The notes under the pieces were generated by a model. That model saw only the letters and a list, made by a program, of their open reading frames with translations. It was not told the origin of the DNA and searched no databases. Shown here piece by piece: positions 1 through 64,000 of a stretch of DNA of 64,000 bases. The stretch comes from Caldilineales bacterium (lineage in GTDB: Bacteria; Chloroflexota; Anaerolineae; J102). The position numbers and the translations under genes were made by a program. The stretch is from positions 48,793 through 112,792 of the forward strand of contig JAIBAP010000007.1 in the NCBI GenBank assembly GCA_019695115.1, written 5' to 3'. Numbering within the stretch: the first letter of the stretch is position 1; each line of letters opens with the position of its first letter.

Positions 1-379
1 GTCCTGCCATAAGTCACGGAGATGAGTGAGCATCAGCGACCAAACCAGAAGGCATGAGGAGAAAGGGGTGTTGGGTACGTATGCAATATCTTACATGAGA
101 CCGGCTTTCGTGTCAAGACCGGCGTAGGGGCTAGAGGCGCCGCGCGCGGCGGTGCGTACAGCATAGAAACCCCCGGAAATCGAGAACCTGTTCCTTCGCT
201 GTGTTCAGGACAAGCTCTGAGCGCAGCGAATGGATGCTTCACTGGTTGATCACTGCAACAACGTTGGCTGATCGACCCGTTCAGCATGACACGACGAGGC
301 GATTCTTGCTCGGGCGACATACCGCCACGAGACATGTGGTACTCAGTAGAAAGGCCGCGACGGGCAGGCCATCGCCGGC

Positions 380-700
380 GGCGGCAAGCATTGAACTCCC
401 ACCTTGTCTTTCCGAGCGGGTCGATCGGGCGCTCCCTCGCTTCGCGCAGCCAGCGAGGAATCCCCAAGCCCGAGAGAATTTGCCGCGCCATCGTGCAAAC
501 GTTGCAGCGGCAGCCCCGCCCGGTTGTGCTGGCCGGCCATTCCAGCACCGGGTACCCGCTGCAAGTCGCGGCCCCCACGTCGGCGGAGAAGATCGAGCGG
601 TTGATCTTCCTCAACGCTTTCATCCTCCCCGAAGGCTTTGCCCAGTTCGACCTCGTCCCCCAGAGGCAGCGCAGGGCGCCTTGCTCGGCCGGCCGATGCG
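380..700 (+). pseudogene. Possible remnant of an alpha/beta-hydrolase (nucleophile-elbow region only)
   Basis: In the frame of ORF 286..3351 the segment PVVLAGHSSTGYPLQVAAPTSAEKIERLIFLNAFILPEG resembles the GHSxG elbow and following strand of alpha/beta hydrolases. No credible N- or C-terminal parts flank it, and downstream the frame runs antisense into the next gene. Confidence 0.25.
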
Positions 701-825
701 ACCACAGCCTGAATTACGGCCCGCACCCATTGTCGGCGTACAGGCTCCTCCCTCTCACCCTGGCGCGGCAGGACAGAGCGACCCCGCTTGCATCTGGCCG
801 TAAGAGCAAGCGTCGGCGCTTCCGC

Positions 826-3303
826 CTATCGCCTCACCGCCGGCAGATAGGTCACGGCCAGCGAAGCGGTCTCATCGCCGATCAGCAGCACGCCGCCGCT
901 GTCGGCCCGCTGGCTGCCGCCCGCCTGCACGGTGACGCGCACGCCGCCGGCCGCGGGAGCGGTCTGCACGGTGTAGCCGGCGCCCGGCGTCAGCCCGGTG
1001 ACCAGGTGGCGGGTCACGCCGGCCGGGGCGACGTAACTGAACTGCGCCGGGGCCGGGCCGAGATCGACCGGGAAGAGCACGGCCGTCCCGCGCACGGCCG
1101 CGCCCTCGAACGCCGCCTCCTCGCTGCGGATGAGCGCAGCGGGATCGGCGCTGGCGCCGGCGTCCGCGCCTTGCAGCACGTGCAGGAAGCGCACGGCCTG
1201 GGGGTTGCCCGGCGCATCGACGCGCAGCCGCACCTTCATCGGGTCGTTGGCGGCGGCCGTGTCCTCGATGTGTTGCTCGTTGGTGTTCACCGCCGTCAGC
1301 GCGGCGTTGGCAGGCAGCAGGGCGGTGACGAACAACTGCTGGCCGGTCGCGGTCTGCATGGCCGCGCGGTTGCCGTCGATCGTCGCCGGCGCCGGCAGTT
1401 GCAGCCACCAGCGTTTGAAGCGATTCGTTTTCGCGGTCGCGGCGCGGTCGTAGACGACGATGTGATCCGGTTCGAGCCAGACCAGGGCGCGGCTGGCGTG
1501 GGTCACGTCGCTGGCGCTTTCGTTCGGCGCATTGTAGAGGTTGGTGGCGTCGCCCAGGGCGTAGGTGTAGGACGCGGCGGCGCTGTGGGCCAGCCACAGC
1601 GGATCGCCCGCCGACACGTAGTTCCACTGCGAACCGCGCCGCCAGAGGTCGATCCGCCAGTCGTCGTCCTCGCGGTCGGCCGGGCGATCGTTTTCGATGG
1701 CCACAGCGTTGTAGAACTCGGAACTGGCGATGCCCTCGGCGATGTCGGCATAGCCCACCCGCCCTTTGGTCAGCCACTCGCCCCCGCGATAGAAGGCGAA
1801 ATGATTGCCATCGGCCATCTGGTGATCGATCGAGTTCCAACTCAGGCTGAAGGTGAGCCAGGCGGCGTCCTCGCCCCAGCCGCTGCGGCTGAAGAGGCGA
1901 TTCAGCCCCGGCGCCAGGTAGTCGGGGGCCAGGGCCGGACGCGGGTCGGTGGCGGGCGCGGCGGCCGGGTCGTAGAGCATGAAGTAGAGGATTGCCTCGC
2001 GGAAGTCGTTGGGATTGCGCACGCGCTCGGCCAGCAGCTCGGCGCCGCCGGGCGCGGTGTGCGTTTGCAGCCAGCGCACGGTGTTCAGCCGGGCCGCATC
2101 GCCGGCGACGAGGTCATAGAGGCCGATGGGCGCGAAGGCGCTGATGAAATCGGGCAGATGGTAGGTCTGGCCGTCGCCGTAGAAGGCCGGCTGGTAGAGG
2201 GTTCCACCCTCCTCACGCGCCGCCGGGGCCGGGCTGAGCGAGTGCAGATAGCCGGTCAGGCTCTGGCTCCAGAAGGGGTTGGCGGCCAGGGTGGCGGCCG
2301 CGGGGTAGCTGGCGCCGGACGTGTGCAACGCCAACAGGAATTGGGTGACGTAGCCGATGGTCTGCGGGCTGTATTCCAGCCCCTCGGGCAGCAGCCCGCC
2401 GCGGCTGTCGTGGCGGGTCAGGTGCTCGAAGATGTAGAGATAGGCGCCGATCGCGTTGTTCAGGTACGCGGCCAGGCTGCCATCCGCATCATCGGCGGGG
2501 TCGAGCGCCAGCGCCATCAGCCCCAGGTTGCGCATGTGGGCGGCGTAGTAGTTGTTGGCGCTGAAGCGCACCTGCTGTGGGTCGGCCAGCAGCGCCGGAT
2601 CGTCCATCAGCCCCACCGGCTCCGGGTGATGGTAGCCGCGGGTGATCACCTCGCCCGACCAGCGCAGGAAGACCTTGCGGATGGTGGCCTTGTCCGCGGC
2701 GCTGAGCGAGGGGTAGATCCAGTCCACGGTCAGCGGGAAGGCCTCGCCGTGGTAGCGGATGCGGTCGCGGTCTTCGGTGGCGAAGTCGGGGTGGCGGAAG
2801 GGCGGGTATTGCTGCGAGCCGTTGCAGGTGTAGTTCTCGGCGCTCGCCGGGCCTTTGGCGGCTTCGTTCATGACGTGCATGAGCAGGGAGCGGGCGCGGG
2901 CGGCGTAGTCGGCGCGGGCGGCGGCGTCGTTCTCGACCAGCGAGAGGAAGGCGAACAGCTCGGCGTACATCTCGGTGGGATACTCCTCATAGCCGACATT
3001 GCCGCAGTCCTGGTCAGGGACGCGGTTTTCGTCCATGTCCTGCACCGCCCGTGCGGCCAGCAAGGCCAGCCCGTCGCGGTAGAGCGGGTTGCTGGCGCTG
3101 GCCCAGGCGCGCAGCCGCGGCAGGTCGGCGGCGGTGAGCCACAGCCGCGGGTGGCCGGCGGCGGTGGCGTCGCCCGTCGCCGGCGCCGGCGGCGCCTCGT
3201 CCGGCTCGGTGGCGGCGCGCGTCGGCTGGCCGCCCAGACAGGCGGTCAAGAAGAGGAGGATGAGGAGGGCGACGATGCGGGGCATGAGAAGGGGCTTCCT
3301 CAT
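826..3303 (-). CDS. Heparinase II/III-like (alginate-lyase superfamily) polysaccharide lyase family lipoprotein
   Basis: The real start is MRKPLLMPRIVALLILLFLTAC (lipobox) at 3303, not the upstream ATG of the track ORF. The ~825-aa protein carries a DHQMADGNHFAFYRGGEWLTKGRVGY segment like Hepar_II_III family proteins. Its start overlaps the stop of the upstream lipoprotein gene (ATGA). Confidence 0.55.
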   Translation of the reverse strand: MRKPLLMPRIVALLILLFLTACLGGQPTRAATEPDEAPPAPATGDATAAGHPRLWLTAADLPRLRAWASASNPLYRDGLALLAARAVQDMDENRVPDQDCGNVGYEEYPTEMYAELFAFLSLVENDAAARADYAARARSLLMHVMNEAAKGPASAENYTCNGSQQYPPFRHPDFATEDRDRIRYHGEAFPLTVDWIYPSLSAADKATIRKVFLRWSGEVITRGYHHPEPVGLMDDPALLADPQQVRFSANNYYAAHMRNLGLMALALDPADDADGSLAAYLNNAIGAYLYIFEHLTRHDSRGGLLPEGLEYSPQTIGYVTQFLLALHTSGASYPAAATLAANPFWSQSLTGYLHSLSPAPAAREEGGTLYQPAFYGDGQTYHLPDFISAFAPIGLYDLVAGDAARLNTVRWLQTHTAPGGAELLAERVRNPNDFREAILYFMLYDPAAAPATDPRPALAPDYLAPGLNRLFSRSGWGEDAAWLTFSLSWNSIDHQMADGNHFAFYRGGEWLTKGRVGYADIAEGIASSEFYNAVAIENDRPADREDDDWRIDLWRRGSQWNYVSAGDPLWLAHSAAASYTYALGDATNLYNAPNESASDVTHASRALVWLEPDHIVVYDRAATAKTNRFKRWWLQLPAPATIDGNRAAMQTATGQQLFVTALLPANAALTAVNTNEQHIEDTAAANDPMKVRLRVDAPGNPQAVRFLHVLQGADAGASADPAALIRSEEAAFEGAAVRGTAVLFPVDLGPAPAQFSYVAPAGVTRHLVTGLTPGAGYTVQTAPAAGGVRVTVQAGGSQRADSGGVLLIGDETASLAVTYLPAVRR

Positions 3304-4070
3304 CACATCGGCGCCGCAATGGTGATGGTGGGGTCGTATTCGATGGTCTGAACCGTCGTGGATTGGACGCCCCCGGCCTCGCCCACCACTTCCTGCTTCA
3401 CGGGCACCCCGCGCCTGGCGCTGACCCACAGCTTGACCGCGCTGACGACCTGGCTGCCCGACCCCAGGTCGGTGGTCGAGGTGTAGGTGTAGACGTTGGT
3501 CGGCTCACCGTCCACCGTATCCGTCCCGGCCGTCCCGGCCTTGCTGATCGTGCCGATGAGTTGATCGACCGCAAGCGCCGGAAAGGCCGATTGCAGCATC
3601 TCCTTGCCCGATACCGGCAACACCGACCAGGCGCCGTCGCGCTTGCTCCAGACGGCGTCGCCGATGACGATGGTCTCGCTCTCGAAGCTGGCGGTCGTCA
3701 TCATGGTGTGCAGCTTGTCCGGCGGGATCATCTCGCCCACCAGGTTGATCGTGTCGCTGCCGGCGACGATGGTGGTCTTGGTGCGATAGGGGCCGGCCTG
3801 GAGCAGGGCCTGGAGGGCGGCGACAATGGCATCCTGCGGGCTGCCAACCGGCGCCGGAACCGCGGTCGGCGCGGGGGTCGCTGTCGCTGCGGGGGCAGCG
3901 GTGGGAGCAACGGTCGGCGCGGGGGCCGTGGTGGCGGCGGGGGCGGATGTGGCTGCCGGCGCGGCGGGGGCGGTGGTCGCCGCCGGCGCAGAGGTGGGCG
4001 CGGCGGGGCTGCCGCCACATGCGGCCAGCAACAGGGTCAGGACGAACAGAGCGACGAGCAGAGGTTTCAT
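3303..4070 (-). CDS. Secreted lipoprotein with Ala/Pro/Thr-rich linker, unknown function
   Basis: MKPLLVALFVLTLLLAAC lipoprotein signal at 4070, confirmed by cat at 4068-4070. An (APATSAPAATT)n linker is followed by a ~170-aa globular domain. The gene is translationally coupled to the downstream lyase-like gene. Confidence 0.5.
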   Translation of the reverse strand: MKPLLVALFVLTLLLAACGGSPAAPTSAPAATTAPAAPAATSAPAATTAPAPTVAPTAAPAATATPAPTAVPAPVGSPQDAIVAALQALLQAGPYRTKTTIVAGSDTINLVGEMIPPDKLHTMMTTASFESETIVIGDAVWSKRDGAWSVLPVSGKEMLQSAFPALAVDQLIGTISKAGTAGTDTVDGEPTNVYTYTSTTDLGSGSQVVSAVKLWVSARRGVPVKQEVVGEAGGVQSTTVQTIEYDPTITIAAPM

Positions 4071-4403
4071 CGAGAGAGCTCCTGGGTGGATGGGAAGAGA
4101 ATGTGCGGTGGGAAATTGCGGCGCTTGAGGGTTGGGCCGGCATCGTACAGGCCAGGAGCAAGTGTAGCATAGAAAGCATTCCCATTTGTCCGGCGTGTAG
4201 GAGACCATCTACCAGACCTCCTGGCCGGCAGGCGCGCCCCAATCGACTTCGGCCGGCTCAAGGTCAGGTGGGAGGGCGGCTACCAGGGTCGCGATATCGA
4301 AACGGCCATGGACGCTCGCTGCTGGTTCGATGATGATCTTGCCGTCGGCCACGGTGATGTTGACTTTGTCATTGGTCAGCAAGGACACCGCCGCTTCACT
4401 CCC

Positions 4404-5201
4404 TCACGCCCACCGGGTCAGGATCGCCTCACGATCGAAGATGCGCACCGCCAGCCACGACAGGATGACATCGAGCACAAGGGCGAGGAGGGCGAAGACG
4501 AAGACCAGCGCCTGGCTGAGGTAGAACCAGCCGATGACCTGGCCGAAGAAGACGATGAGGATGGGAAAGACGACCAGCGAGGCGATCTGCTGGGCCACGC
4601 GCGGGTCGGTGCTGCGCGACGAGACCATGATCGCCAGGTTGACCGAGAGCACCGCCAGCACGGGGCCGAGGATGAAAACGGCGACCAGCCAGCGGGCCTC
4701 GAACAGACGGGCGAAGACAGCCGGGTCGGAGATGATCAGCCGGGCGCCGAGGGCGAAGACGCCGAAGGCCAGCCAGGTGGAGGCGATGGCCGGCAGAGTG
4801 GCGGCCAGGTTCTTGCCCAGCAGCAGGTCGCCGGTGCTGATCGGGGTGGCCAGCAGCGGTTCGAGCGTGCGCTGCGTCTTCTCGCCGACGATGGTGTAGG
4901 GGGCGATGGTGGCGGGGATCAGCAGCGGCAGCATCATGAACAGGACGATGAACTGGCTGGCGATGAAGACCTGGGTGCAGGCGCCGGAACTCAGTCCCTG
5001 GCAGAACTGCGCCATCTGCGGCGGCAGGGCGCTGGCCGCCTCATCGACGGCGCCTTCATAGCCGCCGGTGGACCAGAGGATGACCAGAGGCAGAGCGGCG
5101 AAGATGATGGGCAGGAATAGCACCGAGAGGACGATGAGGGTGTCCTTGTAGAGTTCGGCCCATTCTTTGCGCACGATGGCGCTGATGTCGCGTAGGTTCA
5201 T
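4404..5201 (-). CDS. ABC-2 type transporter permease
   Basis: 265 aa with six hydrophobic segments and an ABC-2/NatB-like pattern. It lies immediately downstream of the ATPase gene on the same strand, with an ATG at 5199-5201. Confidence 0.75.
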   Translation of the reverse strand: MNLRDISAIVRKEWAELYKDTLIVLSVLFLPIIFAALPLVILWSTGGYEGAVDEAASALPPQMAQFCQGLSSGACTQVFIASQFIVLFMMLPLLIPATIAPYTIVGEKTQRTLEPLLATPISTGDLLLGKNLAATLPAIASTWLAFGVFALGARLIISDPAVFARLFEARWLVAVFILGPVLAVLSVNLAIMVSSRSTDPRVAQQIASLVVFPILIVFFGQVIGWFYLSQALVFVFALLALVLDVILSWLAVRIFDREAILTRWA

Positions 5202-5235
5202 TGGTTAGACCCAGGTGGCTTTGGAAACACTGCCT

Positions 5236-5310
5236 CGAAGGACGAAGGACAAATGACGATGGACGAAGCGGATCGGCTGGAGGGAGGATCCACTGCCATC
5301 CGTCATCCGC
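5236..5310. repeat. Repeated ~70-bp element, copy A (core GACGAAGGACnAAnGACGATGGACGAAG...CTGGnGGnAGGA)
   Basis: Shares a ~55-nt conserved core with 26899..26982. It sits in the 100-nt gap between the ABC ATPase and permease genes. Confidence 0.7.
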
Positions 5311-6229
5311 CCTGGCGCATGAGCTGGAGATAGACATCCTCGAGCGAGTGGCGCAACTCGCCCACGAACTGCACATCGGCCCCGGCAGCCACCAGGGCGC
5401 GAATGATGTCGGGGTTGGTGCGGTCGGGGTCGCCGAGACGCACCAGCAACCGGTTGTCGATGGCTTCGGCGCTCTGGACATCGGGCAGGGCGGCGATCTG
5501 GGCGGGCAGGGCGGGCGGCAGGGCGCGGAGATGGTAGACGACCTGGCGACCGAAGATGCGCCGGCGCAGGTTGGCGGGCGTATCCACCACCAGCAGCCGG
5601 GTCTTGAACACGGCCACGCGGTCGCACAACCGCTCGGCCTCGTCCAGGTTGTGGGTGCAGAGGAAGATGGTGCGGCCCTGCCCGCGCAGCCCATCGATGG
5701 CATCGCGCACCAGGGCGGCAGCTTCGGGGTCCAGCCCGGCGGTAGGTTCGTCCAAGAAGAGCAAGGCGGGTTCGTGCAACAAAGCTCGCGCCAGGGCCAG
5801 CTTCTGCCGCATCCCCTTGGAGAAGGACCCCACCTCATCCTCCCGCCGCTCCCACAGCCCCAACAGGCGCAGATACTTCTCGACCTGCCCCTCCAGGTCT
5901 TCGCTGCCGTAGAAGCCGCCAAAGAAGCTCAGGTTCTGGCTGGCGCTCAGGCGGTCGTACATCCCTGGCGTCTCGGTCAGCAGGCCTACGCTGCGCCGGA
6001 TGCCCGTGCTCTCGCGGCCGACTGTATAGCCGTTGACCACGGCGCTGCCGCTGCTGGGGCGGATGAGGCAGGCCAGGAGGCGGATGGTGGTCGTTTTGCC
6101 GGCGCCGTTTGGGCCCAGGAAGCCAAAGACTTCGCCCCGCCCGACATCCAGGCTGAGGTCATCGACGGCCGTCAGGGGGCCGCCCTCTTTGCGGGCGAAG
6201 GTGCGGGTGAGGTGTTCGGTGTGGATCAT
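5303..6229 (-). CDS. ABC transporter ATP-binding protein
   Basis: Walker A GPNGAGKTTT, signature LSKGMRQKLALA and Walker B LLFLDEPTAGLD are present, with an ATG at 6227-6229. Confidence 0.9.
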   Translation of the reverse strand: MIHTEHLTRTFARKEGGPLTAVDDLSLDVGRGEVFGFLGPNGAGKTTTIRLLACLIRPSSGSAVVNGYTVGRESTGIRRSVGLLTETPGMYDRLSASQNLSFFGGFYGSEDLEGQVEKYLRLLGLWERREDEVGSFSKGMRQKLALARALLHEPALLFLDEPTAGLDPEAAALVRDAIDGLRGQGRTIFLCTHNLDEAERLCDRVAVFKTRLLVVDTPANLRRRIFGRQVVYHLRALPPALPAQIAALPDVQSAEAIDNRLLVRLGDPDRTNPDIIRALVAAGADVQFVGELRHSLEDVYLQLMRQGG

Positions 6230-6316
6230 GTGCGTGATGCGTGGGTGCGTGTTCCGTGCGTCGGCGGAGTTCCGTGTTGCGTGGTGCGTGTTCCCTGCGT
6301 CGGCGGGGTTCGCCCC

Positions 6317-7156
6317 CTACGTGCGCAGGTCGCCGCCATCAGGGGTCGGCGGGGGGATAGGGATCGACTGCGCCGAGGGAGGCTGCGCGGCGCGTCCGGG
6401 TTGATCACGCAGGGCGAAGATCACGCCCAACGCGGCCAGGGCAAACAGCGCCAACAGCCCCTCGGCGGCCAGCGGCCCCCAGCGCGTCAGGACATAGACC
6501 GCCACCGTGTTGCCGGCCCAATGCCAGAGGATGGCGAAACCAAGCCAGCGCCACTGCCGGCGTAAAAAGACCTGCATCACTAACACCGCCAGTGCCAGAT
6601 GGGTGATGAGGGCAAAGACGCGCTCGACCGCGCCCAACAGACTCATATACCACGGCGCCGTCCAGTAGGCGCTCAATTGCGACTGCACGGCGGCCAATTG
6701 TTCGGCAGGTAGCGTGGAGAGCAGGGCCGGGTTGTCTCGTAGTAGCACCAGGTTCACATAGGCGATGGCGGCCAGCAGCCCGGTGATGATGGCCTCGATC
6801 CCGCCCCACCCCGCCCCGAACATCAGGGCCGCATCCCGCGACCGCGCCTCTTTGAGCGCGAACCTGAGCATGAGATAGCGCATCGGCTCCTCGCAGATGG
6901 CCGCGGTCAGGCCCAGGACGACGGGGTTGAACAACGGCTGCCAGCCTTCGGGCGGCGCCGGCAGCAATCCCTGCCGGAAGGCCAGGGTGAGGCCGGCGTT
7001 GAGGGGGATGTGAAAGACCTGCGAAAGGACGAAGCCGATGGCGCCGACGAGGAAGAAGCGCCAGGGTTGGGTCAGCCGCCGGGCCAGGAACCAACCCAGG
7101 GCCAGCGGCATCAGCAGCATCAAGGTAAAGTTCAGGGCATAGGTAACGTAGAGCAC
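6317..7156 (-). CDS. CPBP/YhfC-like intramembrane metalloprotease family membrane protein
   Basis: Polytopic membrane protein with the motifs ICEEPMRY (EExxR), FALITH and ILWHWAGN (HxxxN). The likely start is a GTG at 7156 preceded by GAGGA 4 nt upstream. The upstream part of the track ORF (to 8113) is a shadow of the MFS gene. Confidence 0.5.
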   Translation of the reverse strand: MLYVTYALNFTLMLLMPLALGWFLARRLTQPWRFFLVGAIGFVLSQVFHIPLNAGLTLAFRQGLLPAPPEGWQPLFNPVVLGLTAAICEEPMRYLMLRFALKEARSRDAALMFGAGWGGIEAIITGLLAAIAYVNLVLLRDNPALLSTLPAEQLAAVQSQLSAYWTAPWYMSLLGAVERVFALITHLALAVLVMQVFLRRQWRWLGFAILWHWAGNTVAVYVLTRWGPLAAEGLLALFALAALGVIFALRDQPGRAAQPPSAQSIPIPPPTPDGGDLRT

Positions 7157-7252
7157 GATATCCTCGCAGCGAATGCGTCGAGCGTTGTTTGGGCGATTAT
7201 AGCACGTTAGCGTTAAGATGCACGATTGGACACCCGCCCACAAAGAGGTGCA

Positions 7253-8614
7253 ATGGCCAAACTCCCTCCTCCCCCGCCTGCCTTGCCGCCCACCCACCAG
7301 CCTGCCCGACCTTCCCGCTGGCCGCAGACCTTTCGCTCGCTGCGGCACCGCAACTACCGGCTGTGGTTCTTCGGCCAGGGACTTTCGCTCATCGGCACCT
7401 GGATGCAGACCGTGGCCCAGCAGGTGCTCCTCTATCGCCTGACCGGTTCTGCCGCCGCCCTCGGTCTGGCCAGCTTCATCGGCCTCATCCCCCTGGCGCC
7501 GCTGGCGCTGTGGGGCGGGTCGATGGCCGACCGCTTCCCCAAACGCCGGGTGTTGCTGATCACCCAGGCGGCCATGCTGGCCCAGGCGCTGGCGCTGGCC
7601 GTGCTGACCTTCAGCGATGCCGTGCAGGTGTGGCAGGTGTATGTGCTGACGCTGGCCCTGGGTGCGGTGCAGGCCATCGATATCCCCGTGCGGTTGGCCT
7701 TTACCTCCGAGATGGTGGATGCCACGGGGGATCAGCGAGCGAGCCGGGAGGATCTGACCAACGCCATCGGCCTGAATGCGGCCATCTTCAACGCTGCCCG
7801 GGCAGTGGGGCCGGCCCTGGCCGGCCTGACCGTGGCGGCGGTGGGCGAGAGCGCGGCCTTCTTCATGAATGGGCTGAGTTTCATCCCCGTCATCGTCAGC
7901 CTGCTGTTGATGCGCGGGCTGCCTGCCGCCGAACGAAGCTCGCTTGGCGCCGGCGGCGTCGCTCATCACACGGCGGCCGGGGTTCGGTTCGTCATCCAGC
8001 AGCGCACCCTGTTGATCCTGGTCAGTCTGGTGGCGGTCAGCGCCCTGCTGGCCATGCCCTTCAACACACTCATGCCCGTTTTCGCCAGCGAAACCCTCAA
8101 CCAATCGGCCCAACCGGTGGTGGAGGCGCTTTGTTCGCGCTGGTTAAGCTGCCAGACGCCCGCCGCCCTGCCGCTGGGGATGTTGCTTTCGGTGGTGGGG
8201 GTGGGGGCGCTGGTGGGGGCGCTTTCGGTGGCCTCGTTGCCAGCCCAGGCCCGCCGCGGGCGCATGCTCACCATCGGCAACCTGGTCTTTCCGCTCATCC
8301 TGCTCGCCTTTGCGCTGACCGATTCCTTTGCGCTGGCGCTGCTGTTGATGTTCGGCGCCGGCGTCAGTTTCGTCTGGCAGAATGCGCTGGCGAACACGCT
8401 GATCCAGATCCACACGCCCGACCGCTTGCGCGGGCGCGTGCTCAGCCTTTATTCGTTCACGTTTCAGGGGATGATGCGGGTGGGGAGTTTGCAGGCCGGG
8501 TTCATGGCCGACCGCCTGGGCGCAGGGCTGGCGCTGGGGATGGGCGCGGCCGTGGCCCTGGTCTATGGCCTCTACATGGCTGTCCGCTATCCGGCGGTGC
8601 GCGAGTTGGCGTGA
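7253..8614 (+). CDS. MFS transporter (EntS/MFS_3-like)
   Basis: 12-TM profile with an N-terminal RNYRLWFFGQGLSLIGTWMQ segment typical of the MFS_3 family. The ATG at 7253 is preceded by AAGAGG, whereas the track start at 7226 is a TTG. Confidence 0.8.
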   Translation: MAKLPPPPPALPPTHQPARPSRWPQTFRSLRHRNYRLWFFGQGLSLIGTWMQTVAQQVLLYRLTGSAAALGLASFIGLIPLAPLALWGGSMADRFPKRRVLLITQAAMLAQALALAVLTFSDAVQVWQVYVLTLALGAVQAIDIPVRLAFTSEMVDATGDQRASREDLTNAIGLNAAIFNAARAVGPALAGLTVAAVGESAAFFMNGLSFIPVIVSLLLMRGLPAAERSSLGAGGVAHHTAAGVRFVIQQRTLLILVSLVAVSALLAMPFNTLMPVFASETLNQSAQPVVEALCSRWLSCQTPAALPLGMLLSVVGVGALVGALSVASLPAQARRGRMLTIGNLVFPLILLAFALTDSFALALLLMFGAGVSFVWQNALANTLIQIHTPDRLRGRVLSLYSFTFQGMMRVGSLQAGFMADRLGAGLALGMGAAVALVYGLYMAVRYPAVRELA

Positions 8615-8637
8615 GCGGGTGGCAGGTGCGGCGCCAT

Positions 8638-8670
8638 AGGTGCGACGCACTTCCAAAGTGCGTCGCACCT
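8638..8670. repeat. MITE/REP-like palindromic element, copy 1 (AGGTGCGACGCAC-ttccaa-AGTGCGTCGCACCT)
   Basis: Perfect 13-14 bp terminal inverted repeats, 3' of the MFS gene. Confidence 0.85.
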
Positions 8671-8789
8671 GATGCTCGTCACGAGCACCCAATTTTGCAC
8701 CGCTCCCCCCCTCGCTGCTGATGGTTCAAGCATCATGATGTGCTATACTGGTGGCAGAGAAGTCAATTGCACCACGGAGATAGACATTG

Positions 8790-9149
8790 ATGGCAACCTC
8801 CCTTGTTCTGGATATTTCGGATGACCTGGCAGAGCAGCTGCGACCGGTTGGCGACCGCCTGACGCGCATCCTGGAATTGGGTTTGCGCGAATATCGCGCT
8901 TCGAGCGAGAATGGCTTCAAGGGCATGGCCGAGGTGTTGGAGTTTCTTGCCACCTTGCCTGCACCCGAAGACATCCTGGCCTTGCACCCAGCCGCTTCAC
9001 TGCAAACGCGCATCAGTTATCTGCTGGATAGAAACCGGACGCCAGGGTTGACGCCTGCCGAAGCGAGCGAGTGGGAACAGTATCAGTATCTGGAGCATTT
9101 GGTGCGCATGGCCAAACTCAATGCGCATCTCAAGCTAGAGCACGCCTGA
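8790..9149 (+). CDS. Small protein with RHH-like N-terminus (possible antitoxin/partner of the HNH protein)
   Basis: 119 aa. The N-terminus SLVLDISDDLAEQLR..RILELGLREY resembles ribbon-helix-helix antitoxins. GGAGA lies 9 nt upstream of the ATG, and the stop is 7 nt before the HNH gene start. Confidence 0.4.
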   Translation: MATSLVLDISDDLAEQLRPVGDRLTRILELGLREYRASSENGFKGMAEVLEFLATLPAPEDILALHPAASLQTRISYLLDRNRTPGLTPAEASEWEQYQYLEHLVRMAKLNAHLKLEHA

Positions 9150-9156
9150 CGATGGC

Positions 9157-9573
9157 ATGAGCGACTCGTACATCCCGGCAGGGTTGCGGCGATTGGTGAT
9201 CGAACGGGCGGGGAATCGTTGCGAATATTGTCTCATGCCGGAAAGGTTCACCTTCGCCCGACACGAGATCGATCATGTTGTGGCTGTGAAACATGGCGGC
9301 AGAACTGCCGCGGACAACCTTGCGCTGTCGTGCACGCTATGCAACAAGCTCAAGGGGAGCGACATCAGCACTATCGATCCTGCAACCGGCTTGATGGCCC
9401 CTCTCTTTCATCCGCGCCTGAATCAATGGTCCGATCATTTTCGACTGGACGGCGCACGGATCGAGCCGCAGACCGCCACCGGGCGTGCAACCACCCGCCT
9501 GCTTCAATTCAATCGCGCGGATCGTATCGCCGAGCGCGAGTTGCTCATCTTGGCCGGGGTGCTGAGGCCGTAG
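9157..9573 (+). CDS. HNH endonuclease
   Basis: CEYC..(28 aa)..H EIDHVVAVKHGG ..N..LSCTLCNKLK is a canonical HNH motif with two CxxC zinc knuckles. The stop TAG is embedded in a palindromic repeat element. Confidence 0.75.
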   Translation: MSDSYIPAGLRRLVIERAGNRCEYCLMPERFTFARHEIDHVVAVKHGGRTAADNLALSCTLCNKLKGSDISTIDPATGLMAPLFHPRLNQWSDHFRLDGARIEPQTATGRATTRLLQFNRADRIAERELLILAGVLRP

Positions 9574-9619
9574 GTGCGACGCACGGCAACCTGCGGTTGC
9601 TTGGAGGTGCATCGCACCT
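9572..9619. repeat. MITE/REP-like palindromic element, copy 2
   Basis: aggtgcgacgcac...(21 nt)...aggtgcatcgcacct. It overlaps the HNH gene stop codon. Confidence 0.75.
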
Positions 9620-9630
9620 TTCTTTACGAG

Positions 9631-12354
9631 TTAGCGCTGCATCAGGGGCAGGTACAGGGGTGCGACCGGGCCGGCAATGCCGCCGGGGATGGTGAGCGTG
9701 GTCAGGCCGCCGCCTTCTTGCTGGCGCTGGGGAGCGCTGGCCGCCACGATGAAGCTGGCGGTAACGGCGGGGTTGTCGCCAGCCTGGATGTCGTACACGC
9801 CGTCATCCGCCGCCGACGTGTCGAGGAAGATCAGGAATTCACCGGTGGTAGCGTACTTGGGAATCGTGCCCAGGGCAACGCCGTTCACCGTCAGCTCTTT
9901 GGCCGGCCAGCCGGCGCCGCTGAGGGTGAGGATGCTGCCGCGCGCGCCGATGGTGTAGTTCAGCGACAATTGCGGTGGCAAGGGGCCAGCGCTCACATCC
10001 ATCGGGAGGGGGGTCTGCCGCATCGCGAACTGGCCCAGCGCGCCATACATGTTCCAGCCCCAGCACTTGGGCCGCCCGTTGCCGACCAGGGTGCAGGTAT
10101 GACTCCCCCCTGCCGCCACGGCCGTGACGCCGCTGCTCATGCCCATCACATCGTGGGGCGTCGAACTGTTGGCGACCGTGCCGTCGCCTAGCTCACCATA
10201 CCCATTGTAACCCCAGCACTTCACCCCGCCGCCAACCAGGGCGCAGGTGTGCCCACCATTTGCCGCCAACGCCGTAACCCCACTGGTCAAGCCAACGACA
10301 TCCACCGGTTTATCACGGCTCATGGTCGTGCCGTCGCCCAGTTCCCCAAGCAAGTTCCTTCCCCAGCATTTGACGCCGCCCGCACTGGTGAGGGCGCAAC
10401 TGTGATCGCCGCCCAGCGCCAGCGCCACGACGCCGCTCAAACCGATGACGTCCACCGGCGCTCTGCGATCCGTGGTCGTGCCATCGCCCGCCTGACCAAA
10501 ATAGTTGTTTCCCCAACACTTCACCCCACCGCCCGTCGTAAGGGCGCAGGTGTGCAGGCTTCCGCCCGCCACCGCCGCCACCCCGCTGGATAGACCCACC
10601 ACGTCCACCGGCTTGCGCCGCAACGGCGCCGTCGAGTCTTCGCCCAACTGCCCGTGCGTGTTCCTTCCCCAGCATTTGAGGCCACCACCGTCAGTGACGG
10701 CGCAGGAGTGGTTTCCGCCGGCCCCCACCGACTTCACGCCGCTGGTCAGTCCGAAGACATCGCCCGGCGTCAGGCTGGCGTCTATCTTGCCGTTGCCCAG
10801 TTCGCCGGTTCCGTTTTGGCCCCAACACTTGACCCCGCCAGCGTCGGTGACGGCGCAATTGTGAGCTCCGCCGGCGGCCAGGACTTTGACGCCGCTCAAC
10901 CTGGCCGCACAGCCGGCCGCGCCACCGGCGCACACATCCACCGGCATGGCAGAGTCGAGAGTCGTGCCATTGCCCAACGCGCCGCTCAAGTTCCATCCCC
11001 AGCACTTCACCCCGCCGCCATCGGTAAGAGCGCACGTATGCGAAGAGCCCCCCGCCAGCGCTGCCAGCCCACCCGTGAGGCCCATTACATCCACGGGCGC
11101 CGCCCGAACCTTGAACCAATCGACGCCCAGTTGGCCCCAGTAGTTTGCCCCCCAGCACTTGACCCCGCCGCTTCGCGTGAGGGCGCAGGCGTGCACCTGC
11201 CCCACTCCCAGCGCCACCGCATCGTTGCCCAGGCCCAACACATCCACGGGCGTTGAGTGGTTGGTGGCCGTGCCATCGCCCAATTGCCCGTAGGTGTTCA
11301 GCCCCCAGCATTTGACCCAGCCTTCGGTGGTGAGCGCGCAGATATGGCCGGGTTCATCGTTGAAGGCATCGCCGGTGGCGACCGCCGCCACGCCACTGCT
11401 CAGACCGATCACATCGACCGGCGTTTGGCTATCCGTGGTGGTGCCGTTGCCCAACTGCCCGAACTTGTTGAATCCCCAGCATTTCACGCCACCGCCCGTG
11501 GTCAGGACGCAAGTGTTGCGGCCGCCAGCGCTAACAGCAGCGATGCCGCTGCTCAGCCCGCTCACGTCCACCGGAGTGGTGCGGTCGGTGGTGGTGCCAT
11601 CGCCCAAGGCACCGTTCTCATTCCAGCCCCAGCACTTGACGGCGCCAGCGTTGGTGACGGCGCAACTATGCTTGTAGCCAGTCGACACGGCAATGACGCC
11701 GCTGCCCAAACCAGCGACGGCAGTGGGCTTGGTTCGCGTCACGTTGGTGCCATCGCCCACCTGGCCTTTCTCATTCGAGCCCCAGCAATAGGCGCCACCA
11801 TTGATCACGGCGCAAGCGTGGTACCCTCCTGCCGCCACCGCCGTAGCAGGCCCAGGCATATTGACCACACTTCTCGGCTTGTAAACTGTCTCCGAGGGCG
11901 GAACGCCGATGCCCAGTTGGCCAGAGTCGTTGTAGCCCCAGCACTTCAGGCTACCATCACCGAGAAGGGCACAGGAATGACCGCCACCGGCTACCACCGC
12001 CGTGATGGTATCGGAAGCAAGATCGGCCACGTCCTGAGGAACGTAGCGGTCTATGCCCATCCCGCCAGCACCATCGCCCACCTGCCCCACCCAGTCGTTG
12101 CCCCAGCACTTCACGGCGCCGCTGGTGGTGAGCACGCAGTTGTGGCCGGACCCCACCGAGAGCTTGGCAACGTTCAGCAGGGGCGGGACGGAGACGGTGT
12201 TCAGCCCGGATAGGGGAGTCTGGTCAGGTTCTTGGAGAGCGTTTTCGGGAACATCGGTCGATTGAGCGCTGGCGACCGGCGAGACGCACAGGCTCAGCGC
12301 CATCGCCAACGCCAACAACAAAGAAATGGCGGAAATACGTTGCGTTTTCATGGC
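9631..12354 (-). CDS. Secreted RCC1-repeat (regulator of chromosome condensation-like) beta-propeller protein
   Basis: Signal peptide MKTQRISAISLLLALAMALSLCVSPVASA, with the start at 12354. At least 14 tandem ~50-aa repeats follow the pattern GxxH(S/T)CALTxxGxVKCWGxNxxGQLGDGT, followed by a ~110-aa C-terminal domain. Confidence 0.85.
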   Translation of the reverse strand, partial: AMKTQRISAISLLLALAMALSLCVSPVASAQSTDVPENALQEPDQTPLSGLNTVSVPPLLNVAKLSVGSGHNCVLTTSGAVKCWGNDWVGQVGDGAGGMGIDRYVPQDVADLASDTITAVVAGGGHSCALLGDGSLKCWGYNDSGQLGIGVPPSETVYKPRSVVNMPGPATAVAAGGYHACAVINGGAYCWGSNEKGQVGDGTNVTRTKPTAVAGLGSGVIAVSTGYKHSCAVTNAGAVKCWGWNENGALGDGTTTDRTTPVDVSGLSSGIAAVSAGGRNTCVLTTGGGVKCWGFNKFGQLGNGTTTDSQTPVDVIGLSSGVAAVATGDAFNDEPGHICALTTEGWVKCWGLNTYGQLGDGTATNHSTPVDVLGLGNDAVALGVGQVHACALTRSGGVKCWGANYWGQLGVDWFKVRAAPVDVMGLTGGLAALAGGSSHTCALTDGGGVKCWGWNLSGALGNGTTLDSAMPVDVCAGGAAGCAARLSGVKVLAAGGAHNCAVTDAGGVKCWGQNGTGELGNGKIDASLTPGDVFGLTSGVKSVGAGGNHSCAVTDGGGLKCWGRNTHGQLGEDSTAPLRRKPVDVVGLSSGVAAVAGGSLHTCALTTGGGVKCWGNNYFGQAGDGTTTDRRAPVDVIGLSGVVALALGGDHSCALTSAGGVKCWGRNLLGELGDGTTMSRDKPVDVVGLTSGVTALAANGGHTCALVGGGVKCWGYNGYGELGDGTVANSSTPHDVMGMSSGVTAVAAGGSHTCTLVGNGRPKCWGWNMYGALGQFAMRQTPLPMDVSAGPLPPQLSLNYTIGARGSILTLSGAGWPAKELTVNGVALGTIPKYATTGEFLIFLDTSAADDGVYDIQAGDNPAVTASFIVAASAPQRQQEGGGLTTLTIPGGIAGPVAPLYLPLMQR

Positions 12355-12606
12355 TTTTCCTGCGCTGTGGCGGGCGCACCCGGCGGCTGCTGGAGCGAGC
12401 CGCATGCGTGGATGGGAGGCCGCTCAGACTTCGGGTTTTTACGGAAAACCCGAAGTCTCATTTGTTCCAGGGTAGCGCACGGGTATCAAAAAATCATCAA
12501 AAATCGCCGGGTGCGGCGCACCTCTTGTCTCCATTTGTGCGAGACTGCGTCGCCCCCAAACGACTCCTGCCCACCAGCCCCTCCCGCTTTGCACGACTAC
12601 CGCGTG

Positions 12607-12966
12607 CTACCTTTCGCTCTCCGCCAACAATCCGCTCATGTCCAGTGTCCGCTGGCTCCATGCCTGCGCGCCACGACTTAACTGTTGGCGCCAGGCCGGA
12701 TCAGAAAAGCGCTCCCCCAACTGCGCTCGCCACGTCACCAGGCCGCGCTGCAATTCCAAGAGCACGATCTGGGTTTCGAGATCGCAATCGGGCGCACACC
12801 ATTCGATCAAATGCGCCGCCTCGCGCACCAAAGACGCCACAGCCGCCAAATTCGCCTGGTTACGAGAGAATGAGGCAATGCGCGCCATATCAGCAGCCAG
12901 CCCACCCAAACGCATGGGGATCGGTTCGCGCATGTAGCGGGCGCGGATGTGCGCAAGGTCGTTCAT
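12607..12966 (-). CDS. Hypothetical protein (119 aa)
   Basis: Protein-like composition. Its start overlaps the upstream ORF stop by 4 nt (12963-12966), which suggests an operon. I recognise no domain. Confidence 0.35.
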   Translation of the reverse strand: MNDLAHIRARYMREPIPMRLGGLAADMARIASFSRNQANLAAVASLVREAAHLIEWCAPDCDLETQIVLLELQRGLVTWRAQLGERFSDPAWRQQLSRGAQAWSQRTLDMSGLLAESER

Positions 12967-13217
12967 TCTGCGGCAATTTCCCCCAGCAGACGCCAGACGA
13001 TCGCTTCGACCTGCGTGCCGATGATCGGATCGAGGATGATCATGCTGGCATTGCGCAAACGAGGACGTATATTGATCAGCGCTTCCAACTGCACTTCCTG
13101 GGTCTCCGGCAGCCAGTCAGCGCCCCAAACATCTTCCTGACGACTGCCATCGTCCAGTACCATGTGCGGCGTCGCTCGTTCGCGCACAATGTGCATGAGC
13201 ATGTCAGTCATGCCCAC
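12963..13217 (-). CDS. Hypothetical protein (~82 aa)
   Basis: Overlaps the downstream ORF by 4 nt. Start codons are a GTG at 13217 or an ATG at 13211. I recognise no domain. Confidence 0.35.
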   Translation of the reverse strand: MGMTDMLMHIVRERATPHMVLDDGSRQEDVWGADWLPETQEVQLEALINIRPRLRNASMIILDPIIGTQVEAIVWRLLGEIAAE

Positions 13218-13253
13218 ATTGTACCACGGCCCTCCACTCGCCCCGCACTCGAA

Positions 13254-13463
13254 TTATCTCCGATCTCCGAACTCTGAGGATTTGTCGCCCACCCCAAACC
13301 TGCGCACGAACTCCTCCACCCCCGCCCAATCCTGCACCGCTGCCCGCTCGCCGCTGGGCAGGTGCTCGATCCAGCCCCGCCAGCGCAGACCGGACTCGCT
13401 CCATTCCTGCCACAAGCGCAGGACGAACGTGTACGCGGCGGGAAGGGTGGGTGGTTGGGACAT
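13254..13463 (-). CDS. Hypothetical small protein (~69 aa, MSQPPTLPAAYTFVLRLWQEW...)
   Basis: Internal ATG at 13461-13463 of track ORF 13254..13691. The upstream portion of that ORF is Arg/Ala-rich and shadow-like. Trp-rich; I cannot place it in a family. Confidence 0.25.
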   Translation of the reverse strand: MSQPPTLPAAYTFVLRLWQEWSESGLRWRGWIEHLPSGERAAVQDWAGVEEFVRRFGVGDKSSEFGDRR

Positions 13464-13820
13464 GGCCGGGTGCAGCCTCGTGGCCGGACGAAAGCAGTGA
13501 CGTCCGGGGCCGAGGCGTCCGGCCCAGGCCCCGAACTTGTCCACACAGCACCCCGCAACGGGGCGGCGCCCTCTCGCCAGTGACGCCGGCGCCATGTCGA
13601 CGCCCAAAGCATCGCGCCGGAGAATCAAAAAATCATCAAAAGCGCCGGCGGCAAGCCTGTCGCCGGCGCGCGGCGCGCCGTTTGCGTCCATGCTCGTGCG
13701 CTGGCTGCATAGGGTCAGCGTCTTCGTCTGGCGCGAGATTGAACGGTCATCGGCGTTCGGCTATACTGGACGGGTCAAACCCTTGACTACTCGCATCCCC
13801 CAGCTCAAAGAGGAGCCACT

Positions 13821-15398
13821 GTGCCTTACAAGGTCTTTTTCGTCGAAGATGAGATCGTGGCCCGCGAAGGCATCCGCGACAACGTGGACTGGAAAGCCCA
13901 CGGCTTTGAGTTCTGTGGAGAAGCCCCCGACGGTGAGATGGCGCTGCCGCTGCTACAGGCGCTCAGACCCGATATCCTGATCACCGACATCCGCATGCCG
14001 TTCATGGATGGCCTGGAACTCAGCCGGATCGTCCGCGAGCGCCTGCCCAAGACCAAGGTCATCATCCTCAGCGGCCACGATGAGTTTGAGTACGCGCAGC
14101 AAGCGATCAAGCTGGGGGTATCGGAATATATGCTCAAACCGGTCTCGGTGCAGGACTTGCACCTGGTGTTGCAAAAGGTGGCAGCAGAACTGGACCGGGA
14201 GCGGATCGAGCAGGTGGCCTTGCAAAGGCTGCGCGAGCAGGCCGAGGAAAGCCGGGCCGCGCTCAAAGAGCGTTTTCTGCTCAGGCTACTCACCGGGGTC
14301 GCCTCTTCCGCCGAGGCCATCGAGAAAAGCGGGATGCTCGGCATCGACCTGATCGCCCGCTGTTACCTTGTCGTCCTGATCAGGATCGAACCTGCGCAAA
14401 GCGCGGAAACGTTCGACTTTCAGCGCTGCCAGCGTGTGCAGCAGATGCTGGCGGGCATGGTCGAGGACAATCCGGATGTCTTCTTGTTGACAAAGGATAT
14501 GGATGAGCTGGTGCTCCTGATGAAGGGGAACTCGGCCGAGAATCTGTATGAAGACAGAGAGCTGCTCATCGCGCGCGCCGGGCCCGAAGCGCGTCGTTAC
14601 GGCTGTGAGTTGATTGTCAGGTCGGGCGCGCCCCAGCAACGGATCACGGATATCCAGCGGTCTTTCGGCGAAGCGACTGATGGCATCCGATCCGCCTCCG
14701 GCTGGCACGGCGGCGCCTTCAGATTCGACAAGTCCGAGCTGCTCAAAGTCGGCAAGTCCGAGATCGAAGACTATCTGCGATCGGGAACAGTGGAGGGTTT
14801 GGATGCCTTGTTCGAAACCGTGGTGCATCCCTTGGGTGAAAATGCGCTCGGGTCGCCCGTCGTCAGGGCCGTCATCTTCACCGACATCGTCATGGCAGCC
14901 GCGAAGTTCGTGGATGAACTCGGCGGAGACGTTGGCGCCATGTTCCCGGAACTGGACAACCTGGAAACCGCTCTGACCAGCATCGGCGCCACAGAGCAGT
15001 TGCGGTCCGGCGCCCGTGACATCTTGAGCCGGGCGCTGGGGTTCAGAGACCGCCAGGTATCCAGCCAATACGCCGGCGTCATCAGGCAGGCGCAAGACTT
15101 TATCTCCCGCCGGTACATGGACCCCGAATTGTCTCTCAACAACGTGGCTGCCCAGGTAAACCTCAGCCCCTCCCATTTCAGCGCCATCTTTAGCCAGGAA
15201 ACCGGCCGTACGTTCAAGGAATACTTGACCGAAACCCGGATCAAAAGGGCCAAGGAAATGCTGCGGATGACGACGATGAAGGTGTTCGAGATCGGTTACC
15301 AGGTCGGATACAGCGACCCGCACTATTTCAGCCATGTTTTCCATAAATACACCGGTCTGACGCCCGTTGAGTTCAGGTTGCAGGCTCAGATAGGGTAG
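13821..15398 (+). CDS. Two-component response regulator, REC + AraC-type HTH (YesN-like)
   Basis: Receiver domain with D..DIRMP and K (FFVEDE...ILITDIRMPFMDG...LKP) and a C-terminal AraC HTH (LSPSHFSAIFSQETGRTFKEYL). GTG start with AGAGGAG 5 nt upstream. Confidence 0.9.
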   Translation: MPYKVFFVEDEIVAREGIRDNVDWKAHGFEFCGEAPDGEMALPLLQALRPDILITDIRMPFMDGLELSRIVRERLPKTKVIILSGHDEFEYAQQAIKLGVSEYMLKPVSVQDLHLVLQKVAAELDRERIEQVALQRLREQAEESRAALKERFLLRLLTGVASSAEAIEKSGMLGIDLIARCYLVVLIRIEPAQSAETFDFQRCQRVQQMLAGMVEDNPDVFLLTKDMDELVLLMKGNSAENLYEDRELLIARAGPEARRYGCELIVRSGAPQQRITDIQRSFGEATDGIRSASGWHGGAFRFDKSELLKVGKSEIEDYLRSGTVEGLDALFETVVHPLGENALGSPVVRAVIFTDIVMAAAKFVDELGGDVGAMFPELDNLETALTSIGATEQLRSGARDILSRALGFRDRQVSSQYAGVIRQAQDFISRRYMDPELSLNNVAAQVNLSPSHFSAIFSQETGRTFKEYLTETRIKRAKEMLRMTTMKVFEIGYQVGYSDPHYFSHVFHKYTGLTPVEFRLQAQIG

Positions 15399-15410
15399 CG
15401 AGGTGACACC

Positions 15411-16862
15411 ATGCCAATGTATCTGTCCGTGCGGACGAAAATCCTGCTTTCACTGTGCATCGTGATCTTGATCATGAGCGTCACCAATGTCGCCCTGGTG
15501 TTGCAGGTATTGAGCTACGGCCGCCAGTATGACGCCATCATCGCCAACATCACCACGGCCAACAGCATCAGCGGGCATATCAAACCTGAGATCGATACGG
15601 AAATGTGGCGGATCGTGGCCGGCAAGATCGACTTCGACGCCGGCAAACAGTACGACATCATCAACGATGTGAATGCCAAGGTGCAACAGATGACGGCCAA
15701 CACCACCTCGCCGCGGGCCAGGATCAAGCTAGAAGGAATCTTGAGGACCATGTTGACACTTACACAGGATGTCAACCGGATGGGCCAGCAGATCGCGGCC
15801 GGCAGCACTACGGCCGAGAATGAGGCAGTGTTGGAGGACATTCGCTTTGTCTCCGACGTGGTGGAACAGGTGGTGCAGGATTACGCCCTGTTCGAAGTGC
15901 AGCGAACCAGCAACCAGTATCAGCAAATCCGGGCCGGTTTCACACGTTGGGGCATCCTCTATTCCGTGCTGATGGCCGGCGCCATCGTCTTTTCGGTGCT
16001 GGCCGCCTGGCGTATTTCCAGAAGCATCTACATCCCGATTCAGAAGCTTCATGATATGACCAGCACCATCACCAAGAATGACTTGCAGGCGCTGGTGACG
16101 CACGACAACGTCGATGAGATCACCGAACTGGGCATCAGCTTCAATATCATGGTCGGCAGAATCAGAGATCTGCTCGATGCGAAGGTCAGGGAACAGGAGA
16201 ACCTGAAAAAAGCCGAGTTGCGGGCCTTGCAAGCGCAGATCAATCCCCACTTTCTCTATAACACGTTGGACGCCATCATTTGGATGGCAGAGTCGAAGCG
16301 AACGGACGATGTGATCGAGATCGTCAGGGCGTTGTCGAATTTCTTCAGGATCAGTCTCAGCAAGGGCAGAGATTGGATCACCATTGGCGAGGAAATCGAA
16401 CGAACCCGCAGCTATCTGACCATTCAGAAGATGCGTTATCACGATATTGTGGATTATCAGATCGAACAAGACGACGGCGTAGCAGGCTATAGCGTCCTGA
16501 AATTGATCCTGCAACCGTTGGTCGAGAATGCACTGTATCACGGTGTCAAGAACAAACGGCGGGGCGGAACGATCGTGGTGCGAGCCAAACCGTGGAACGA
16601 GAACGACATTCTGCTCCAGGTCGAGGACAACGGTATCGGCTTTACCCCGGAGAGGTTGGCGCACCTACAGGCGGAACTCAATGACGAATCCGGGGAAATC
16701 AAACTGGAAAGCGGGTTTGGCATAGGCAATGTCCACAAACGAATCCGCCTCTATTATGGCAAGCAGTACGGGGTTTCGATTCAGAGCGAGTATCAGGTAG
16801 GCACATGCGTATCGATCCTCATTCCAGCACGTTGCGGTGAAGTGGAAGGAGACGGCCCATGA
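15411..16862 (+). CDS. Sensor histidine kinase, LytS/YesM-type (TM-HAMP-His_kinase-HATPase)
   Basis: Two TM segments flank a ~150-aa extracytoplasmic loop. The LytS-type H-box INPHFLYNTLDAIIWMA and the HATPase_c motifs (ENALYHG, DNGIGF, GFGIGN) are present. Confidence 0.9.
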   Translation: MPMYLSVRTKILLSLCIVILIMSVTNVALVLQVLSYGRQYDAIIANITTANSISGHIKPEIDTEMWRIVAGKIDFDAGKQYDIINDVNAKVQQMTANTTSPRARIKLEGILRTMLTLTQDVNRMGQQIAAGSTTAENEAVLEDIRFVSDVVEQVVQDYALFEVQRTSNQYQQIRAGFTRWGILYSVLMAGAIVFSVLAAWRISRSIYIPIQKLHDMTSTITKNDLQALVTHDNVDEITELGISFNIMVGRIRDLLDAKVREQENLKKAELRALQAQINPHFLYNTLDAIIWMAESKRTDDVIEIVRALSNFFRISLSKGRDWITIGEEIERTRSYLTIQKMRYHDIVDYQIEQDDGVAGYSVLKLILQPLVENALYHGVKNKRRGGTIVVRAKPWNENDILLQVEDNGIGFTPERLAHLQAELNDESGEIKLESGFGIGNVHKRIRLYYGKQYGVSIQSEYQVGTCVSILIPARCGEVEGDGP

Positions 16863-17863
16863 AGCGGTGGCAACTCTTTGTTCGGCTGCTGATGGCCGCA
16901 ATGGTGATCGGTTTGGTAGGGTGCCAGGGCAGCGTCCCCGCTCCGCCCCCACAACCTGCTGCCACGATCGACGCCAAACCCAAGAAAACCTATGCCGACC
17001 TCATCGTTGGCTACGTGCAGCTCGGCGCCGAAAGCGAGTGGCGTTCCGCCAACACGGCTTCGGTCAAGGAGGCGGCGGAAGCGGCAGGGGTCGAGCTACG
17101 ATTCTCGGACGCGCAGCAGAAGCAGGAAAACCAAATCAAGGCCATCCGTTCGCTGATTGCCCAAAGGGTGGATGTGATCGGGGTGGCGCCGTTGACTGAG
17201 ACAGGCTGGACGGAAGTTTTTCAAGAAGCCAAGGATGCCGGCATTCCGATCATCCTCGTCGACCGTCGCGCCGATGTCGCACCCGACCTTTATGTAACAC
17301 TGATGGGGTCTGACTTTATGGAAGAAGGTCGCAAAGCTGCCCGCATTATGGCGGATCTGACTGGCGGCGAGGCCAACATTGTCGAACTGGTGGGTACGAT
17401 CGATTCTGCGCCCGCCAACGACCGCTATAAGGGTTTCAGAGAGGTGATGAAGGACTATCCGGGCATGAAGATCATCGCTTCGCGCAGCGGCGATTTCACC
17501 GTCGCCCAGGGCAGAGAAGTCATGGAAGCATTTTTGCAGGAGCATGGCGATGCCATTACTGCCGTCTATGCCCACAACGACGACATGGCGCTGGGAGCGA
17601 TCAAGGCGATCGAAGCGCACGGGCTACGACCGGGCATCGACATCAAGATCGTCTCGGTCGATGCAGCCCGTGGAGCCTTCGAGGCGATGGTCGCTGGCAA
17701 GTTGAACGCCACGGTTGAGTGCAATCCGTTGCTCGGCCCCGAGTTCATCGAGACAGCCTTGAAGGTGGTCAACGGTGAAACGGTGCCGAAGTGGCTGCCG
17801 TCCGAGGAAGGCGTCTTCTTCCCGGACGATGCCGCCGAGATCCTGCCCACGCGCACGTACTGA
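16859..17863 (+). CDS. YtfQ-like periplasmic sugar-binding lipoprotein (sensor-associated SBP)
   Basis: Lipoprotein signal MKRWQLFVRLLMAAMVIGLVGC. The segments QQKQENQIKAIRSLIAQ and AVYAHNDDMALGAIKAIEAHGLRPG match my recollection of E. coli YtfQ (galactofuranose-binding PBP1). Its start overlaps the kinase stop (ATGA). Confidence 0.85.
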   Translation: MKRWQLFVRLLMAAMVIGLVGCQGSVPAPPPQPAATIDAKPKKTYADLIVGYVQLGAESEWRSANTASVKEAAEAAGVELRFSDAQQKQENQIKAIRSLIAQRVDVIGVAPLTETGWTEVFQEAKDAGIPIILVDRRADVAPDLYVTLMGSDFMEEGRKAARIMADLTGGEANIVELVGTIDSAPANDRYKGFREVMKDYPGMKIIASRSGDFTVAQGREVMEAFLQEHGDAITAVYAHNDDMALGAIKAIEAHGLRPGIDIKIVSVDAARGAFEAMVAGKLNATVECNPLLGPEFIETALKVVNGETVPKWLPSEEGVFFPDDAAEILPTRTY

Positions 17864-17978
17864 GGGACATCGAAAAATAGTCAACTTCCAGCCAAAAAAC
17901 TTGTACGTTGTTGCGCCAGACGTGTTTTGTCGTGGTTGGATAGAACAAGAACCTCATCCTTCCCCCAAAGAAATATCA

Positions 17979-18007
17979 TTGACTCTCCGCACTCACAGGT
18001 ATAGTAT
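17979..18007 (+). promoter_or_regulatory. Sigma-70-like promoter for the SBP2-ABC transporter operon
   Basis: TTGACT with a 15-17 nt spacer and a TATAGT/TAGTAT -10 box, ~90 nt upstream of the SBP2 ATG. Confidence 0.45.
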
Positions 18008-18024
18008 CGGCAATAGTCGGCCGT

Positions 18025-18043
18025 ATTTCATCCCGGGTGAAAT
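18025..18043 (+). promoter_or_regulatory. Perfect palindrome ATTTCA-tcccggg-TGAAAT in the SBP2 5' leader
   Basis: 6-bp arms around a 7-bp palindromic core, between the putative promoter and the RBS. Candidate operator or RNA hairpin. Confidence 0.4.
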
Positions 18044-18094
18044 GCGCCTCGTCGAATAACCCAACAAGCCGAACCCACCGAAGGAGAGAATGAA

Positions 18095-19087
18095 ATGAAG
18101 ACCTCGGCAGTCTTGTTCTTCGTTACGTTGTTTTTGGTCGTGTCTGTGGTGGCTGGTTGTGCGCCGGCAGGGCAAAGCCAGGCAACTGCGGCCCCTGTCG
18201 TCACTACCAAAACCTATGCAGACTTGACGTTGTGCTATCCCCAACTCGGCGCCGAGAGCGACTGGCGCACGGCCAATACGGCCTCGATCAAAGAGACCGC
18301 CGAGAAACTGGGGATCAAGCAGTTGGTATTCTCGGATGCGCAGCAGAAGCAAGAGAACCAGATCGCAGCCGTACGCGCCTGCATCGCACAGAAGGTGGAC
18401 GTGATCGCTCTGCCGCCTGTTGTCGAAGACGGTTGGGATGCCGCCCTCACTGAGGCCAAGAACGCTGGCATCCCGGTGATCATCGTTGACCGCAGCGTGA
18501 GCGCCGACCCTTCGCTCTACGCCGCCCACATCGGCTCGAACATGGTGCTGGAAGGTGAGCGCGCCGCCGCCGAGTTCAACAAGATGTTGCCCAATGGCGG
18601 GGCCGTGCTCGAACTTTCGGGGACCACCGGTTCGGGCGCAGCGGTTGGCCGGGCCAAGGGCTTCCGCAACAAACTCAACCCCAACATCAAGATCCTCGAC
18701 TCGCAGACCGGCAACTTCACCCGCGCCGAAGCCGTGCCCGTGATGCAGGCCTTCTTGAAAAAGTACAAGCCAGGTCAGGACTTCCAGGGCGTCTTCATCC
18801 ACAACGATGACATGGGCATTGGCGCCATCGAGGCCCTCAAGGCCGCCGGCGTCAACCCCGGCGACCTCAAGATCGTGTCTGTGGATGGCACCCGCGGTGG
18901 GTTCCAGGCCATGGTCGACGGTTGGTTCCAGGCCGATGTCGAATGCAATCCCCTGCTCGGCCCGCAAGTCTTCGACATGGCCCTGAAGCTGGTGAACGGC
19001 GGAGCGGTCGATCGCGAAACTCTGACCAACGAGACCGTGTACTATCCTGACAAGGCCACCGATCTGCTGCCCACCCGCCAGTACTAA
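18095..19087 (+). CDS. YtfQ-like ABC transporter sugar-binding lipoprotein
   Basis: Paralog of the previous SBP (QQKQENQIAAVRACIAQ; IHNDDMGIGAIEALKAAGVNPG) with a lipobox VVAGC. It has its own promoter and is the first gene of the transporter operon. Confidence 0.85.
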   Translation: MKTSAVLFFVTLFLVVSVVAGCAPAGQSQATAAPVVTTKTYADLTLCYPQLGAESDWRTANTASIKETAEKLGIKQLVFSDAQQKQENQIAAVRACIAQKVDVIALPPVVEDGWDAALTEAKNAGIPVIIVDRSVSADPSLYAAHIGSNMVLEGERAAAEFNKMLPNGGAVLELSGTTGSGAAVGRAKGFRNKLNPNIKILDSQTGNFTRAEAVPVMQAFLKKYKPGQDFQGVFIHNDDMGIGAIEALKAAGVNPGDLKIVSVDGTRGGFQAMVDGWFQADVECNPLLGPQVFDMALKLVNGGAVDRETLTNETVYYPDKATDLLPTRQY

Positions 19088-19136
19088 TCACCCCGGTTGC
19101 GCGAGTCCCAACGACCACGCACGCCTACACCTCCAA

Positions 19137-19182
19137 CCTGAACAGAGAAGCGGCGTCCTCTGGCGCTACTTCTCTGTTCAGG
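19137..19182 (+). promoter_or_regulatory. Intercistronic stem-loop between SBP2 and the ATPase gene
   Basis: CCTGAACAGAGAAG-(18 nt)-CTTCTCTGTTCAGG is a perfect 14-bp stem with no T-tract. This is typical of the mRNA stabiliser or partial attenuator that follows a highly expressed SBP gene. Confidence 0.5.
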
Positions 19183-19237
19183 ACAGACGACGCCCACATG
19201 CCAGCCGGCTTGAGCATTCGAACCAGCAGGAGTTCCT

Positions 19238-20758
19238 ATGACCGCCGCCGAACCACAGACTATCCTCAGCATGCGAGGCATCACCAAGTCCTTCCCAGGC
19301 GTCATGGCCCTTGAGGAAGTCGACTTTTCTTTGCGGGCAGGTGAAGTGCACGCCCTGATGGGAGAGAATGGGGCGGGGAAATCGACATTGATCAAGGTGT
19401 TGACGGGGGTAGAACAGCCTGACTCCGGTGTGATCGAGCTGATGGGCAAACCGGTGCAAGTGCGATCTCCGCAGCATTCACAGAAAATCGGCATCAGCAC
19501 GGTCTATCAAGAAGTCAACCTGTGCACTAATCTGTCGGTGGCCGAGAACATCCTGTTAGGACGCGAGCCTCATCGCTTCGGCGGCATCGACTGGCGGCAG
19601 ATGAATCGACTTGCCGGCCAGGCAATGAAGCGACTGGACATCGACATCGATGTCTCGCGCCCACTGGGTGCGTACTCGCTGGCCATCCAGCAAATGACCG
19701 CCATCGCCCGCTCGCTGGAGATCGCTTCCGCCAAAATCTTGATCCTGGATGAGCCTACTTCCAGCCTGGACGCCAACGAAACCAAACTCCTGTTCGAGGT
19801 GATCCAGAAGCTGCGGAATGAAGGGATCGGCATCATCTTCATCACCCACTTCTTGGATCAGGTGTACCGGATCGCCGATCGGATCACCGTCCTTCGCAAC
19901 GGCAGGTTAGTGGGCGCCTATGAGACCGCTTCCCTGCCGCGCGTCGAGCTTGTCGCCAAAATGTTGGGCCGCAGCATGACCGATCTGGCGGCGGTATCGG
20001 AATCCAAGGCCAAACACGAGCAGGAGACTCAATTGCAGCCGCTGCTCGAAGCCAAAGGGTTGGGGCGCGCAGGCGCCCTCGACCCCACCGACCTGGAGCT
20101 GAACGTGGGGGAGGTGGTAGGGATCGCCGGTCTTCTTGGCTCCGGCCGCACCGAAATGGCAAACCTGCTCTTTGGCGTCGATACGCCCGACACAGGCTCG
20201 CTCATGGTCAAAGGCAACAAGGTCGAACGCTTTTCGCCGATACACTCGCTTCGCAACCGCATCGCCTTGTGCCCTGAAGACCGGAAGGCGCAAGGCATTG
20301 TGGGTGATCTGACGATTCGAGAGAATATCATCCTGGCGTTGCAAGCTCGCTACGGTTGGTTCCGATACCTGAACATTGCCCAACAAAACGAGGTTGCCGA
20401 CAGGTACATCACGCTGCTGGGAATCGTTACTCCCTCGCCTGAACAATTGACCAAGAACCTGAGCGGCGGCAATCAGCAAAAGGTCATCCTGGCCCGGTGG
20501 CTGGCCACCAGCCCACAGGCGCTGATCCTGGACGAACCAACCAGAGGCATCGATGTCGGCGCCAAAGCCGAGATTCAGAAGCTGGTGCTCGATCTGGCCG
20601 AGGAGGGCAAGTCCTGCATCTTCATTTCCTCAGAACTGGAAGAAGTGATGCGCATCAGTCACCGCATTGTGGTGATGCGCGACCACAAGAAAGCGGCTGA
20701 ATATACGGGTGATGTTGACGCACAGACCATCATCCACACCATGGCAGGGGTGCTATGA
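19238..20758 (+). CDS. Sugar ABC transporter ATP-binding protein, duplicated ATPase (YtfR/RbsA-like)
   Basis: Two ABC cassettes: Walker A GENGAGKST and LSGGNQQK; signature LSLAIQQM-type; Walker B ILILDEPT and LILDEPTRGID. AGGAG RBS upstream. Confidence 0.9.
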   Translation: MTAAEPQTILSMRGITKSFPGVMALEEVDFSLRAGEVHALMGENGAGKSTLIKVLTGVEQPDSGVIELMGKPVQVRSPQHSQKIGISTVYQEVNLCTNLSVAENILLGREPHRFGGIDWRQMNRLAGQAMKRLDIDIDVSRPLGAYSLAIQQMTAIARSLEIASAKILILDEPTSSLDANETKLLFEVIQKLRNEGIGIIFITHFLDQVYRIADRITVLRNGRLVGAYETASLPRVELVAKMLGRSMTDLAAVSESKAKHEQETQLQPLLEAKGLGRAGALDPTDLELNVGEVVGIAGLLGSGRTEMANLLFGVDTPDTGSLMVKGNKVERFSPIHSLRNRIALCPEDRKAQGIVGDLTIRENIILALQARYGWFRYLNIAQQNEVADRYITLLGIVTPSPEQLTKNLSGGNQQKVILARWLATSPQALILDEPTRGIDVGAKAEIQKLVLDLAEEGKSCIFISSELEEVMRISHRIVVMRDHKKAAEYTGDVDAQTIIHTMAGVL

Positions 20759-21831
20759 AGAACTCTCCGCGACTCAAACGCATGCGTGAAAGCCGGCTGT
20801 TCCTGCCGTTGGGCGCGCTGGCGTTGATTCTGCTTTTCGATGCCATCTATGCTCCCAGTTTCTTCAGGATTGGCATCCAAAGCGGGCACCTGTATGGCAA
20901 CCTCATCGATGTGCTCAACAATGGCGCCCCGCTCATGCTGGTGTCCATTGGTATGACTCTGGTGATTGCCACCGGGGGGATCGATCTGTCGGTGGGCGCG
21001 GTGATTGCGATCTCGGCGGCGATGGGGGCGGTGTTGATCAACCCGGCCCTGGGCAACAGACTGATCAGCAATGAAATCCTGACCAAAGATGCCACCAACA
21101 CACCTCTGCCGATCATCGTTCTGGCCACCTTGGCGGCAGGGACATTGTGTGGACTCTGGAACGGGCTTCTAGTCTCAAGGGCCAGGATCCAACCGATGGT
21201 GGCGACGTTGATCTTGATGGTGGCTGGCCGTGGCATTGCCCAACTCATCACCAATGGGCAAATCATGACCATCTACTACACGCCCTATTTCTGGTTTGGC
21301 AACGGTTATATCTTAGGTTTGCCTGTTTCGATCTACATTGTCGCGTTTGTGGTTCTCGTGACCTGGGTATTGGTGCGCAGGACGGCGATCGGTATGTTCA
21401 TCGAGTCGGTGGGAATCAACGCTAAGGCATCCTACTACGGCGGTGTGGACGAGAAGAACATCAAATTGGCGGTCTACGCCTTTTGCGGCCTGTGTGCAGC
21501 TATTGCTGGTTTGATCCTCAGTTCCTATGTCCACAGCGCCGATGGCAACAACAACGGCCTAAACTATGAGTTGGATGCCATTCTCGCGGTGGTCATGGGT
21601 GGAACGCTGTTGTCAGGTGGACGATTTTCCTTGTTCGCCAGTGTGATCGGCGCCGTGGTCATTTGGACTTTCACCCTGACGGTGTACACGCTGGGGGTGC
21701 CTGCGAATGCTCTGCTGGCCGCGAAGGCGGTGCTGGTCATGGTTGTCATCCTCCTTTATTCCGACTTTGCGCGACGACTGTTGAACAGGCTATCCGAGAG
21801 GAGAGGTACCCAAGATGGTACGGCGTCTTAA
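20755..21831 (+). CDS. Sugar ABC transporter permease (YtfT-like)
   Basis: Polytopic membrane protein of the BPD_transp_2 type (RbsC/YtfT family). Its start overlaps the ATPase stop. Confidence 0.85.
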   Translation: MKNSPRLKRMRESRLFLPLGALALILLFDAIYAPSFFRIGIQSGHLYGNLIDVLNNGAPLMLVSIGMTLVIATGGIDLSVGAVIAISAAMGAVLINPALGNRLISNEILTKDATNTPLPIIVLATLAAGTLCGLWNGLLVSRARIQPMVATLILMVAGRGIAQLITNGQIMTIYYTPYFWFGNGYILGLPVSIYIVAFVVLVTWVLVRRTAIGMFIESVGINAKASYYGGVDEKNIKLAVYAFCGLCAAIAGLILSSYVHSADGNNNGLNYELDAILAVVMGGTLLSGGRFSLFASVIGAVVIWTFTLTVYTLGVPANALLAAKAVLVMVVILLYSDFARRLLNRLSERRGTQDGTAS

Positions 21832-22795
21832 GCCCTTCCTGTTGGACTATGGTCCCCTGCTGACGACTGTAGCGATTTTCATCCTGGCCTACTTCATTGG
21901 CGGCCGCATCTATCCCGTCATGCGGCAGCCGCAGGTATTCTTCAACCTGTTCATCAACAACGGTAGCCTGTTGCTCGTCTCCATTGGTATGACGTTGGTG
22001 ATCCTGACGGGGGGCATCGACCTGTCGGTCGGCGGGGTGCTGGCCTTGACCACGGCCGCGTCGGCAGCTCTGCTCAAGGCTGGCGTCAGTCCGGTGCTGG
22101 TGATCCCGCTGATGATCGCAATGGGGATCACGTTTGGGCTGACTATGGGCGGCATCATCCAGTTCCTGAAGGTGCAGCCTTTCATCGCCACCTTGATGGG
22201 ACTGTTCTTTGCACGCGGCATGGCCTATATCATCAGCCTGAGTTCTGTCACTATCACCGATAGTTTCTACAAGTATCTGGCGTTGACGCCCGTCTACATA
22301 CCCTTTTTCTCCAAAACCTATGTCTATATTCCCACCCTTGTAGGGCCGCTGATGCTTTTGGTGTCCATCTACCTGACCTATTTCACTCGTTTTGGCCGCA
22401 CCGTCAAAGCCATTGGCAACAACGAACAGTCGGCTCTGCTGATGGGTCTACCGGTCGCACGCACGAAGCTCGCAGTCTACTCCTTCAGCAGTCTTTGTTC
22501 TGCTCTCGCCGGCATCGTCTTCAGCATGTCTCTGCTGGCTGGCTATGGCCAGTTTGCCACCGGCATGGAGTTGGACGCCATCGCCTCCGTGGTGATGGGC
22601 GGCACGTCGCTGTCAGGGGGTATCGGCTCGGTGATCGGCACCCTTTTTGGCGTCCTGATCAACGGCACCATCGTCTCGATCCTGCAATTCAACGGCACCC
22701 TGAGTTCGTGGTGGACGCGCATTGGCGTCGGTGTGCTCACACTCATTTTCATCGGCATTCAAAGCATTTTCTACGTGCGCAAGAAGCATTCTTGA
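21815..22795 (+). CDS. Sugar ABC transporter permease (YjfF-like)
   Basis: Second BPD_transp_2 permease overlapping the previous gene by 17 nt. This completes a ytfQRT-yjfF-type gene order. Confidence 0.85.
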   Translation: MVRRLKPFLLDYGPLLTTVAIFILAYFIGGRIYPVMRQPQVFFNLFINNGSLLLVSIGMTLVILTGGIDLSVGGVLALTTAASAALLKAGVSPVLVIPLMIAMGITFGLTMGGIIQFLKVQPFIATLMGLFFARGMAYIISLSSVTITDSFYKYLALTPVYIPFFSKTYVYIPTLVGPLMLLVSIYLTYFTRFGRTVKAIGNNEQSALLMGLPVARTKLAVYSFSSLCSALAGIVFSMSLLAGYGQFATGMELDAIASVVMGGTSLSGGIGSVIGTLFGVLINGTIVSILQFNGTLSSWWTRIGVGVLTLIFIGIQSIFYVRKKHS

Positions 22796-22871
22796 CAGCG
22801 GTTCGGCGCCATTTCTCCCGTCCTGTATCTCTGCGTCGTTCACCGCCTTCGTCCCGCCATCGTTCGGCCGC

Positions 22872-25800
22872 TCAGTGTTCTTCGATCACAATCGCCTTCC
22901 ATCCCTGTTCTCCCTGCATCGGGGCCGTGGCATAGTGCTTTACCCAGGGTTTGACCAGCATCGGGATATGCGGATAAAACATCGGCGCCACCGACGCCTC
23001 GTGTAAGAGCAGGTCTTCGGCCTGGTGGTAGAGACGCATTCGGGCGGCATGGTCGAATTCCCGGCGCGCTTCTTCGACCAGGCGATCATAAGTCGGGTTC
23101 TGCCAACCGGTGAAGCGCCGCACCTGCGCCATCGCCTGGCGCAGCCAGTCGTCAGGGTCGGGGTAGTTGCCCCACCACGACAACCCAAAGACGTGCGGTC
23201 GATCGACCGCCAGGCCAGCCAGATACTCACTGCGCGCCACTACCTCCGCTGTGATGTCGATGCCCAAGTTGTCGCGCCATTGCCCCACCCAGGCCGGCAC
23301 GGTCTGCTCGGCTTCGGGCGTGTAGAAAGTACGGAAGCGGATGGGCGGGAAGCCACGACCATCCGGGTAGCCAGCCTCGGCCAAGAGTTGGCGCGCCCGA
23401 TCGAGATCATAAGGCAGACCGACGCCAGGCCGGTGTCCGGGCATCCTGGCCGGGATCCAGCCTCCGCGATCGATGGCCCAGTGGTCTTTGCCTTGCGCCG
23501 CACGCACGGGAATGACATCTAACGCTCTGGCGAAGGCTTCGCGCACGCGCACGTCGTCGAACGGCGGCCGGCGTACGTCGAAACCGGATGCAACTGTGTA
23601 ATAAACGGGGAAAACTTTACGCTCTTGGCGGAAGCGCCGCTCCACCTCGACCAGGGCCGCCTGTGGCAGATTGCCGATCATCACCGCATCGATTTCACTC
23701 GCCTTGTACATCGCCAGCCCCAACCGCCAATCGGCCAGGGCCTCGGAGTTCAGCAACAGGTGAATCTCTTGCAGGTTGCCGGTGAAGCGTCTGCTAAAGC
23801 CAGGGTTGCGGGTGAGCACGATTTTGTCTCCACGCCGCCAGCTCAGCAATTGAAAGGCGCCGTTGCTGGCGATGTGCTCCGGTTGCGTCCAGGCATCGCC
23901 CCACTGTTCCACCACGTGACGGGGAATGGGGAAAGCGGCCGGCAAGGCCAACAGATGCAGGAAATAGGCAGCGGGTTGGGCCAGAGTCACGGCCAGGGTG
24001 AGATCATCTACCGCTTTCACACCCACCTGCTCCGAATCCTGAAGCCGTCCTTCGTGCAGATCCTGGGCGTTGGCGATGTCGTACAAGAAGCGGGCTGCGG
24101 GCGAATCCCTTTGTGACAACACCCGTTTCCAGGCATACTCGAAATCCTTCGCCGTGACAGGGGCGCCGTCCGTCCAGGCAGCGTCTGACCGCAGATGGAA
24201 GAGGTATCGCCGGCCGCCGTCCAGGGCTTCCCAGCGCCAGGCTGCGTCTGGGATGACCTCCATTTCCGGGCTTTCCTCCACCAGCCCGCTAAAGACGTGA
24301 TGGGTGACGCTGGCATCGCCTAGAATGGGATCGACGCTGAGTGGGTGATAGACATAAAGCAAGCGGAAGGGATGAGGGGCAGGCGGCAGGGTCAGGGCGC
24401 GTACCCTGATCGCCTCTGCCTTCTGCCAGAGGGCAAAGCCTTCGTCGTAGACTTGCCGCGCCGCCTCGAAGGCAAAGACGCTATGATGGGTCTGTCCCAG
24501 CCTGAGAAGCGTATGTGCGGCGGCTTCATCATCACCCACCCCCTGCGCTATCGCCAGCGCGCGCTGATAATAGTCGATTGCCTCCTGGCTGGCGTACAAC
24601 GTGCGCGCCCGGTCGCCCGCCAACCATAGATAGCGCAGGGCCTTTGCCGTCAGCGCGGGGTCGTGCCCGCGGCCTTGCTCGAAGTGAAAAGCCAGCTCGC
24701 CCGCCAGCGCCTCGGCTTGGGTGGCATAGACGTGTTCCATGCCCTCGCCCACTCGACCGTGGATACGTCGCCGCCTCTGTTGCGGCAGTTCAGCATAAAG
24801 AACTTCCTGGATTTTGTGGTGAGTGAAGGCATAGTCTCGTCCCAACGGTCCCGTCCCTTCCTCGATCAGCCGGTGACGCAACAGATCCTCGACCGCCGCC
24901 AGCGTCGCCTCCTCACCTTGGCCCCAGATCGCCGCCAACAGGTCGAAATCGAACTCGCGCCCCAATACTGCCGCCACACTCAGGGCCTCTTGCGTCGTCT
25001 CTGGCACACGACGAGCGCGCGCGAGGATCGCCTCGCCCATCGTGGCGGGCAGAGGCAGCCTGGCCCTGATCGCTTGAGTCAGCTCACCCTGCCAGACGCT
25101 TCCTTCCATCCGCAGCACTCCCGCTTCGAACAACGCTTTGATTACCTGCATCAGGAAGAACGGGTTGCCTTCGGTCTCCCGGTACAACCATCCTGCCAGC
25201 GACCGCGCCTCCTCTCCCCTGCCCGACATCTCGTTCACGAATCGCTCTACGTCCTGTAGCGCCAACGGCGCCAACGTCAGCACCTCTGCCTTACCTTCGC
25301 GACTTAACCGACGGCTCATGGCGTTGAGGGGGTGATCCGATGCCAGCGCTTCGGGCCGAAAAGTGATCGCCAGCAGCGCCGGTCGTCCGTTCAGGCGTTG
25401 GGCCAAATGATGCACCATATCCAACGTCGGCCCTGTGGCCCAATGCAAATCCTCCAAGACGATCAAAATCGGCCCGTGTCCGGAAAGCTCGGACAGGAAT
25501 CTGGCTACGCCTTCGAACAGATGCTGAGGGTCGGCATCATTGGCGCCGCCGGGGGCGGGCCAGGCGCGCGGGCGTAACTCGCCGATCTCCGGCGCCAGCC
25601 GCTCGACCTCGATCAGGGTCCAGGCAGAAAGGGTTGCCGCTTCGTCGGCAGCCAGCGACGGCAACAGCGAGTGCAAGGCCTCGGCCACGGGTTGATAGGG
25701 CAGCACCCGCTCGAACTCGAAGCAACGTCCCCAAAGGACGCGGCCGCCCTGCCACCGCACCCACTGGCTGAAATCCTCCATGAGCCGCGTCTTCCCCCGT

Positions 25801-26708
25801 CCGGCCTCGCCGCGGATGAACACCGGTAACCCGCGTCCGGCCTTTGCCTCAACCCAGCGCGCCCGCAATCGCGTCCATTCCTGCTCGCGCCCCACCAGTC
25901 TGCCCCTTGTCAAGGCGTCGAATGGGTCGCGTCCGCCCGTAAGCGGGACAGGTGGCTCGGATTGCAGGGGCGTGGTCGCCGTGCCAACGCTCTCACCCAA
26001 GCGGTCCGACCGGATCGCTTCGGCGAGGGCGGTGGTTTCGGGCATCGGATCTGCGCCGAGTTCTTTCCGCAAAACATTTTGGCAGCGGCGGTACTGTTCC
26101 AGCGCCGCGCCGCGCCGGCCCAAGGCCGCGAACGTCCGCATGGCCAGCCGGTGGGCATCCTCGCGCAGTGGGTCGCAGGCCAGCAAGCGCCCGGCCGCGG
26201 CCAGCGCCGCCTCGAAATCGCCCTGCACTTCGCGACCAGTCATCAGCCGCGCCAGCGCCTCGGTATAGAGCGCCTCCAGCCGGTATCGCTCCGAGATCAC
26301 CCAGTCATCGTAAAAGCCGTCCAGAAAGTCGCCGCGATAGAGACTCACAGCCTCTTGTGCAGCGTCTAGGTCTCTACGCGCCGCCAGATCCGCAAAGGCA
26401 TCGCTGTCGAGCCAGCAATCGACCTCGGGAGCGAGGAAAACCGTGTGCAAATCGCTGACGATCACACCGTCGCCCAGGCAACGGCGGATATGCCATAGCG
26501 CCGTGGCCAGCGAGTGATGAGCCTTCTCTTCTGGCCTCTCACCCCAAAAGAGATCGGCCAGGCGTTCGCGGGGATGGGGCTGCCGACGATGGACCAGGAG
26601 ATAGGCCAGCAATGACTGAGACTTGAGTGTGGGTGGCTTGAGCAGGCTGCGCTCGCCCATGCACACGTCTATCGACCCGAACAGACGGACTTGTAGAACA
26701 GACGCCAT
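22872..26708 (-). CDS. SARP/AfsR-family regulator (wHTH-BTAD-NB-ARC ATPase-TPR) fused to a C-terminal family-5 solute-binding protein domain
   Basis: N-terminal OmpR-like wHTH (LQVRLFGSIDV...LKSQSLLAYLLV...LADLFWGERPEE), BTAD (LYRGDFLDGFYDDWVISERYRLEALY), Walker A GEAGRGKTRL and Walker B ILIVLEDLHWA, and a TPR-like alpha region. The C-terminal ~520 aa carry SBP_bac_5 hallmarks (WTDGAPVTAKDFEYAWKRVL; Opp/Dpp-like fold). There is no signal peptide or TM segment. Confidence 0.8.
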   Translation of the reverse strand: MASVLQVRLFGSIDVCMGERSLLKPPTLKSQSLLAYLLVHRRQPHPRERLADLFWGERPEEKAHHSLATALWHIRRCLGDGVIVSDLHTVFLAPEVDCWLDSDAFADLAARRDLDAAQEAVSLYRGDFLDGFYDDWVISERYRLEALYTEALARLMTGREVQGDFEAALAAAGRLLACDPLREDAHRLAMRTFAALGRRGAALEQYRRCQNVLRKELGADPMPETTALAEAIRSDRLGESVGTATTPLQSEPPVPLTGGRDPFDALTRGRLVGREQEWTRLRARWVEAKAGRGLPVFIRGEAGRGKTRLMEDFSQWVRWQGGRVLWGRCFEFERVLPYQPVAEALHSLLPSLAADEAATLSAWTLIEVERLAPEIGELRPRAWPAPGGANDADPQHLFEGVARFLSELSGHGPILIVLEDLHWATGPTLDMVHHLAQRLNGRPALLAITFRPEALASDHPLNAMSRRLSREGKAEVLTLAPLALQDVERFVNEMSGRGEEARSLAGWLYRETEGNPFFLMQVIKALFEAGVLRMEGSVWQGELTQAIRARLPLPATMGEAILARARRVPETTQEALSVAAVLGREFDFDLLAAIWGQGEEATLAAVEDLLRHRLIEEGTGPLGRDYAFTHHKIQEVLYAELPQQRRRRIHGRVGEGMEHVYATQAEALAGELAFHFEQGRGHDPALTAKALRYLWLAGDRARTLYASQEAIDYYQRALAIAQGVGDDEAAAHTLLRLGQTHHSVFAFEAARQVYDEGFALWQKAEAIRVRALTLPPAPHPFRLLYVYHPLSVDPILGDASVTHHVFSGLVEESPEMEVIPDAAWRWEALDGGRRYLFHLRSDAAWTDGAPVTAKDFEYAWKRVLSQRDSPAARFLYDIANAQDLHEGRLQDSEQVGVKAVDDLTLAVTLAQPAAYFLHLLALPAAFPIPRHVVEQWGDAWTQPEHIASNGAFQLLSWRRGDKIVLTRNPGFSRRFTGNLQEIHLLLNSEALADWRLGLAMYKASEIDAVMIGNLPQAALVEVERRFRQERKVFPVYYTVASGFDVRRPPFDDVRVREAFARALDVIPVRAAQGKDHWAIDRGGWIPARMPGHRPGVGLPYDLDRARQLLAEAGYPDGRGFPPIRFRTFYTPEAEQTVPAWVGQWRDNLGIDITAEVVARSEYLAGLAVDRPHVFGLSWWGNYPDPDDWLRQAMAQVRRFTGWQNPTYDRLVEEARREFDHAARMRLYHQAEDLLLHEASVAPMFYPHIPMLVKPWVKHYATAPMQGEQGWKAIVIEEH

Positions 26709-26898
26709 CAGCGTAGTCCTTCATTCACGATTAACAGAAAGTGACAACGCTCACATTTTATCAAAGCACCTGTGCGTACCCAAATCGAAGGCGCGGTCTC
26801 ACAAGGGGTTACAGCCGATGATCACCAACCCCTTCTCATGTGCACGTCCGACCCCGTGCAGCCTAAACTGAAATCACGTCGAGAACAGTAGTTTTGTC

Positions 26899-26982
26899 AC
26901 GGACGAAGGACGAAAGACGATGGACGAAGAAGGCCGTCTGGGTGGAGGAATCGCCTTTGTCCTCAGTCCTTCGTCTTTCGTC
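26899..26982. repeat. Repeated ~70-bp element, copy B
   Basis: ggacgaaggacgaaagacgatggacgaagaaggccgtctgggtggaggaatcgcc...tcgtctttcgtc. Internal 12-bp inverted repeat gacgaaagacga/tcgtctttcgtc. It lies between the GH3 stop and the SARP-SBP5 regulator start. Confidence 0.7.
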
Positions 26983-27022
26983 AAATCAGAAACGGAACTT
27001 ATGTTTTCAAAGTGACTTAGGT

Positions 27023-29668
27023 TTAATCAATCGAAACCGGACAAACGAAGGCGCGTTCCTCGATGGCAGTCTGGCCGAGACCGGTGACCGCGAACACGCC
27101 CTTGCAGCGAATATCCTGCGAAGACGAGCCAACCATCGCTTTGAATGAACCTGATTCGACGACCAGCTTCATGCCGGCGTTGTAAAAGGCAAGTTGCGTG
27201 ACCGGCAGGTGAAAGGTCACGCGGCGGCTCTCGCCGGGGGATAGGCTAAGGCGGGCGAAGCCTTTTAGTTCTTTGATCGGCCGCGCGACGCTGGTGGATT
27301 CGCCCTGCACATACAGTTGCACGACCTCATCACCTGCCACTCCGCCCGTGTTTGTGACCATGACGGAAATGGCAAGCGTATCGTTGGCGGCGACTTCGTT
27401 TGCGGACAAAGTGAACTCGCTGTAAACAAAGCTCGAATAGCTCAGGCCGTGACCAAATGGATAAAGCGGCGCCTCGGTCATGTAGCGGTAGGTGCGGCGA
27501 TCCATGCTGTAGTCTTCGAACGGCGGCAATTGATCGACTGACTTGTAGAACGTGATCGGCAGCCGCCCGCCGGGGTTGTAATCGCCGAAGAGGACATCGG
27601 CAATGGCCGACCCTCCTTCTTCTCCCGGATACCATGCCTCCAGGATTGAGGGCACATGGGCGTCTGCCCAGTTGACGGCCAGGGCGCCGCCACCCAACAG
27701 CGCCAAGACCACCGGTTTGCCCAGGGACTGAATCTGTCGCAACAAGGCTTCTTGCGTGCTCGGCAGGGCGATGTCGGTGCGGTCGCCGCCCGCAAAGCCT
27801 TCGACGTTCACCGGCATCTCTTCGCCTTCTAGCGCCGGCGAAAGCCCCATCACCATGACTGCGACTTCGGCTTTCTCTGCTGACTGCACGGCTTCGACGG
27901 CGAGTTCCTGGCCCGGAATTGCCCACAGCAATTGCACCTGCGGATCACGGCCCTGATTGGCGTAATCGAGGCGGACATCGTACAGCCGGCCGGCCTCCAA
28001 ATCGAGTGCAACCGTGCGTGTAAAGGCATGATGTTCGTTGTCGGCAAAGGGCAGGATCTCGCGGCCATCCAACCAGAGGCCATAAGCGCTCGACCCACGC
28101 ACCCCCAGTTGGTAACGTCCTGAGACGGGCGGGATGAGCACGCCAGTCCAACAGACACGGAACGGCTGTGTGGCGCCTCCACCCAGCGGCGAGTCCAGAC
28201 GCCACATGAAATCGATGGCAGGGTCGACGCGCGTGAAGACGGCAGCGGCCCCGACGCCGGAGACGGCAAAATAGTCGCCGCGTAGCCCGGTCTGCCCTGC
28301 GCCGCCGGCCAACGCTCGCAGACAGGCAGATGGCACAACCTGAAGCGCCGGCGCCTCAGCCGCGTGATGGCAGCCCTGAGCGTAATACACCACTGTCTTC
28401 GGCGATACCTTGCGGCGAATGCCCTCCAGCGGCGTGACCGCGCTCGACGGCGTGCCGTTGTAGTTGCCCAAGAGCACGGCCAGATCGTCGGCGTTCGGCC
28501 CAATGACGGCGATGGACTTGATATCCTTTGCCAGCGGCAGCAACGGGCGCTGCGGATCGGTCGCGGGAAAAGGTTCGTTCTTGAGCAGGACGATCGATTT
28601 CCTTGCCGTCTGCAAGGCCAGGGCGCGGTGTGCGGGCGAATCATTGAGTTCGTAGGGGATGCTGGCAAAGCGAACCTGTGCTGGTGGATCGAACATGCCC
28701 AGACGGAATCGGGCCGTGAAAAGCCGCCTCACAGCCTGATCGATGGCTGCTTCGTCGATCAAGCCCTGCTCGACCGCTTCGATCAAGGACACGAAAACGC
28801 ATCCACATTCCAGGTCGCAGCCGGCCTTCACCGCCAGAGCCGCCGCCTCGGCTGGCGTTTCGACCAGCTTGTGGCCACCGAAAATGTCGTCGATGGCCCA
28901 GCAATCGGAAACCACGTGGCCATCGAAACCCCATTCCTCGCGCAAGATCTTCCCGATCAAGGTGGGACTGGCGCAACATGGCTCACCATTCACCCGGTTA
29001 TAGGCCCCCATCACCGAGACAGCCCCGCCTACCTTCACGCACGCCTCGAACGCAGGCAGGTAGGTCTCGCGCAGGTCGTGCTCGCTGACGCGTACATCGA
29101 AGTGATGGCGGATGGCTTCTGGTCCGCTGTGGGCGGCGAAGTGCTTTGGGGTCGCTGCCAGCTTGAGATAGGCCGGATCGTCGCCTTGCAAACCCTTGAT
29201 GAAAGTGATGCCCATAAGCCCGGTCAGGTAGGGATCCTCGCCGTAGGTCTCTTGGCCGCGACCCCAACGCGGGTCGCGAAAGATGTTGATGTTGGGCGAC
29301 CACAAAGTGAGGCCGGTGTAGATGTCGCGCACGCCGCGGCGCACGAACTCGTGGTGCTTGGCCCTGGCCTCATCCGAAATGGCCGTGGCAACCTCTGCCA
29401 TGAGGTCGACGTCCCACGTCGCCGCCAGGCCGATAGCCTGTGGAAACACCGTTGCCACGCCAGCGCGGGCGACGCCGTGCAAGCATTCGTTCCACCAATG
29501 GTAGGCGGGGATGCCCAGGCGCTCGAGAGCAGCGGCGCTGGAAACCATTTGTGAGACCTTCTCTTCCAGCGTCATCCTGGCGATGAGATCATCTACGCGC
29601 TCGGCAATCGGTCGAGAGACATCGAAATAGAGTGGATTGAGGGTGGTCGGCGAGCCGGTGGGGGGCAT
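27023..29668 (-). CDS. Glycoside hydrolase family 3 (beta-glucosidase/beta-xylosidase) with PA14 insertion
   Basis: N-terminal GH3 motifs (LEEKVSQMV, KHFAAHSGPE, GFDGHVVSDCWAIDD), a PA14-like insert (GDYFAVSG...) and a C-terminal GH3 domain. There is no signal peptide. Confidence 0.9.
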   Translation of the reverse strand: MPPTGSPTTLNPLYFDVSRPIAERVDDLIARMTLEEKVSQMVSSAAALERLGIPAYHWWNECLHGVARAGVATVFPQAIGLAATWDVDLMAEVATAISDEARAKHHEFVRRGVRDIYTGLTLWSPNINIFRDPRWGRGQETYGEDPYLTGLMGITFIKGLQGDDPAYLKLAATPKHFAAHSGPEAIRHHFDVRVSEHDLRETYLPAFEACVKVGGAVSVMGAYNRVNGEPCCASPTLIGKILREEWGFDGHVVSDCWAIDDIFGGHKLVETPAEAAALAVKAGCDLECGCVFVSLIEAVEQGLIDEAAIDQAVRRLFTARFRLGMFDPPAQVRFASIPYELNDSPAHRALALQTARKSIVLLKNEPFPATDPQRPLLPLAKDIKSIAVIGPNADDLAVLLGNYNGTPSSAVTPLEGIRRKVSPKTVVYYAQGCHHAAEAPALQVVPSACLRALAGGAGQTGLRGDYFAVSGVGAAAVFTRVDPAIDFMWRLDSPLGGGATQPFRVCWTGVLIPPVSGRYQLGVRGSSAYGLWLDGREILPFADNEHHAFTRTVALDLEAGRLYDVRLDYANQGRDPQVQLLWAIPGQELAVEAVQSAEKAEVAVMVMGLSPALEGEEMPVNVEGFAGGDRTDIALPSTQEALLRQIQSLGKPVVLALLGGGALAVNWADAHVPSILEAWYPGEEGGSAIADVLFGDYNPGGRLPITFYKSVDQLPPFEDYSMDRRTYRYMTEAPLYPFGHGLSYSSFVYSEFTLSANEVAANDTLAISVMVTNTGGVAGDEVVQLYVQGESTSVARPIKELKGFARLSLSPGESRRVTFHLPVTQLAFYNAGMKLVVESGSFKAMVGSSSQDIRCKGVFAVTGLGQTAIEERAFVCPVSID

Positions 29669-29673
29669 CGGTG

Positions 29674-30951
29674 CTAGTTTCCTTGAGGCGAGTAAATGCG
29701 AAAATTGCCGCTAACGTGCAGCAATGCCAACATGTACAACATCCCATCGTAGTAACGCCATCTGCCGGATGGGATCGGTGCATCCCAAAGCGCCTGCACA
29801 AATTCGGGCGCCTTGCTAGTCGTGGCAGCCAGGGCGGCGACAGCGTTCATCGCCACCAGGCCGGTCGAGCGATCCGAGGAGAGCGGCTTGCCGTCGAGCG
29901 TGTACTGGTTGACATAGCTATCGATGCCCTGACCATAGAAGAATTCGAGCAGGCGGTTACTTTGCTCGATCTGCCAGGGGTCGGCGGCAAACCAGGCATA
30001 ATCGACGGCTACATTGGCGCCGGCGCGAAAGGCGTCGAACCGAAAGTCCTCATGCTCGCCGCCCGTCGGCGCACCATCGAATTGGGCATAATCAGGCATC
30101 AAGCCCGTCTGAGGATGGGCGGCTTGCTTGAAGAACTCGCGGCTGGTATGGGCCGCCTGTTGCCAGAAATCGTTATCCTTGTCGGCCCAGCGCGCCCACA
30201 ACTCATAGTAGGCCGGCAGATGGTAGGATGGATCTGTGAAGCTCGAATTCTTGCCGATGGTGGGGACGAACACGACCTGTTTGGTCGCAGCATCGAACAT
30301 GTTCGTCGCCAGATCGCTCTTCTGCTCTTCTTTGTGCAGCATGGCGTCGAGGATGGCCTGCGCCTCGGCGCTGTAGTCGAATAGGCCTTCGCCGTTGCCC
30401 CAGCGCGCCGATGCAAACAATAGCGCCATCACAAACCATTCCTCGCCGTCTGAGGCCGGGTTGCCGTGGATTTGCTCGCCGCTCGGCTGGCAATGCCAGG
30501 CAAAATAGCCTTGATAGGGCCCGTCTTGTTGATACATGTAGGTTTTGGTCCACTTCCAGAGGCGGTCGAATTCCTCCTTTTTGTCCAATTGCACCGCGAT
30601 CATCATACCGTAGGACATTCCCTCTGAGCGCACGTCGGCGTTGCCTATGTCCATGATATAGGCCATGTCCGCGCCGACGGGGTAGTAGACGCGCTCTGTA
30701 TCGTCATTTCCGTAGAACAGCTGCTCCCAGGCGGCGCCGAGCTTGGCCTGGACTTCAGCGTCGCTCTTGTGCAACATCTCTTGGAACAAGTTGCGGTACT
30801 GGCCCGAAGTGAACGCGCCTGCCGGCGTCGGTGCAACGGTCGGCGGATAAGGGGTGGGGGAGGCCGGCGCACCTTGTGGGGGGATGCAGCCTGACAGCGC
30901 AAATGACAGAACGAGCGCGAGCAAGGTGAAACGAGTAGCGTAGTATCTCAC
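29674..30951 (-). CDS. Glycoside hydrolase family 8, Rex-type reducing-end xylose-releasing exo-oligoxylanase-like lipoprotein
   Basis: Close similarity to Bacillus halodurans Rex8A as I remember it: [16 protein letters not shown] (catalytic Glu), [22 protein letters not shown] and [19 protein letters not shown]. Lipobox LSGC, GTG start. Confidence 0.85.
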
Positions 30952-30960
30952 AGGCAGAAC

Positions 30961-31839
30961 CTATCCCTTCACCGCGCCGGCGGTCAAACCAGCCACGATC
31001 TGCCGCTCGGCAAACAAATAGAAAATGACCGCGGGCACAGCGGACAGGGTAACGAAGGCGGCCACCAACGCCAGGTCCTGGCCGTACTGACCCTGAAACT
31101 GCATCGTTCCCAAAGGCAGCGTCCACAACGTATCCTTGTCTACAATCACCAACGGCACCAGCAAATCGTTCCAGCTGACGACCATGGTCAGAGCTGCGAC
31201 TGCAGCCAGCGCCGGCCGCGCCAATGGCAACAAAATGCGCCAGAAGAAGCCAAAAACGGTGCAGCCATCGATATAGGCCGCATCCTGCAACTCTTTTGGA
31301 ATGGCGGCAAAGAACCCGCGCAGGATCAGGATGTTGGCTGAGAGTAGAAAAGCGGTTTGCACCACGATCACGCCCCAAAGGCTGTTCAACCAGCCGATCT
31401 GTCGCAAGGCGAGGTAGACGGGCAGGATGGCGACGTTGATAGGGAACATGATGCCCACTGTGAGCACGATGAATGCCAGGCTTTTGCCCCGAAAATCCGT
31501 GCGCGCAAAGACGAAGGCAGCCAGACTGCAGATGAAGACAACGGCGATTGTGACTGCCGACATCACCACCAGGCTGTTGCGCAACATGATCCAGAATGAT
31601 CGCTGCCCCAGCACCCTGCCGTAGTTTTCCCAGTGCGGCGGAATGGGGAGGGTATAGGGTTGTGAATACATCTCTCCTCGAGTCTTCAGAGCGCCGAAGA
31701 CCAGGATTACGATGGGCACGAAGATTATCAGGACAACGATGGTGAGGATGAGGTATTGCCAGAATCTCGGCCAGAAGCGTCGCCGTTTGCCGGTGGGGTA
31801 ATAAGTGGAGGTCGTCACAGGTGTAGCCCTCTCAGGCAT
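30961..31839 (-). CDS. Carbohydrate ABC transporter permease (CUT1, MalG/AraQ-like)
   Basis: Six TM segments with an EAA-like loop (DAAYIDGCTVFGFFWRILLPLARPAL). Confidence 0.9.
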   Translation of the reverse strand: MPERATPVTTSTYYPTGKRRRFWPRFWQYLILTIVVLIIFVPIVILVFGALKTRGEMYSQPYTLPIPPHWENYGRVLGQRSFWIMLRNSLVVMSAVTIAVVFICSLAAFVFARTDFRGKSLAFIVLTVGIMFPINVAILPVYLALRQIGWLNSLWGVIVVQTAFLLSANILILRGFFAAIPKELQDAAYIDGCTVFGFFWRILLPLARPALAAVAALTMVVSWNDLLVPLVIVDKDTLWTLPLGTMQFQGQYGQDLALVAAFVTLSAVPAVIFYLFAERQIVAGLTAGAVKG

Positions 31840-32785
31840 TGGCGAGATAATCTGAACGTTGCACCAGGCGCTGGTAGATGAGCGAGAAAGTCAGGCAAAT
31901 CAAAAACATGACAATGGCCACGGCGCAACCATAACCAAACCAGAATCGCACGAAGCCGAAGCGATACATATAGGTCGCCATGACTTCACTGGCATTGACC
32001 GGCCCGCCCTTGGTCATCACCCAAATCAGGGCGAATTGCTGCAACGAGCCTACCACGGAGAGGTAAACGCAGGTGAGGATGGTGCCACTCAGCAACGGCA
32101 AGGTGATGCGGGTCAGCAACTGGCCTCCATTGGCGCCATCGATGCGAGCAGCCTCTTCGATTTCCGCCGGGATGTTTTGCAGGCCGGCCATGAACAACAG
32201 CATGTACAAGCCAAAGTATTTCCAGGTCAGCACGACGAAGACGGCTGCCAGGACGATGCTGGTGTCGCCTAACCAGGCGACGGGTTCGACGCCTGGAATG
32301 CGAACCAAGAGCGAATTGATGAAGCCTCGGTCAGGGTCGGGGTTATAGAGACTCAGCCACATGATGGCCGTGATGACCTCGGAAAAGACGTATGGCAAGA
32401 AAAAGATGATGCGGAAGAAAGCACGCCCCGGCAAATCGCGGCCCACCATCAGCGCCAGCGCCAGCGCCAATGGCAGCTGCAGTACGAGAGATAACCCCAC
32501 GAGTAAGAACCCGTTCCGCACCGACCGGAGGAAAACCTGGTCGCGTAAGATGTTCAGGTAATTGTTCAGGCCGATGAAATTCGTCGCTGCCCCCAGGCCT
32601 TTCCAGTCGAACAAGCTATAGTAAACCGATTGCAGGATCGGATAGATGACAAAGGCAAGGAAAAGTACGAATGCAGGCAAGAGGAACAGGAAGATGGTCA
32701 GATTGTCCCGGAAGCGGCGCCTGACGCCCGCTTGTTGTGGTTGCGGCGCGGCCAGGGCGCTGTGGCCAGCTAGAGTCGTTTGCAT
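31832..32785 (-). CDS. Carbohydrate ABC transporter permease (CUT1, MalF/AraP-like)
   Basis: BPD_transp_1 with EAA loop EAARIDGANGGQLLTRITLPL. The ATG is at 32783-32785 (MQTTLAG...); the track's N-terminal extension is spurious. Confidence 0.9.
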   Translation of the reverse strand: MQTTLAGHSALAAPQPQQAGVRRRFRDNLTIFLFLLPAFVLFLAFVIYPILQSVYYSLFDWKGLGAATNFIGLNNYLNILRDQVFLRSVRNGFLLVGLSLVLQLPLALALALMVGRDLPGRAFFRIIFFLPYVFSEVITAIMWLSLYNPDPDRGFINSLLVRIPGVEPVAWLGDTSIVLAAVFVVLTWKYFGLYMLLFMAGLQNIPAEIEEAARIDGANGGQLLTRITLPLLSGTILTCVYLSVVGSLQQFALIWVMTKGGPVNASEVMATYMYRFGFVRFWFGYGCAVAIVMFLICLTFSLIYQRLVQRSDYLANA

Positions 32786-32859
32786 GAGCCTTTTCCCTCT
32801 GGGGCTGTGTGATGCGTGCGGGGGTTGGAGAACCTCCAACCCCCGCACGGCTACGCGAC

Positions 32860-34206
32860 CTACTTCAATTCCGTCTTGGCCGAATCCTCGATAGCCTGGG
32901 CGGCCTGCTCAGGCGTCAGCGTGCCAGCGAAGAGACCCTGGGTGCTGTCGTTTATCACAGAACCCATCGCGGGGGGCAGCGCCTGATCGTAGTACAGTTG
33001 GAAGTACTTGGCGGCGGCAAGGCTCTTCTGGAGCGTTTGCAGCAGCGGATCGGTCAGGCCAGCCTCGCCACCCTTGACCACGGGTATGGCAACACCGATC
33101 TCGGCGAGTTGCACCTGCGATTCCGCACGCGTCAGATATTTGACGAAGTCAATGGCCTCTGGCGAAGCGTTCTTGCCAATCGCAAAGCCATTGCCGCCAC
33201 CCACCGCGTCGCCCGGATCGCCAGCGCCCCCTTCGACCATGGGGAAGGGGAACCAAGCCAGTTTATCGCCGATTCCCTGCTTGTCAGTGCTGTTGTCCTT
33301 TTCGACGGCCGGCGCCCACTGACCCATCAACTCCATGGCGGCTTTGCCGTTGCCCATGGCGGTGGCCTCATCACCGTAAGTTGCACCCAAGAAGCCGTCC
33401 TGGAACGGCTCGAGTGCCAGCATCTCCTGGAGCTTGTTGCCGGCGTCTACGAACGGCTTGTCGGTGAAGGAGCCGGTGCGCAGGAGCGCGCCCTCGAAGT
33501 TGGCCTTGCCGCCGAGTCGGGTGACAAGATACGCCCACATGTGCATACCAGGCCATTTGTCGCCCTCGCCGAGAGCGATGGGGGTGATGCCGGCGGCCTT
33601 GAGCTTTTTCACATCCTCGAGCAGCTCTGCCCAAGTGGTGGGTGGCGCCTGAATGCCGGCCTGAGCGAACAGGTCTTTGTTGTACCACCAGCCGATCATG
33701 CCCATGTCCCACGGCACACCGTAGTTCTTGTCCTTATAGGCATAGACGCCCAGAGCACCGGGTGCGAACGTGTTGCGCCAGGCGCCGCCGTCGGCATCGA
33801 GATCGGCCGTAATATCCTTCAGCAGACCGGCGTTGGCGTATTCGTTCATCACACCGCCGCCCCAGCTCTGGAAAATGTCGGGTGGATCACCGGATTGCAT
33901 GGTGGTGGTCAACTTGGTCTTGAAGGCTTCGTTCTCCAACACCGTGATCTCGACGGTTACGTTTGGGTGGGCGGCCATGTATTCATCCGCCAGCTTCTGC
34001 CAGAGCGCCTTGTGTTCGTCTGCCGTCGAGATGTGCCACCAGCGGACGGTGACTGGTTCGGCAGCTGGCGCTGCGGTGGGTTCGGCCTCGGCTGGGGCCG
34101 CGGTGGGTTCGGCGGCAGGGGCTGGCGTCGCAGGTGCTGCGCAAGCGGCCAGGACGAAGGCAAAGATCAGGATCATGCTGAGTAGTGAAAGAATCTTGCG
34201 AGACAT
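32860..34206 (-). CDS. Extracellular solute-binding protein family 1 (oligosaccharide ABC transporter SBP) lipoprotein
   Basis: MSRKILSLLSMILIFAFVLAAC lipobox followed by a PT/A-rich tether. The SBP_bac_1 fold carries a WQKLADEY..FKTKL pattern. The ATG at 34204-34206 is preceded by AAGGAG. Confidence 0.85.
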   Translation of the reverse strand: MSRKILSLLSMILIFAFVLAACAAPATPAPAAEPTAAPAEAEPTAAPAAEPVTVRWWHISTADEHKALWQKLADEYMAAHPNVTVEITVLENEAFKTKLTTTMQSGDPPDIFQSWGGGVMNEYANAGLLKDITADLDADGGAWRNTFAPGALGVYAYKDKNYGVPWDMGMIGWWYNKDLFAQAGIQAPPTTWAELLEDVKKLKAAGITPIALGEGDKWPGMHMWAYLVTRLGGKANFEGALLRTGSFTDKPFVDAGNKLQEMLALEPFQDGFLGATYGDEATAMGNGKAAMELMGQWAPAVEKDNSTDKQGIGDKLAWFPFPMVEGGAGDPGDAVGGGNGFAIGKNASPEAIDFVKYLTRAESQVQLAEIGVAIPVVKGGEAGLTDPLLQTLQKSLAAAKYFQLYYDQALPPAMGSVINDSTQGLFAGTLTPEQAAQAIEDSAKTELK

Positions 34207-34224
34207 GGTGTTTCTCCTTTGATG

Positions 34225-34350
34225 AGCTAAGTGGATGAGATAAGTGTTCACGTTAGAGGTGCGACGGACTTCGGGAACGCGAATGACCCGGAGTTCCAGC
34301 ACAATGCAGGTCATCAAGTCGCTCAAAGTGCGTCGCACCTGAACTGATAC
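34225..34350. repeat. MITE/REP-like palindromic element, long form, copy 3
   Basis: agctaagtg...taagtgttcacgttagaggtgcgacggac ... gcaggtcatcaagtcgctcaaagtgcgtcgcacctgaactgatac. It shares flanking blocks with copy 4 and lies in the promoter region of the oligosaccharide ABC operon. Confidence 0.8.
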
Positions 34351-34436
34351 GGGATGGGCAATGTAGGTTGACGAGCGAAGGCTTGGATGATTGAATCTTG
34401 ATCCTCCTTGTTCTAGGCTATCGGTCAGGCTCAATG

Positions 34437-35456
34437 TCAGACAGCGGCGCTGAATTCTCTGCATGAACCCCGAACAATCAACTTTGTCGGCATTTTTGCA
34501 ATCTTTTCCTCCAATTTCTGGCCGTCAATCAGAGAGAAAAGCATCTTTGTCGCAGTGAAGGCCATCTTGGCTACGAACTGATCCACGGTTGTCAAGTCAA
34601 AATATGCAGCCTCTGGGATATTATCGAAGCCAACAACCGACAAATCATCTGGTATCTTCAGACCCATCTTATTCGCTACCTGAATGACGCCAATCGCCGA
34701 TTGGTCGTTGGCGGCGAAAATCGCTGTCGGTCGATCGACCCGTTCCAACAAACTTCGTGCACAGCGGGCGGCGGTTTCGGTCGTATAGTCTCCGGCTGCG
34801 ATAAGCGATTCATCGATGGCGACGCCAGCCTGGTCGAGCGCTGCCCGATAGCCCATCAATCGGCGAACGGAGCTTTGCAGTTCCGGTCGTCCCGAAATGT
34901 GGCCGATGCGGCGATGGCCCAATTGCAGCAAGTAGTGCATAGCGTCCAAGGCGCCTTGATAATTGGTGGCATGAATCGAGGGGTAACTCGGATCGATCAT
35001 GGCCGGGTCGATCGATACGAGGGGGGCATCGGTCGTGAACTCGGCCGCGACGGGAGCGACAACGATCACGCCGTCGGTAATCGAGTTGTTTAGCAAGGTG
35101 ACATATTTCTGTTGGTGCAAGGCAGTTTCGTATTTGCGTACGTCGCCTGTGGTGTAGATGAGCAGATCCGACTCAGAAGCTGCAACCGCCTCGTTGACCC
35201 CCTTCATCACTTCGATGGCAAAAGGATAGGCGACATCGGGCATGATCAAGCCGATCAAATTCGTCTTGCTACCGCGCATGCTTCTGGCCGCCAGGTTGGT
35301 GGTATAGCCGAGTTGGTCGATGATGTCTTGGACCTTCTCTTGTGTGTCTACGGCCACATCGACCTTGCCGTTCAAGACGCGCGAGACGGTGGAGACAGAT
35401 ACTCCCGCCGCCTTGGCGACATCCAGGATGGTGACTGCGCTTCTTTTGCGTCGCAT
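34437..35456 (-). CDS. LacI-family transcriptional regulator
   Basis: N-terminal HTH (TILDVAKAAGVSVSTVSRVLNG) and a periplasmic-binding-like effector domain. A perfect 35-bp palindrome lies upstream. Confidence 0.9.
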   Translation of the reverse strand: MRRKRSAVTILDVAKAAGVSVSTVSRVLNGKVDVAVDTQEKVQDIIDQLGYTTNLAARSMRGSKTNLIGLIMPDVAYPFAIEVMKGVNEAVAASESDLLIYTTGDVRKYETALHQQKYVTLLNNSITDGVIVVAPVAAEFTTDAPLVSIDPAMIDPSYPSIHATNYQGALDAMHYLLQLGHRRIGHISGRPELQSSVRRLMGYRAALDQAGVAIDESLIAAGDYTTETAARCARSLLERVDRPTAIFAANDQSAIGVIQVANKMGLKIPDDLSVVGFDNIPEAAYFDLTTVDQFVAKMAFTATKMLFSLIDGQKLEEKIAKMPTKLIVRGSCREFSAAV

Positions 35457-35483
35457 GGTGTTCCCAAAAGACTAGATCGGGAC

Positions 35484-35518
35484 GATATCGTTGCCGGTAA
35501 CGTTACCGGCAACGATAT
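35484..35518. promoter_or_regulatory. LacI-family operator-like perfect palindrome upstream of the LacI gene
   Basis: GATATCGTTGCCGGTAACG|TTACCGGCAACGATAT with 17/18 matching arms and a central CG, as in LacI/CcpA-type operators. It starts 28 nt upstream of the LacI start codon. Confidence 0.6.
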
Positions 35519-35680
35519 TCGCACACATTTCTGCGAAAGTCAAATCGCGTAATCAGCCGATCAGACAATCAGCCCCTGTCTTGGTTGCAGCCCTCACCCG
35601 CGATGCTATTCGGCGCACCCGCAGCAGAACCCCACAAAATCTGCTGCTGCGCATATCATGCGCGCTCGCCAACGCCTAGT

Positions 35681-37144
35681 CTACCTTCTCTGACCCGGTC
35701 TGCCGCGACCACGGCTGCGACGCCGCCCGCCATCGCTGTGATTCGAGGCCGCAGCCGGGGCTGCAGCGGCCATCGCCGGCGGTTGCGCCACCGGCGCGTG
35801 CAGCAATTGCTGGTAATAGTCGTCCAGCAGCATGGCCATGATGGCCGATTCTTCTTCGTTTTCGGCCAGACTGCGGGCCAGGGGGATGAAGCGCAGGCTG
35901 CGCTCGGCCTGGAGTTTGTCGCGGTCGCGCAAGCGCGCTTCCAGATGGGCGATCAGGCGTTCGGTCACCACCGCTTCGACATCGGCATCGGTGGGAAGGG
36001 GGCGCTCGATCAGGTCGATCTCGTAGCGGCGGGCGATGCGGTCGAGGGCGTTTTTTTCCAGGATGCTGATCAGCGAGATGGCCACGCCTGCCGCCCCGGC
36101 CCGGCCGGTGCGCCCGGCGCGGTGGATGTAGGCTTCGATGTCTTCCGGCGCCTCGTACTGGATGACGTGCGACAGTTCGGGAATGTCCAGCCCGCGGGCG
36201 GCGACATCGGTGGCCACCAGGAAGCGCAGGCTGCCCTGGCGGACGCGGTCGAGCACGCGCTCGCGGTCTTTCTGGGCCAGGTCGGCGCTCAGTTCGTCGG
36301 CGTCGTAGCCGAATCGCTGCAAGACGACGGTGACATAGTGGACATGCTGGCGGGTGTTGCAGAAGATGATGGCCGAGGCGGGATTTTCGACTTCGATGAT
36401 GCGCACCAGGCTGCGGTCTTTGTCCATGGCCGGGGCCAGGTAGTAGACGTGCTCGGTGTCAGTGACATGGACATGGTCGTGGCTGAGCGAGAGGAAGTCG
36501 GGCGCGGTCATGAATTCGGCCGCCGTGCGCATGACGTAGGAGGGGAAGGTGGCCGAGAACATGCAGGTGTGGACGCGGCGGTTGGGCAGGTTGCGCCGGA
36601 CGCGCACCATGTCGGGGTAGAAGCCCATCGACAACATGCGGTCGGCCTCGTCCAGGACCAGGGTGCGCAGGTGTTCGAGTGTGAGTGAACGGCGCAAGAG
36701 GTGGTCGAGGACGCGACCGGGGGTGCCGACGACGATGTGAGCGCCCTGCTGCAGCGCCTGCGTTTGCGGGCCGTAGCCGACGCCGCCGTAGACGGCGACG
36801 GTGCTAAACCCGGCCGGTGCGCACAATGTCTCGGCCTCGCGCCAGACCTGGTAGGCCAGCTCGCGGGTGGGGGTCAGGATCAGCGCCTGGCAGACAGGGC
36901 GGCTGGGGTCCAGCCGCTCGATCAGGGGCAGCAGGTAGGCGCCGGTCTTGCCGCTGCCGGTGCGGGCCTGGATCATCATGTCACGGCCGGCCAGCAGATA
37001 GGGGATGGCCCTGGCCTGAACGGGCATGAGATCAGTCCAGCCGGCGCGGGCGCAGGCGGCGCTCATGGCCGGGGTCAGGTCACCAAAGGCCAGGTCGGGC
37101 AGTGGGTTGTGGGGTTCGGTGGGGATTGGGCTGGGATCGGTCAT
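35681..37144 (-). CDS. DEAD-box ATP-dependent RNA helicase
   Basis: Q-motif, Walker A TGSGKT, DEAD (VLDEADRM), SAT, HRAGRTGRAG and an RG-rich C-terminal tail. Confidence 0.9.
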   Translation of the reverse strand: MTDPSPIPTEPHNPLPDLAFGDLTPAMSAACARAGWTDLMPVQARAIPYLLAGRDMMIQARTGSGKTGAYLLPLIERLDPSRPVCQALILTPTRELAYQVWREAETLCAPAGFSTVAVYGGVGYGPQTQALQQGAHIVVGTPGRVLDHLLRRSLTLEHLRTLVLDEADRMLSMGFYPDMVRVRRNLPNRRVHTCMFSATFPSYVMRTAAEFMTAPDFLSLSHDHVHVTDTEHVYYLAPAMDKDRSLVRIIEVENPASAIIFCNTRQHVHYVTVVLQRFGYDADELSADLAQKDRERVLDRVRQGSLRFLVATDVAARGLDIPELSHVIQYEAPEDIEAYIHRAGRTGRAGAAGVAISLISILEKNALDRIARRYEIDLIERPLPTDADVEAVVTERLIAHLEARLRDRDKLQAERSLRFIPLARSLAENEEESAIMAMLLDDYYQQLLHAPVAQPPAMAAAAPAAASNHSDGGRRRSRGRGRPGQRR

Positions 37145-37162
37145 GGTCTTTTCGTTGGCTAC

Positions 37163-38250
37163 TCACCAGGTCACGTGCCGCACCCGGCCGGGCGGGCTGA
37201 GCGGGATCAGGCGGCCGTCTTCCTCCTGCCGGACGACGTTCACCCACCAGATCAGTTCGGGTGGGCGCTCGCCAGGGGACGGGCGCAGGGCGGGGTCGAG
37301 GCGGGCGCTGCTGTTGCGGGTGAGGATGGTTTCGATGGGTGGGAGGGTGGGGTCGGCATAGGCCAGGTGCACCGCGTACCAGGCGCCTTCGGGCAGCAGG
37401 TCGACTGTCACCCAACGCAGGGTAAGCGCTTGGTCGCCGACGATGATGCTGTGGTCGGGGGGGCTGATCGGGGCCGGGGCCGGATAGACGGGTGTTGGCA
37501 AGGGGGCGGCGCCCTCGGCGTCTTCTCTGGCCAGGCCGACGGGGATGGCGAGGATGGTGCCGGGGATGAGGTCGTTGGCGTCGCCGATGTCGTTGTTGGC
37601 GATGATGTCGCCGATGGCGACGCCGAGCGTCTCGGCGATGCCGGTGAGGGTGTCGCCGGGCTTGACCTGGTAGTTGACGGCGCCCATGACCGGCGTGGGG
37701 GTGGTCGGGCCATTAGCCGGGCCATTAGCCGGGCCGGCGGTTTCAGGCAGGGATGCCGCCGGGGGTGGGATCACCAGCACCATGTTGGGCAGCAACGGTG
37801 GGGGCGTGGTCCAGTTGTTGGCGGCCAGGAGCTGGTCGAGGGTGATGCCGAAGTTGCCGGCGATGCCGAGTAGCGTGTCGCCGCTCACGACGGTGTAGGC
37901 GATGGGGGCCGGGGTGGGGGTGGGGCTGGGGGTGGGGGTGGGGGTGGGGACGGGGGTGAGGGTGGAGGTGGGGGTGGGGGTGAGGGTGGGGGTGGGGGTG
38001 GGGCTGGGCGTCAGGGCCAGGACGCGCTCGGCTGTATCCCACCGCCACCAAAGGGCCAACACGGCCAGGATGCCCAAGACGAGGGCGATGTCGGCAAAGG
38101 GTGGTCGCCAGCGACGACGGGCGGGCGTGACCAGGTCGTAGCCGCACATGAAGCAGTCGGCGGCGCTGTGGCTGACGCGCGCCCCGCAGTTGGGGCAGAT
38201 GCGGGCGGAAGGGGGATGGGAGGACACGGGGGGGAATGCGGAGTGCGGAT
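37163..38250 (-). CDS. Zinc-ribbon/TM/PT-linker/double LysM domain protein
   Basis: N-terminal CPNCG...CFMCGY zinc ribbon, one TM (IALVLGILAVLALWW), a (TPTP)n linker and two LysM motifs (YTVVSGDTLLGIAGNFGITLDQL; YQVKPGDTLTGIAETLGVAIGDII). The start is uncertain (GTG/ATG between 38250 and 38341) because the 5' end runs into heptamer repeats. Confidence 0.65.
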
Positions 38251-38309
38251 TGCGGATTTGGAAATGTGTGTTGCGTGTTTCGTGTTCCGTGGTGCGTGGT
38301 GCGTGAAAA
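38234..38309. repeat. Degenerate heptamer repeats (GANTGCG)x4 and (GTGNNNC)x6
   Basis: gaatgcg gagtgcg gattgcg gatttgg ... gtgttgc gtgtttc gtgttcc gtggtgc gtggtgc gtgaaaa, lying in the 5' region of the LysM gene. Confidence 0.8.
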
Positions 38310-38329
38310 CCGCCGATGTTTTCTCGCAT

Positions 38330-38497
38330 TTCACGCTTCACGTTTCACGCTTCACGTTTCACGTTTCACGCTTCACGTTTCACGCTTCACGCTTCACGTT
38401 TCACGCTTCACGTTTCACGCTTCACGCTTCACGTTTCACGTTTCACGTTTCACGCTTCACGCTTCACGTTTCACGCTTCACGTTTCACGCTTCACGT
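38330..38497. repeat. Heptanucleotide tandem repeat (TTCACGY)x24
   Basis: Perfect 7-bp periodicity with C/T alternation at position 7. Intergenic, between the stop of the GT-C-like gene (38530) and the 5' region of the LysM gene. Confidence 0.95.
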
Positions 38498-38529
38498 ATT
38501 ACGGCCTTCCTGACAAATCAACTCAACAA

Positions 38530-40263
38530 TCAATAAGAGATACGTAATAGGAAATAAGCGATGTAGTCGGAGAAAAGTAGCGTGATCAGCAATAGGAGCG
38601 AAAATAGCGAGATCAGGGCGGCGGCGGTGCGCAGGGGCGTGTTGCCAAAACGGATGCTCACGTCGTGTTCGCCGGCGGGCAGGTCGAGGGTGATGAGGGC
38701 GTCGGGGCCGGCGCTGCGCAGGGCGATCTCTTCGCCGTTGGCCGTCCCCTGCCAGCCAGGATACCAGTAGGTGTAGAACTGGAGGGTGACGGGGGTGCGG
38801 GCGAGGACGCGCACGCGCTCGGAGCCGCCGCCGTGGCGGGTGGGCGTGACTTCGCCCTCGCCGGCGATGATACCCGCAAGGGGCAGGGTTCCGCCAGTCA
38901 GGTAGGCGTCCAGTTTGGGGCTGGCGATGGGCGGTTGGCCGGCAAAGGCGGTGGAGCCGCGCATGTCGGGGAAGGCGACCTCGAAATCGGTGACGGCGGC
39001 GGGGCTTTGGTTGCGGGCGCTGACGGGGGTGTGTTCGGGCCGGAGGGTGGGGTAGGAGGCGAGGACGATGGCCAGGCCGATGGCCAGGGCAGGGGTCGGG
39101 AGCGGGGCGGCTGGGGTCTTGGCGGCCGGCCGCCGGGGGAGGAGGGCGGCCAGGACGGCGGCCGCCGTCAGGGCCAGGAAGAGGTCCGCCATCGCCAGTA
39201 AGCGGAAGGGGAACTGGATAAGGGCGAGGGGCGGGAGGGCGGCCCAGATCGGCTGCGTGACGGCCAACATGCCAAGGATGGCGATGAGGGCGGCGGCCAG
39301 GAAGCCGGCCAGAAGGCCGCGATGGGCGAGGCGGGCCCGCCACAGCAGGAGCAGGGCTGCCAGGCCGAGAATGAACAGCCAAAGCCCGATCTGTTGGCTC
39401 ATACCGTCGTCGGGGCCGGGGAGGGCGTGGCCGAAGCCCCAATCGAGGCTGAGAAGCTGGAAGAGGTAGGGGTACTGTTTGGCGTAGTTGTAGGCGTCGG
39501 GCAGCCACTGCGCCTGGACGATGTAGGGGCTTTCGGCCAGGGCCGGGAGCAGGAAGATGGTGGCCATCCCGCCCGCCAGCAGCCCCGCCAGCAGGACGGC
39601 GAAACTCCGCTGCCAGGGGAAGCGCCCGGTCTGCCGCCGGTGCAGCAGCAGCCAGTAGAGGATCAGGCCGATGAGGAAGGGCGGGAAGATGAGCAGGGTG
39701 ACGCTGTGCGTGAGCAGGGTGAGGCCCAGGCTGAGGCCGGCCAGGGCCAGCCGGCGCCGCCCGCCCCGTTCGATCAGATCCCAGAAGCAATACAGCACCC
39801 AGGGGAAGAGGGCGAAGGCGACGAATTCGGCCAACGCCGCCCGCACGTAGATGTTGACCAGGTGGTACGGGGCGAAGGCGTAGAGCAGCCCGGCCACGAA
39901 GCCAGCGCCCGCTCCCCACAGCCGGCTGGCGAAGCGGTACATGGTGAGGCCAGAAAGGAGGAAGGCCAGACCCCAGGTGAGTTTGACGGCCGCAACGATG
40001 CTCGCGCCCAGGAGGTGAAAGGCTTCGGCGATGTAGAAGGCCAGCGGCGCATAGAAGGTGAAGAGCGGGTAGCCGTAGCCGAGCACGTGGTCGGTCGCCC
40101 AGCGCGGCCAGAAGAAGCCGTCACGGATGCCCTGGTCGAATTCGACCAGCCAGAACAGGCTGTGGGCGGCGTCGTGGGCGCGCAGGAAGTAGCCGGGCGC
40201 CATCAGCGGCGCGCAGCCGATCAAGGTAAGGAAGAGCAGGAGGACGAGAGGGGAGCGGCGCAA
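38530..40263 (-). CDS. Polytopic GT-C-like membrane protein (PTPS-related/YfhO-like family), putative glycosyltransferase
   Basis: ~577 aa with ~11 TM segments in the N-terminal two thirds (FWPRWATDHVLGYGYPLFTFYAPLAFYIAEAF) and a C-terminal extracytoplasmic domain. It is a paralog of the next gene. The start is a TTG at 40263, immediately abutting a heptamer array. Confidence 0.5.
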   Translation of the reverse strand: MRRSPLVLLLFLTLIGCAPLMAPGYFLRAHDAAHSLFWLVEFDQGIRDGFFWPRWATDHVLGYGYPLFTFYAPLAFYIAEAFHLLGASIVAAVKLTWGLAFLLSGLTMYRFASRLWGAGAGFVAGLLYAFAPYHLVNIYVRAALAEFVAFALFPWVLYCFWDLIERGGRRRLALAGLSLGLTLLTHSVTLLIFPPFLIGLILYWLLLHRRQTGRFPWQRSFAVLLAGLLAGGMATIFLLPALAESPYIVQAQWLPDAYNYAKQYPYLFQLLSLDWGFGHALPGPDDGMSQQIGLWLFILGLAALLLLWRARLAHRGLLAGFLAAALIAILGMLAVTQPIWAALPPLALIQFPFRLLAMADLFLALTAAAVLAALLPRRPAAKTPAAPLPTPALAIGLAIVLASYPTLRPEHTPVSARNQSPAAVTDFEVAFPDMRGSTAFAGQPPIASPKLDAYLTGGTLPLAGIIAGEGEVTPTRHGGGSERVRVLARTPVTLQFYTYWYPGWQGTANGEEIALRSAGPDALITLDLPAGEHDVSIRFGNTPLRTAAALISLFSLLLLITLLFSDYIAYFLLRISY

Positions 40264-40271
40264 AGGGAGGG

Positions 40272-40474
40272 GGTGGCAGGTGGCAGGTGGCGGGTGGCAG
40301 GTGGCAGGTGGCAGGTGGCAGGTGGCAGGTGGCGGGTGGCGGGTGGCAGGTGGCAGGTGGCGGGTGGCAGGTGGCGGGTGGCGGGTGGCAGGTGGCAGGT
40401 GGCAGGTGGCGGGTGGCAGGTGGCGGGTGGCAGGTGGCGGGTGGCAGGTGGCAGGTGGCAGGTGGTGGGTGGCA
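40272..40474. repeat. Heptanucleotide tandem repeat (GGTGGCR)x29
   Basis: 203 bp of ggtggca/ggtggcg units immediately (8 nt) upstream of the TTG start of the GT-C-like membrane protein gene at 40263, on the minus strand. Confidence 0.95.
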
Positions 40475-40532
40475 GAGCTTGTCCCTTCGCTCCGTTCAGG
40501 GCAGGCTCTGAGTGAAACGAAGGATGGCAGGT

Positions 40533-40579
40533 GGCTCGTTGGTTGTTGACTGTTGATTGTTGACTGTTGATTGTTGAGT
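40533..40579. repeat. Heptanucleotide tandem repeat (TGTTGAN)x~7
   Basis: ttgttgac tgttgat tgttgac tgttgat tgttgag tgttgac tgtt. The unit ACTGTTG is the reverse complement of cyanobacterial STRR3 (CAACAGT). It lies just 3' of the stop of gene 40596..42353. Confidence 0.9.
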
Positions 40580-40595
40580 GTTGACTGTTTTCCCC

Positions 40596-42353
40596 TTATC
40601 TTCTTCTTTGCCAGAGGAGCAGGGCGATGAGCAGGATGAGGGAGACAAGCGAGAGGATGTCGCTGGCGCGGCGGATGGGTGTGTCTTCAAAGCTGAGACG
40701 GAGGAGATGGTCGCCAGCGGGGACGGGGACAGATAGCAGGCCGTAAGGTGGGCGGGTGTGGGCTGGGGTGAGGGCGAAACGGTCGAGGACGGTGTTCGTG
40801 GCGGGATCGAGGAGGGTGGCCGTCCAGCCGGGGTACCACTGGCGCAGGAAGGGCACCCGCTCGCCCTCGCTTCCGGCATGAACCCAGAGGGTTTCGCTGG
40901 TCACGCTGTGTTCGAGGCTGTTCACGGCCAGGGTTTCGTCCTGGGGCGCCAGGCTATAATCGACCTGGCTTGTGACCGGCGTCCCGGCCATGTGCAGGTC
41001 GGCAATGGGCGACCAGGCCGGGATTTCCTGGGCGGTGATGGTCATGCCGGTCATTTCGTCGGCGCTGCGCTGGAATTCCATCAGCCCGGCCAGGGTGGCG
41101 CCGCCGGGCGGGGGCGGCGCCACCTCGACCTTCAGATAAGCGGCGCTGCCCAGGATGATCAGGCCGGCCAGCAGCAGCGGCGGCAACCAGCCTTCGTTTT
41201 CCTCGCCCAACACGGTGGGGGCCAGGACGGCCAGGGCCAGGGCGGCCAGGGTGAGGTAGCGCCAGGGGAACTGGGCCGATGACACCAGCGGCAGGTGGTC
41301 CCAGGCCCAGGTCGAAACGGCGGTGGTCAGCCAGAGGCTGGCGAGCAACACCGCCAGCCAGAAGCCGATTTCCAGCCGCGAGCGGGCGTCGCGGCGCAGC
41401 CAACGCCACCCGGCCAGCGCAGCCAGGGCGAAGGGAACCAGGCCGAGCTGGTAGCTGAGGGGGTCGTTGGGGCCAGGTTCACTGATGCCGAAACCCCAGC
41501 GCGGGTCGAAAAGTTGGGCGAAGTAGACGAAATGGTCGTGGAAGTCGTAATAGCCCTTGAACCACTGGTCGAGGTTGACGAAACGGGCTTCGAGCAGGGC
41601 CGGGAGGACGAAGAAGGCGGCCAGGGCCAGGCCGAGGCCCATCCCCAGGACTGGAGCGATCAACGCCCGCAGCCCGGTTCGCAGCCGCTTGCCCCGATCC
41701 GGGCTGCGGCGGGCGACGCCGATGACCAGGATGAGGATGTAGCCGGCCAGGACGGGCGTGAAGATGAGGGCGACCAGGTTGGAGCTGAGGTGGACGGCGG
41801 CATAGCCGAGGGCGGCAAGGGCGAGGCTGCGCGGGCAGGGCCGGAGGACGGCGCGGCGGGCGCCCAACAGGGCCAGCGGCAGCAGGGCCAGGGCCAGGCT
41901 TTCGGCCATGGCTGCGCGCACATAGATGTCGACCAGATGGTAGGGCGCATAGACAAAGGCCACGGCCGCCACCAGCGCCGCCCGCTCGCCCCGCCAATCG
42001 CGCACGAAGAACCACATACACCAGGCGCCCACCAGGATGGTGGCGATGAAGGTGGCTTCGACCGCGCCCTCAAGGCTGAGCGGCAACAGGCGATAGAGCA
42101 GCGTCCCCAGAAAGGTGGCGGCGGGGGCGTAGATGTTGAAGAAGGGGTAGCCGTAGCCAAAGGCCCAGTCGGGCGACCAGCGCGGGAAGATCGTGCCTTC
42201 GTTCCAGGTCAGGTTGTATTGCAGGATGAAGTAAACATCGTGCCGGGCGTCGTGCGCACCCCAGAAGTAGCCCGGCCGCAGCAAGGGCGCGAGGGCGAAG
42301 GCGCACAACAGGGTCGTGGCCCAGAAGGAAGGAGAGCGGAGGAAGCGGGGCAC
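40596..42353 (-). CDS. Polytopic GT-C-like membrane protein, paralog (PTPS-related/YfhO-like family)
   Basis: FPRWSPDWAFGYGYPFFNIYAPAATFLGTLLY aligns with the paralog. By alignment the likely start is a GTG at 42353; the track's ATG at 42485 adds an Arg/Pro-rich extension that is absent from the paralog. Confidence 0.5.
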   Translation of the reverse strand: MPRFLRSPSFWATTLLCAFALAPLLRPGYFWGAHDARHDVYFILQYNLTWNEGTIFPRWSPDWAFGYGYPFFNIYAPAATFLGTLLYRLLPLSLEGAVEATFIATILVGAWCMWFFVRDWRGERAALVAAVAFVYAPYHLVDIYVRAAMAESLALALLPLALLGARRAVLRPCPRSLALAALGYAAVHLSSNLVALIFTPVLAGYILILVIGVARRSPDRGKRLRTGLRALIAPVLGMGLGLALAAFFVLPALLEARFVNLDQWFKGYYDFHDHFVYFAQLFDPRWGFGISEPGPNDPLSYQLGLVPFALAALAGWRWLRRDARSRLEIGFWLAVLLASLWLTTAVSTWAWDHLPLVSSAQFPWRYLTLAALALAVLAPTVLGEENEGWLPPLLLAGLIILGSAAYLKVEVAPPPPGGATLAGLMEFQRSADEMTGMTITAQEIPAWSPIADLHMAGTPVTSQVDYSLAPQDETLAVNSLEHSVTSETLWVHAGSEGERVPFLRQWYPGWTATLLDPATNTVLDRFALTPAHTRPPYGLLSVPVPAGDHLLRLSFEDTPIRRASDILSLVSLILLIALLLWQRRR

Positions 42354-42421
42354 GGGAGACAACAGCCCCAGGTCGCGGCCTGGGGCTGGATGAAAGGCAG
42401 GGAAGTGGGCGGGGCGCCGGA

Positions 42422-43720
42422 TCAGGGCGGGGGTTCTTCGATGTAGATTTCGATCCACGGCGCACAGGTGGGGTTGGCCGTGCACTCGCTGGAATAGAAC
42501 TGATACCAGACGTTCGAGCCTTGCTCGCCGCGGAAGAGGAAGCCGTTGTTCTGGTCGGGATGGGCGTACATGTCCTGGATCTGCGAGCTGATGTCCCAGG
42601 TGTAGCTGCGGACCTGCGGCGTCAGTTGGGCTTCGGCGATGATCTGGTCCGAGCGGTCGACGCCGAGGCTGTCGGCGCCGGGTCTAGCCCAGCGAACTGA
42701 CGCCGTGGCGCTGTTCCAGGTGACGGCGGCCTCGTCCCACGGGCGCAACAGGCGATAGAGCCGCGCCCGCGAGGTGCCGCTGTTGTTGGGGTTGTTGCCA
42801 GCCTCCACCAGGTTCATGTGCAGCTTCGCCGCCAGGGGCTTGACGCCCGGCCCCAGAGACGGCGGGACGATCTTCATGGCCAGGTGCCATTGTTTGTCGC
42901 CGCGGATCGAGGCAACCGGAGAGGAGCCGTTGTTCAGGTCTGGCTCCCAGCCGTTCAGGTTGCCTTCGCTGATACCGTTATAGCCATCCACGCCGGGGCG
43001 AGCGATGATCCAGCGGCGAGAGGGGCCAGCGACGAAACGCATCAGGCCCTGGGCAGGCGTGGGCGCGTTATAGGTCTCGCCCTCCCACACCAGATACTGC
43101 AAACCCAGCCCGACATCGCGATCCTGCACGCCCCAGGTGAAGCCGATCTGGGCGTTGGAGAGGAAATCGGAGCCGAATTGGTCGAGTGGGATCGAGGCTT
43201 CGGTCAGCCAGCCATTGGCGCGGCGGATGGTCTGCGACTCGACGCCCAGGGCCAGCCCGCCGCTGTTGGTCGCCAGTCCGTCCGGGCTGAAGGTGAGGCG
43301 GATGTCGCCCAGGCTGAAGATGCCGCTGTTGTCCACATCGAAGGTGAAGGCGGCCATGTCGTCGAAATGCCAGTTGCGCGCGACGCGCACGACATTGTCG
43401 TCGGTGACATCGAAGGCGATGTAGAGTTTGTCGGAATCCCAGACCAGGCTGGCCCAGGCGCTGAGGTCATTGGGCTGCGGGCGTTCGTCGACCGGCGGAA
43501 AGCTGGCGGTGGTGCGGTCGAGCTGGATTTTTTGGTAGCCGCTCCAATCGCTGAGGTTGCCATCGACGACGGGCGGCGTGCGCTGCCAGACGACATCGAA
43601 GCTCCTGGCGGCGGGGTTGGCAGGGGCGGCGCGGAGGGAGGCGGCGGGGCCGATGAGCAAACCACCGAGGGCGAGCAAGATCGGCAGGAGGGAGCGAAAT
43701 CGCAAGGGAAGAAGGGGCAT
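42422..43720 (-). CDS. Secreted protein with CBM9/DOMON-like carbohydrate-binding domain(s)
   Basis: Signal peptide MPLLPLRFRSLLPILLALGGLLIGPAASLRA, with an ATG at 43718-43720. The VVDGNLSDWSG...LYIAFDVTDD pattern matches the CBM9-like family. Confidence 0.5.
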   Translation of the reverse strand: MPLLPLRFRSLLPILLALGGLLIGPAASLRAAPANPAARSFDVVWQRTPPVVDGNLSDWSGYQKIQLDRTTASFPPVDERPQPNDLSAWASLVWDSDKLYIAFDVTDDNVVRVARNWHFDDMAAFTFDVDNSGIFSLGDIRLTFSPDGLATNSGGLALGVESQTIRRANGWLTEASIPLDQFGSDFLSNAQIGFTWGVQDRDVGLGLQYLVWEGETYNAPTPAQGLMRFVAGPSRRWIIARPGVDGYNGISEGNLNGWEPDLNNGSSPVASIRGDKQWHLAMKIVPPSLGPGVKPLAAKLHMNLVEAGNNPNNSGTSRARLYRLLRPWDEAAVTWNSATASVRWARPGADSLGVDRSDQIIAEAQLTPQVRSYTWDISSQIQDMYAHPDQNNGFLFRGEQGSNVWYQFYSSECTANPTCAPWIEIYIEEPPP

Positions 43721-43827
43721 GGGAAGGGAAAGTCTCCTCAAAAGGGTATGTGGTTTTGGGGAGTTGAGACGTAGTGTAGCGCAAAGCCGGTCGCGCGGCG
43801 AAATCACAGCCTCTGGGCAAGCGCCCT

Positions 43828-44295
43828 TCATTCGGCCACAGCCGAGGCCAGCCCCCCGCCCAAGGCCCCCATCATCCCCCCCACCAGCCAGATCACGCCG
43901 CACAAAAGCACCGAGAAGAACAGACTGCCGCCCACCGTATCCAGCCGCATCAAGTCCATGCCGGCGTTGGCAAAGGCCTCGAGCACGCCCTGCGGCAGCA
44001 GGTGCAGGCTGGTCATGGTGTCGCCGGCCAGGTTGAAGCGCACCGGCGACAAGGCGATGTTGACCAGGCCGTCCACGATCCCGGCCAGGATGCCTGCGCC
44101 CAGGCCCGCCACCGCCGCCCGGTTGCGGAAACCGAGCTGGATGGCCATGCGCCCGGCCAGGAAGCCGCCAATGGCATAGGCAAGCAGCCGCAGCGGCAGA
44201 GCGGCAAAGCCACAGACCGGGATCACCCCCAGCACCGAGAAAGCCACAGCCAGCAGTGCGCCCACCAGCCCCCCGCGCAACAGGCTACGGCTCAC
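43828..44295 (-). CDS. Small integral membrane protein (4 TM), unknown function
   Basis: 155 aa with Gly/Ala-rich hydrophobic helices. GTG start with GGAG upstream. Confidence 0.45.
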   Translation of the reverse strand: MSRSLLRGGLVGALLAVAFSVLGVIPVCGFAALPLRLLAYAIGGFLAGRMAIQLGFRNRAAVAGLGAGILAGIVDGLVNIALSPVRFNLAGDTMTSLHLLPQGVLEAFANAGMDLMRLDTVGGSLFFSVLLCGVIWLVGGMMGALGGGLASAVAE

Positions 44296-44571
44296 GGTCG
44301 TTTCTCCGGCGCGGCGGCGCTTCGTTCGTCGTTCATGGCTTCATTCTACACAGCCGCCGGTGCGCGGCCAAATAATCGGTCTCTGAACACAGATAGAGAA
44401 ATGTGGAAGTTGTTCCACTATGTACCAGGCGTTGATCGTTTCTATCATTGCAGGGTGGGAGGGTCTTGAGTGAGCAAAGGAAGCAATCCCGTTCTCCACG
44501 CGAGTTGAGTTACTTTTCGGAGAACGTAGTTTATATTACGGATTATCTCGATATTTGGAGGTATGTTTATT

Positions 44572-44594
44572 TGTGATTTCTTGAACAAATCACA
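44572..44594 (+). promoter_or_regulatory. Palindrome TGTGATTT-cttgaac-AAATCACA upstream of the secreted CBM protein gene
   Basis: Perfect 8-bp inverted arms with TGTGA/TCACA CRP-like half-sites, ~25 nt upstream of the ATG in an unusually AT-rich 300-bp intergenic region. Confidence 0.45.
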
Positions 44595-44618
44595 GGTGAA
44601 ATAAGTAGAGGTACTTCG

Positions 44619-47177
44619 ATGACGCGCATCATCTCACTCCTGATCGGCTTCGTGCTCGTGGTTGGCATGGCGGTGGCGATGGCGTCCCAGGCGGCCGAGG
44701 AAAGGCCAACGGCAGGGGATGGCGACGATTGGGGGACGGGGAAGGAGCGGTCAGCCTCGTCGAGGCAGACGTTGCTGAACAGCGCCCCCTACCCGCGCAC
44801 CTACATGTTCTACCATAGCAGCCCACCCAATAACTGCGTGACGACGACGGACCGAGACGGCGTCTTGGGTCAGGCGGCCGTGTATGCCAATGTGATCGAG
44901 ACGCTGATGCAATACGGGGCCAACGACCCGGCGCCGGGCTATGAGGGTTGGTCGTCGCTGAAACCGTGGCGCCTGCCGACGAGCGGCAGCACCTGCACGG
45001 ACAGCGACCCCAAGCTGGCGGCGTGGCTGCAAAGCCAGTCGGAGGCGCTGGCGAACGGGACGCAGCGAAACTGTTGGGGCGAGACCGTTCTGCACTCGCA
45101 AATTGCCTTCATCTCGACCTGGAACTACTACGCCGATGCCATTGGCGGTTTTCGCAAGCTGCACCAGGATGCGATGCTGGCCTGCGACGAAGCGGATGGG
45201 ACGTCGGCGGGAGAGACGCTGCCGGTGGAGTATCAGACCAGGCAGACCTGGGCGGTGCACACCACGGGCGCCAACAATGCCGCCACCCGGGGGCTGATAC
45301 CGCGCTGGCGGGAGTATGGCGGGGCCAATGTCCTGGTCGGCGCGCCGGTCAGTCCGGGCGCGGATAACATCTGCTCGACGGCGCCATCGCCGTGGGGGAC
45401 GAATGCGCAGTGGCGCTATGTGGATTGGCTGCCAGCCTGGCTGCACGAGCGGATTGGCGGCATTGCGGCCTGGGATGGGGTGCGGATGGACCTGCCGGGC
45501 AACATTCACTCGTACTGGAGTCCGAAGGACATCGACCAAGATCTGGATGGCTGTCGTGATTATGCGCAGAATGGCGCGCCGGTGACATCGCCTCCATGTC
45601 CAGTTGAAGCAATACCCGCAGGGCGCAAGTATCTGGACGCCATCTATCGCGCTGGCAACGACTACATCTTCGGCAAGATCCATGAGTCAGGCTATCATCC
45701 GGCCTGGCTGATCGGCGGCAACGACGCCTGGATGCCCCAAGATAGCGACAGTAACTACATGCCCGGCTTCGCCGCCTCAGACGAGATCGATTTCACCATC
45801 GCCGAGAACTGGACGGATCGTTGGGAAACCACCTCCGGGGGCGCTCAACTATACTACTTTTCGCAATGGCGAGACCCCAACACTGGCGGTGGCGTCAATG
45901 TGAGCTTTGCTCAAGCAATCAAGATCTGGGATCAGTGGTCGCACCACGGCAACGGCGACAAGTCCTATGTCATCCTCTCCAAATGCATCTTCAACGGTCT
46001 GATCCCACCCGGCTGGACGTGTACACCGACCAACATGTACCGGGAATTTCGCTTCAGCCTGGCTGCGGCTACGATGCTCGACGCCCATCACGGCTTCATC
46101 GGCGCCGCCAACACCCTGCGGCCGGAATGGTTCGACGAATATGCCGTCTATCCCACCAATCAGGCGGCAGACACCCCCACCGAAAAAGCCCTGGGCATCG
46201 GCTGGCTGGGGATGCCGGCCGCCGACATGTACACCCCCAACGCCAGCGGCCAGGTCAGCAGCACCATCTACAGCGCCCTCGCCGCCGCCAACTGGCAGAC
46301 TGTCATCGATAACAGCGTCTGGGTGCGCTACTTCAAGCGTGGGGTGGCGTTGCTCAACCCGACAGGGAGCAGCCGGACGGTGACGCTGCTGCCCGGCGAG
46401 TATTGGCGCATCCAGGGCGTCCAGGATGCCGCCGTCAACAACGGGACTCAGATCAGCGGCAACAGCGTGTCCGTGCCCCCGCACGATGGCCTGCTGCTGG
46501 TCAAAGGCCCGCTGACTTCCTCCTGCTCGACGACGCCGCCTACTGACACACCCACACCCACCCGGACGCCCACCCCGACTCGAACACCCACCCGCACGCC
46601 GACGCCGACGCTCACACCCACGCCCACCCGCACGCCGACGCCCACACCAACACCCACGCCCTCGGCCAACAGCATCGTGCTGGAAGCGGAAAGCGGCGTC
46701 CGCACCAACATGTCGGTGGGCGTCAGCGGCGGTTGCAGTTACATCTACGGCGGCGACTGGCAGACGGGCTGGAGCGATTACACCTTCACGGCTGCCGCCG
46801 GAACCTATCGTCTGCACGGCGTCGTCGCCAACCCGGGCGGCGTGGGGTCGTTCTACTACAAGCTGGATGCACAGGCGGTCAAGCTGTGGTACTACACGCC
46901 TGGCGATGCTAACTGGCATTGGGATACCGATGACGAAACCCTGCCGCTGGCGACGGGCGGCCAGCACACATTGCGCATCTATGGCGGGCGACCCAACAGC
47001 CGGCTGGATGTGATCGAGATCAACCTGGGGGCGACGCCGACATTCAACGGCAGCACGTGCCTGGGCAGCCTGGCGCAAATCTTCAAGCAGCCGCAGCGGG
47101 AGCCGCGTCATCTCGAGGCCGTCCTGGCGCGCCTGCGTCGTTTGTTCGCACCTCTCATGACAAGGAGAAGACTATGA
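44619..47177 (+). CDS. Secreted protein: unknown ~600-aa N-terminal domain, PT linker, C-terminal CBM6/CBM35-like module (putative novel glycoside hydrolase)
   Basis: Signal peptide MTRIISLLIGFVLVVGMAVAMASQA. A (TPTPTRTP)n linker lies at aa ~645-690, and the C-terminal SIVLEAESG...GDWQTGWSDYTF...LDVIEI is typical of CBM6/35-like sugar-binding modules. AGAGG RBS upstream. Confidence 0.6.
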   Translation: MTRIISLLIGFVLVVGMAVAMASQAAEERPTAGDGDDWGTGKERSASSRQTLLNSAPYPRTYMFYHSSPPNNCVTTTDRDGVLGQAAVYANVIETLMQYGANDPAPGYEGWSSLKPWRLPTSGSTCTDSDPKLAAWLQSQSEALANGTQRNCWGETVLHSQIAFISTWNYYADAIGGFRKLHQDAMLACDEADGTSAGETLPVEYQTRQTWAVHTTGANNAATRGLIPRWREYGGANVLVGAPVSPGADNICSTAPSPWGTNAQWRYVDWLPAWLHERIGGIAAWDGVRMDLPGNIHSYWSPKDIDQDLDGCRDYAQNGAPVTSPPCPVEAIPAGRKYLDAIYRAGNDYIFGKIHESGYHPAWLIGGNDAWMPQDSDSNYMPGFAASDEIDFTIAENWTDRWETTSGGAQLYYFSQWRDPNTGGGVNVSFAQAIKIWDQWSHHGNGDKSYVILSKCIFNGLIPPGWTCTPTNMYREFRFSLAAATMLDAHHGFIGAANTLRPEWFDEYAVYPTNQAADTPTEKALGIGWLGMPAADMYTPNASGQVSSTIYSALAAANWQTVIDNSVWVRYFKRGVALLNPTGSSRTVTLLPGEYWRIQGVQDAAVNNGTQISGNSVSVPPHDGLLLVKGPLTSSCSTTPPTDTPTPTRTPTPTRTPTRTPTPTLTPTPTRTPTPTPTPTPSANSIVLEAESGVRTNMSVGVSGGCSYIYGGDWQTGWSDYTFTAAAGTYRLHGVVANPGGVGSFYYKLDAQAVKLWYYTPGDANWHWDTDDETLPLATGGQHTLRIYGGRPNSRLDVIEINLGATPTFNGSTCLGSLAQIFKQPQREPRHLEAVLARLRRLFAPLMTRRRL

Positions 47178-48307
47178 ATCATCCCTTTGTACGCCTGGCG
47201 CTCCTTTGCATCACCGCCATTCTGGTGATGGCGGTCGCGGCCTCCTCGACCGTGGCCTCGCCGCCTTTGCCCTCCCAGGCCAACGTGACCTCGGTGCAGT
47301 TCGACGGCGAGGTGCTGACGGTGGAAGTGCGCGGTGACTATGCCTATGTCGGGCTCGACACGGGCCTGGTCATACTCGATATCACCCAGCCAACTCATGC
47401 AATCGTCAAGGGCATGACCACAGGTCGAACAATCACGATTGCTCTCAGTGGTGACTATGCCTACACTTCCGGGGGGGGACTGCTGCGGGTGATCGATGTC
47501 TCGCAGCCGGCGCGGCCGCTGAAACTGTCCGAGAGCGATGCGTTTGGCAGCATCGACGATCTGGCCGTCTATGGCGATCATGTGTACCTGGCCAGCGAGA
47601 TGGGTTTCCGCATCGTCGATGTAAGCGATCCGCTTGCGCCGGTTGTGGTCGGGGCTGTGCCGGATCGCGGGGAGTTGAAGGGGCTGGATGTGGCGCCCGA
47701 CGCCACGACCGGACGGCTGTATGCCTATGTGGTCGGCTATCCGGTGGAAGTCCTGACCGATGTCTGGGTCGGCGGCGGCCTAAGAGTCCTCGATGTCACC
47801 GAACCGACGAACCCGCAGGAGGTCTATCCGTGCAGCAATGCGGATCCCTGCGCTCAGGAGTTTGGACCGCATGATATCCGCGTGCAGGGTCAATTCGCCT
47901 ATATCGCCAACTACCGCGACAGTGTGGCCGGTGCGAAAGGCCTCACCATCTATGACCTGGCCGATCCTCTACATCCGGTGGGGGTCGGCGCCTACCCCAC
48001 CCATGAATCCTCCTACCATGTGACTACATCGGGGAACAGAACCTTTTTCACCACCGCCTACATGCCATACCCGTGGCAAGGCGATCTGCTGTACAGCATC
48101 GACGTCACCGACAAGGCTCATCCGCGCTCGCTTGCCGCACAGGAGCTGGACCAGAATCGGACGGGAGGTCTGGCGGCTTCGCAGGCCAAAGGCTGCGTGT
48201 TTGCAGCGCAGCAGGCGCGGGGCTTGAAGATCCTCTGCCAGGCCACGGCCGACCTGACCCCGCCCTCGCTGACATATCTGCCCATGTTGACCAGGCCGGC
48301 GGGGTGA
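47174..48307 (+). CDS. LVIVD-repeat beta-propeller protein, secreted
   Basis: Signal peptide MNHPFVRLALLCITAILVMAVAA. Repeated (Y)AYVxxGxxGLxI(L/V)DV(S/T)xPxxP units are present. AAGGAGAAG RBS; the start overlaps the upstream gene's stop (ATGA). Confidence 0.6.
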   Translation: MNHPFVRLALLCITAILVMAVAASSTVASPPLPSQANVTSVQFDGEVLTVEVRGDYAYVGLDTGLVILDITQPTHAIVKGMTTGRTITIALSGDYAYTSGGGLLRVIDVSQPARPLKLSESDAFGSIDDLAVYGDHVYLASEMGFRIVDVSDPLAPVVVGAVPDRGELKGLDVAPDATTGRLYAYVVGYPVEVLTDVWVGGGLRVLDVTEPTNPQEVYPCSNADPCAQEFGPHDIRVQGQFAYIANYRDSVAGAKGLTIYDLADPLHPVGVGAYPTHESSYHVTTSGNRTFFTTAYMPYPWQGDLLYSIDVTDKAHPRSLAAQELDQNRTGGLAASQAKGCVFAAQQARGLKILCQATADLTPPSLTYLPMLTRPAG

Positions 48308-48394
48308 GAAAGTCCGGCGAAGCTTTCGGTGAACTTTCAACCGCTTGTTTTTGTTGATTTCAGGCGACCCCTACTGCTTCACAAGCCATCTTCA

Positions 48395-49768
48395 TTACCA
48401 GCGCAGATGCCGCGGATAGTGATTCTTGACCACCCTGCCCACCCGCTTGCCCCAGCCCAGCCCAAACCCCGCCAGCGTGACCAACACCCACCCCTCCGGC
48501 CCCTCAGCGGTGAGCGTTTCGCCAGCCAGATAGGCCCCTGCCTCGACCTCCGAGACGGCGGCGGTGTTCAGAACGTCGGCCGGGGCGAGGGCCAGCGCCA
48601 GGGCGTGGTCAGGCTCGAAACGCTCGCCGGCGATGCGGCCCCCGCGCAGCCCCGCCCGCACCACCCGCACCCCCTGCCAGAAGTCCGGCCCGACCGGCGT
48701 CCGATAGAGATGCTCGCCGTACTGCGCCCAGCCGTCTTCGGGGAGGGTCAGGCGCACAGTCTGTTCCCAGAAGCGGCGGAGGGGAGCGGGCGGCATGGCC
48801 CTGCGGACCGGCGGGAGGGGAGCGGGGTCGGAGTCGCCGGTGCGGGCGAGGAGGGCGAAGAAATGCCCCTCGCCCGGCGCCCGGTGCGGCCAGAGGCGCA
48901 CACATCGCTCCAGCGGCAGCCCGGCGGCCAGGTCGCGCTCGATCCAGTCCGGGCGGCCGGGGTCGAAGCCGGGCGGCCGGGGCGGCGACAGCAGCTCGAA
49001 ATCGGGCCGGCGGCGCAAGAAGCGGGCGACCGCGCCCTCGTCTTCCTCGGGTGCAAAGGTGCAGGTGGCATAGAGCAGCCGTCCGCCGGGGCGCACCATG
49101 TGGGCGGCCGCCAGCAGGATGGCGTCCTGGCGCAGGGCGCAGCCCGCTACGGCGGCCGGTCGCCACTGGCGGCGGGCGGCAGGCGTCTTGCGGAACATGC
49201 CCTCGCCCGAACAGGGGGCGTCCACCAGCACCCGGTCGAAGCGCTCCGGCCAGCGTTCGGCCAGGCGCTCCGGGGCCTCGTTCGTCACCAGAATGTTGGC
49301 GGCCCCGAAGCGTTCCAGGTTGGCGACCAGGGCCGGGATGCGGTCCCCGACCGCTTCGTTGGCCACCAGCAACCCCTGCCCTGCCAGTCGCGCCGCCAGA
49401 TCGGTGGCCTTGCCGCCGGGCGCGGCGCAGAGGTCGAGCACCACTTCGCCGGGTTGCGGGGCCAGCAGGCTGGCCGCGGCCAGGGCGCTGGGGTCTTGCA
49501 GATAATAGAGACCGGCGGCGTGGTAGGGGTGGTGGCCGGGGCGGGCTTCCAGGTCGGGCGGGAGCAGGAAGCTATCGGGGCGCCAGGGGACGGGCGGCAT
49601 CTCCCAGCCGGTGAGGGCTTGCAGGACAGATGGGGCGATCTTGAGGGTGTTGGGGCGCAGGGCCTGGCGCGGGGGCTGGTCGAAGCTGGCGCGAAAGGCG
49701 GCGGCTTCGTCGCCCAGCAGGGCGTCCATGCGGGCCAGAAAGGCGGAGGGAAGGTCAGGGATGGGCAT
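48395..49768 (-). CDS. 16S rRNA m5C methyltransferase, RsmB/RsmF (NOL1/NOP2/Sun) family
   Basis: SAM-binding motif VLDLCAAPGGKAT, DRVLVDAPCSGEGMFRK and the catalytic LLYATCT motif. Confidence 0.85.
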   Translation of the reverse strand: MPIPDLPSAFLARMDALLGDEAAAFRASFDQPPRQALRPNTLKIAPSVLQALTGWEMPPVPWRPDSFLLPPDLEARPGHHPYHAAGLYYLQDPSALAAASLLAPQPGEVVLDLCAAPGGKATDLAARLAGQGLLVANEAVGDRIPALVANLERFGAANILVTNEAPERLAERWPERFDRVLVDAPCSGEGMFRKTPAARRQWRPAAVAGCALRQDAILLAAAHMVRPGGRLLYATCTFAPEEDEGAVARFLRRRPDFELLSPPRPPGFDPGRPDWIERDLAAGLPLERCVRLWPHRAPGEGHFFALLARTGDSDPAPLPPVRRAMPPAPLRRFWEQTVRLTLPEDGWAQYGEHLYRTPVGPDFWQGVRVVRAGLRGGRIAGERFEPDHALALALAPADVLNTAAVSEVEAGAYLAGETLTAEGPEGWVLVTLAGFGLGWGKRVGRVVKNHYPRHLRW

Positions 49769-49789
49769 GACAGGGGCTATTCTACACGA

Positions 49790-49819
49790 TTGACAGCCTC
49801 CTTGCCCCCATGCTAAGAT
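49790..49819 (+). promoter_or_regulatory. Putative pyrG promoter (TTGACA-18-TAAGAT)
   Basis: A consensus -35 box and a TAnnnT -10 box, 130 nt upstream of pyrG, divergent from rsmB/F. Confidence 0.45.
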
Positions 49820-49898
49820 TCGGCCTGTCGTCGAAGCTGGCGACGTTTGGCTATGATCCTGCTATTACCCTTTTCCTCTCGCAACCGATTTCGCACCT

Positions 49899-49933
49899 CA
49901 GACACGGAGCGCCGCCTCCGTGTCTGTTTTTGT
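49899..49933 (+). terminator. Leader terminator/attenuator hairpin immediately upstream of pyrG
   Basis: CAGACACGGAG-cgccgc-CTCCGTGTCTG followed by TTTTTGT, ending 15 nt before the pyrG ATG. Confidence 0.55.
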
Positions 49934-49947
49934 CGAGGCTTGTCACG

Positions 49948-51573
49948 ATGACTAAATACATTTTCGTCACCGGCGGCGTGGTCAGCGGCCTGGGCAAGGG
50001 CGTGACCGCCGCCGCCATCGGCCGGCTTTTGCGCAGCCGCGGCGTGACCGTGGCCGTGCAGAAGCTCGACCCCTATCTCAACGTCGATCCAGGGACGATG
50101 AGTCCCTATCAGCACGGCGAGGTCTTCGTCACCAACGACGGGGCCGAGACCGACCTGGATTTGGGGCATTACGAGCGTTTTACGGGCGTCGATGTCACCC
50201 GGTCGAGCAATGTCACCAGCGGCCAGATCTATCATGAGGTGATCAGCCGCGAGCGCCGGGGCGACTATCTGGGCGGCACGATCCAGGTCATCCCGCATGT
50301 CACCAACGAGATCAAACGCCGCATCGGGCTGGTGGCGCGCGAGACCGGGGCCGAGGTGGTGCTGGTGGAGGTGGGGGGGACGGTGGGCGACATCGAGGGC
50401 GAGCCGTTTCTGGAAGCCATCCGCCAGATGCGCAAGGATGTGGGCCGGCAGAACGCCGTCTACATCCACCTGACGCTGCTGCCGCACATCGGCGCGACCG
50501 GCGAGCTGAAGACCAAGCCCACCCAACACAGCGTCCGTGACCTGCGCGGGATCGGCATCCAGCCGGATGTGATCTGTTGCCGGGCGGATGTGCCCATCGA
50601 TGACGAAGTGCGCGAGAAGATCGCCCTTTTTTGCGATGTGGAACAGCGGGCGGTCATCCCCCTGGTAACGGCCAGCACCATCTACCAGGTGCCGCTGACG
50701 CTGGAACAAGCCGGGCTGGGCGAGTATCTGGTCGAGCGGCTGGGCCTGGAAGCCGGCCCGACCGACCTGGCCACCTGGAGCGATCTGGTGGCCCGCATCC
50801 GCTCGCCCCGGCCCAGCGTGCGCATCGCCCTGGTGGGCAAATATGTGGCCCTGCAAGATGCCTACATGAGCGTGCGCGAGGCGCTCTTCCATGCTGGCGT
50901 CGAGCAAAACCACAACGTCGATATCGACTGGATTCATTCCGAAGAACTCGAGCGCGGTCGCTGTCTCGACCGCCTGGCCGAGGCCGACGGCATCATCGTC
51001 CCCGGCGGCTTTGGCTACCGCGGCATCGAGGGCAAGATCATCGCCGCCCGCTTCGCCCGCGAACACCAGACGCCCTACCTGGGGCTGTGCCTGGGCATGC
51101 AGGTGATGTGCATCGAGCTGGCCCGGCATGTCTTTGGCGGCGACGAGCCGAACAGCACCGAGTTCAACCCCACCACCCGCTACCCGGTCATCGACCTGAT
51201 GGCCGACCAGCGCGACATCGCCAACATGGGCGGCACCATGCGTTTGGGTCTGTACCCGTGCTGTTTGCAGCCGGGCAGCCGGGCGCAGGCGGCCTATCGG
51301 GGCGAACTGGTGCAAGAGCGGCACCGGCATCGTTGGGAGTTCAACAACTACTATCGCCAGGTCTTGGCGCAGGCGGGGCTGCGTTACAGCGGCCTCAGCC
51401 CGGATGGGCGCCTGGTCGAGATCGCCGAACTGGCCGACCATCCCTTCATGGTGGGCAGCCAGTTCCACCCCGAATTCAAATCCCGCCCCGAACTGCCGCA
51501 CCCGCTGTTCTCGGCCTTCGTGCGCAGCGCCATCGATCACCAAACCATTCGTCAGGCCCCGCTTCTGGCCTGA
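49948..51573 (+). CDS. pyrG: CTP synthase
   Basis: [19 protein letters not shown]-terminus and a C-terminal glutamine amidotransferase domain (GLCLGMQ). ATG at 49948. Confidence 0.95.
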
Positions 51574-51642
51574 CTTGTGCTAGAATAGCAACACAATTCT
51601 CATTCCAATCACAAGATTCAAACGATCTGGAGCTGTCGTTCT

Positions 51643-52395
51643 ATGTCCGGTCACAGCAAATGGGCCAATATCAAGCACCGTAAATCCGCCGTCGATGCCC
51701 GGCGGGGCAAAATATTCACCAAGATCGCCCGCGAATTGCAGGTGGCGGCACGGCATGGCGGGCCAGACCCCGATATGAACATGCGGCTGCGGCTGGTTTT
51801 GGACAAGGCCCGCGCCGCCAACATGCCCAAGGATAACATCGAGCGCGCCATCGCCCGCGGGTCCGGAACCGAAAAAGGCGAAGACCTGGAAGAAGTCATG
51901 TACGAAGCCTACGCGCCGCACGGCATCGCCCTCCTGATCGAAGTCCTGACCGACAACCGCAATCGCACCGTCTCGGACCTGCGCCATGTGCTGACCAAAG
52001 CCGGCGGCAACATGGCCAGCGCCGGGGCCGTGGCCTGGCAATTCAACCGCAAGGGCCAGATCATGCTCGACGCCGCCAAACTCGACCCCGATGAACTCTT
52101 CCTCACTGCCGTCGAAGCCGGGGCCGAAGATGTGGCGGTGAGCGATGGCGCCGCCGAAATCCTCACCGCCGACGCCGACTTGGGCGCCGTGCGCGACGCC
52201 CTCAGTCAGGCCGGCCTCGCCATCGAGAGCGCCGAGCTGACCATGACCCCGCAGACCGAGGTCGAACTGGATGTCGAGGCGGCCATGCAGATCATGGGCC
52301 TGGTCGAGCGTCTGGAAGAACTGGACGACGTGCAGAAAATCCACTCCAACCTGGCCTTCACCGACGCCCTGATGGCGCAACTCGAGACCGCGTAG
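51643..52395 (+). CDS. yebC: YebC/PmpR family DNA-binding transcriptional regulator
   Basis: MSGHSKWANIKHRK...FTKIAREL N-terminus is diagnostic. Confidence 0.95.
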   Translation: MSGHSKWANIKHRKSAVDARRGKIFTKIARELQVAARHGGPDPDMNMRLRLVLDKARAANMPKDNIERAIARGSGTEKGEDLEEVMYEAYAPHGIALLIEVLTDNRNRTVSDLRHVLTKAGGNMASAGAVAWQFNRKGQIMLDAAKLDPDELFLTAVEAGAEDVAVSDGAAEILTADADLGAVRDALSQAGLAIESAELTMTPQTEVELDVEAAMQIMGLVERLEELDDVQKIHSNLAFTDALMAQLETA

Positions 52396-52445
52396 GGGCG
52401 GGGTCCCCCCGCCCCCCGCCCGCCCGCCGCCCGCCGCCCCCGCCC

Positions 52446-52565
52446 AGGGCGAGGGGACCTCGCCCCTACGCGGGGTGCCCCTCCACCCACCTTCGAGGGC
52501 GAGGGGACCTCGCCCCTACGCGGGGTCCTCCCCGCCCCACCAGGGCGAGGGGACCTCGCCCCTAC
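52446..52565. repeat. REP-like array of three tandem hairpin units (AGGGCGAGG-gga-CCTCGCCCT...)
   Basis: Three copies of agggcgaggggacctcgcccctac at 52446, 52496 and 52542, each an 8-bp stem with a 3-nt loop. They follow a GC-rich inverted segment (52396-52440), between yebC and ruvC. Confidence 0.85.
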
Positions 52566-52575
52566 CAGTGCGCGT

Positions 52576-53097
52576 GTGAATCATTCTCCCACCGTCATCC
52601 TCGGCATCGACCCCGGCATCGCCATCACCGGCTTTGGCGTGGTGGCCGACCATCGCGGCGACCCTCGCGTCGTCGAATTCGGCGTCATTCGCACTCCGGC
52701 CGAGGACCCGCTGCCCCAGCGCCTGCAAACCCTCTACGCCGAATTGAGCGCCCTGCTAGCTCGGCATCGGCCTCGCGCCATCGCCATCGAGGAACTCTTC
52801 TTCGCCAAGAACGCCCGCACGGCCCTGACCGTCGGCCACGCCCGCGGCGTCGCCCTCCTGGCCGCCGCTCAGTCGGGCGCTCACATCTACCAGTACAAGC
52901 CGGCCGAGGTGAAGCAAGCCGTCACAGGCTATGGCAATGCCGAAAAACGCCAGATCCAGGAGATGGTGCGACTCCTGCTCGGCCTGGACGACATCCCCCG
53001 CCCCGACGATGCCGCCGACGCCCTGGCCATCGCCCTCTGCCACTTTCAGTCGGCGCGTTTTCACACCGCCTTCCCAGAGTCTTCTTCCCCCATCTGA
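52576..53097 (+). CDS. ruvC: Crossover junction endodeoxyribonuclease RuvC
   Basis: ILGIDPGIAITGFGVV, EELFFAKNARTAL and ADALAIALCH motifs. GTG start at 52576. Confidence 0.9.
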   Translation: MNHSPTVILGIDPGIAITGFGVVADHRGDPRVVEFGVIRTPAEDPLPQRLQTLYAELSALLARHRPRAIAIEELFFAKNARTALTVGHARGVALLAAAQSGAHIYQYKPAEVKQAVTGYGNAEKRQIQEMVRLLLGLDDIPRPDDAADALAIALCHFQSARFHTAFPESSSPI

Positions 53098-53138
53098 GAC
53101 CCGAACCTGCCCTCTTTCTGCCAACCAGGAGCATTTGC

Positions 53139-53858
53139 ATGGCTGCTGCACCCAAAGCCCGCATCCTCATCGCCGAGGATGAACCCGCCTTGCGCAACCT
53201 GCTCGAGATCAGCTTGTCGGCCAACGGCTATCACATCTACCAGGCCAACGATGGGCAAGATGCCCTCGACCGACTCAAGGCGCACAGCGACATCGACCTG
53301 GTCATCCTCGACATCATGATGCCCCGGCTCGATGGCTTCACGGTCTTGAAGGAAATCCGCAAGACCTCGGAGGTGCCGGTCGTCATCCTCACCGCCCTCG
53401 GCTCCAGCGAGGACATGGTCAAAGGCTTTGCGTTGGGCGCCGATGACTACATCACCAAGCCCTTCACCTTTCTCGAAGTCGCCGCCCGCATCGAAGCCAT
53501 CCTCCGCCGCGTGCGTTGGCTCACCCAGCCGGCCGCGCCGCCCACCGTCTTTCGCGCCGGCCATGTCGTGTTGGATGTCGAGGCCCACACCGTCGTCGTG
53601 CAGGGCGCGCTCTGCCACATGACCCCGATCGAGTTCAGCCTGCTGCGCTACTTCATGACCCACCCCAACCAGGTCATCACCAAAGACGATCTCTTCCGCG
53701 ATGTCTGGGGCTACGAATTCGAAGGCTCCACCAACCTGGTGGAAGTGGCCGTGCGCCGCCTGCGCGAGAAAATCGAACTCAACCCCTCCGACCCGCAACT
53801 GATCCGCACCGTGCGCGGCGTCGGCTACCGCTTCCACCCCGGCCCTGATACACCATGA
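53139..53858 (+). CDS. OmpR/PhoB-family response regulator (REC + winged helix)
   Basis: ILIAEDEP...DLVILDIMMPRLDG receiver and a C-terminal trans_reg_C domain (TPIEFSLLRYFMTHPNQVITKDDL...GVGYRF). Confidence 0.9.
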   Translation: MAAAPKARILIAEDEPALRNLLEISLSANGYHIYQANDGQDALDRLKAHSDIDLVILDIMMPRLDGFTVLKEIRKTSEVPVVILTALGSSEDMVKGFALGADDYITKPFTFLEVAARIEAILRRVRWLTQPAAPPTVFRAGHVVLDVEAHTVVVQGALCHMTPIEFSLLRYFMTHPNQVITKDDLFRDVWGYEFEGSTNLVEVAVRRLREKIELNPSDPQLIRTVRGVGYRFHPGPDTP

Positions 53859-54433
53859 TCGCCCGCTTGCGCGGTCGCGCCGAGCATATCGGCGACGACC
53901 ACCTCATCGTCGATGTCGGGCCGTTGGGCCTCACCGTCTTCATGCCGGCCAGCCAGTTGCTGGGCCTGCACGCCGGCCAATCGGTGGCGCTCTTCACCCA
54001 CCTGCACATCCGCGAGCAGGACATCTCACTCTTTGGCTTCAACAGCGCCGAAGACCTGCAACACTTTCAGATGCTCCTCGGCGTCGATGGCATTGGCCCG
54101 CGGCTGGCCCTCAACATCCTCTCGACCATGACCGCCGACAGCCTGCGCCTGGCCGTGGCCAACGACGAACCGGGCCTGCTGACCCGTGTGCCGGGCATCG
54201 GCGTCAAGACCGCCCGCAAGATCCTCTTCCAACTCAAAGACAAACTGGCCCCCACCGACCTCGACGCCGCCGGCCTGCGGCTGCTGGGCGACGCCGACGC
54301 CGAAGTCATCGACGCCCTCACCACCCTCGGTTACAGCGTCGTCGAGGCGCAACGAGCCTTGCAATCCATCCCCAAAGACACGACCGGCGTCGAAGACCGC
54401 CTGCGCGCCGCCCTTTCCTATCTTGCGCCCTGA
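53855..54433 (+). CDS. ruvA: Holliday junction DNA helicase RuvA
   Basis: MIARLRG...LIVDVGPLGLTVF, HhH motifs LLGVDGIGPRLALNIL/VPGIGVKTARKI and a C-terminal domain III. The start overlaps the RR stop (ATGA). Confidence 0.9.
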   Translation: MIARLRGRAEHIGDDHLIVDVGPLGLTVFMPASQLLGLHAGQSVALFTHLHIREQDISLFGFNSAEDLQHFQMLLGVDGIGPRLALNILSTMTADSLRLAVANDEPGLLTRVPGIGVKTARKILFQLKDKLAPTDLDAAGLRLLGDADAEVIDALTTLGYSVVEAQRALQSIPKDTTGVEDRLRAALSYLAP

Positions 54434-54442
54434 TTGCTTGCC

Positions 54443-54535
54443 AGCTAAGTGTTCACCGTAGAGGTGCGACGCACTTCTTTCAGCTCCGTGCAGGTCCTGA
54501 AGTCGCTCGAAATGCGTCGCACCTGGAACTGATAC
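54443..54535. repeat. MITE/REP-like palindromic element, long form, copy 4
   Basis: agctaagtgttcaccgtagaggtgcgacgcac...gcaggtcctgaagtcgctcgaaatgcgtcgcacctggaactgatac, between ruvA and tRNA-Thr. Confidence 0.8.
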
Positions 54536-54578
54536 CTTGCCAGCACCTGCCACCCCTGCTATAATGTCATCCCACCGC

Positions 54579-54651
54579 GCCACCCTAGCTCAGCCGGTAG
54601 AGCAGCGCACTCGTAATGCGCAGGTCATCGGTTCGAATCCGATGGGTGGCT
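54579..54651 (+). tRNA. tRNA-Thr (anticodon CGT)
   Basis: Cloverleaf: acceptor GCCACCC/GGGTGGC, D-arm GCTC-AGCCGGTA-GAGC, anticodon arm GCGCA-CTCGTAA-TGCGC (anticodon CGT), T-arm ATCGG-TTCGAATC-CGAT, discriminator T. No encoded CCA. TATAAT at 54560-54565 upstream. Confidence 0.85.
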
Positions 54652-54663
54652 CCTCATTCCAAC

Positions 54664-54691
54664 CCCGGTCGTTTGCGACTGGGGTTTTTTC
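54664..54691 (+). terminator. Rho-independent terminator after tRNA-Thr
   Basis: CCCCGGTCG-tttg-CGACTGGGG followed by TTTTTT. Confidence 0.6.
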
Positions 54692-54709
54692 TTGACCACC
54701 GGCCCACCC

Positions 54710-56019
54710 ATGCCGACCGGCGCCCCCCCCTCCCCCACCCCCGTGGCCTGGCTCCGACCCCTGCTGCGACTCATCGGCCATCCCCTGTGGCTGCTGCTGC
54801 TGCTGACCGCCGTTGCCCTGGCCGGCGCCGCCCACCTGTGGCTGCCCCAGGCCCCCACCTCACTTGGGGCCGATGCCAGCGCCCTCGCCGCCTGGCTGGA
54901 CGCGACCGCCGCCTCTCTCCCGGCCGGTTCACTCTTGTCGCTGCTCGGCGTCCTCGACCTGGCCCACAACCCCGGCCTGCGCCTCCTGCTGGCCCTGCTG
55001 GCCGCCACCCTCGTCCTGCGCCTGTTCGACGCCCTCCACCTGGCCTGGGCCACGCGGCGCCTGGCCCCGCCCGATCACTGGCTTCCCCGCCTCGCCCTGG
55101 TCGAGCGCCAGCAACCCGGCGCAGCCAGCGGCCGGGGGCCGGCCCTGGCGCAGCTATTCGAGCGTTGGCAAACCGCCTCGCACCCTGCCGACGATGCCGC
55201 CGCAGCCTATGACGAAGCCTTCGGCGACCGCAACCAGCGCTTCACCTGGGCGGCGCCCCTGATCGAACTGGGTCTGCTGCTGGCCCTGTTGGTTTTGGCG
55301 CTCGACCTGCGCAGCGGCTGGCAGATCGACACCCTCAGCCTCGACCCCGGCCAGAGCGCCAGCCTGGCCCCCTTTGGCCCTGACCTCGTCCGCCTGGACG
55401 AGACCGGCGCCACCCTGGAACTCTGCTGCCGGCGACCGACCTCGGCCCCCCTCGCCCCATCCCTCCACCTGGTTACGCCCGGCCTGCGGCTGAACGTCCG
55501 GCAGGTTGGCCCGGCCGTCTCGCTCTCGGCCCAGGCCGAAGGGGAGGTCGTGCCGCTTCAGGCTGTCGAAGGGGGCGGCGCGCCCGCTTCGGCGCTCGTC
55601 CTCCGCTTCCCTGCCGAACGCGCCGAACGCGCCGTCGCCCTCCCCGACCGCAACCTCTTCCTGCGGCTGGTGGCGCTGCCCGGCGATCAGTTCAGCCTGC
55701 AGGCGCTCGACGGCGCCAACAATGTGCTCTTGACCGAGTCCCTCGCCGCCGCCGCCAACCTGACGGTGGGCGATGTCAGCCTGCAAGTCCGGCCCGGCCA
55801 CTACGCCGTGGTCAGCGTCGTCGCCCGGCCCTGGCAAGGGTTGTTCGTCCCGGCCCTGCTCCTGGCCCTGGTGGGATGGCTGCTGCGTTGGCGCTTCCCC
55901 TATGTGCGCGGGGGCCTGCGGCTGAACGAGGGCGGGGCGATGGTGCGCTGGCAGGGACAGGCCGGCGGCCGGCCCAGGGTCGATGACCTCGCCGGCGCCC
56001 TGGCTAGGGCCGAAGCGGA

Positions 56020-56032
<13 letters not shown>
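54710..56032 (+). CDS. Hypothetical membrane protein with large extracytoplasmic domain (ResB/Ccs1-like topology)
   Basis: ATG at 54710 ([10 protein letters not shown]...). TM segments lie near the N-terminus ([16 protein letters not shown]; [15 protein letters not shown]; [15 protein letters not shown]) and the C-terminus ([15 protein letters not shown]). I recognise no catalytic motif, and the family call is weak. Confidence 0.4.
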
Positions 56033-57354
<1,322 letters not shown>

Positions 57355-57374
57355 CGCTGCGGATACGGAAGACG

Positions 57375-59387
57375 TCAACGGCGCTGGTCCATCAGCCAAC
57401 GGCTGGAGTGGCGGCGCGAGGCAAGGGCCTGTTCGAGGTGTTTCAAGTCGCGAGTCTGTCGGGTCAATTGCCGATGAAGTTCGAGGTCGGCGCCGTCGCT
57501 GGCATGGAGCAGGATCTCCAGGTCGCGGCACCGTTCCCGGAGTCGCTGTCTTCGTAGTTGGAGGATGCTATCCAGCAAGTCCTTGCGGCGCTGCTCGTCG
57601 CGCACCGTCTCCAGACCGGCAATGGCCTGCTGCAAGGTGGCGGACGCCAGCTGGAGGCCGGGGGCTAGATGGTTCAGGCGTTCGACCAGGGGCAGGGTTG
57701 GCCCGGCAGCGGCGTCACTGTACAGGAATTCCTGCTGAGCGTCAAACATGGCGCGGTTGGGGGTTTCCTGAAAGTCCTCGGCGTTGATAGGGTCGAAACG
57801 CAGTTGGGCCAGTTCGTGGTCGGCCCAGGCCAACAGAGTGGGCTGGGCGAAGAGATGGGCCAGGATGTGCAGCTCCAGCCGGTTCAGAGGCTCTGAGGAG
57901 GCGGCGGTGGCAGGTCTTACGGGCGCGGGCGGCCTGGGGGCGGGGGCAAGGTTGTCGTCCGGCCACAGCGGCGGTTCTTCATCGGCGCCGCTGCTGGCGG
58001 GCGGGTGAGGTTCGGGCGCAGGGGGCTGCTGGCGCGGGCCGGCTTTGGCCCGCCCTTGCTGGCGCACGTAGTTCTCCAATTCGAGGTCGATCTCGCGTTC
58101 GTTGACGCCGACCAGACGCGCCAGCCGGCCGATATAGTGGCGGCGCTCGACCGGGTCGTCGATCTCGCTGATGCTGGGCGCCAGCTGGCGGACGAGCTGG
58201 ACTTTGCCCTGCGCCGTTTTCAGGTCGGCGGCGGCGGCGCTCTGCTCGAAGAGGAAGTCGAGCAAGGGGGTGGCGGCGGCGATGAGGTGTTGCCAGGCGG
58301 CGGGGTCGTGGCGGATGACGTCGTCGGGGTCCTGGCCGGGCGGCATGGCGGCGATCTTGATCACGGCGCCGAGGCGGGTTTCGTAGCGCAGGCCGCGGGC
58401 GGTGGGGACGGGGGCGGCGCTGGCCAGGGCCTCGCGCGCCACTTGCAGGCTGCGCAGGGTGGCGCTGGCCCCGGCGGCGTCGGCGTCGAGGGCAAAGACG
58501 AAGGTGCGCGTGTAGCGACTCAGGCGCTGCAGGTGTGGCGGGGTGATGGCGGTGCCCATGGCGGCGACGACGTTGTTGAAGCCGGCCTGGTGGGCGCTGA
58601 TCACGTCCATGTAGCCTTCGACGATGACGGCCTGATCCTGGGCGAGGAGGGCGCGGCGGGCCAGGTCGAGGGCGAAGATGACGCTGCCCTTGTCGAACAG
58701 CGGCGTCTGCGGCGAATTGAGGTATTTCGGCTCGCCCTGGTCGAGGATGCGGCCGCCAAAGCCGATCACGCGGCCCTGGGCATCGCGGATGGGGATCATC
58801 ACCCGGCCCCGGAAACGGTCGTAGTGGCCGCCACCATCGCGGCGCACCACCAAGCCGGCGGTTTCGAGTTCGGCGGCGGCGAAGTCGCGGCCGGCCAGGT
58901 AGTTCAGAAGCGCATCCCATCCCTGGGGGGCGTAGCCAAGCTGGAAGCTGGCGACCGTCTCGGCCAGGATGCCCCGGCGTTGGAGGTAGGCCTGCGCCGG
59001 TTCGCCGCCGGGGGTGTGCAGCAACTGGTGCTGGAAAAAGCCCGCGGCCAGGGTGTGGATCTCGCGCAGGCGGTTGAGTTTGCTGGCGGCTTCGGGGTCG
59101 CGGTCGCGGTCGAGATCGACGTGGGCGCGTTTGGCCAGCAGCTCCAGGGCGGTGCGGAAGTCAACGTTTTCTTTCTTCTCGACGAAACGGATGACATCGC
59201 CGCCGGTGCTGCAGGCGCCAAAACAACGCCACGTGCCTCTATCGGGGAAGACGTAGAACGAGGGCGTCTTTTCGGCATGAAATGGGCAAAGGGCCTTGTA
59301 GTTGCGGCCGGCTTTTTGCAGCGGGATGTAGCCGCCGATGACATCGACGATGTCGAGGCGGTCTTTGATTTCGTCGATGGCGGACAT
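57375..59387 (-). CDS. dnaG: DNA primase DnaG
   Basis: Zinc-binding [13 protein letters not shown]...WRCFGC, a TOPRIM domain ([16 protein letters not shown]) and a C-terminal helicase-interaction domain. It lies upstream of rpoD, in the classical dnaG-rpoD order. Confidence 0.95.
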
Positions 59388-59458
59388 CGAGGTTCCAGTT
59401 TAGCGTGGGGGGTGAAGTCCCTGAGATTGTTCCCAACTCTGATCGGGTGACGCGGAAA

Positions 59459-61057
59459 TCACGAAGAAACCGTGATCTGCGGGGTAGGCCATGACATCAG
59501 CAACCCTAATGCCTGCAAATTGCCTTGAATCGTGCGATGCTGTTCTTGCATCAGTCTCAGTAATTCATCTGCATCTCTGTCATCGTGTTGGGCTTTGAAG
59601 TGAGGGTTGACAGCCTTCAGATCGTAGTTGTTTTTTTCGATTTGCCCGCGAGTGATGGACCAGCTTCTGTCGCTATCTGCAAGACCTGGCATCAAATTGA
59701 AAAAACCAGCGAAATGTTCAGCAGTTAAAGGTTCTGTCTTACTGATCTTTATATCGGATAGGTCGTAGTACCAAATTTTCTCTGTCAGCTCTCCTTTGAT
59801 GAAAAACAGGATATCTGTCTTGATCGATGCTCCCGCGTTGACAAAAGTTCCTGACGGTAAACTGATAACACACCACAGGTTACACGTATCCAGGAGTTTT
59901 CGCTTTGTTTGTACAAAAGCTGTATCATTGGTTCGAAACAGAATGCCCTCATCGACGACGATTGCGCAGCGTCCTCCCGGAGCAAGGCTATCGATGACAT
60001 GCTGAAGGAAAAGCAACTGGGTAGAACTCGACTTGTAGGCGAATTGCGTTTGCGCCACCTTGCTTTCTTTGCCGCCAAAGGGGGGATTGGTCACGATCAC
60101 ATCGAAGCGCCTCGGTGCGTGTTCGAACAGCCCGCCGTAGATCTCGTTCCCGGTCAGTGTGTTGCCATGCCAAATATGCGGTTCATCGATGCCATGAAGG
60201 ACGAGGTTAGCGAGTGCGATGGGGTAGATCAGGTTTTCCTTCTCACGTCCGTAGAGATGACACGGTTGGATCGCTGAGTCGGGGGGCAGTTCGCCAACGG
60301 AATCTGCTTGTTTCTGCCTCACATGTTCATAGCATTGCACCAGAAAACCACCGGTGCCACAGCAAGGATCATAAATAGACTCGTCCGGTTGCGGATCGAT
60401 GGCCCTGACCATCGCCCGCACAACTTCGCGAGGGGTGAAGAATTGCCCACCGTCGTTGGACTTGTGCCCCATTTTTAATAACAAGCCTTCGTAGACTTGT
60501 GAGAGTGGGAAGATATGCGTTGGATCGATGCTGTCAGCGCGTATCTCCTGAACGCGATTCAGAACCTCGATCAGATTGTATTCGGTATCGATACGCGTCC
60601 GTTCGATATTTGCAGCGATTTCGCCGACGATCTTCTGGCGTGATGTCGCTTGGGGGTGCTGGCCGAGTCCCCTCAGGTATGGAAAAAGTTCATCATTGAC
60701 AAACGCCAGCAGAGAACCTTCACCCTTCGTTTCCAGCTCGCGGCGCTTCCATCCCTGCGGCTTATGGTTGTCTGGGTCGTGAAACAGTGATGGTTCATAG
60801 GGCGCGGCCCAGTCGTGCCAGCGATAGGGCGACTCGATGGAGTAATCAAAGACCCGTCCTGTTGCTTCGACTCTTTCTGCCTCGTTCGTTTCCTGCTCGT
60901 CAAGAATGCGCAAGAACAGGATCCAGGTAAGCTCAGGTATGTACTGCAAGGCGCCGGCGCAGTTCGAGCGTCGCAAAATATCGGTAATTCCTTTGATCGC
61001 TTTGTTCAAAGACTGCTGGGTGGGAAAGACCTTCCCGGATCTTTTAGTTGTCATCAT
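59459..61057 (-). CDS. HsdM-like N6-adenine DNA methyltransferase (gamma class)
   Basis: HsdM_N-like N-terminus, motif I DPCCGTGGFLV and motif IV NPPFGG. The gene lies in a ~47% GC island. Confidence 0.85.
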   Translation of the reverse strand: MMTTKRSGKVFPTQQSLNKAIKGITDILRRSNCAGALQYIPELTWILFLRILDEQETNEAERVEATGRVFDYSIESPYRWHDWAAPYEPSLFHDPDNHKPQGWKRRELETKGEGSLLAFVNDELFPYLRGLGQHPQATSRQKIVGEIAANIERTRIDTEYNLIEVLNRVQEIRADSIDPTHIFPLSQVYEGLLLKMGHKSNDGGQFFTPREVVRAMVRAIDPQPDESIYDPCCGTGGFLVQCYEHVRQKQADSVGELPPDSAIQPCHLYGREKENLIYPIALANLVLHGIDEPHIWHGNTLTGNEIYGGLFEHAPRRFDVIVTNPPFGGKESKVAQTQFAYKSSSTQLLFLQHVIDSLAPGGRCAIVVDEGILFRTNDTAFVQTKRKLLDTCNLWCVISLPSGTFVNAGASIKTDILFFIKGELTEKIWYYDLSDIKISKTEPLTAEHFAGFFNLMPGLADSDRSWSITRGQIEKNNYDLKAVNPHFKAQHDDRDADELLRLMQEQHRTIQGNLQALGLLMSWPTPQITVSS

Positions 61058-61062
61058 GTTGT

Positions 61063-61875
61063 CTATTTGTTCGAAGTTCGCTCTCTGGTGCGATTCGATA
61101 CAGCATCGACGAACTGGAGATACGCCTGAATATAAGCAGATAGTTCAAACAGATCCGTTTTTCGCGACTTATGAACGATCCGCAAGATTTTGCCAGCGTT
61201 ATGGGGATCAGGTGTGAGTTCGCCTGGGTGTTTCTTGCTCGGCACGAAAATGCCGGTTTCGTCTACTCTGCCGCCCCGTAGCGCCACGCTTGTATCACGT
61301 TCTTGGGCCAGCTCTACCGCGGGAATGACAACATACGAGAATATCTCCGGGTATTCGTATGGCGTGCCGTCGGCAAGTGCGTCGTTGCGCCACGCCCATC
61401 CTACCATGACCACCAGGTCTTCTTCGGCGTTGATCAGACTGCTCAGGACCTCGAAGCGCGCCGACTGTTCATCAGAGTCAGCATCGACGGCCTTCATCTC
61501 GATTTGAACTCGTTTTCCCAGTACGGCATCCCGAATGAAGAAATCCGGGTACTCATGGGCTACGGCAAAGGTCAGCCGCAAGTCGAAACCAAACGCCTCC
61601 AGAATCGAGTCATCCATGTATTTGCTGAGCGCATACTCCAGCATGGCGCCAATACGGGTGCGATAAGAGGATAACTGGCGTCTGCCCGTCGGCAATGGCT
61701 CGGTAGCCCGGTCGCGTTTGGCCAGTTGTCGCGGAGCAAAAAGGGAGTTGACCTGGTTGACTGCCTGTGGCATGAGCGCGTTGATGAAGATTGTGATCTC
61801 CTCGATCATGGCTTTCCCATTCGCGATCTTGTTGCCAATACTGAGTATTTCAGGATGAAGATTCATCATCTGCAA
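61063..61875 (-). CDS. Putative PD-(D/E)xK nuclease (candidate restriction endonuclease of the island R-M module)
   Basis: YPDFFIRD...VQIEMKAV fits a PD...ExK catalytic core. It sits between the hsdS-like and hsdM-like genes and overlaps hsdS by ~25 nt. I recognise no other homology. Confidence 0.4.
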   Translation of the reverse strand: MQMMNLHPEILSIGNKIANGKAMIEEITIFINALMPQAVNQVNSLFAPRQLAKRDRATEPLPTGRRQLSSYRTRIGAMLEYALSKYMDDSILEAFGFDLRLTFAVAHEYPDFFIRDAVLGKRVQIEMKAVDADSDEQSARFEVLSSLINAEEDLVVMVGWAWRNDALADGTPYEYPEIFSYVVIPAVELAQERDTSVALRGGRVDETGIFVPSKKHPGELTPDPHNAGKILRIVHKSRKTDLFELSAYIQAYLQFVDAVSNRTRERTSNK

Positions 61876-62485
61876 GTCGATTATCCTTTTCTGTGTCGGT
61901 GATTTTCAGTGGGAAAGGGAATTCTGAGAGAATTTTCTGTTCATAAGCATCAAGAAGATGCAATTGCCTCTGATAAGCAAGACTTGTCTCGATCACCAGA
62001 TTCATCCGGCGCGTCAATTCGTCGGCCAGGTGCTGTTGTTCTTGGATGGAGTCAGGAACAAGGACTTCTTGTGCAAGCACGTGTCGCATATTGGCGCGGG
62101 GCATCCGCGCCCCCGTCCGCTCTTGCATGGCCGCCTGGACGGTCTGTGGTCTTCGCAATATCCAGGCGAGGAAATCCTTTGAAACGCCTGGTCGCGGTAA
62201 GAGCGGCACAAGTTCGGTAGAGCAACGACCCGCGAAGTCAGGAACCGCGACCTTATTCAGATAGGGCCGCAGTTTGCAGTAGAGCACGTGGCGGGCGTCA
62301 AACAGAAATGCTGTCCCATGGCCGTGGTTGGAGGAGGTCAAGCCGTCGTACAGAATTCTGCCTGTAACGCTTTCGATATGCTCCAGACCCAGAAATGGTA
62401 GCTTAGCAGCCACCGGTGAATCCGGCGCTATGACCGTTCGGTTTTCGACGCACAAATCCCCGATGGCCTGCCATCGATATGCCAT
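61850..62485 (-). CDS. Type I R-M specificity subunit HsdS, single target-recognition domain (half-size)
   Basis: The TRD fold pattern (LGDLCVE...LPFLGLEHI...DARHVLYCKLRPYLNKVAV) and the conserved central region VPDSIQEQQHLADEL with a following coiled coil are typical of HsdS. Confidence 0.7.
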   Translation of the reverse strand: MAYRWQAIGDLCVENRTVIAPDSPVAAKLPFLGLEHIESVTGRILYDGLTSSNHGHGTAFLFDARHVLYCKLRPYLNKVAVPDFAGRCSTELVPLLPRPGVSKDFLAWILRRPQTVQAAMQERTGARMPRANMRHVLAQEVLVPDSIQEQQHLADELTRRMNLVIETSLAYQRQLHLLDAYEQKILSEFPFPLKITDTEKDNRLADDESSS

Positions 62486-62530
62486 TGCAGACTCCAGATG
62501 TCTGAAAATATCGCTCGAGGCAACGCTGGC

Positions 62531-62788
62531 CTAGGCCGCTTGCAGCGCGCCCTCAAAAGATCCCTGCAGAGCCTGGAGAATGACCTGTGGAAACTCAACC
62601 ACCAGGAAGTAATCGGCAGGGTAGAGATAATCTTCGCCGCTTTCATCGACGATGCGCAGATCGCCTTCCAGCCGCGCATCTTCATCGGGCACAATTCGAT
62701 ACAACTTGTGTAATTCCAGAGAAGCCGGATAATCCCAGTTGTTTACGCAAATCGCATACTTTTGTGTCGAATGCATTGCTTCTTTCAT
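62531..62788 (-). CDS. Hypothetical small protein (85 aa) at the 5' end of the low-GC island operon
   Basis: ATG at 62786-62788. Low-GC codon usage like the rest of the island. No recognised domain. Confidence 0.3.
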   Translation of the reverse strand: MKEAMHSTQKYAICVNNWDYPASLELHKLYRIVPDEDARLEGDLRIVDESGEDYLYPADYFLVVEFPQVILQALQGSFEGALQAA

Positions 62789-62918
62789 GACGGCAATCCA
62801 AATAGCACTTTCGCTTGAATTCTTTCGCGGTGCACTCGGTGATCTCGAAGCGCATGATGTCTCATTCTACCGCAAGCGGGGGGGATCAGCCAACGACTGC
62901 CGGCAGCCCGGCAGCCGC

Positions 62919-63656
62919 TCAGCGGCCGGCGACATCCTCGGCCAGCCAGGTAGTCATGCGGCCATCGGCCAGGGCCGGCAGCCACCGCTCGGCGGCCAGG
63001 TCGTAGCGGTGGAGGCCGCCCGGTTCGGGCAGCAGCAGGCGGCCAGCGATCAGGGCCAGGCTGAAGACGCCGGTCAATGGATGATCGAGGTCGCCGCCCA
63101 ACAGCCGCAGCACCCGGCCTGATTGAACATCGATTTCGGCGAGGCGATGATACCTGGGCGTGTAGAGGAAAAGGGCGTACAAACGGCGGCCGGCGGCGTC
63201 GAAAGCCAGGGCTTGGGGATGGCCCATCCCGCCCAGGTGGACATCGACAACGGCGACCGCAGAAAAATGACCCAGGTCAGAAATCGGGATGAGGCGCACC
63301 ACGTCGCCCCCGGCCAGGCCGACGGCCAGGAAATCGCCAGCGCGGGCGAGGGCGAAGGGGGCCGGGCCGACTGCTATCTGGCCGATGCGAGCGAGGCTGG
63401 CCGGGTCGAGGACGAGAAGGCGGTCGTTGGCGGCATCGGCCACGTAGACGGCCTGGCCCGTGACCGCCAGCCCGGCCAGCCGGCTTCTTTCGGGGGGCAG
63501 GGCGGCCCAGGCCGGCGCCGACTGCCCTGGGCCGAGCCGCCACACCTGGCCCAGGCTGGCATCGCTGCCAAAGAGGGCGCCATCCGGGCCAAAGGCCAGG
63601 CCGCCCGGCGCCGGGCCGATAGGCGCTGTGCTGATGGGCCGGCCGTCGGCGGCCAA
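62919..63656 (-). CDS. Beta-propeller repeat protein (YVTN/NHL-like), probably the C-terminal part of a larger secreted protein
   Basis: Repeated ...G.A(V/L)..DG..(L/Y)(V/A).. strands (LAFGPDGALFGSD; AVYVADAANDRLLVLD; RLYALF). An upstream out-of-frame ORF (63767..63994) encodes a poly-Pro/Thr linker that runs off the window. There may be a frameshift, or these may be two separate ORFs. Confidence 0.45.
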   Translation of the reverse strand: MAADGRPISTAPIGPAPGGLAFGPDGALFGSDASLGQVWRLGPGQSAPAWAALPPERSRLAGLAVTGQAVYVADAANDRLLVLDPASLARIGQIAVGPAPFALARAGDFLAVGLAGGDVVRLIPISDLGHFSAVAVVDVHLGGMGHPQALAFDAAGRRLYALFLYTPRYHRLAEIDVQSGRVLRLLGGDLDHPLTGVFSLALIAGRLLLPEPGGLHRYDLAAERWLPALADGRMTTWLAEDVAGR

Positions 63657-64000
63657 CAGCCGGAGACGACCAGGCTCGGCAATGGCAAAGCGGTGGCCAC
63701 TGTGGTCGACGGCCAGGATGGCGGGCCGCCAACCGGCAGTTCGGGCCGCAGCCGGGGCTGTCTGGTTCAGGAGCCGGGGCAGGCCGAGGCGATGGGGGGT
63801 GGGGGTAGGTGTGAAGGTGGGCGTGGGCGAGGGGGTGGGGGTTTCGGTGTGGGTGGGGGTAATGGTGGGCGTGGGGGTGAGGGTGGCGGTGGGCGAGGGT
63901 GTGGACGACGGGGTTTGGGTGGGGGTGGGGGAAGGGGTGAAGGTAGGGGCGACGAGATCGAGATGAAGACGGTAGATGGCGAAACAGGAGCCAACCGCCG

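Follow-up and report, generated by a model that had tools for sequence, protein, structure and literature searches.

Seven genes, all intact and on the + strand, lie between positions 13821 and 22795 of the 64,000-nt stretch of DNA analysed here (the window). The source of this DNA is a Caldilineales MAG. The first gene (13821–15398) encodes a response regulator (RR) of YesN/CuaR architecture, in which Pfam detected a REC domain (Response_reg, 5.9e-24), a linker of ~290 aa giving a weak GGDEF_2 match, and a C-terminal AraC-type HTH (HTH_18 and HTH_AraC). Asp56, in the context ILITDIRMP, is the likely phospho-acceptor. The second gene (15411–16862) encodes a sensor histidine kinase (HK) with two hydrophobic segments at residues ~10–33 (TM1) and ~180–203 (TM2), an outer domain between them (~33–180), HAMP, a His_kinase domain (PF06580) whose conserved histidine is His280 in an NPHF motif, and HATPase_c. 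Every feature that we tested for as typical of three-component sensors was present in these two proteins. The original prediction had called the kinase LytS-type; it is indeed a His_kinase-family sensor, but its architecture (two TM segments, outer domain and HAMP) is that of YesM and not that of the 5TM LytS proper.

The third gene (SBP1, 16859–17863) encodes a GafA/YtfQ-family lipoprotein (lipobox LVGC, Cys22), which we propose as the ligand-sensing partner of the kinase. Its ATG overlaps the TGA of the kinase gene by 4 nt (ATGA). After a gap of 231 bp follow SBP2 (18095–19087), a second lipoprotein of this family (lipobox VAGC) assigned as the transport SBP from domain, NCBIfam and PDB matches and from co-variation with the permeases; a double-cassette ABC ATPase resembling YtfR/GafB, with two ABC_tran domains (19238–20758); and two BPD_transp_2 permeases, one YtfT/GafC-like (20755–21831) and one YjfF/GafD-like (21815–22795). 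An ORF check and the domain searches bore out the gene order, coordinates and domains as originally predicted.

The last four genes have the order known from GafABCD/YtfQRT-YjfF: SBP, double ATPase, YtfT-like permease, YjfF-like permease. The best NCBIfam models for these parts were YtfQ, YtfR, YtfT and YjfF. Since every score was under the equivalog cut-off (for the ATPase 676 against 850, for the permeases 330 against 535 with YtfT and 338 against 363 with YjfF), the importer is a member of the GafABCD/YtfQRT-YjfF family and not an assured functional equivalent.

For comparison we used the 80 top-ranking genome relatives of SBP1, which were picked by SBP1 similarity and represent close relatives, not the generality of the link between SBP and kinase.

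Conserved elements in the intergenic regions

Two sigma-70-like matches were found in 9.8 kb, a count not above chance. One, TTGAAC-17-TATACT (13739–13767, + strand; a consensus match only), lies 54 nt 5' of the GTG start of the RR gene and is promoter-like for the sensor operon. The other (17979–18007, + strand), with -35 TTGACT and -10 TAGTAT separated by a 17-nt spacer, precedes the transporter operon. The promoter that the original prediction had placed before SBP2 thus received a position, and it is backed by a conserved element directly upstream.

This element (17945–17974, + strand) is an AraC-style direct repeat of two A-rich half-sites ~21 bp apart that abuts the -35; in relatives it reads GAAAAAATCAACTTCTTCCCAAAAAGAAAT. 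With a PWM built from 21 other loci, it scored 30.9 bits in the window, compared with 12.0 bits for the next best site on both strands of the 64 kb and a shuffle maximum of 13.4. Where the -35 stands here relative to the element, relatives carry ATGGAT or TTGAC. We propose that the element is the binding site of the AraC-type regulator; it occupies the position at which class II AraC-family activators bind. A weaker distal copy of the A-rich repeat (17871–17900, + strand) lies just 3' of the SBP1 stop codon. Its score of 11.7 bits ranked third in the window and fell inside the shuffle range. At the corresponding position, relatives have ATCGAAAGAAAnTTAAC... followed by a hairpin and a T-run. 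No convincing terminator was found 3' of SBP1 in the window (z=0.05), so read-through into SBP2 is possible.

The leader of the transporter operon contains a palindrome, or 5' hairpin, GGCCGTATTTCATCCCGGGTGAAATGCGCC (18019–18048, + strand), which is unique in the window. Among the compared loci, 25 of 27 matches to it sit in transporter leaders, and its outer stems vary in sequence while keeping complementarity. It had no match in Rfam. A second structure, a 20-bp stem-loop without a T-run (19137–19182, + strand), was found by folding energy between SBP2 and the ATPase gene. The MFE of this intergenic region was -57.5 kcal/mol (z=-4.5), a value reached by none of 200 shuffles, and a hairpin of -20 kcal/mol or lower was present in 58 of 60 relatives compared with 30% of coding controls. 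It likely stabilises or attenuates the transcript, raising SBP relative to the membrane parts.

Two SBPs of the GafA/YtfQ family and their predicted ligand

SBP1 and SBP2 are 49% identical to each other and 45–57% identical to solved GafAs. The resemblance of both to E. coli YtfQ, noted in the original prediction, was recovered at family level: YtfQ was the best NCBIfam model for each (320 and 272 bits, below the equivalog cut-off of 510). The YtfQ-like motifs cited for this resemblance, QQKQENQIKAIR and YAHNDDMALGAIKAI, fit SBP1 and E. coli YtfQ; SBP2 matches them only partly, with QQKQENQIAAVR and FIHNDDMGIGAIEAL. The best PDB matches of SBP1 were GafA structures (1e-85). From these matches it is clear that both proteins belong to the GafA/YtfQ furanose-binding family.

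We inferred a pocket list from positions invariant in three characterised GafAs and mapped by alignment the residues named in PMC10191376, which are E. coli Arg38 and Asp111 plus a stacking Trp and Phe. Both SBPs keep the stacking residues and the Arg38–Asp111 pair (E. coli numbering), and they share with the three GafAs Glu58, Trp61, Arg62, Asp135, Arg136, Arg189, Phe213, Asn240, Asp241, Asp268 and Glu287. Position 65 holds the Asn of the dual-specificity M. smegmatis protein and not the galactofuranose-excluding Phe of Shewanella. At the second shell, Glu60, Asn187 and Tyr190 are unlike all characterised GafAs, which have Gly, Ile and Lys or Ala, respectively.

The original prediction had offered galactofuranose or arabinofuranose as the ligand. 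The furanose-type pocket residues are kept in both SBPs, and of the two sugars L-arabinofuranose is the more likely on genomic context, because araA and araD flank relatives. L-Arabinose isomerase (AraA, 828 bits, cut-off 622) and L-ribulose-5-P 4-epimerase (AraD, 328 bits, cut-off 251) scored above curated cut-offs; for an FGGY sugar kinase the best NCBIfam model was XylB, at 120 bits below its cut-off of 380. Of the 80 relatives, 25 have at least one of AraA, AraD and the FGGY kinase no more than 7 kb away, and 12 have all three; no galactose genes were among the recurrent neighbours. Set against this, the 64-kb window contains no arabinose catabolic genes, M. smegmatis GafA, the closest solved relative, binds both L-Araf and D-Galf with Asn65 common to it and the present proteins (PMC10191376), and the second-shell differences also leave room for another sugar. 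A circuit wired as we propose but responding to D-galactofuranose, or to another furanose or pentose, is a minority possibility that deserves consideration.

The pockets of SBP1 and SBP2 are nearly identical by alignment. It had been suggested beforehand that identical pockets, together with docking of both SBPs to the permeases, would refute a sensor role for SBP1. As a test, pocket identity is mistaken, because a sensor SBP and a transport SBP are expected to share their ligand.

Kinase outer domain and co-variation of the sensor module

The outer domain of the kinase is 64% conserved across relatives, equal to the ATPase domain; the corresponding values for the regulator are 75% (REC) and 60% (HTH). 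Sequence and profile searches with the outer domain found no homology to solved sensor domains, including LytS-N. An AF2 model of its 148 residues is a four-helix bundle (pLDDT 88.5), on which LytS-N (5xsj_L) superposes with a target-normalised TM of 0.83 and an rmsd of 2.4 Å over 121 columns, although it ranked 10th among structures, with E=0.04 and 7% identity. The model suggests that the outer domain shares its fold class with LytS-N of XylFII-LytS, the four-helix bundle being a generic fold. In other receptors such as Tar, NarQ and PcaY, four-helix bundles can bind small ligands directly.

The order RR-HK-SBP-[second SBP]-transporter was almost always kept among the 80 relatives, all from Chloroflexota. 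In 77 of them the relative of SBP1 (66–82% identity) directly follows an orthologous kinase, so that an SBP gene in the kinase/regulator operon, separate from the transporter's own SBP, is a retained feature. The gap between kinase and SBP genes did not exceed 30 nt in 47 of 76 loci, 18 of which have the identical 4-nt overlap, whereas the gap from the HK-adjacent SBP to the next SBP was at least 211 nt. The HK-adjacent SBPs form one clade that includes SBP1.

Identity to the window correlated within RR-HK-SBP_A (Spearman 0.49–0.62) and within SBP_B-ATPase-permeases (0.72–0.93, with 0.87–0.93 between the SBP2-type protein and the permeases); between SBP_A and SBP_B the value was 0.06. Pairwise distances inside each transporter type gave 0.65 and 0.90 for SBP_A with the HK outer domain, compared with 0.25 and 0.35 for SBP_B. 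Distances of the SBP1-type protein correlated poorly with those of the permeases (0.33–0.36). Across relatives, the sensor module is paired with at least three types of transporter cassette.

These data bear on the idea that SBP1 and SBP2 are two transport SBPs of different affinity or specificity sharing one importer, with the kinase sensing directly and the position of SBP1 reflecting co-expression. The similar pockets and the direct ligand binding known from other four-helix bundles are compatible with it. The original prediction cites XylFII as a transport-inactive sensor SBP. We detected no loss of conserved surface or docking positions in SBP1-type proteins relative to transport-type relatives, from whose closest members Tyr190 alone separates the sensor clade. 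Moreover, close relatives of SBP1 stand directly before ATPase genes in three single-SBP loci (L077, L078 and L061, with the SBP between kinase and ATPase genes) and in a transporter-only locus (L065), which show that SBPs much like SBP1 serve transporters. We nevertheless consider this arrangement improbable: the SBP1-type protein co-varies with HK and RR and not with permeases, also when a single transporter type is considered; the sensor module persists through exchanges of the transporter cassette; the SBP gene is closely linked to that of the kinase, often with overlapping codons; and one locus (L064) has RR-HK-SBP without a nearby transporter.

It is somewhat less improbable, though still unlikely, that SBP1 has a dual role, signalling to the kinase and also feeding the permeases in the manner of ChvE or BctC, with SBP2 adding capacity after induction. 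Systems in which one SBP fills both roles have been described (PMC10384115; PMC8050422, table 1), and the single-SBP relatives and the unaltered surface positions fit such a role. The sensor clade is also sister to, or includes, transport-adjacent 'B1' SBPs that are 63–74% identical to SBP1. However, the SBPs of the single-SBP loci fall in this transport-type B1 subgroup, outside the core sensor clade, and the poor correlation with permease distances again argues against a transport function of SBP1.

Relation to known sensors and the proposed circuit

The gene content of the locus is exactly that of the experimentally studied sensors CuaDSR/CuaABC (PMC10384115) and XylFII-LytS (PMC8050422). 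With XylFII-LytS-YesN of Clostridium beijerinckii, which controls xylFGH (5XSJ), it shares three genes found together, for a Peripla_BP_4 (CUT2-type) SBP, a His_kinase-family sensor with 2 TM segments and a REC-AraC regulator, and as target an adjacent CUT2 ABC importer having its own SBP. LytS has one four-helix bundle as its outer domain (PMC8050422), the fold class also modelled here in spite of undetectable sequence homology. We rejected SBP1 as an ortholog of XylFII, given that its best matches are GafAs. XylFII (5xsj_X) was absent from the best 60 of 123 SBP1 matches (E≤0.001) and matched SBP2 at only 1e-6, and it represents another SBP subfamily. Our locus also differs in its predicted ligand (a furanose instead of xylopyranose), its gene order (RR-HK-SBP) and its phylum (Chloroflexota instead of Bacillota).

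A second counterpart is AraPST-araEGH, in which an arabinose-related SBP, a kinase and an AraC-type regulator likewise lie directly 5' of a CUT2 importer that has an SBP of its own. In 2011, Shulami et al. reportedly assigned AraPST a sensing role in G. stearothermophilus. In our searches the HK core matched PDB 6swj ('Histidine kinase', 5e-28) and SBP1 matched 6sw4 ('Arabinose binding protein', 3e-12), which we take to be AraS and AraP. The presence of araPST and araEGH in Geobacillus stearothermophilus is described in PMC4194401. The AraP-like and ChvE-like SBPs are not of the GafA type and have low identity to SBP1 and SBP2, the Geobacillus order is SBP-HK-RR, and the sugar there is presumed to be a pyranose, in contrast to the furanose-type pocket here.

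CuaDSR with cuaABC-cbpA of Ruminiclostridium cellulolyticum has in common with our locus a dedicated sensor lipoprotein SBP, a kinase, a REC-(~300 aa)-AraC regulator and a separate transport SBP; of the two SBPs in that system, only the sensor binds the kinase (PMC10384115). Unlike SBP1, CuaD is a family-1 SBP for cellobiose, the outer domain of CuaS is far larger (~270 aa) and the CuaABC transporter is of CUT1 type. Finally, GafABCD/YtfQRT-YjfF of E. coli, Shewanella sp. ANA-3 and M. smegmatis (MSMEG_1712) provided the best structural and family matches for both SBPs and all transporter parts, with the same SBP-ATPase-permease-permease order and pocket residues (PMC10191376). Known systems of this family are under cytoplasmic GalR/GalS/AraC-type regulation, whereas the one described here is kinase-linked; a kinase-linked GafA paralogue is not described in PMC10191376, and literature searches found none.

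The original prediction of an SBP-dependent three-component sensor controlling the adjacent importer is supported by synteny, co-variation, the modelled sensor fold, the promoter element and the pocket residues. With a probability of roughly 0.7, we suggest that kinase, regulator and SBP1 respond to a furanose sugar, probably L-arabinose, by inducing the importer. The binding events, the ligand and the direction of regulation in the following scheme are what we infer from these features.

The two transcription units would form one regulatory circuit. Unit 1 (13821–17863), comprising RR, HK and SBP1, probably has low constitutive expression driven by the site at 13739–13767. SBP1, tethered on the outside of the membrane, would bind a furanose sugar, with L-arabinofuranose newly liberated from arabinoxylan or arabinan as the most likely candidate and D-galactofuranose as a possible second. 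Closed SBP1 would then engage the kinase at its outer four-helix bundle, in the way XylFII engages LytS, and the kinase would autophosphorylate His280, with phosphotransfer to Asp56 in the regulator. The regulator would bind the A-rich direct repeat touching the -35 hexamer, and perhaps its weaker distal copy as well, and activate Unit 2 (18095–22795). This unit would supply SBP2, the ATPase and the two permeases as a GafABCD/YtfQRT-YjfF-type importer, with the stem-loop 3' of SBP2 keeping SBP2 more abundant than the membrane parts. The locus is a well-supported further example of the known design represented by XylFII-LytS-YesN, CuaDSR and AraPST, and not a new kind of system.

Gene content and modular organization of the locus

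Seven intact ORFs, all on the + strand, make up the locus (window ORFs; Pfam and NCBIfam), in the order and at exactly the coordinates originally predicted. The first encodes a REC-linker-AraC response regulator with the usual Asp56 (RR; 13821-15398, + strand; Pfam), and the second a sensor kinase with HAMP, His_kinase (PF06580) and HATPase_c domains, in which His280 is the conserved NPHF histidine (HK; 15411-16862, + strand; Pfam). Two Peripla_BP_4 binding proteins follow, SBP1 (16859-17863, + strand) and SBP2 (18095-19087, + strand). Their N-termini carry lipoprotein signals, LVGC in SBP1 and VAGC in SBP2, with Cys22 in both, and this cysteine is invariant among SBP1 relatives. The HK stop and the SBP1 start overlap as ATGA, and 231 bp separate SBP1 from SBP2. 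A two-cassette ABC ATPase (19238-20758, + strand) and two BPD_transp_2 permeases (20755-21831 and 21815-22795, both + strand) complete the locus; these three proteins and both SBPs were assigned by Pfam and NCBIfam. The top NCBIfam models for the transporter parts were YtfQ, YtfR, YtfT and YjfF, with every score below the equivalog cut-off.

The operon was found unchanged on many metagenome contigs. Its G+C content is 0.56-0.60 (window 14001-22000) versus 0.62-0.70 in the flanks, and its closest relatives (~80% identity) come from MAGs labelled Anaerolineae or Anaerolineales, the source being labelled Caldilineales. It is possible that the whole cassette was horizontally acquired. Upstream of the sensor operon, 9631-12405 (- strand) encodes a 924-aa protein made up nearly entirely of RCC1 repeats, and short ORFs, including that of a DUF5674 protein, lie between this gene and RR. 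At 22872-26708 (- strand), a 1278-aa protein combines BTAD, AAA_16 and TPR domains with a C-terminal SBP_bac_5 domain and lacks a hydrophobic segment. It is a cytoplasmic SARP/LAL-like regulator whose sensor seems to be the family-5 solute-binding domain, an unusual fusion, and its gene adjoins the operon only in same-species contigs. An operon 4 kb downstream (27023-35456, - strand) encodes LacI, SBP_bac_1, two BPD_transp_1 permeases, GH8 and GH3 with a PA14 insert, and its products probably import and degrade xylo- or cello-oligosaccharides. Where G+C is lowest in the window (0.525), an HsdM-type N6 DNA methylase gene (59459-61057, - strand) adjoins three ORFs without family matches; a restriction-modification island is likely here.

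A scan of one genome per species yielded 496 SBP1 relatives, and the best 80 of these (66-82% identity) were analysed, their loci being annotated with the seven window proteins. Because the loci were picked by similarity to SBP1, the results describe close relatives only. The best 80 of 496 were all from Chloroflexota (Anaerolineae, Thermoflexales, Caldilineae, Herpetosiphon and Ardenticatenaceae), and nearly all of them kept the order RR-HK-SBP-(second SBP)-ATPase-permease-permease. An SBP gene was located immediately 3' of the kinase gene in 77 of these 80. The gap between HK and this SBP was at most 30 nt in 47 of 76 loci, 18 having the identical 4-nt overlap, and the spacing to the second SBP was always at least 211 nt. 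The HK-adjacent SBPs (SBP_A) formed one clade in a neighbour-joining tree; the second SBPs (SBP_B) fell into three groups, termed B2 (SBP2-like), B3 (more distant) and B1 (small and near the sensor clade).

The transporter proteins varied in step with the type of second SBP. Identities to the window were correlated within RR-HK-SBP_A (Spearman 0.49-0.62) and within SBP_B-ATPase-permeases (0.72-0.93), compared with 0.06 for SBP_A versus SBP_B. Within single transporter types, the pairwise distances of SBP_A tracked those of the HK outer domain (0.65 and 0.90; for SBP_B 0.25 and 0.35), and those of SBP_B tracked the permeases (0.54-0.83). Two modules with distinct histories, sensor and transporter, thus make up the locus. 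Judged by these sequence comparisons, SBP1 is part of the sensor module. The sensor module is joined to at least three different putative furanose-transporter cassettes in Chloroflexota. Directly 3' of the second permease, the related locus L040 has a conserved 318-aa ORF (16783-17736) with no Pfam or NCBIfam match, which also occurs in 27 other loci; in the relatives whose maps were inspected it comes after the distant, B3-type transporter cassette.

One objection to sensing by an SBP was that the HK loop might be too short for contact. This did not hold, as the hydrophobic segments of HK (residues ~10-33 and ~180-203) lie on either side of an outer domain of ~148 residues, which is conserved at 64% across relatives versus 66% for the catalytic ATPase domain. 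An AlphaFold2 model of the outer domain, built from 27 sequences (mean pLDDT 88.5), formed a four-helix bundle that runs on into both TM helices. Foldseek matches in the PDB were sensor four-helix bundles (top match 4k0d; also NarQ, PcaY and MCP2201), with chain L of 5XSJ, the LytS outer domain bound to XylFII, at rank 10 (TM 0.83, target-normalised; rmsd 2.4 Å; 7% identity; E = 0.04). LytS is mono-modular, a four-helix bundle that XylFII binds from the side (PMC8050422). Searches with phmmer and with the 27-sequence profile found no sequence-level relation of the HK outer domain to any solved chain, and these searches gave no support for homology to LytS-N or any other solved domain. As modelled, the outer domain has sufficient length and an appropriate fold class, its likeness to LytS-N being at the fold level only.

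Several independent comparative lines support the three-component logic of the original prediction, in which SBP1 would sense a sugar for HK and RR and so control the transporter at 18095-22795. We estimate the probability that this mechanism operates at the locus at roughly 0.7.

Binding pockets and the role of SBP1

The predicted resemblance of SBP1 and SBP2 to YtfQ was borne out by the PDB matches, in which three GafA/YtfQ proteins were the nearest solved relatives of both. These are MSMEG_1712 of M. smegmatis (6HBD, 6HBM, 6HYH and 6HB0), which binds L-arabinofuranose and D-galactofuranose, Shewanella GafA (5OCP), with L-arabinofuranose as its only ligand, and E. coli YtfQ (2VK2) (PMC10191376). 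We carried the pocket residues named in that paper onto SBP1 by alignment. Arg38 of E. coli corresponds to Arg62 of SBP1, and Asp111 of E. coli (Asp110 in Shewanella, Asp105 in M. smegmatis) to Asp135. Shewanella Phe40, which blocks galactofuranose (PMC10191376), aligns with SBP1 Asn65; SBP1, SBP2 and the dual-specificity mycobacterial protein all have Asn at this position. The three GafAs share eleven aligned positions (Glu58, Trp61, Arg62, Asp135, Arg136, Arg189, Phe213, Asn240, Asp241, Asp268 and Glu287) with SBP1, SBP2 and the clades of these two, and both SBPs are therefore predicted to bind a furanose.

Systematic differences were found in the second shell. In the SBP1 clade, residues 60, 187 and 190 are Glu, Asn and Tyr. 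The SBP2 clade has Asp and the GafAs have Gly at position 60, and outside the SBP1 clade position 187 is Val or Ile and position 190 Ala, Gly or Lys. Being 49% identical with the same pocket, the SBP pair is a natural system for asking what directs docking to a kinase versus a permease, with Glu60, Asn187 and Tyr190 as candidate discriminating residues.

SBP1 had also been proposed to be transport-inactive, with loss of the permease-docking surface as a possible sign. An alignment of the SBP clades revealed no position that was 90% conserved in the sensor clade yet rare in all transport clades. Relative to B1, which is the closest set of transport type, differences were confined to Leu167, Tyr190 and Phe320, and only Tyr190 stood out. 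A sensor-specific signature such as a lost docking surface was rejected, and sequence therefore lends no support to a transport-inactive SBP1. Several related loci depart from the two-SBP arrangement: the only SBP gene of L077, L078 and L061 lies between those for the kinase and the ATPase, L065 has a closely related SBP and transporter and no kinase, and L064 has RR-HK-SBP and no transporter. In the tree, the SBPs of L077, L078 and L065 grouped with the transport-adjacent B1 set, and that of L061 with the core sensor clade, its nearest neighbours being the HK-adjacent SBPs of L085 and L076. These exceptions, together with the lack of a clean discriminating residue, leave this part of the original prediction unsupported. 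It is possible that SBP1 has a dual role, in sensing and in transport.

Candidate promoter, operator and leader elements

Only two sigma-70-like matches were found in 9.8 kb, at 13739-13767 upstream of RR and at 17979-18007 upstream of SBP2. The SBP_A-SBP_B spacers of relatives contain a recurrent element, GAAAAAATCAACTTCTTCCCAAAAAGAAAT, in which two A-rich half-sites ~21 bp apart are followed within 1-5 nt by a -35 (ATGGAT or TTGAC). The half-sites of the candidate operator are AAAGAAAT. A weight matrix built from 21 other loci scored 30.9 bits at 17945-17974, compared with 12.0 for the next best match on both strands of the window and at most 13.4 for shuffles. Such an arrangement of half-sites and -35 is typical of AraC/XylS-family activators, and elements of this type accompany the conserved sensor module whichever transporter comes next. 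We take 17945-17974 to be the candidate operator of RR. RR-HK-SBP and the A-rich operator would together form a portable sensor cassette, the evidence for which is new here.

A weaker copy of the element (11.7 bits) lies at 17871-17900, where relatives have a distal copy of the element and then a terminator-like hairpin. A hairpin and T-run follow SBP_A in ~60% of relatives; no significant structure follows SBP1 in the window (z = 0.05), and a terminator was rejected there. The window scan gave no operator match upstream of the RR gene, and autoregulation of RR was rejected on this ground.

Between the SBP2 and ATPase genes we found a 20-bp stem-loop (19137-19182; z = -4.5 for the intergenic fold, equalled by no shuffle). 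Comparable hairpins occur in 58 of 60 relatives versus 30% of coding controls. Hairpins 3' of SBP genes typically raise SBP levels over those of the membrane parts, and this fits SBP2 as the transport SBP.

A 30-nt sequence in the SBP2 leader, GGCCGTATTTCATCCCGGGTGAAATGCGCC (18019-18048), starts ~12 nt past the -10 and is a near-perfect palindrome or 5' hairpin found nowhere else in the window. Its motif had 27 matches in 1.42 Mb of related loci, and 25 of these lay within transporter leaders, including that of the kinase-less L065. The only two outside leaders were inside long ORFs and chance-like, and a regulon operator was rejected. The CCCGGG core is invariant; the outer stems vary in sequence and remain complementary, as judged from single-sequence folds. 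The palindrome could work at the RNA level or as an operator for a second regulator, and these operons may have in it a second control element that is so far undescribed.

No Rfam families were found in 13300-23100. Long-leader relatives (L029, L021, L033 and L059) have a LacI-type palindrome, TGTTATCGATAACA, just past the -10 (L029 11140-11165) and a further conserved hairpin with the loop GATTGGCGTCT (L029 11273-11318). Both are absent from the window and neither matches Rfam; L029 gave four sub-threshold Rfam matches (E 0.13-0.53, far under the gathering scores), all at 11026-11145 and thus outside the conserved hairpin. The palindrome and extra hairpin suggest a second layer of transporter operon control.

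Candidate signal and relation to known sensors

At least one gene for L-arabinose isomerase, L-ribulose-5-phosphate 4-epimerase or FGGY kinase was located within 7 kb in 25 of the best 80 relatives, and all three were present in 12 of them. NCBIfam scores were 828 for the isomerase (curated cut-off 622) and 328 for the epimerase (curated cut-off 251). The 64-kb window itself contains no arabinose or galactose catabolic gene. Galactofuranose and arabinofuranose had been predicted side by side; the furanose-type pocket agrees with this, and the araA/araD-type neighbours in relatives place arabinofuranose above galactofuranose. L-Arabinofuranose is the likeliest signal, at slightly better than even odds. 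Both SBPs would be expected to take L-arabinose in furanose form, SBP1 with the higher affinity, as in CuaD versus CuaA. D-Galactofuranose, with Asn in both SBPs where Phe40 blocks it in Shewanella GafA, is a possible alternative.

Arabinofuranosidases release L-arabinofuranose, which mutarotation turns into the pyranose. Since L-arabinofuranose is short-lived, a GafA-type sensor would report ongoing hemicellulose hydrolysis nearby and not bulk arabinose.

The design itself, with a sensor SBP, a YesM-type kinase, a REC-AraC regulator and an importer with its own SBP, is established. AraPST/araEGH of Geobacillus is reportedly such a three-component sensor beside an importer with its own SBP. 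The gene names araPST and araEGH are given in PMC4194401, and a similar arabinose locus occurs in Parageobacillus (PMC13068155). The same design, sensor SBP, kinase and REC-AraC regulator beside an importer with its own SBP, is found in XylFII-LytS-YesN/xylFGH (PMC8050422) and in CuaDSR/cuaABC, where the kinase is bound by the sensor SBP and not by the transport SBP (PMC10384115). Kinase-linked GafA paralogues are unmentioned in the GafA paper (PMC10191376), and literature searches found none. A sensor role for the GafA family, and Chloroflexota as the phylum, would be new here. Taken together, the first known signalling system specific for a furanose-form sugar, a portable cassette and maybe a leader control element make up a combined reading that we regard as tentative.

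To our knowledge, work on three-component sugar sensors has been confined almost wholly to Bacillota, and gene regulation in Anaerolineae and Caldilineae is essentially unexplored. Digesters, activated sludge and sediments harbour these Chloroflexota in abundance. The locus carries the three-component design into this phylum and would extend it to GafA, a furanose-binding family in which the known members are controlled by cytoplasmic factors. If the furanose reading is true, the module would be usable as a biosensor part for arabinoxylan breakdown.

Follow-up and report, generated by a model that had tools for sequence, protein, structure and literature searches.

The 64-kb stretch of DNA analysed here (the window) comes from a Caldilineales (Chloroflexota) MAG. 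It carries a co-directional cluster on the minus strand, in the order CBM9, GT-C2, GT-C1, LysM and DEAD helicase, whose two spacers are occupied by heptanucleotide tandem arrays (Table 1). GT-C1 and GT-C2 are paralogues (34% identity, E=1e-47), and the GT-C1 protein is 100% identical to NCBI MBX7233615.1, 'glycosyltransferase family 39 protein [Caldilineales bacterium]'. The open frame of GT-C2 reaches 42485, beyond the start called in L001 (42308), another assembly of the same species, and the CBM9/disaggregatase-repeat gene is present in at least 41 blocks of our collection. The GTG at 38227 is the true LysM start and is conserved in relatives; arrays A, B and C therefore all lie upstream of the LysM gene and none inside it. 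Because the same genes abut without a spacer in the relative L092, gene order indicates that the array-bearing regions are intercistronic spacers, probably within an operon.

Table 1. Coordinates of the genes, arrays and unique spacer of the cluster (positions in the window; TRF, Tandem Repeats Finder)
Feature	Coordinates	Strand	Description	Basis
LysM gene	37163..38227	-	zinc-ribbon + PT-linker + 2x LysM	Pfam
Array A	38233..38258	-	plus strand GGATTGC x3.7; mRNA (AATCCGC/ACTCCGC) x3.7	TRF
Array B	38268..38305	-	plus strand GTGTTGC-type x5.4; mRNA (CACGCAC/CACGGAA/CACGAAA...) x5.4	TRF
Array C	38330..38496	-	plus strand TTCACGY x23.9, 90% matches; mRNA (CGTGAAR) x24	TRF
GT-C1	38530..40263	-	TTG start; PTPS_related / PMT_2 (GT-C-fold-like) membrane protein	Pfam PF10131 1.3e-19, PF13231
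Array D	40272..40475	-	plus strand GGTGGCR x29.1; mRNA (CCACCYG) x29	TRF
Unique spacer between arrays E and D	40476..40537	-	predicted GC-rich hairpin CCUUCG...CGAAGG, no U-tract after	RNA fold
Array E	40538..40589	-	plus strand TGTTGAN x7.4; mRNA (NTCAACA) x7.4	TRF
GT-C2	40596..42308	-	PTPS_related / PMT_2 (PF10131) membrane protein	Pfam; start per L001 gene call
CBM9 / disaggregatase-repeat protein gene	42422..43720	-	first in co-directional cluster	Pfam, gene call

TRF and direct reading identified five heptanucleotide arrays in the two spacers, all of them non-coding, ranging from 3.7 to 29 copies with 84-90% matches. Five period-7 runs occurred in the window against none in each of 100 shuffles, and no other period gave comparable arrays except for one coding hexamer array. 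Between array A and the LysM GTG there are 5 nt (CCCCC), and array D stops 8 nt short of the GT-C1 TTG; the mRNA strand of array D contains 62% C and 14% G. The mRNA strand of array C is purine-rich, with stops in all three sense frames; an inverted-repeat scan found array B to be 71% complementary to part of array C, and the two form an imperfect inverted array pair. Array E begins 6 nt past the GT-C2 stop codon and has a unit of the CAACAGT class, arrays of which also occur in L011 and L072. TRF detected no second array of the array C unit (CGTGAAR) or the array D unit (CCACCYG) in the 64 kb. Contigs L109 and L115 change locus within arrays C and D respectively, a hint that more copies may exist. 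Elsewhere in the window, positions 26862-27030 hold a MITE-like element of 170 nt that has terminal inverted repeats and a hairpin made up of GGACGAA heptamers; a copy of it fills the equivalent spacer in L011.

An earlier note on this DNA had described four heptamer arrays in the control regions of paralogous GT-C-like genes and a LysM gene. The arrays are real but number five by TRF, as what had been taken for one array of degenerate heptamers at 38234-38309 is in fact arrays A and B. The TGTTGAN array is likewise present, at 40538-40589 and not at 40533-40579. The distance of 8 nt between array D and the TTG at 40263 was exact, the intergenic position of the arrays agrees with the LysM start and the stops in array C, and Pfam matches support the gene assignments. 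The description as control regions fared less well: a consensus scan of 37900-40900 returned 0 sigma-70-like promoter sites, with the proviso that Chloroflexota promoters may differ from the consensus, and no terminator was predicted in either spacer. Rfam gave no RNA match, and no Shine-Dalgarno (SD) motif precedes the GT-C1 or LysM start. The array D RNA is predicted to be unstructured (fold z=+3.9, less structured than all 100 shuffles).

Unit number in assemblies and relatives

Assemblies of this one species differ in how many units the arrays contain. For array D the counts are 29 in the window, 10 in L001, 8 in L109 and 9 in L122-L124. The window and L001 share 99.98% identity across 21 kb (just 4 SNPs) and nevertheless differ by 29 against 10 units; the 29-unit allele comes from a single assembly and, at 203 bp, is longer than a typical read. 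The 8 units of L109 (56 bp) fall below the 141-nt k-mers of that assembly, and the 9 units of L122-L124, three independent assemblies at ~97% identity, show a different C/T pattern. For array C, both the window and L001 show 24 units, compared with at least 37 in L109 and 20 in L122 and L123, where both flanks are complete and the A/G pattern differs from that of the 24-unit allele; L124 ends inside this array. Array A loses one unit, from 3.7 in the window to 2.7 in the 97%-identical L122, which also carries substituted units in array B, one substituted unit in array E and 1 substitution in the unique spacer. Flanks of the length-variable arrays are 97-99.98% identical, and one allele set was reproduced identically in three independent assemblies or samples; some of the copy-number differences come from short-read assemblies, in which long arrays can end up collapsed. 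The polymorphism that the earlier note had proposed looking for is thus found in arrays D, C and A, and the arrays are very probably hypermutable simple sequence repeats (SSRs), that is, heptanucleotide microsatellites.

Between species the arrays come and go. The unit of array D is kept in L091 (~16 units) and L094 (~9), at 82-84% amino-acid identity, and in both it runs straight into the GTG start of GT-C1. The sister species L011 (89%) is without array D, its spacer being filled with other degenerate heptamers and a MITE-like element, and keeps ~2.5 units of array A. Arrays B and C are both missing from L011 and L091, and L092 (71%) has no spacer and hence no array D. Given that array D is missing in relatives at 89% and 71%, the arrays are young and labile.

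Heptamer arrays across the lineage

We took a repeat census of the window and 80 GTDB loci from Anaerolineae and Caldilineales (1.15 Mb). Period 7 is the commonest tandem-repeat class in these loci, with 64 arrays; periods 6, 8 and 9 account for 31, 13 and 3. Forty-one of the 64 lie in or adjoin GT-C genes, which account for 26% of the census sequence as genes alone and ~31% with flanks; the loci were all picked around GT-C genes, so that the background is GT-C flanks and not whole genomes. The bias is strongest for in-frame coding heptamer arrays, with 23 in GT-C clusters against 4 elsewhere (p=1.7e-10, ~17-fold per base), while hexamer arrays show the opposite distribution (1 against 22). 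PTPS_related GT-C genes are the preferred site of heptamer arrays in this lineage. Outside GT-C clusters there are also 40 non-coding arrays, spread over many intergenic regions unrelated to one another. The 119 arrays fall into 83 unit classes, and unit composition varies widely between species; recurrent classes near GT-C genes of distant species are CACGCAT (L058, L065, L071, L107), ACGTGAA/ACGTCAA and AACCTCC. Array B of the window is a near variant of the CACGCAT class.

In the GT-C genes of relatives, in-frame arrays occupy two protein loops, and many species have independent arrays, built of different units, in these loops and at the start codon. Among proteins that are 98-99% identical, SNVKREP is present in four, three or two copies, the underlying DNA comprising 15 against 8 units of (AACGTSA) and 3 against 4 of (AACCTCC), a net change of 6 units. 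FAEYSQP is present twice in some members and missing in one. Between 98-99% identical proteins, every in-frame change in length amounts to a multiple of three units. A survey of ~100 GT-C homologues turned up no frameshifted (OFF) allele at any array, in consensus assemblies that would mask OFF alleles in the minority. Those truncated homologues that were inspected derive from long-read contigs noisy with indels, and no array lies where they break off.

Known heptamer repeats and contingency loci

The STRRs of heterocystous cyanobacteria consist of a few fixed heptamers in hundreds of dispersed copies, reportedly STRR1 CCCCAGT, STRR2 TTGGTCA and STRR3 CAACAGT (Mazel et al. 1990). We take the unit class of array E to be STRR3, a literature search having returned no confirmation, and the TGACCAA array in L051 is the reverse complement of STRR2. 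The Caldilineales arrays resemble STRRs as heptanucleotide tandem arrays in the non-coding DNA of a filamentous bacterium, but each array has its own unit, only array E fits the STRR3 class and the host is a member of the Caldilineales.

SSR contingency loci are well known in surface-glycan glycosyltransferase genes, as in Haemophilus lic/lgt, Neisseria lgt/pgl and Campylobacter poly-G; classical examples have 1-5-nt units, belong to host-adapted pathogens and commonly show OFF alleles. Here too, hypermutable non-triplet repeats are found within or ahead of genes for envelope glycosyltransferases, which often form sets of paralogues, with arrays D and A 8 and 5 nt before the GT-C1 and LysM starts. 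However, the units are of 7 nt, the hosts are free-living environmental Chloroflexota, and the ~100 GT-C homologues yielded no OFF allele.

The arrays belong to a class of repeats akin to long simple sequence repeats (LSSRs) and STRRs, members of which have been described before in cyanobacteria, Xanthomonas, Burkholderia and Beggiatoaceae. As summarized in two later papers, the LSSRs of Mrazek et al. (2007) include the heptamers GGGAATC in Xanthomonas and GGGGAYT in Nostoc PCC 7120 (PMC4679880, PMC4692102); in these genera heptamer SSRs are over-represented and length-variable, and also occur inside the pec operon (PMC4692102). Like LSSRs, our arrays are 7-nt tandem units, mostly intergenic, of up to tens of copies, lie within operons (there between pecE and pecF, here a probable operon), include inverted array pairs and vary strongly in length between close relatives. 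They differ in belonging to another phylum (Chloroflexota), in having many units in place of one dominant G-rich unit, in not being of the G-quadruplex type, and in being strongly tied to one gene family, in-frame arrays included. The Haemophilus influenzae hmw1A/hmw2A (ATCTTTC)n repeats are also 7-bp SSRs, of ~10-30 units, that lie upstream of a surface-related gene and vary between isolates; their number tunes hmw1A expression as a graded rheostat with no frame switch, which is the mechanism we propose here (PMC8262952). That array lies between two mapped promoters and its effect on transcription was measured, whereas ours are intercistronic with no predicted promoter. The TAACTGA repeats of marine Beggiatoaceae, some cyanobacteria and Bacteroidetes lie directly upstream of SD-less starts, as do heptamers a few nt from such starts here (D, A, L091 and L094); they have occasional in-frame copies at protein peripheries, and a post-transcriptional role has been proposed for them (PMC4679880). 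They are, however, one conserved heptamer genome-wide, usually in 2-6 copies, as opposed to diverse units in up to 29 copies.

Origin and possible role of the arrays

We consider it rather probable, taken as a whole, that these are hypermutable LSSR/STRR-like heptamers in the spacers of an envelope cluster whose unit number acts as a rheostat on expression. An effect on expression of GT-C1 and LysM is plausible but unproven, and that any such effect is adaptive is possible, though we lean against it. Slipped-strand mispairing during replication would change the unit number of arrays that would be transcribed within a polycistronic mRNA. As arrays D and A abut the SD-less starts of GT-C1 and LysM, unit number would set the length of an unstructured, C-rich leader, and leader length could serve as a heritable and reversible rheostat on downstream expression, with no frame switch. 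The effect might run through SD-independent translation initiation, through Rho-dependent polarity, the base composition of array D being rut-like, or through mRNA stability, and the outcome would be envelope glycosylation that varies between clones. Rho loading, or any other mechanism that needs C-rich units, cannot apply generally, since unit composition differs so widely between species. The earlier note had proposed slipped-strand switching of the GT-C and LysM genes; its length polymorphism is borne out. ON/OFF switching cannot come about by frame shift at these arrays, because they are non-coding; any effect would be graded. The note's other suggestion, a genome-wide STRR-like family, agrees with a dominant heptamer class across the lineage that is enriched at GT-C genes. 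Both alternatives are thus partly right: the class is lineage-wide and STRR/LSSR-like, and it is also length-polymorphic at the GT-C and LysM genes.

A broader proposal, that across Anaerolineae heptamers are selectively maintained in PTPS_related GT-C genes (at starts, in spacers and in the two loops) as evolvable switches or rheostats, is one we hold only tentatively. Neighbouring arrays would then buffer each other's frame shifts, as between L118 and L119 (-7 units, +1 unit). A neutral origin is possible but less likely than the rheostat reading: a lineage-specific slippage bias towards 7-nt units would seed arrays everywhere, and those at harmless sites (spacers and cytoplasmic loops free of constraint) would persist with no regulatory or adaptive role. 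Arrays in many unrelated intergenic regions, heterogeneous units and close relatives that have the same genes without arrays all fit such a by-product, as does the polymerase slippage proposed by Mrazek for the heptamer excess, as these papers report it (PMC4679880, PMC4692102). So does the preservation of frame in every coding variant, with no OFF allele found, since a neutral mutational hotspot under purifying selection would yield precisely such changes in multiples of three. Yet non-triplet arrays in frame are a mutational load that should be purged, and they are instead concentrated in a single gene family, which hexamer arrays avoid and in which many species have independent arrays of different units at those two loops and at the start codon.

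It is unlikely that a dispersed and perhaps mobile intergenic element, of which the arrays would be internal components, has inserted into a permissive spacer here. Contig L109 does leave the locus inside array C and passes into another region that carries an IG1-like module, L115 goes over to an epimerase gene at the first D unit, and the MITE-like element recurs in the L011 spacer; but both contigs may be assembly chimeras through shared repeats, IG1 and IG2 are not bounded by terminal inverted repeats, array D stands alone in L091 and L094, and the window holds no further copy of C or D. Less likely still are sequence-specific binding platforms, whether as DNA for a regulator or centromere protein or as RNA for S1, Csp or CsrA-like proteins, the latter proposed by MacGregor for TAACTGA repeats (PMC4679880). 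The recurrence of some heptamer classes near GT-C genes in distant species and the proximity to SD-less start codons would suit such binding. Five different units within 2.4 kb, the 83 classes overall and unrelated units at the same positions in other species do not, a 7-bp spacing puts successive sites on different faces of the helix, and no partition or regulator genes lie nearby. That assemblers made the arrays or their length differences is extremely improbable: many short-read contigs break or switch locus at arrays (L005, L007, L009, L110, L115) and the longest D allele exceeds a typical read, but at least six independent assemblies (JGI, ENA, NCBI) contain the arrays, single reads can span the D alleles of 8, 9 and 10 units (56-71 bp) as well as the C allele of 20 units (140 bp), and three samples share an identical allele set.

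The arrays explain the breaks and mis-joins of short-read assemblies at this cluster, and they serve as a warning that some annotated proteins hold translated repeat arrays. They also bear on the old question of what heptamer STRRs and LSSRs do. Phase or rheostat variation driven by SSRs is textbook knowledge for host-adapted pathogens and, to our knowledge, almost undocumented in free-living environmental phyla. Should selective maintenance prove true, these free-living filamentous environmental bacteria would possess a contingency-locus system, for example for envelope glycan variation against phage or grazers. The Chloroflexota lineage studied here has abundant, strain-variable heptamers focused on the GT-C family and offers a concrete, testable case for contingency-type evolution outside pathogens.

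Five heptamer arrays in the spacers of a GT-C and LysM gene cluster

A period-7 run scan identified five heptanucleotide tandem arrays in the window (none in 100 shuffles), placed around two paralogous PTPS_related membrane protein genes, GT-C1 and GT-C2, whose products are 34% identical (E=1e-47). The start of the neighbouring LysM gene is a GTG kept in relatives, so the 302-nt GT-C1/LysM spacer is filled by arrays A to C and the 332-nt GT-C2/GT-C1 spacer by arrays E and D. As the earlier note had claimed, array D ends 8 nt from the TTG of GT-C1; array A ends 5 nt from the LysM GTG, and a Shine-Dalgarno motif was found at neither start. That note had also placed heptamer arrays near these genes with essentially correct coordinates and unit descriptions, but it counted four, having read arrays A and B as a single degenerate one, and its limits for array E were off by about 5–10 nt.

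Coordinates of arrays, genes and associated repeats (window positions unless a homologous locus, L0xx or L1xx, is named)
Feature	Position	Strand	Unit or evidence
CBM9 / disaggregatase-repeat protein	42422-43720	minus	Pfam
GT-C2, PF10131 PTPS_related / PMT_2 (GT-C-like) membrane protein	40596-42308	minus	Pfam
Array E	40589-40538	minus (sense)	(NTCAACA) x7.4
Array D	40475-40272	minus (sense)	(CCACCYG) x29.1
GT-C1, PF10131 PTPS_related / PMT_2 (GT-C-like) membrane protein	38530-40263	minus	Pfam
Array C	38496-38330	minus (sense)	(CGTGAAR) x23.9
Array B	38305-38268	minus (sense)	(CACGMAN) x5.4
Array A	38258-38233	minus (sense)	(AATCCGC-like) x3.7
Zinc-ribbon + LysM protein (GTG at 38227)	37163-38227	minus	Pfam
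Hexamer array in LysM gene	37903-38008		(CCCCCA/CCCACC)n, 17.7 units
DEAD-box helicase	35681-37144	minus	Pfam
MITE-like element	26862-27030		
Related MITE-like core	5236-5300		
MITE-like copy	L011 5250-5500		
Run and 50-bp unit	52405-52565		(CCCCCCG)x5, then unit x2.5
tRNA gene	54579-54651		
In-frame GT-C arrays, many Anaerolineae	L071 10598-10741, 11216-11299; L079 4206-4248; L050 2302-2690; L049 8101-8701; L118 1027-1202		
Inverted heptamer array pairs	L028 4295-4371; L049 4999-5093		

A consensus scan predicted neither a sigma-70-type promoter nor an intrinsic terminator on the sense strand of either spacer. The RNA of array D (62% C, 14% G) folds worse than 100 of 100 shuffles (z=+3.9), that of array C has weak ACGU self-pairs only, and array B is 71% complementary to array C. 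Several readings of the arrays were rejected: iterons or a centromere, as the 7-bp units are tandem and partition and replication genes are absent nearby; SARP-type heptamer boxes, which lie 11 nt apart whereas these arrays are contiguous; a G-quadruplex switch, given GG tracts only, on the template strand; and a coding repeat, array C having stops in all frames and array D no upstream start codon.

The sole other long array nearby is the coding hexamer array, which encodes the Pro/Thr linker of the LysM protein and at which most short-read contigs of the species (L002, L003, L006, L008 and L010) break. Elsewhere in the window, some 2 kb upstream of a tRNA gene, (CCCCCCG)x5 precedes 2.5 copies of a 50-bp unit that contains the palindrome GGGGACCTCGCCCC and is thus REP-like.

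Unit number within the species

A protein of a Caldilineales MAG, NCBI MBX7233615.1, matches GT-C1 at 100% identity, and the relatives are Caldilineales and Anaerolineae MAGs. Exact-protein look-ups with GT-C1 (577 and 564 residues; first residue L or M), GT-C2 and the protein P0001 gave no match, and a metagenome scan with GT-C1 returned relatives only, with no contigs of the same species. The locus was found elsewhere with the helicase, the CBM9 protein and the protein P0133 as anchors in place of exact GT-C look-ups.

Compared with the window, itself from an NCBI MAG (24 units in C, 3.7 in A and 29 in D, this last allele having the support of one assembly), contig L001 (JGI 3300013121; 99.98% identical over 21 kb, 4 SNPs) has an identical 24-unit array C and 10 D units, through an internal deletion of 19 units. 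L109 (ENA ERZ27282906; 99.7–99.97%) carries 8 D units and at least 37 C units, followed by another locus. L122, L123 and L124 (ERZ15185866, ERZ15185895 and ERZ28614517; ~97%) have 9 D units with a different C/T pattern; array C comprises 20 units with a different A/G pattern and both flanks present in L122 and L123, and L124 ends inside it. Array A of L122 is one unit shorter, and its arrays B and E have single-unit substitutions. Since the short D alleles (56–71 bp) and the 140-bp C allele lie within the span of single reads, and the L122–L124 allele set was found alike in three samples, assembler collapse cannot explain the variation. The arrays are hypermutable in length; polymorphism within the species was the check that the earlier note had asked for.

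Short-read contigs L005, L007, L009, L110 and L115 stop or change locus within arrays. At 9578-10100 of L109, array C passes into a different region with a module like the GT-C1/LysM spacer and CACGGAA/CACGCCC repeats; at 3880-3960 of L115, an NAD-dependent epimerase gene starts right after the first D unit. Either both contigs, which belong to the same species, are assembly chimeras, or the genome has more copies of these arrays before other envelope-sugar genes. The public annotation of P0132 (NCBI MCW5858788.1; L005 1-61), a partial GT-C protein, opens with PPATCHL repeats, an artefact of translating the stop-free D array at a contig end.

Turnover between species and association with GT-C genes

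Loci L091 and L094 (82–84% GT-C1 identity) have a GCCACCY array of ~16 and ~9 units, respectively, that continues straight into a GTG start, and are without arrays C and B. The sister species L011 (89%) is without arrays D and C: its GT-C1/LysM spacer is 50 nt with ~2.5 AATCCGC units, and its GT-C2/GT-C1 spacer holds other degenerate heptamers and a MITE-like element copy. L092 (71%) has practically no spacer. This pattern of presence and absence indicates that the ancestral state was a compact operon-like cluster to which the arrays are young, labile additions. Array turnover between species is fast.

The MITE-like element (~170 nt) has inverted repeats at its termini, CTAAACTGAAATCAC ... GTGACTTAGGTTTAA, and a central hairpin formed by an inverted heptamer array pair, (GGACGAA)x4 and (CCTTCGT)x4; the L011 copy is 75% identical, with an extra 24-mer x4 array. 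Rfam has no family for this element or for either spacer. Intergenic inverted heptamer array pairs, such as (ACGTCAA)x4 facing (TTGACGT)x4, are found in other Anaerolineae (L028 and L049), where they could form long hairpins.

Arrays of at least four copies were counted in a 1.15-Mb lineage sample, comprising the window and 80 GTDB loci, each with a GT-C homologue at its centre. Period 7 accounted for 64 arrays, against 31 of period 6, 13 of period 8 and 3 of period 9. GT-C clusters, which make up 26% of the sequence (~31% including flanks), hold 41 of the 64. In-frame coding heptamer arrays, counted at a slightly lower score threshold than the 64, number 23 in GT-C clusters and 4 outside them (binomial p=1.7e-10); L085 6477, among the 4, actually sits at a GT-C 5' end. 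For hexamers the distribution is reversed, with 1 array in GT-C clusters and 22 elsewhere. The arrays are preferentially associated with the PTPS_related GT-C gene family; the 40 non-coding heptamer arrays outside GT-C clusters indicate that intergenic ones characterize these genomes in general as well. A greedy-ORF split of coding and intergenic arrays was dropped as misleading, because stop-free arrays yield spurious ORFs, and an open-flank test used instead.

Some heptamer classes recur in arrays of distant species above the expectation of a uniform model in which composition bias and locus redundancy are not fully controlled: CACGCAT (L058, L065, L071 and L107, with array B a near variant, CACGCAC/CACGCAA), AACCTCC (L050, L071 and L118), ACGTGAA/ACGTCAA (L020, L031, L033, L028 and L118) and CAACAGT (L011, L072 and array E); L051 has a TGACCAA array. 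Single-linkage clustering of the classes was abandoned, as everything chained into one.

The in-frame arrays occupy two GT-C loops, one following residue ~210 and the other ~200 codons ahead of the stop, and translate into 7-residue repeats such as HHASRIT (L071), QLSIVNC (L079) and SNVKREP. The last is present x4, x3 or x2 among 98–99% identical proteins of cluster P0068; at the DNA level, L118 has 15 AACGTSA and 3 AACCTCC units and L119 has 8 and 4, so that the two differ by 6 units net, equal to 14 residues. Five members of cluster P0015 carry a 14-residue FAEYSQP x2 block that one other member lacks. Between near-identical strains, in-frame copy number changes by multiples of three units only, and every change observed leaves the frame intact. 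A tblastn frame-switch scan of ~100 GT-C homologues found no frameshift at an array, its sole frameshift being a non-array one in a long-read MAG; a second search for homologues came back without the P0068 species. The truncated homologues P0204 and P0186 were rejected as frameshifted alleles: their contigs come from long reads noisy in indels, and no array lies where the proteins break off.

Known heptamer systems and possible function

The arrays match the known heptameric LSSR/STRR class. Examples are Xanthomonas GGGAATC and Nostoc GGGGAYT, the latter with one array inside an operon and with arrays paired in inverted orientation; inverted pairs arranged like those in Anaerolineae intergenic DNA are reported for Xanthomonas (PMC4692102); Beggiatoaceae TAACTGA repeats adjoin start codons without Shine-Dalgarno motifs (PMC4679880). 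The arrays described here differ from known members in their phylum, the diversity of their units and their bias toward one gene family. A literature search returned nothing on heptanucleotide repeats in Chloroflexi, nor on STRR unit sequences. The CAACAGT class of array E is what we take to be cyanobacterial STRR3, and the TGACCAA unit of L051 presumably the reverse complement of STRR2; both matches may be coincidental.

The earlier note had offered stochastic switching and a genome-wide STRR-like family in this lineage as alternatives, and each holds in part, since unit number varies and period 7 is the commonest in the 1.15 Mb. A control-region role for the spacers, and switching, are conjectural, with no sigma-70-type promoter predicted in either spacer and no frameshift allele found among the ~100 homologues. 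The latter result is also what would be expected under the main rival explanation, that slippage biased toward 7-nt units generates the arrays as neutral by-products (the bias being Mrazek's proposal, as summarized in PMC4679880 and PMC4692102), and arrays are indeed common in unrelated spacers; pure neutrality sits poorly, however, with the concentration of non-triplet arrays within one gene family and with the recurrence of unrelated units at the same positions.

The most likely working model, an inference, is that the arrays may act as a rheostat on expression. They would be transcribed within a polycistronic mRNA, and their length would set the level of SD-independent initiation, the degree of Rho-dependent polarity or the stability of the RNA ahead of GT-C1 and LysM, in the manner of the hmw1A rheostat of H. 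influenzae, which also consists of 7-bp repeats (PMC8262952).

Follow-up and report, generated by a model that had tools for sequence, protein, structure and literature searches.

The Pfam family PF10131 (PTPS_related) is assigned to the GT-C clan CL0111 (PMC7801869). A full-text literature search returned no member with demonstrated activity, the function of the family being listed there as unknown, and membership therefore gives no substrate. In the multi-component systems of Gram-positive bacteria, which combine a GT-A enzyme, a GtrA flippase and a GT-C enzyme, the lipid-linked monosaccharide originates inside the cell and, once flipped, is transferred by the GT-C on the outside. GT-C enzymes decorate wall polymers extracellularly, sometimes perhaps with the help of a second acceptor-binding protein (PMC8035078). 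The YfhO family (PF09586), which includes B. subtilis and S. aureus YfhO, Listeria Lmo1079 and streptococcal PgtC2, PgfM1 and PgfM2, consists of GT-C membrane enzymes that act outside the membrane with C55-P-sugar donors, their acceptors being teichoic acids or Ser/Thr-rich protein linkers.

We compared these systems with a minus-strand gene cluster in a 64 kb stretch of Caldilineales DNA, hereafter the window. All ORFs of the sequence-only reading, which had described a CBM9-like secreted protein, two GT-C-like paralogs, a zinc-ribbon/LysM protein and a DEAD-box helicase as one assembly and anchoring module with repeat-driven variation, are present on this strand. The conserved core consists of paralog 2, paralog 1 and a gene for a protein with a Zn-ribbon, a transmembrane (TM) helix, LysM units and an FN3-like domain; it recurs in Caldilineales and Anaerolineae, and is probably a genuine three-gene module for envelope glycosylation, of a general type already known. 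Several features resemble the YfhO systems: the genes for two GT-C paralogs and for their substrates are neighbours in the Pgf cluster, S. aureus YfhO may have a carbohydrate-binding domain outside the cell, comparable to the CBM-like sandwich of the window paralogs, and a C55-P-sugar donor would apply here by analogy. Known YfhO systems, however, belong to Firmicutes and have a neighbouring GT-A (CsbB) gene, for which the window cluster has no counterpart. Teichoic acids are not known to occur in Chloroflexota. Gram-positive multi-component systems differ as well: the window cluster lacks neighbouring GT-A and flippase genes, none being found among the scanned ORFs of the window, and the Chloroflexota cluster has two or three GT-Cs together with a LysM protein.

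Paralog 2 (40596..42353, minus strand, 585 aa) starts with a GTG at 42353, as read in the sequence, and paralog 1 (38530..40263, minus strand, 577 aa) with a TTG, the earliest start codon following a stop. The two share 34% identity over 554 positions and align end to end in BLASTP (E 1e-56), a similarity far above chance that marks them as true paralogs and, therefore, not as pieces of a single gene. Their duplication is ancient, with both copies retained side by side. Both exceed the PF10131 gathering score (70.6 bits for paralog 1 and 50.4 bits for paralog 2, cut-off 26.4), in agreement with the proposed PTPS-related assignment; the match in each case covers ~300-315 N-terminal positions of the profile, which has 621, and most homologs carry a precomputed PF10131 domain. 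The YfhO assignment did not hold, since neither paralog matched PF09586 at E<=0.1 and weak precomputed hits to that profile occur only in some paralog-1 homologs; judged by sequence, YfhO is a sister family rather than the family of the window paralogs.

The motif (F/W)PRW..D...GYGYP.F..YAP noted earlier is found in both paralogs. Across 51 family members, P53, W55, G62, G64, Y65, P66 and Y71 are invariant, as is D31, while R54, D58 and P73 are conserved in at least 90%; D31 and D58 are kept in 25/25 sampled orthologs of each paralog, in which the catalytic-loop residues as a whole are likewise invariant. These residues belong to the first extracytoplasmic loop, in which H30-D31 directly follows TM1 and precedes P-R-W-x-x-D58 and G-Y-G-Y-P. 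Further family-invariant residues, R141/E146, E244 and Q350-F-P-x-R354, are present in both paralogs. The catalytic-loop residues of paralog 2 are intact (AHDARHD; FPRWSPDWAFGYGYP), and its orthologs (25 sequences) retain all family-invariant residues.

Hydropathy gives 11-12 TM segments, close to the ~11 counted earlier, in a count that overlooked the final C-terminal helix. The structure model of paralog 1 displays a GT-C fold, with a multi-helix membrane bundle extending to about residue 405 and juxtamembrane helices in the first extracytoplasmic loop, followed by a beta-sandwich (~405-542) and a terminal TM helix (543-576). A Foldseek search with this model found the GT-C relationship that had been suggested from motifs, ranking the wall-arabinan enzymes AftA and AftD on top; PDB 6p2r (yeast Pmt1-Pmt2) is also among the structural hits. 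Both paralogs are classed as integral membrane proteins of PF10131 with a GT-C (class A-like) fold, as modelled for paralog 1 and as predicted by homology for paralog 2, and in each an extracytoplasmic C-terminal beta-sandwich precedes the last TM helix, the modelled case being paralog 1. The HMM match and the GT-C fold are what they share with PF10131 at large, a family whose definition includes neither the tandem pair nor the conserved Zn-ribbon/LysM partner.

Enzymes of the PMT/GT39 type, including yeast Pmt1-Pmt2, are 11-13% identical to the window proteins, which have no HMM match to PMT proper (PF02366) and none to the MIR domain, which eukaryotic PMTs carry on the lumenal side between TM helices; the sole soluble domain in the paralog 1 model is the C-terminal beta-sandwich, and these proteins instead combine a sandwich with a terminal TM helix. 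Only paralog 1 matches PMT_2 (PF13231), and weakly, at 27.4 bits, only 1.3 bits over the cut-off of 26.1; the NCBI name 'GT family 39' for this protein rests on such a weak PMT_2-type match. Mycobacterial AftA, AftD and EmbC/EmbA/EmbB are 10-18% identical to the window protein, much larger and equipped with other soluble domains, and no genes of the decaprenyl-phosphoarabinose pathway were seen at this cluster.

The third core gene lies at 37163..38227 on the minus strand, counted from a GTG at 38227, the likely start supported by homology; the mechanical ORF is 37163..38341, with an alternative ATG at 38329. Its product consists of a Zn-ribbon, one TM helix, a Pro/Thr-rich linker and two LysM units, each followed by a linker, with an FN3-like beta-sandwich, so assigned in the model, at the C-terminus. 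This architecture is kept in 54 orthologs. Earlier naming as a zinc-ribbon/LysM protein is borne out for the LysM part, with PF01476 scoring 74.3 bits over two stretches and two beta-alpha-alpha-beta units modelled at pLDDT ~92-96. For the Zn-ribbon the profiles remain below cut-off (Zn_Ribbon_1, 19.5 bits against 25; Zn_ribbon_3, 18.3 against 27), although one ortholog passes Zn_ribbon_3 (27.1 against 27); the assignment is backed by the cysteines, of which C59 and C62 are invariant in orthologs and C45 and C48 conserved in at least 90%, and by a model of the region with pLDDT ~90. A stretch rich in Pro, Thr and Ser directly follows the TM helix in most orthologs and occurs somewhere in all, the best 30-aa window in full-length orthologs reaching a P+T+S fraction of 0.53-0.93; in the model these stretches are disordered. 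The predicted arrangement places the Zn-ribbon in the cytoplasm, with the TM helix and long Pro/Thr linkers reaching the peptidoglycan via the two LysM units.

Synteny was compared across 80 related Chloroflexota genome loci. Conservation of the pair, raised as a question by the sequence-only reading, is evident: a paralog-2 type gene lies directly upstream of the paralog-1 ortholog in 48/60 loci, the paralog-2 orthologs in this position being 42-71% identical. The LysM gene directly follows paralog 1 in 41/58 loci and its adjacency was undetected at the thresholds used in 17/58; adjacency of pair and LysM gene persists down to ~42% identity. Two proteins, P0254 (1093 aa) and P0255 (1116 aa), contain two complete PTPS_related modules in a single polypeptide, and such fusions would be consistent with the two modules acting together. 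Many related clusters also encode a third paralog, in which D31, H34, the PRW..D motif, GYP, E244 and R354 are no longer present, and non-catalytic relatives therefore exist in this paralog family; the window has no such degenerate copy.

Where many other genomes carry that third paralog, the window has a CBM9-like gene (42422..43720, minus strand, ATG at 43720; the mechanical ORF extends back to 43903). Its description as a CBM9-like secreted protein agrees with an above-cut-off CBM9_1 match (44.3 bits against 23.4) and an N-terminus, MPLLPLRFRSLLPILLALGGLLIG..., that resembles a signal peptide. With further matches to CBM96 (26.0 bits against 26.0) and NCBIfam DNRLRE_dom (63.1 bits against 34), the predicted product is a secreted, two-domain carbohydrate-binding-like protein, CBM9-like and DNRLRE/CBM96-like. 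At the other end, the helicase gene (35681..37144, minus strand) falls outside the range 37163-43720 in which it had been placed. Its assignment as a DEAD-box RNA helicase is sound (DEAD, 159.8 bits; Helicase_C, 108.5 bits), and its best NCBIfam matches, CshA (373 against 646) and DbpA (369 against 524), are under the equivalog cut-offs. Upstream of the CBM9-like gene, an ORF at 43828..44295 on the minus strand encodes a small predicted membrane protein of 155 aa, which matched nothing significantly in Pfam or NCBIfam and did not match GtrA; by its size alone it is a candidate carrier-lipid flippase. This gene is the first after the sole sigma-70-like sites found on the minus strand (44569-44542 and 44371-44343).

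Four heptamer arrays, all located between genes, accompany the cluster. Tandem Repeats Finder (TRF) places (CAACART)x7 at 40538..40589, just after the paralog-2 stop codon, (CCACCYG)x29 at 40272..40475, ending 9 nt before the paralog-1 start codon, and (GTGAARC)x24 at 38330..38496, in the gap separating the paralog-1 stop from the start of the LysM gene, with units given on the minus strand; a shorter (GCAACAC)x5 array lies at 38268-38305 in the same paralog-1/LysM junction.

These surroundings bear on the reading in which all five genes, together with heptamer switches, form one polysaccharide assembly-and-anchoring module subject to repeat-driven variation. All five lie on one strand at short distances, with 68 nt from the CBM9 gene to paralog 2 and 18 nt from the LysM gene to the downstream helicase. 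No terminator-like site was found in the cluster junctions on the minus strand, the three longest heptamer arrays of the window are all within the cluster, and one relative, L007 (89% identical), displays the same gene order. Yet L007 is also the only one of the 80 loci with homologs of the CBM9-like and 155-aa proteins and with a helicase in this position, which unrelated genes take in other loci; since 79/80 loci lack the CBM9 protein and the helicase here, these two are neighbours rather than core, and the helicase is of a generic DEAD-box type. Being intergenic, the arrays are unable to shift a reading frame. Arrays with unrelated heptamer units occur in 33/80 related loci, and in L007 the paralog-1/LysM junction is only ~50 nt long and without an array, another junction having a 24-mer repeat together with a short heptamer of another sequence. 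Cluster-specific repeat-driven variation thus finds no support, the single five-gene module is largely refuted by the synteny comparison and is very improbable, and the CBM9/DNRLRE protein, the small membrane protein, the helicase and the arrays are lineage-specific surroundings outside the module. Even harder to credit is the notion that a single disrupted gene left the two ORFs as fragments or pseudogenes, or that they are non-enzymatic membrane scaffolds. The degenerate third paralog of many related clusters would lend it some plausibility; that copy, however, is not in the window, and every invariant residue is kept in both ORFs. The fragment version is refuted by the end-to-end BLASTP alignments, both mutual and with full-length orthologs of 560-640 aa.

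The assembly of a polysaccharide or glycoconjugate, as proposed earlier, is a natural inference for the pair, while the anchoring role proposed with it is inferential only. By analogy with GT-C enzymology (PMT, STT3/PglB, ArnT, Aft/Emb, YfhO), the most likely function of the pair is extracytoplasmic glycosylation from polyprenyl-phosphate sugars. Such a donor would have its carrier phosphate held by Arg residues, an aspartate of the first extracytoplasmic loop (D31 and/or D58) would be active in catalysis, and the sugar would be passed to an extracytoplasmic acceptor, with paralogs 1 and 2 working together, one after the other or joined in a heteromer. Neither a GT-A (glycosyltransferase family 2, C55-P-sugar synthase) nor a GtrA flippase was found among the 27 ORFs scanned across the window; further ORFs of at least 240 aa at 47-64 kb were viewed by eye only, and ORFs below 230 aa elsewhere were outside the scan. 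The LysM protein may be the wall-bound partner of both enzymes. We prefer, at close to an even chance, the reading that it places them at the peptidoglycan to build or decorate a wall-associated glycopolymer, and the speculation in a review of Gram-positive multi-component systems about a second, acceptor-polymer-binding protein (PMC8035078) would fit this idea.

Nearly as likely, and held tentatively, is an alternative in which the Thr-Pro linkers of the partner are themselves the acceptor, the GT-Cs O-glycosylating Thr/Ser in these linkers and probably in other envelope proteins with linkers of this type. Its appeal lies in the disordered Pro/Thr/Ser-rich stretches of the partner, in the PMT_2 match and 'GT family 39' label of paralog 1, in the streptococcal precedent of PgtC2, PgfM1 and PgfM2 with an actinobacterial parallel in PMT, and in yeast Pmt1-Pmt2, a heterodimer of paralogs. 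Pro/Thr linkers, however, are also found in nearby secreted proteins, for example an 852-aa ORF at 44619-47177, which makes those of the partner weak evidence. The Foldseek lead of AftA and AftD, the CBM-like sandwich of the enzymes and the unmatched PMT profile likewise argue against protein as acceptor, and the conserved Zn ribbon and FN3-like domain hint at a role of the partner beyond that of substrate.

A more specific proposal, which we regard as unlikely though worth stating, is a heteromeric GT-C machine with two catalytic subunits, joined in many genomes by the dead third paralog, that is dedicated to O-glycosylating Thr-Pro linkers, both in the Zn-ribbon/LysM/FN3 protein as a membrane-to-peptidoglycan tether and in other envelope proteins. 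If it proves true, Chloroflexota would gain their first defined system of protein O-glycosylation, and Pfam PF10131 its first function. Such a machine could then account in part for the multilayered envelope of filamentous Chloroflexota, which is poorly understood.

Evidence for the membrane-protein cluster is best considered against its gene order. On the minus strand, the ORF list gives in transcriptional order a 155-aa membrane protein (44295..43828), a secreted CBM9/DNRLRE protein with a signal-peptide-like N-terminus (43720..42422), two large membrane proteins, paralog 2 (42353..40596) and paralog 1 (40263..38530), a Zn-ribbon/LysM protein (mechanical ORF 38341..37163) and a DEAD-box helicase (37144..35681). 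The sequence-only reading had set a cluster at 37163-43720 that included the helicase; its ORFs are present, but the helicase lies outside that interval. Its CBM9-like, LysM and DEAD-box assignments were borne out by HMM scans, with scores of 44.3 bits for CBM9_1 (cut-off 23.4), 74.3 bits for LysM over two stretches (cut-off 20.9) and 159.8 and 108.5 bits for DEAD and Helicase_C (cut-offs 26 and 23.5). The secreted protein additionally matched the NCBIfam DNRLRE model at 63.1 bits (cut-off 34). The 155-aa protein was considered as a GtrA-type flippase and rejected, having no HMM support and being kept only in L007, a related Chloroflexota locus.

The two paralogs align with each other end to end, displaying 34% identity over 554 positions (E 1e-56), and both align over their full length with orthologs of 560-640 aa. 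This rules out that they are pieces of one broken gene and confirms them as genuine paralogs. The motif previously read in their sequences is present in both and largely invariant in a 51-member family alignment, where P53, W55, G62, G64, Y65, P66 and Y71 do not vary and R54, D58 and P73 reach at least 90% conservation. The H30-D31 pair immediately after the first TM helix is a further invariant element. Hydropathy gave 11-12 hydrophobic segments, in agreement with the roughly 11 TM helices predicted before.

Both proteins match PF10131 (PTPS_related) above its cut-off of 26.4 bits, paralog 1 at 70.6 and paralog 2 at 50.4 bits, and are members of this family and of the GT-C superfamily. The earlier PTPS-related/YfhO assignment is therefore upheld in its first half only, as neither paralog matched YfhO (PF09586) at E<=0.1 in the HMM scan. 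Membership in PMT/GT39 (PMT, protein O-mannosyltransferase) is at most borderline, with paralog 1 scoring 27.4 bits against PMT_2 (cut-off 26.1). Paralog 1 is 100% identical to a Caldilineales metagenome-assembled-genome protein named 'glycosyltransferase family 39 protein' at NCBI, which places the window in a member of the Chloroflexota. PF10131 is a large GT-C family, for which a profile search at E<=1e-30 gave 7,001 clusters at the 50% identity level; PMC7801869 lists it under the GT-C clan and gives its function as unknown. Full-text literature searches returned neither a function or characterised member of PF10131 nor a description of the present gene cluster.

A PDB sequence search with both paralogs gave no match even at E<=10; fold comparison, in contrast, was informative. 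The AlphaFold2 model of paralog 1, for which the 51-sequence alignment served as input, has high confidence (pLDDT 92.7, pTM 0.92). Its membrane part is a bundle of helices, in which the first loop on the outside bears short helices and a long loop comes after about residue 244; a beta-sandwich occupies ~405-542, and the last TM helix spans 543-576. The GT-C-like fold and the family HMM match, which the sequence-only reading had named as checks, were thus both found, in this model and in PF10131, respectively.

Comparison with related genomes offers a greater level of detail about which genes belong together. A pattern-plus-tblastn scan with one genome per species yielded 267 relatives, and the ORFs of the best 80 loci, all Chloroflexota and mostly Caldilineales and Anaerolineae, were classified by phmmer against the five window proteins. 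Among these best 80, the gene immediately upstream, on the same strand, is of the paralog-2 type in 48 of the 60 loci having enough flank, and a Zn-ribbon/LysM gene follows directly downstream in 41 of 58. Orthologs are 42-71% identical to their own paralog type but only 30-36% to the other, indicating that the duplication is older than the divergence of these lineages; both duplicates are retained together. L007, where paralog 1 shares 89% identity with that of the window, is the only locus in which the CBM9/DNRLRE protein, the 155-aa membrane protein and the helicase are found with the pair. These three are lineage-specific neighbours, and the idea of a five-gene single module is largely refuted. 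An upstream phosphoribosyltransferase, seen in three loci and considered as a link to a donor pathway, was dismissed as local synteny, being confined to five closely related loci and missing from the window. In one Anaerolineae genome (L006/L045, 7478-8020), a 180-aa IS200-like (Y1 transposase) ORF separates the paralog-2 ortholog from that of paralog 1, and short heptamer arrays, several in number, accompany it.

In 24 of 50 loci, paralog 2 is itself preceded by a third paralog with a weaker match, and two more upstream genes unrecognised by Pfam are divergent paralogs of this third type. Third paralogs of relatives lie, for example, at L038 6474-8066, L050 40-1641, L072 6562-8127, L001 6637-8142 and L005 1649-3232. 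It has lost D31 (mostly replaced by Ser), H34, the P-R-W..D segment, G-Y-P, E244 and R354, and has kept R141, E146, W275, D286 and W504. Judged from these residues, the third paralog is likely a non-catalytic relative and a pseudo-enzyme subunit. Six third-paralog sequences of relatives, run by tblastn against the window, recovered only paralogs 1 and 2 there, and the CBM9/DNRLRE gene holds the third paralog's position. The CBM9 protein shows no homology to the genes upstream of paralog 2 elsewhere, those being the divergent third GT-C paralogs. Two entire PTPS_related modules share one polypeptide in each of the homologous proteins P0254 (1093 aa) and P0255 (1116 aa). Further natural fusions are P0291, P0332, P0339, P0347 and P0372; in some fusions a PTPS_related module comes after a membrane domain of another type, ~700 aa long and with a YHPxW motif, and P0257 (3329 aa) contains six matched stretches.

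The partner protein adopts one architecture in 54 homologs: CPxCG...CxxCG, a basic stretch, a TM helix, a Pro/Thr-rich linker, two LysM units separated by a linker, and a further linker leading to a conserved domain of ~110 aa. In its model, residues 1-40 of the ATG-started version are disordered; the small ribbon behind them reaches a pLDDT of around 90, the TM helix spans 78-105, and beyond it come disordered linkers and the two LysM units. In most orthologs the start lies slightly ahead of the ribbon, by a few residues. L007 lacks the upstream ATG but has a GTG at the position matching window 38227, and we take this GTG to be the likely start. For P0121 (328 aa), a near-identical LysM protein, the gene call in the database begins inside the Zn ribbon; because both the ribbon and the GTG are conserved (window 38227-38341), its start is probably mis-annotated and the protein called too short. 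The Thr-Pro linker is encoded by a (CCCACC)n hexamer repeat (window 37903-38008, L007 7582-7687), with a copy number of 17.7 in both, whereas the adjoining non-coding heptamer arrays are wholly different.

Four heptamer arrays (x24, x29, x7 and x5) occupy 38268-38496 and 40272-40589, the two junctions flanking paralog 1, and include the window's three longest; one stops 9 nt ahead of the paralog-1 start codon. With the LysM start set at 38227, all four are non-coding. The sequence-only reading had inferred repeat-driven variation for the cluster. Heptamer arrays with many unrelated units are, however, present in 33 of 80 Caldilineales/Anaerolineae loci (L007-L086, ~1.09 Mb in total; for example L062 9583-9766 and L068 10654-10741). 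L062 carries a 26-copy GTGAACG array just upstream of its paralog-1 ortholog. In L007, one junction contains a 24-mer x4.2 repeat with short, different repeats, among them a heptamer (5215-5445), and the other a spacer of about 50 nt with no array. The junctions around paralog 1 are hypervariable between close relatives, and by a rough count arrays flank paralog 1 in other loci about as frequently as expected from chance intergenic placement. A cluster-specific switch was rejected on the grounds of the unrelated arrays elsewhere and the differing L007 junctions. The CAACAGT unit, which we take to be the cyanobacterial STRR3 unit, also occurs at L007 13840-13871. Analogous intergenic heptamer repeats are reportedly found in cyanobacteria and Beggiatoaceae. 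The arrays described here are most readily understood as common, rapidly changing elements between the genes of these filamentous bacteria.

Among the ORFs scanned in the rest of the window are those for sugar ABC transporters, GH3, GH8, a two-component system, an RCC1-repeat protein and a YhfC protease; LacI-type regulator, CTP synthase, RpoD, DnaG and type I R-M methylase look-alikes were recognised by eye. A divergently transcribed 852-aa ORF (44619-47177, plus strand) has a signal-peptide-like N-terminus, a large domain lacking any Pfam match, a long (TPTPTR)n linker from a hexamer-type repeat (46547-46661) and a ~150-aa C-terminal domain. Its NCBIfam matches are weak and compositional; a so far unrecognised protein of the envelope, or one active on glycans, may be encoded here. 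The type I restriction-modification methylase-like ORF and its neighbours (59459-62485) coincide with a drop in G+C (0.525 at 60-62 kb versus about 0.62-0.70 nearby) and may represent a horizontally acquired island. A 924-aa protein (9631-12405, minus strand) contains 10-11 RCC1 repeats (RCC1-like domain, 437 bits), an architecture unusual for a bacterium. The large ORFs 286-3351, 5201-6565 and 7189-8721 gave no Pfam match.

Both GT-C-fold proteins have all family-invariant loop residues intact and are kept as a pair beside a membrane-anchored peptidoglycan-binding protein. The active site would comprise an aspartate of the first extracytoplasmic loop and conserved arginines, and the two enzymes may act together, with the two-module chains P0254 and P0255 as indirect support. 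The usual layout of such systems combines a GT-A (polyprenyl-phosphate sugar synthase), a flippase and a GT-C; no GT-A or GtrA-type (carrier-lipid) flippase was found among the ORFs scanned or read by eye across the 64-kb window, so that this layout is not found locally.

With somewhat less than even confidence, we place the acceptor in a wall-associated glycopolymer, with the LysM protein serving as wall-binding adaptor. This would fit the CBM-like sandwich, the AftA/AftD matches and the idea of separate acceptor-binding proteins, proposed for such systems in a review (PMC8035078). Alternatively, and only slightly less likely, the enzymes might modify the partner's own Thr-Pro linkers, to which the Pmt4/STT3 matches and a streptococcal precedent lend support: YfhO-type enzymes there glycosylate Ser/Thr-rich disordered regions of membrane proteins, and one such cluster holds two GT-C paralogs (bioRxiv 10.1101/2024.05.05.592596).

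For annotation, these results correct the loose labels 'GT family 39' and '6-pyruvoyl-tetrahydropterin synthase-related', flag a probable start mis-call that strips the Zn ribbon from the LysM protein, and show that the system should be read without the CBM9 protein, the helicase and the repeats. Its general mechanism belongs to a known kind, making the value incremental rather than surprising; modestly new are the observations that the GT-C pair is conserved with a LysM partner and that relatives carry a degenerate third paralog. The envelope of Caldilineae and filamentous Chloroflexota is multilayered and of unknown composition (PMC13319060). The trio recurrent in Caldilineales and Anaerolineae, two GT-Cs with predicted activity and a membrane-anchored peptidoglycan-binding partner, often accompanied by the degenerate third paralog, offers a testable entry point into its glycosylation.
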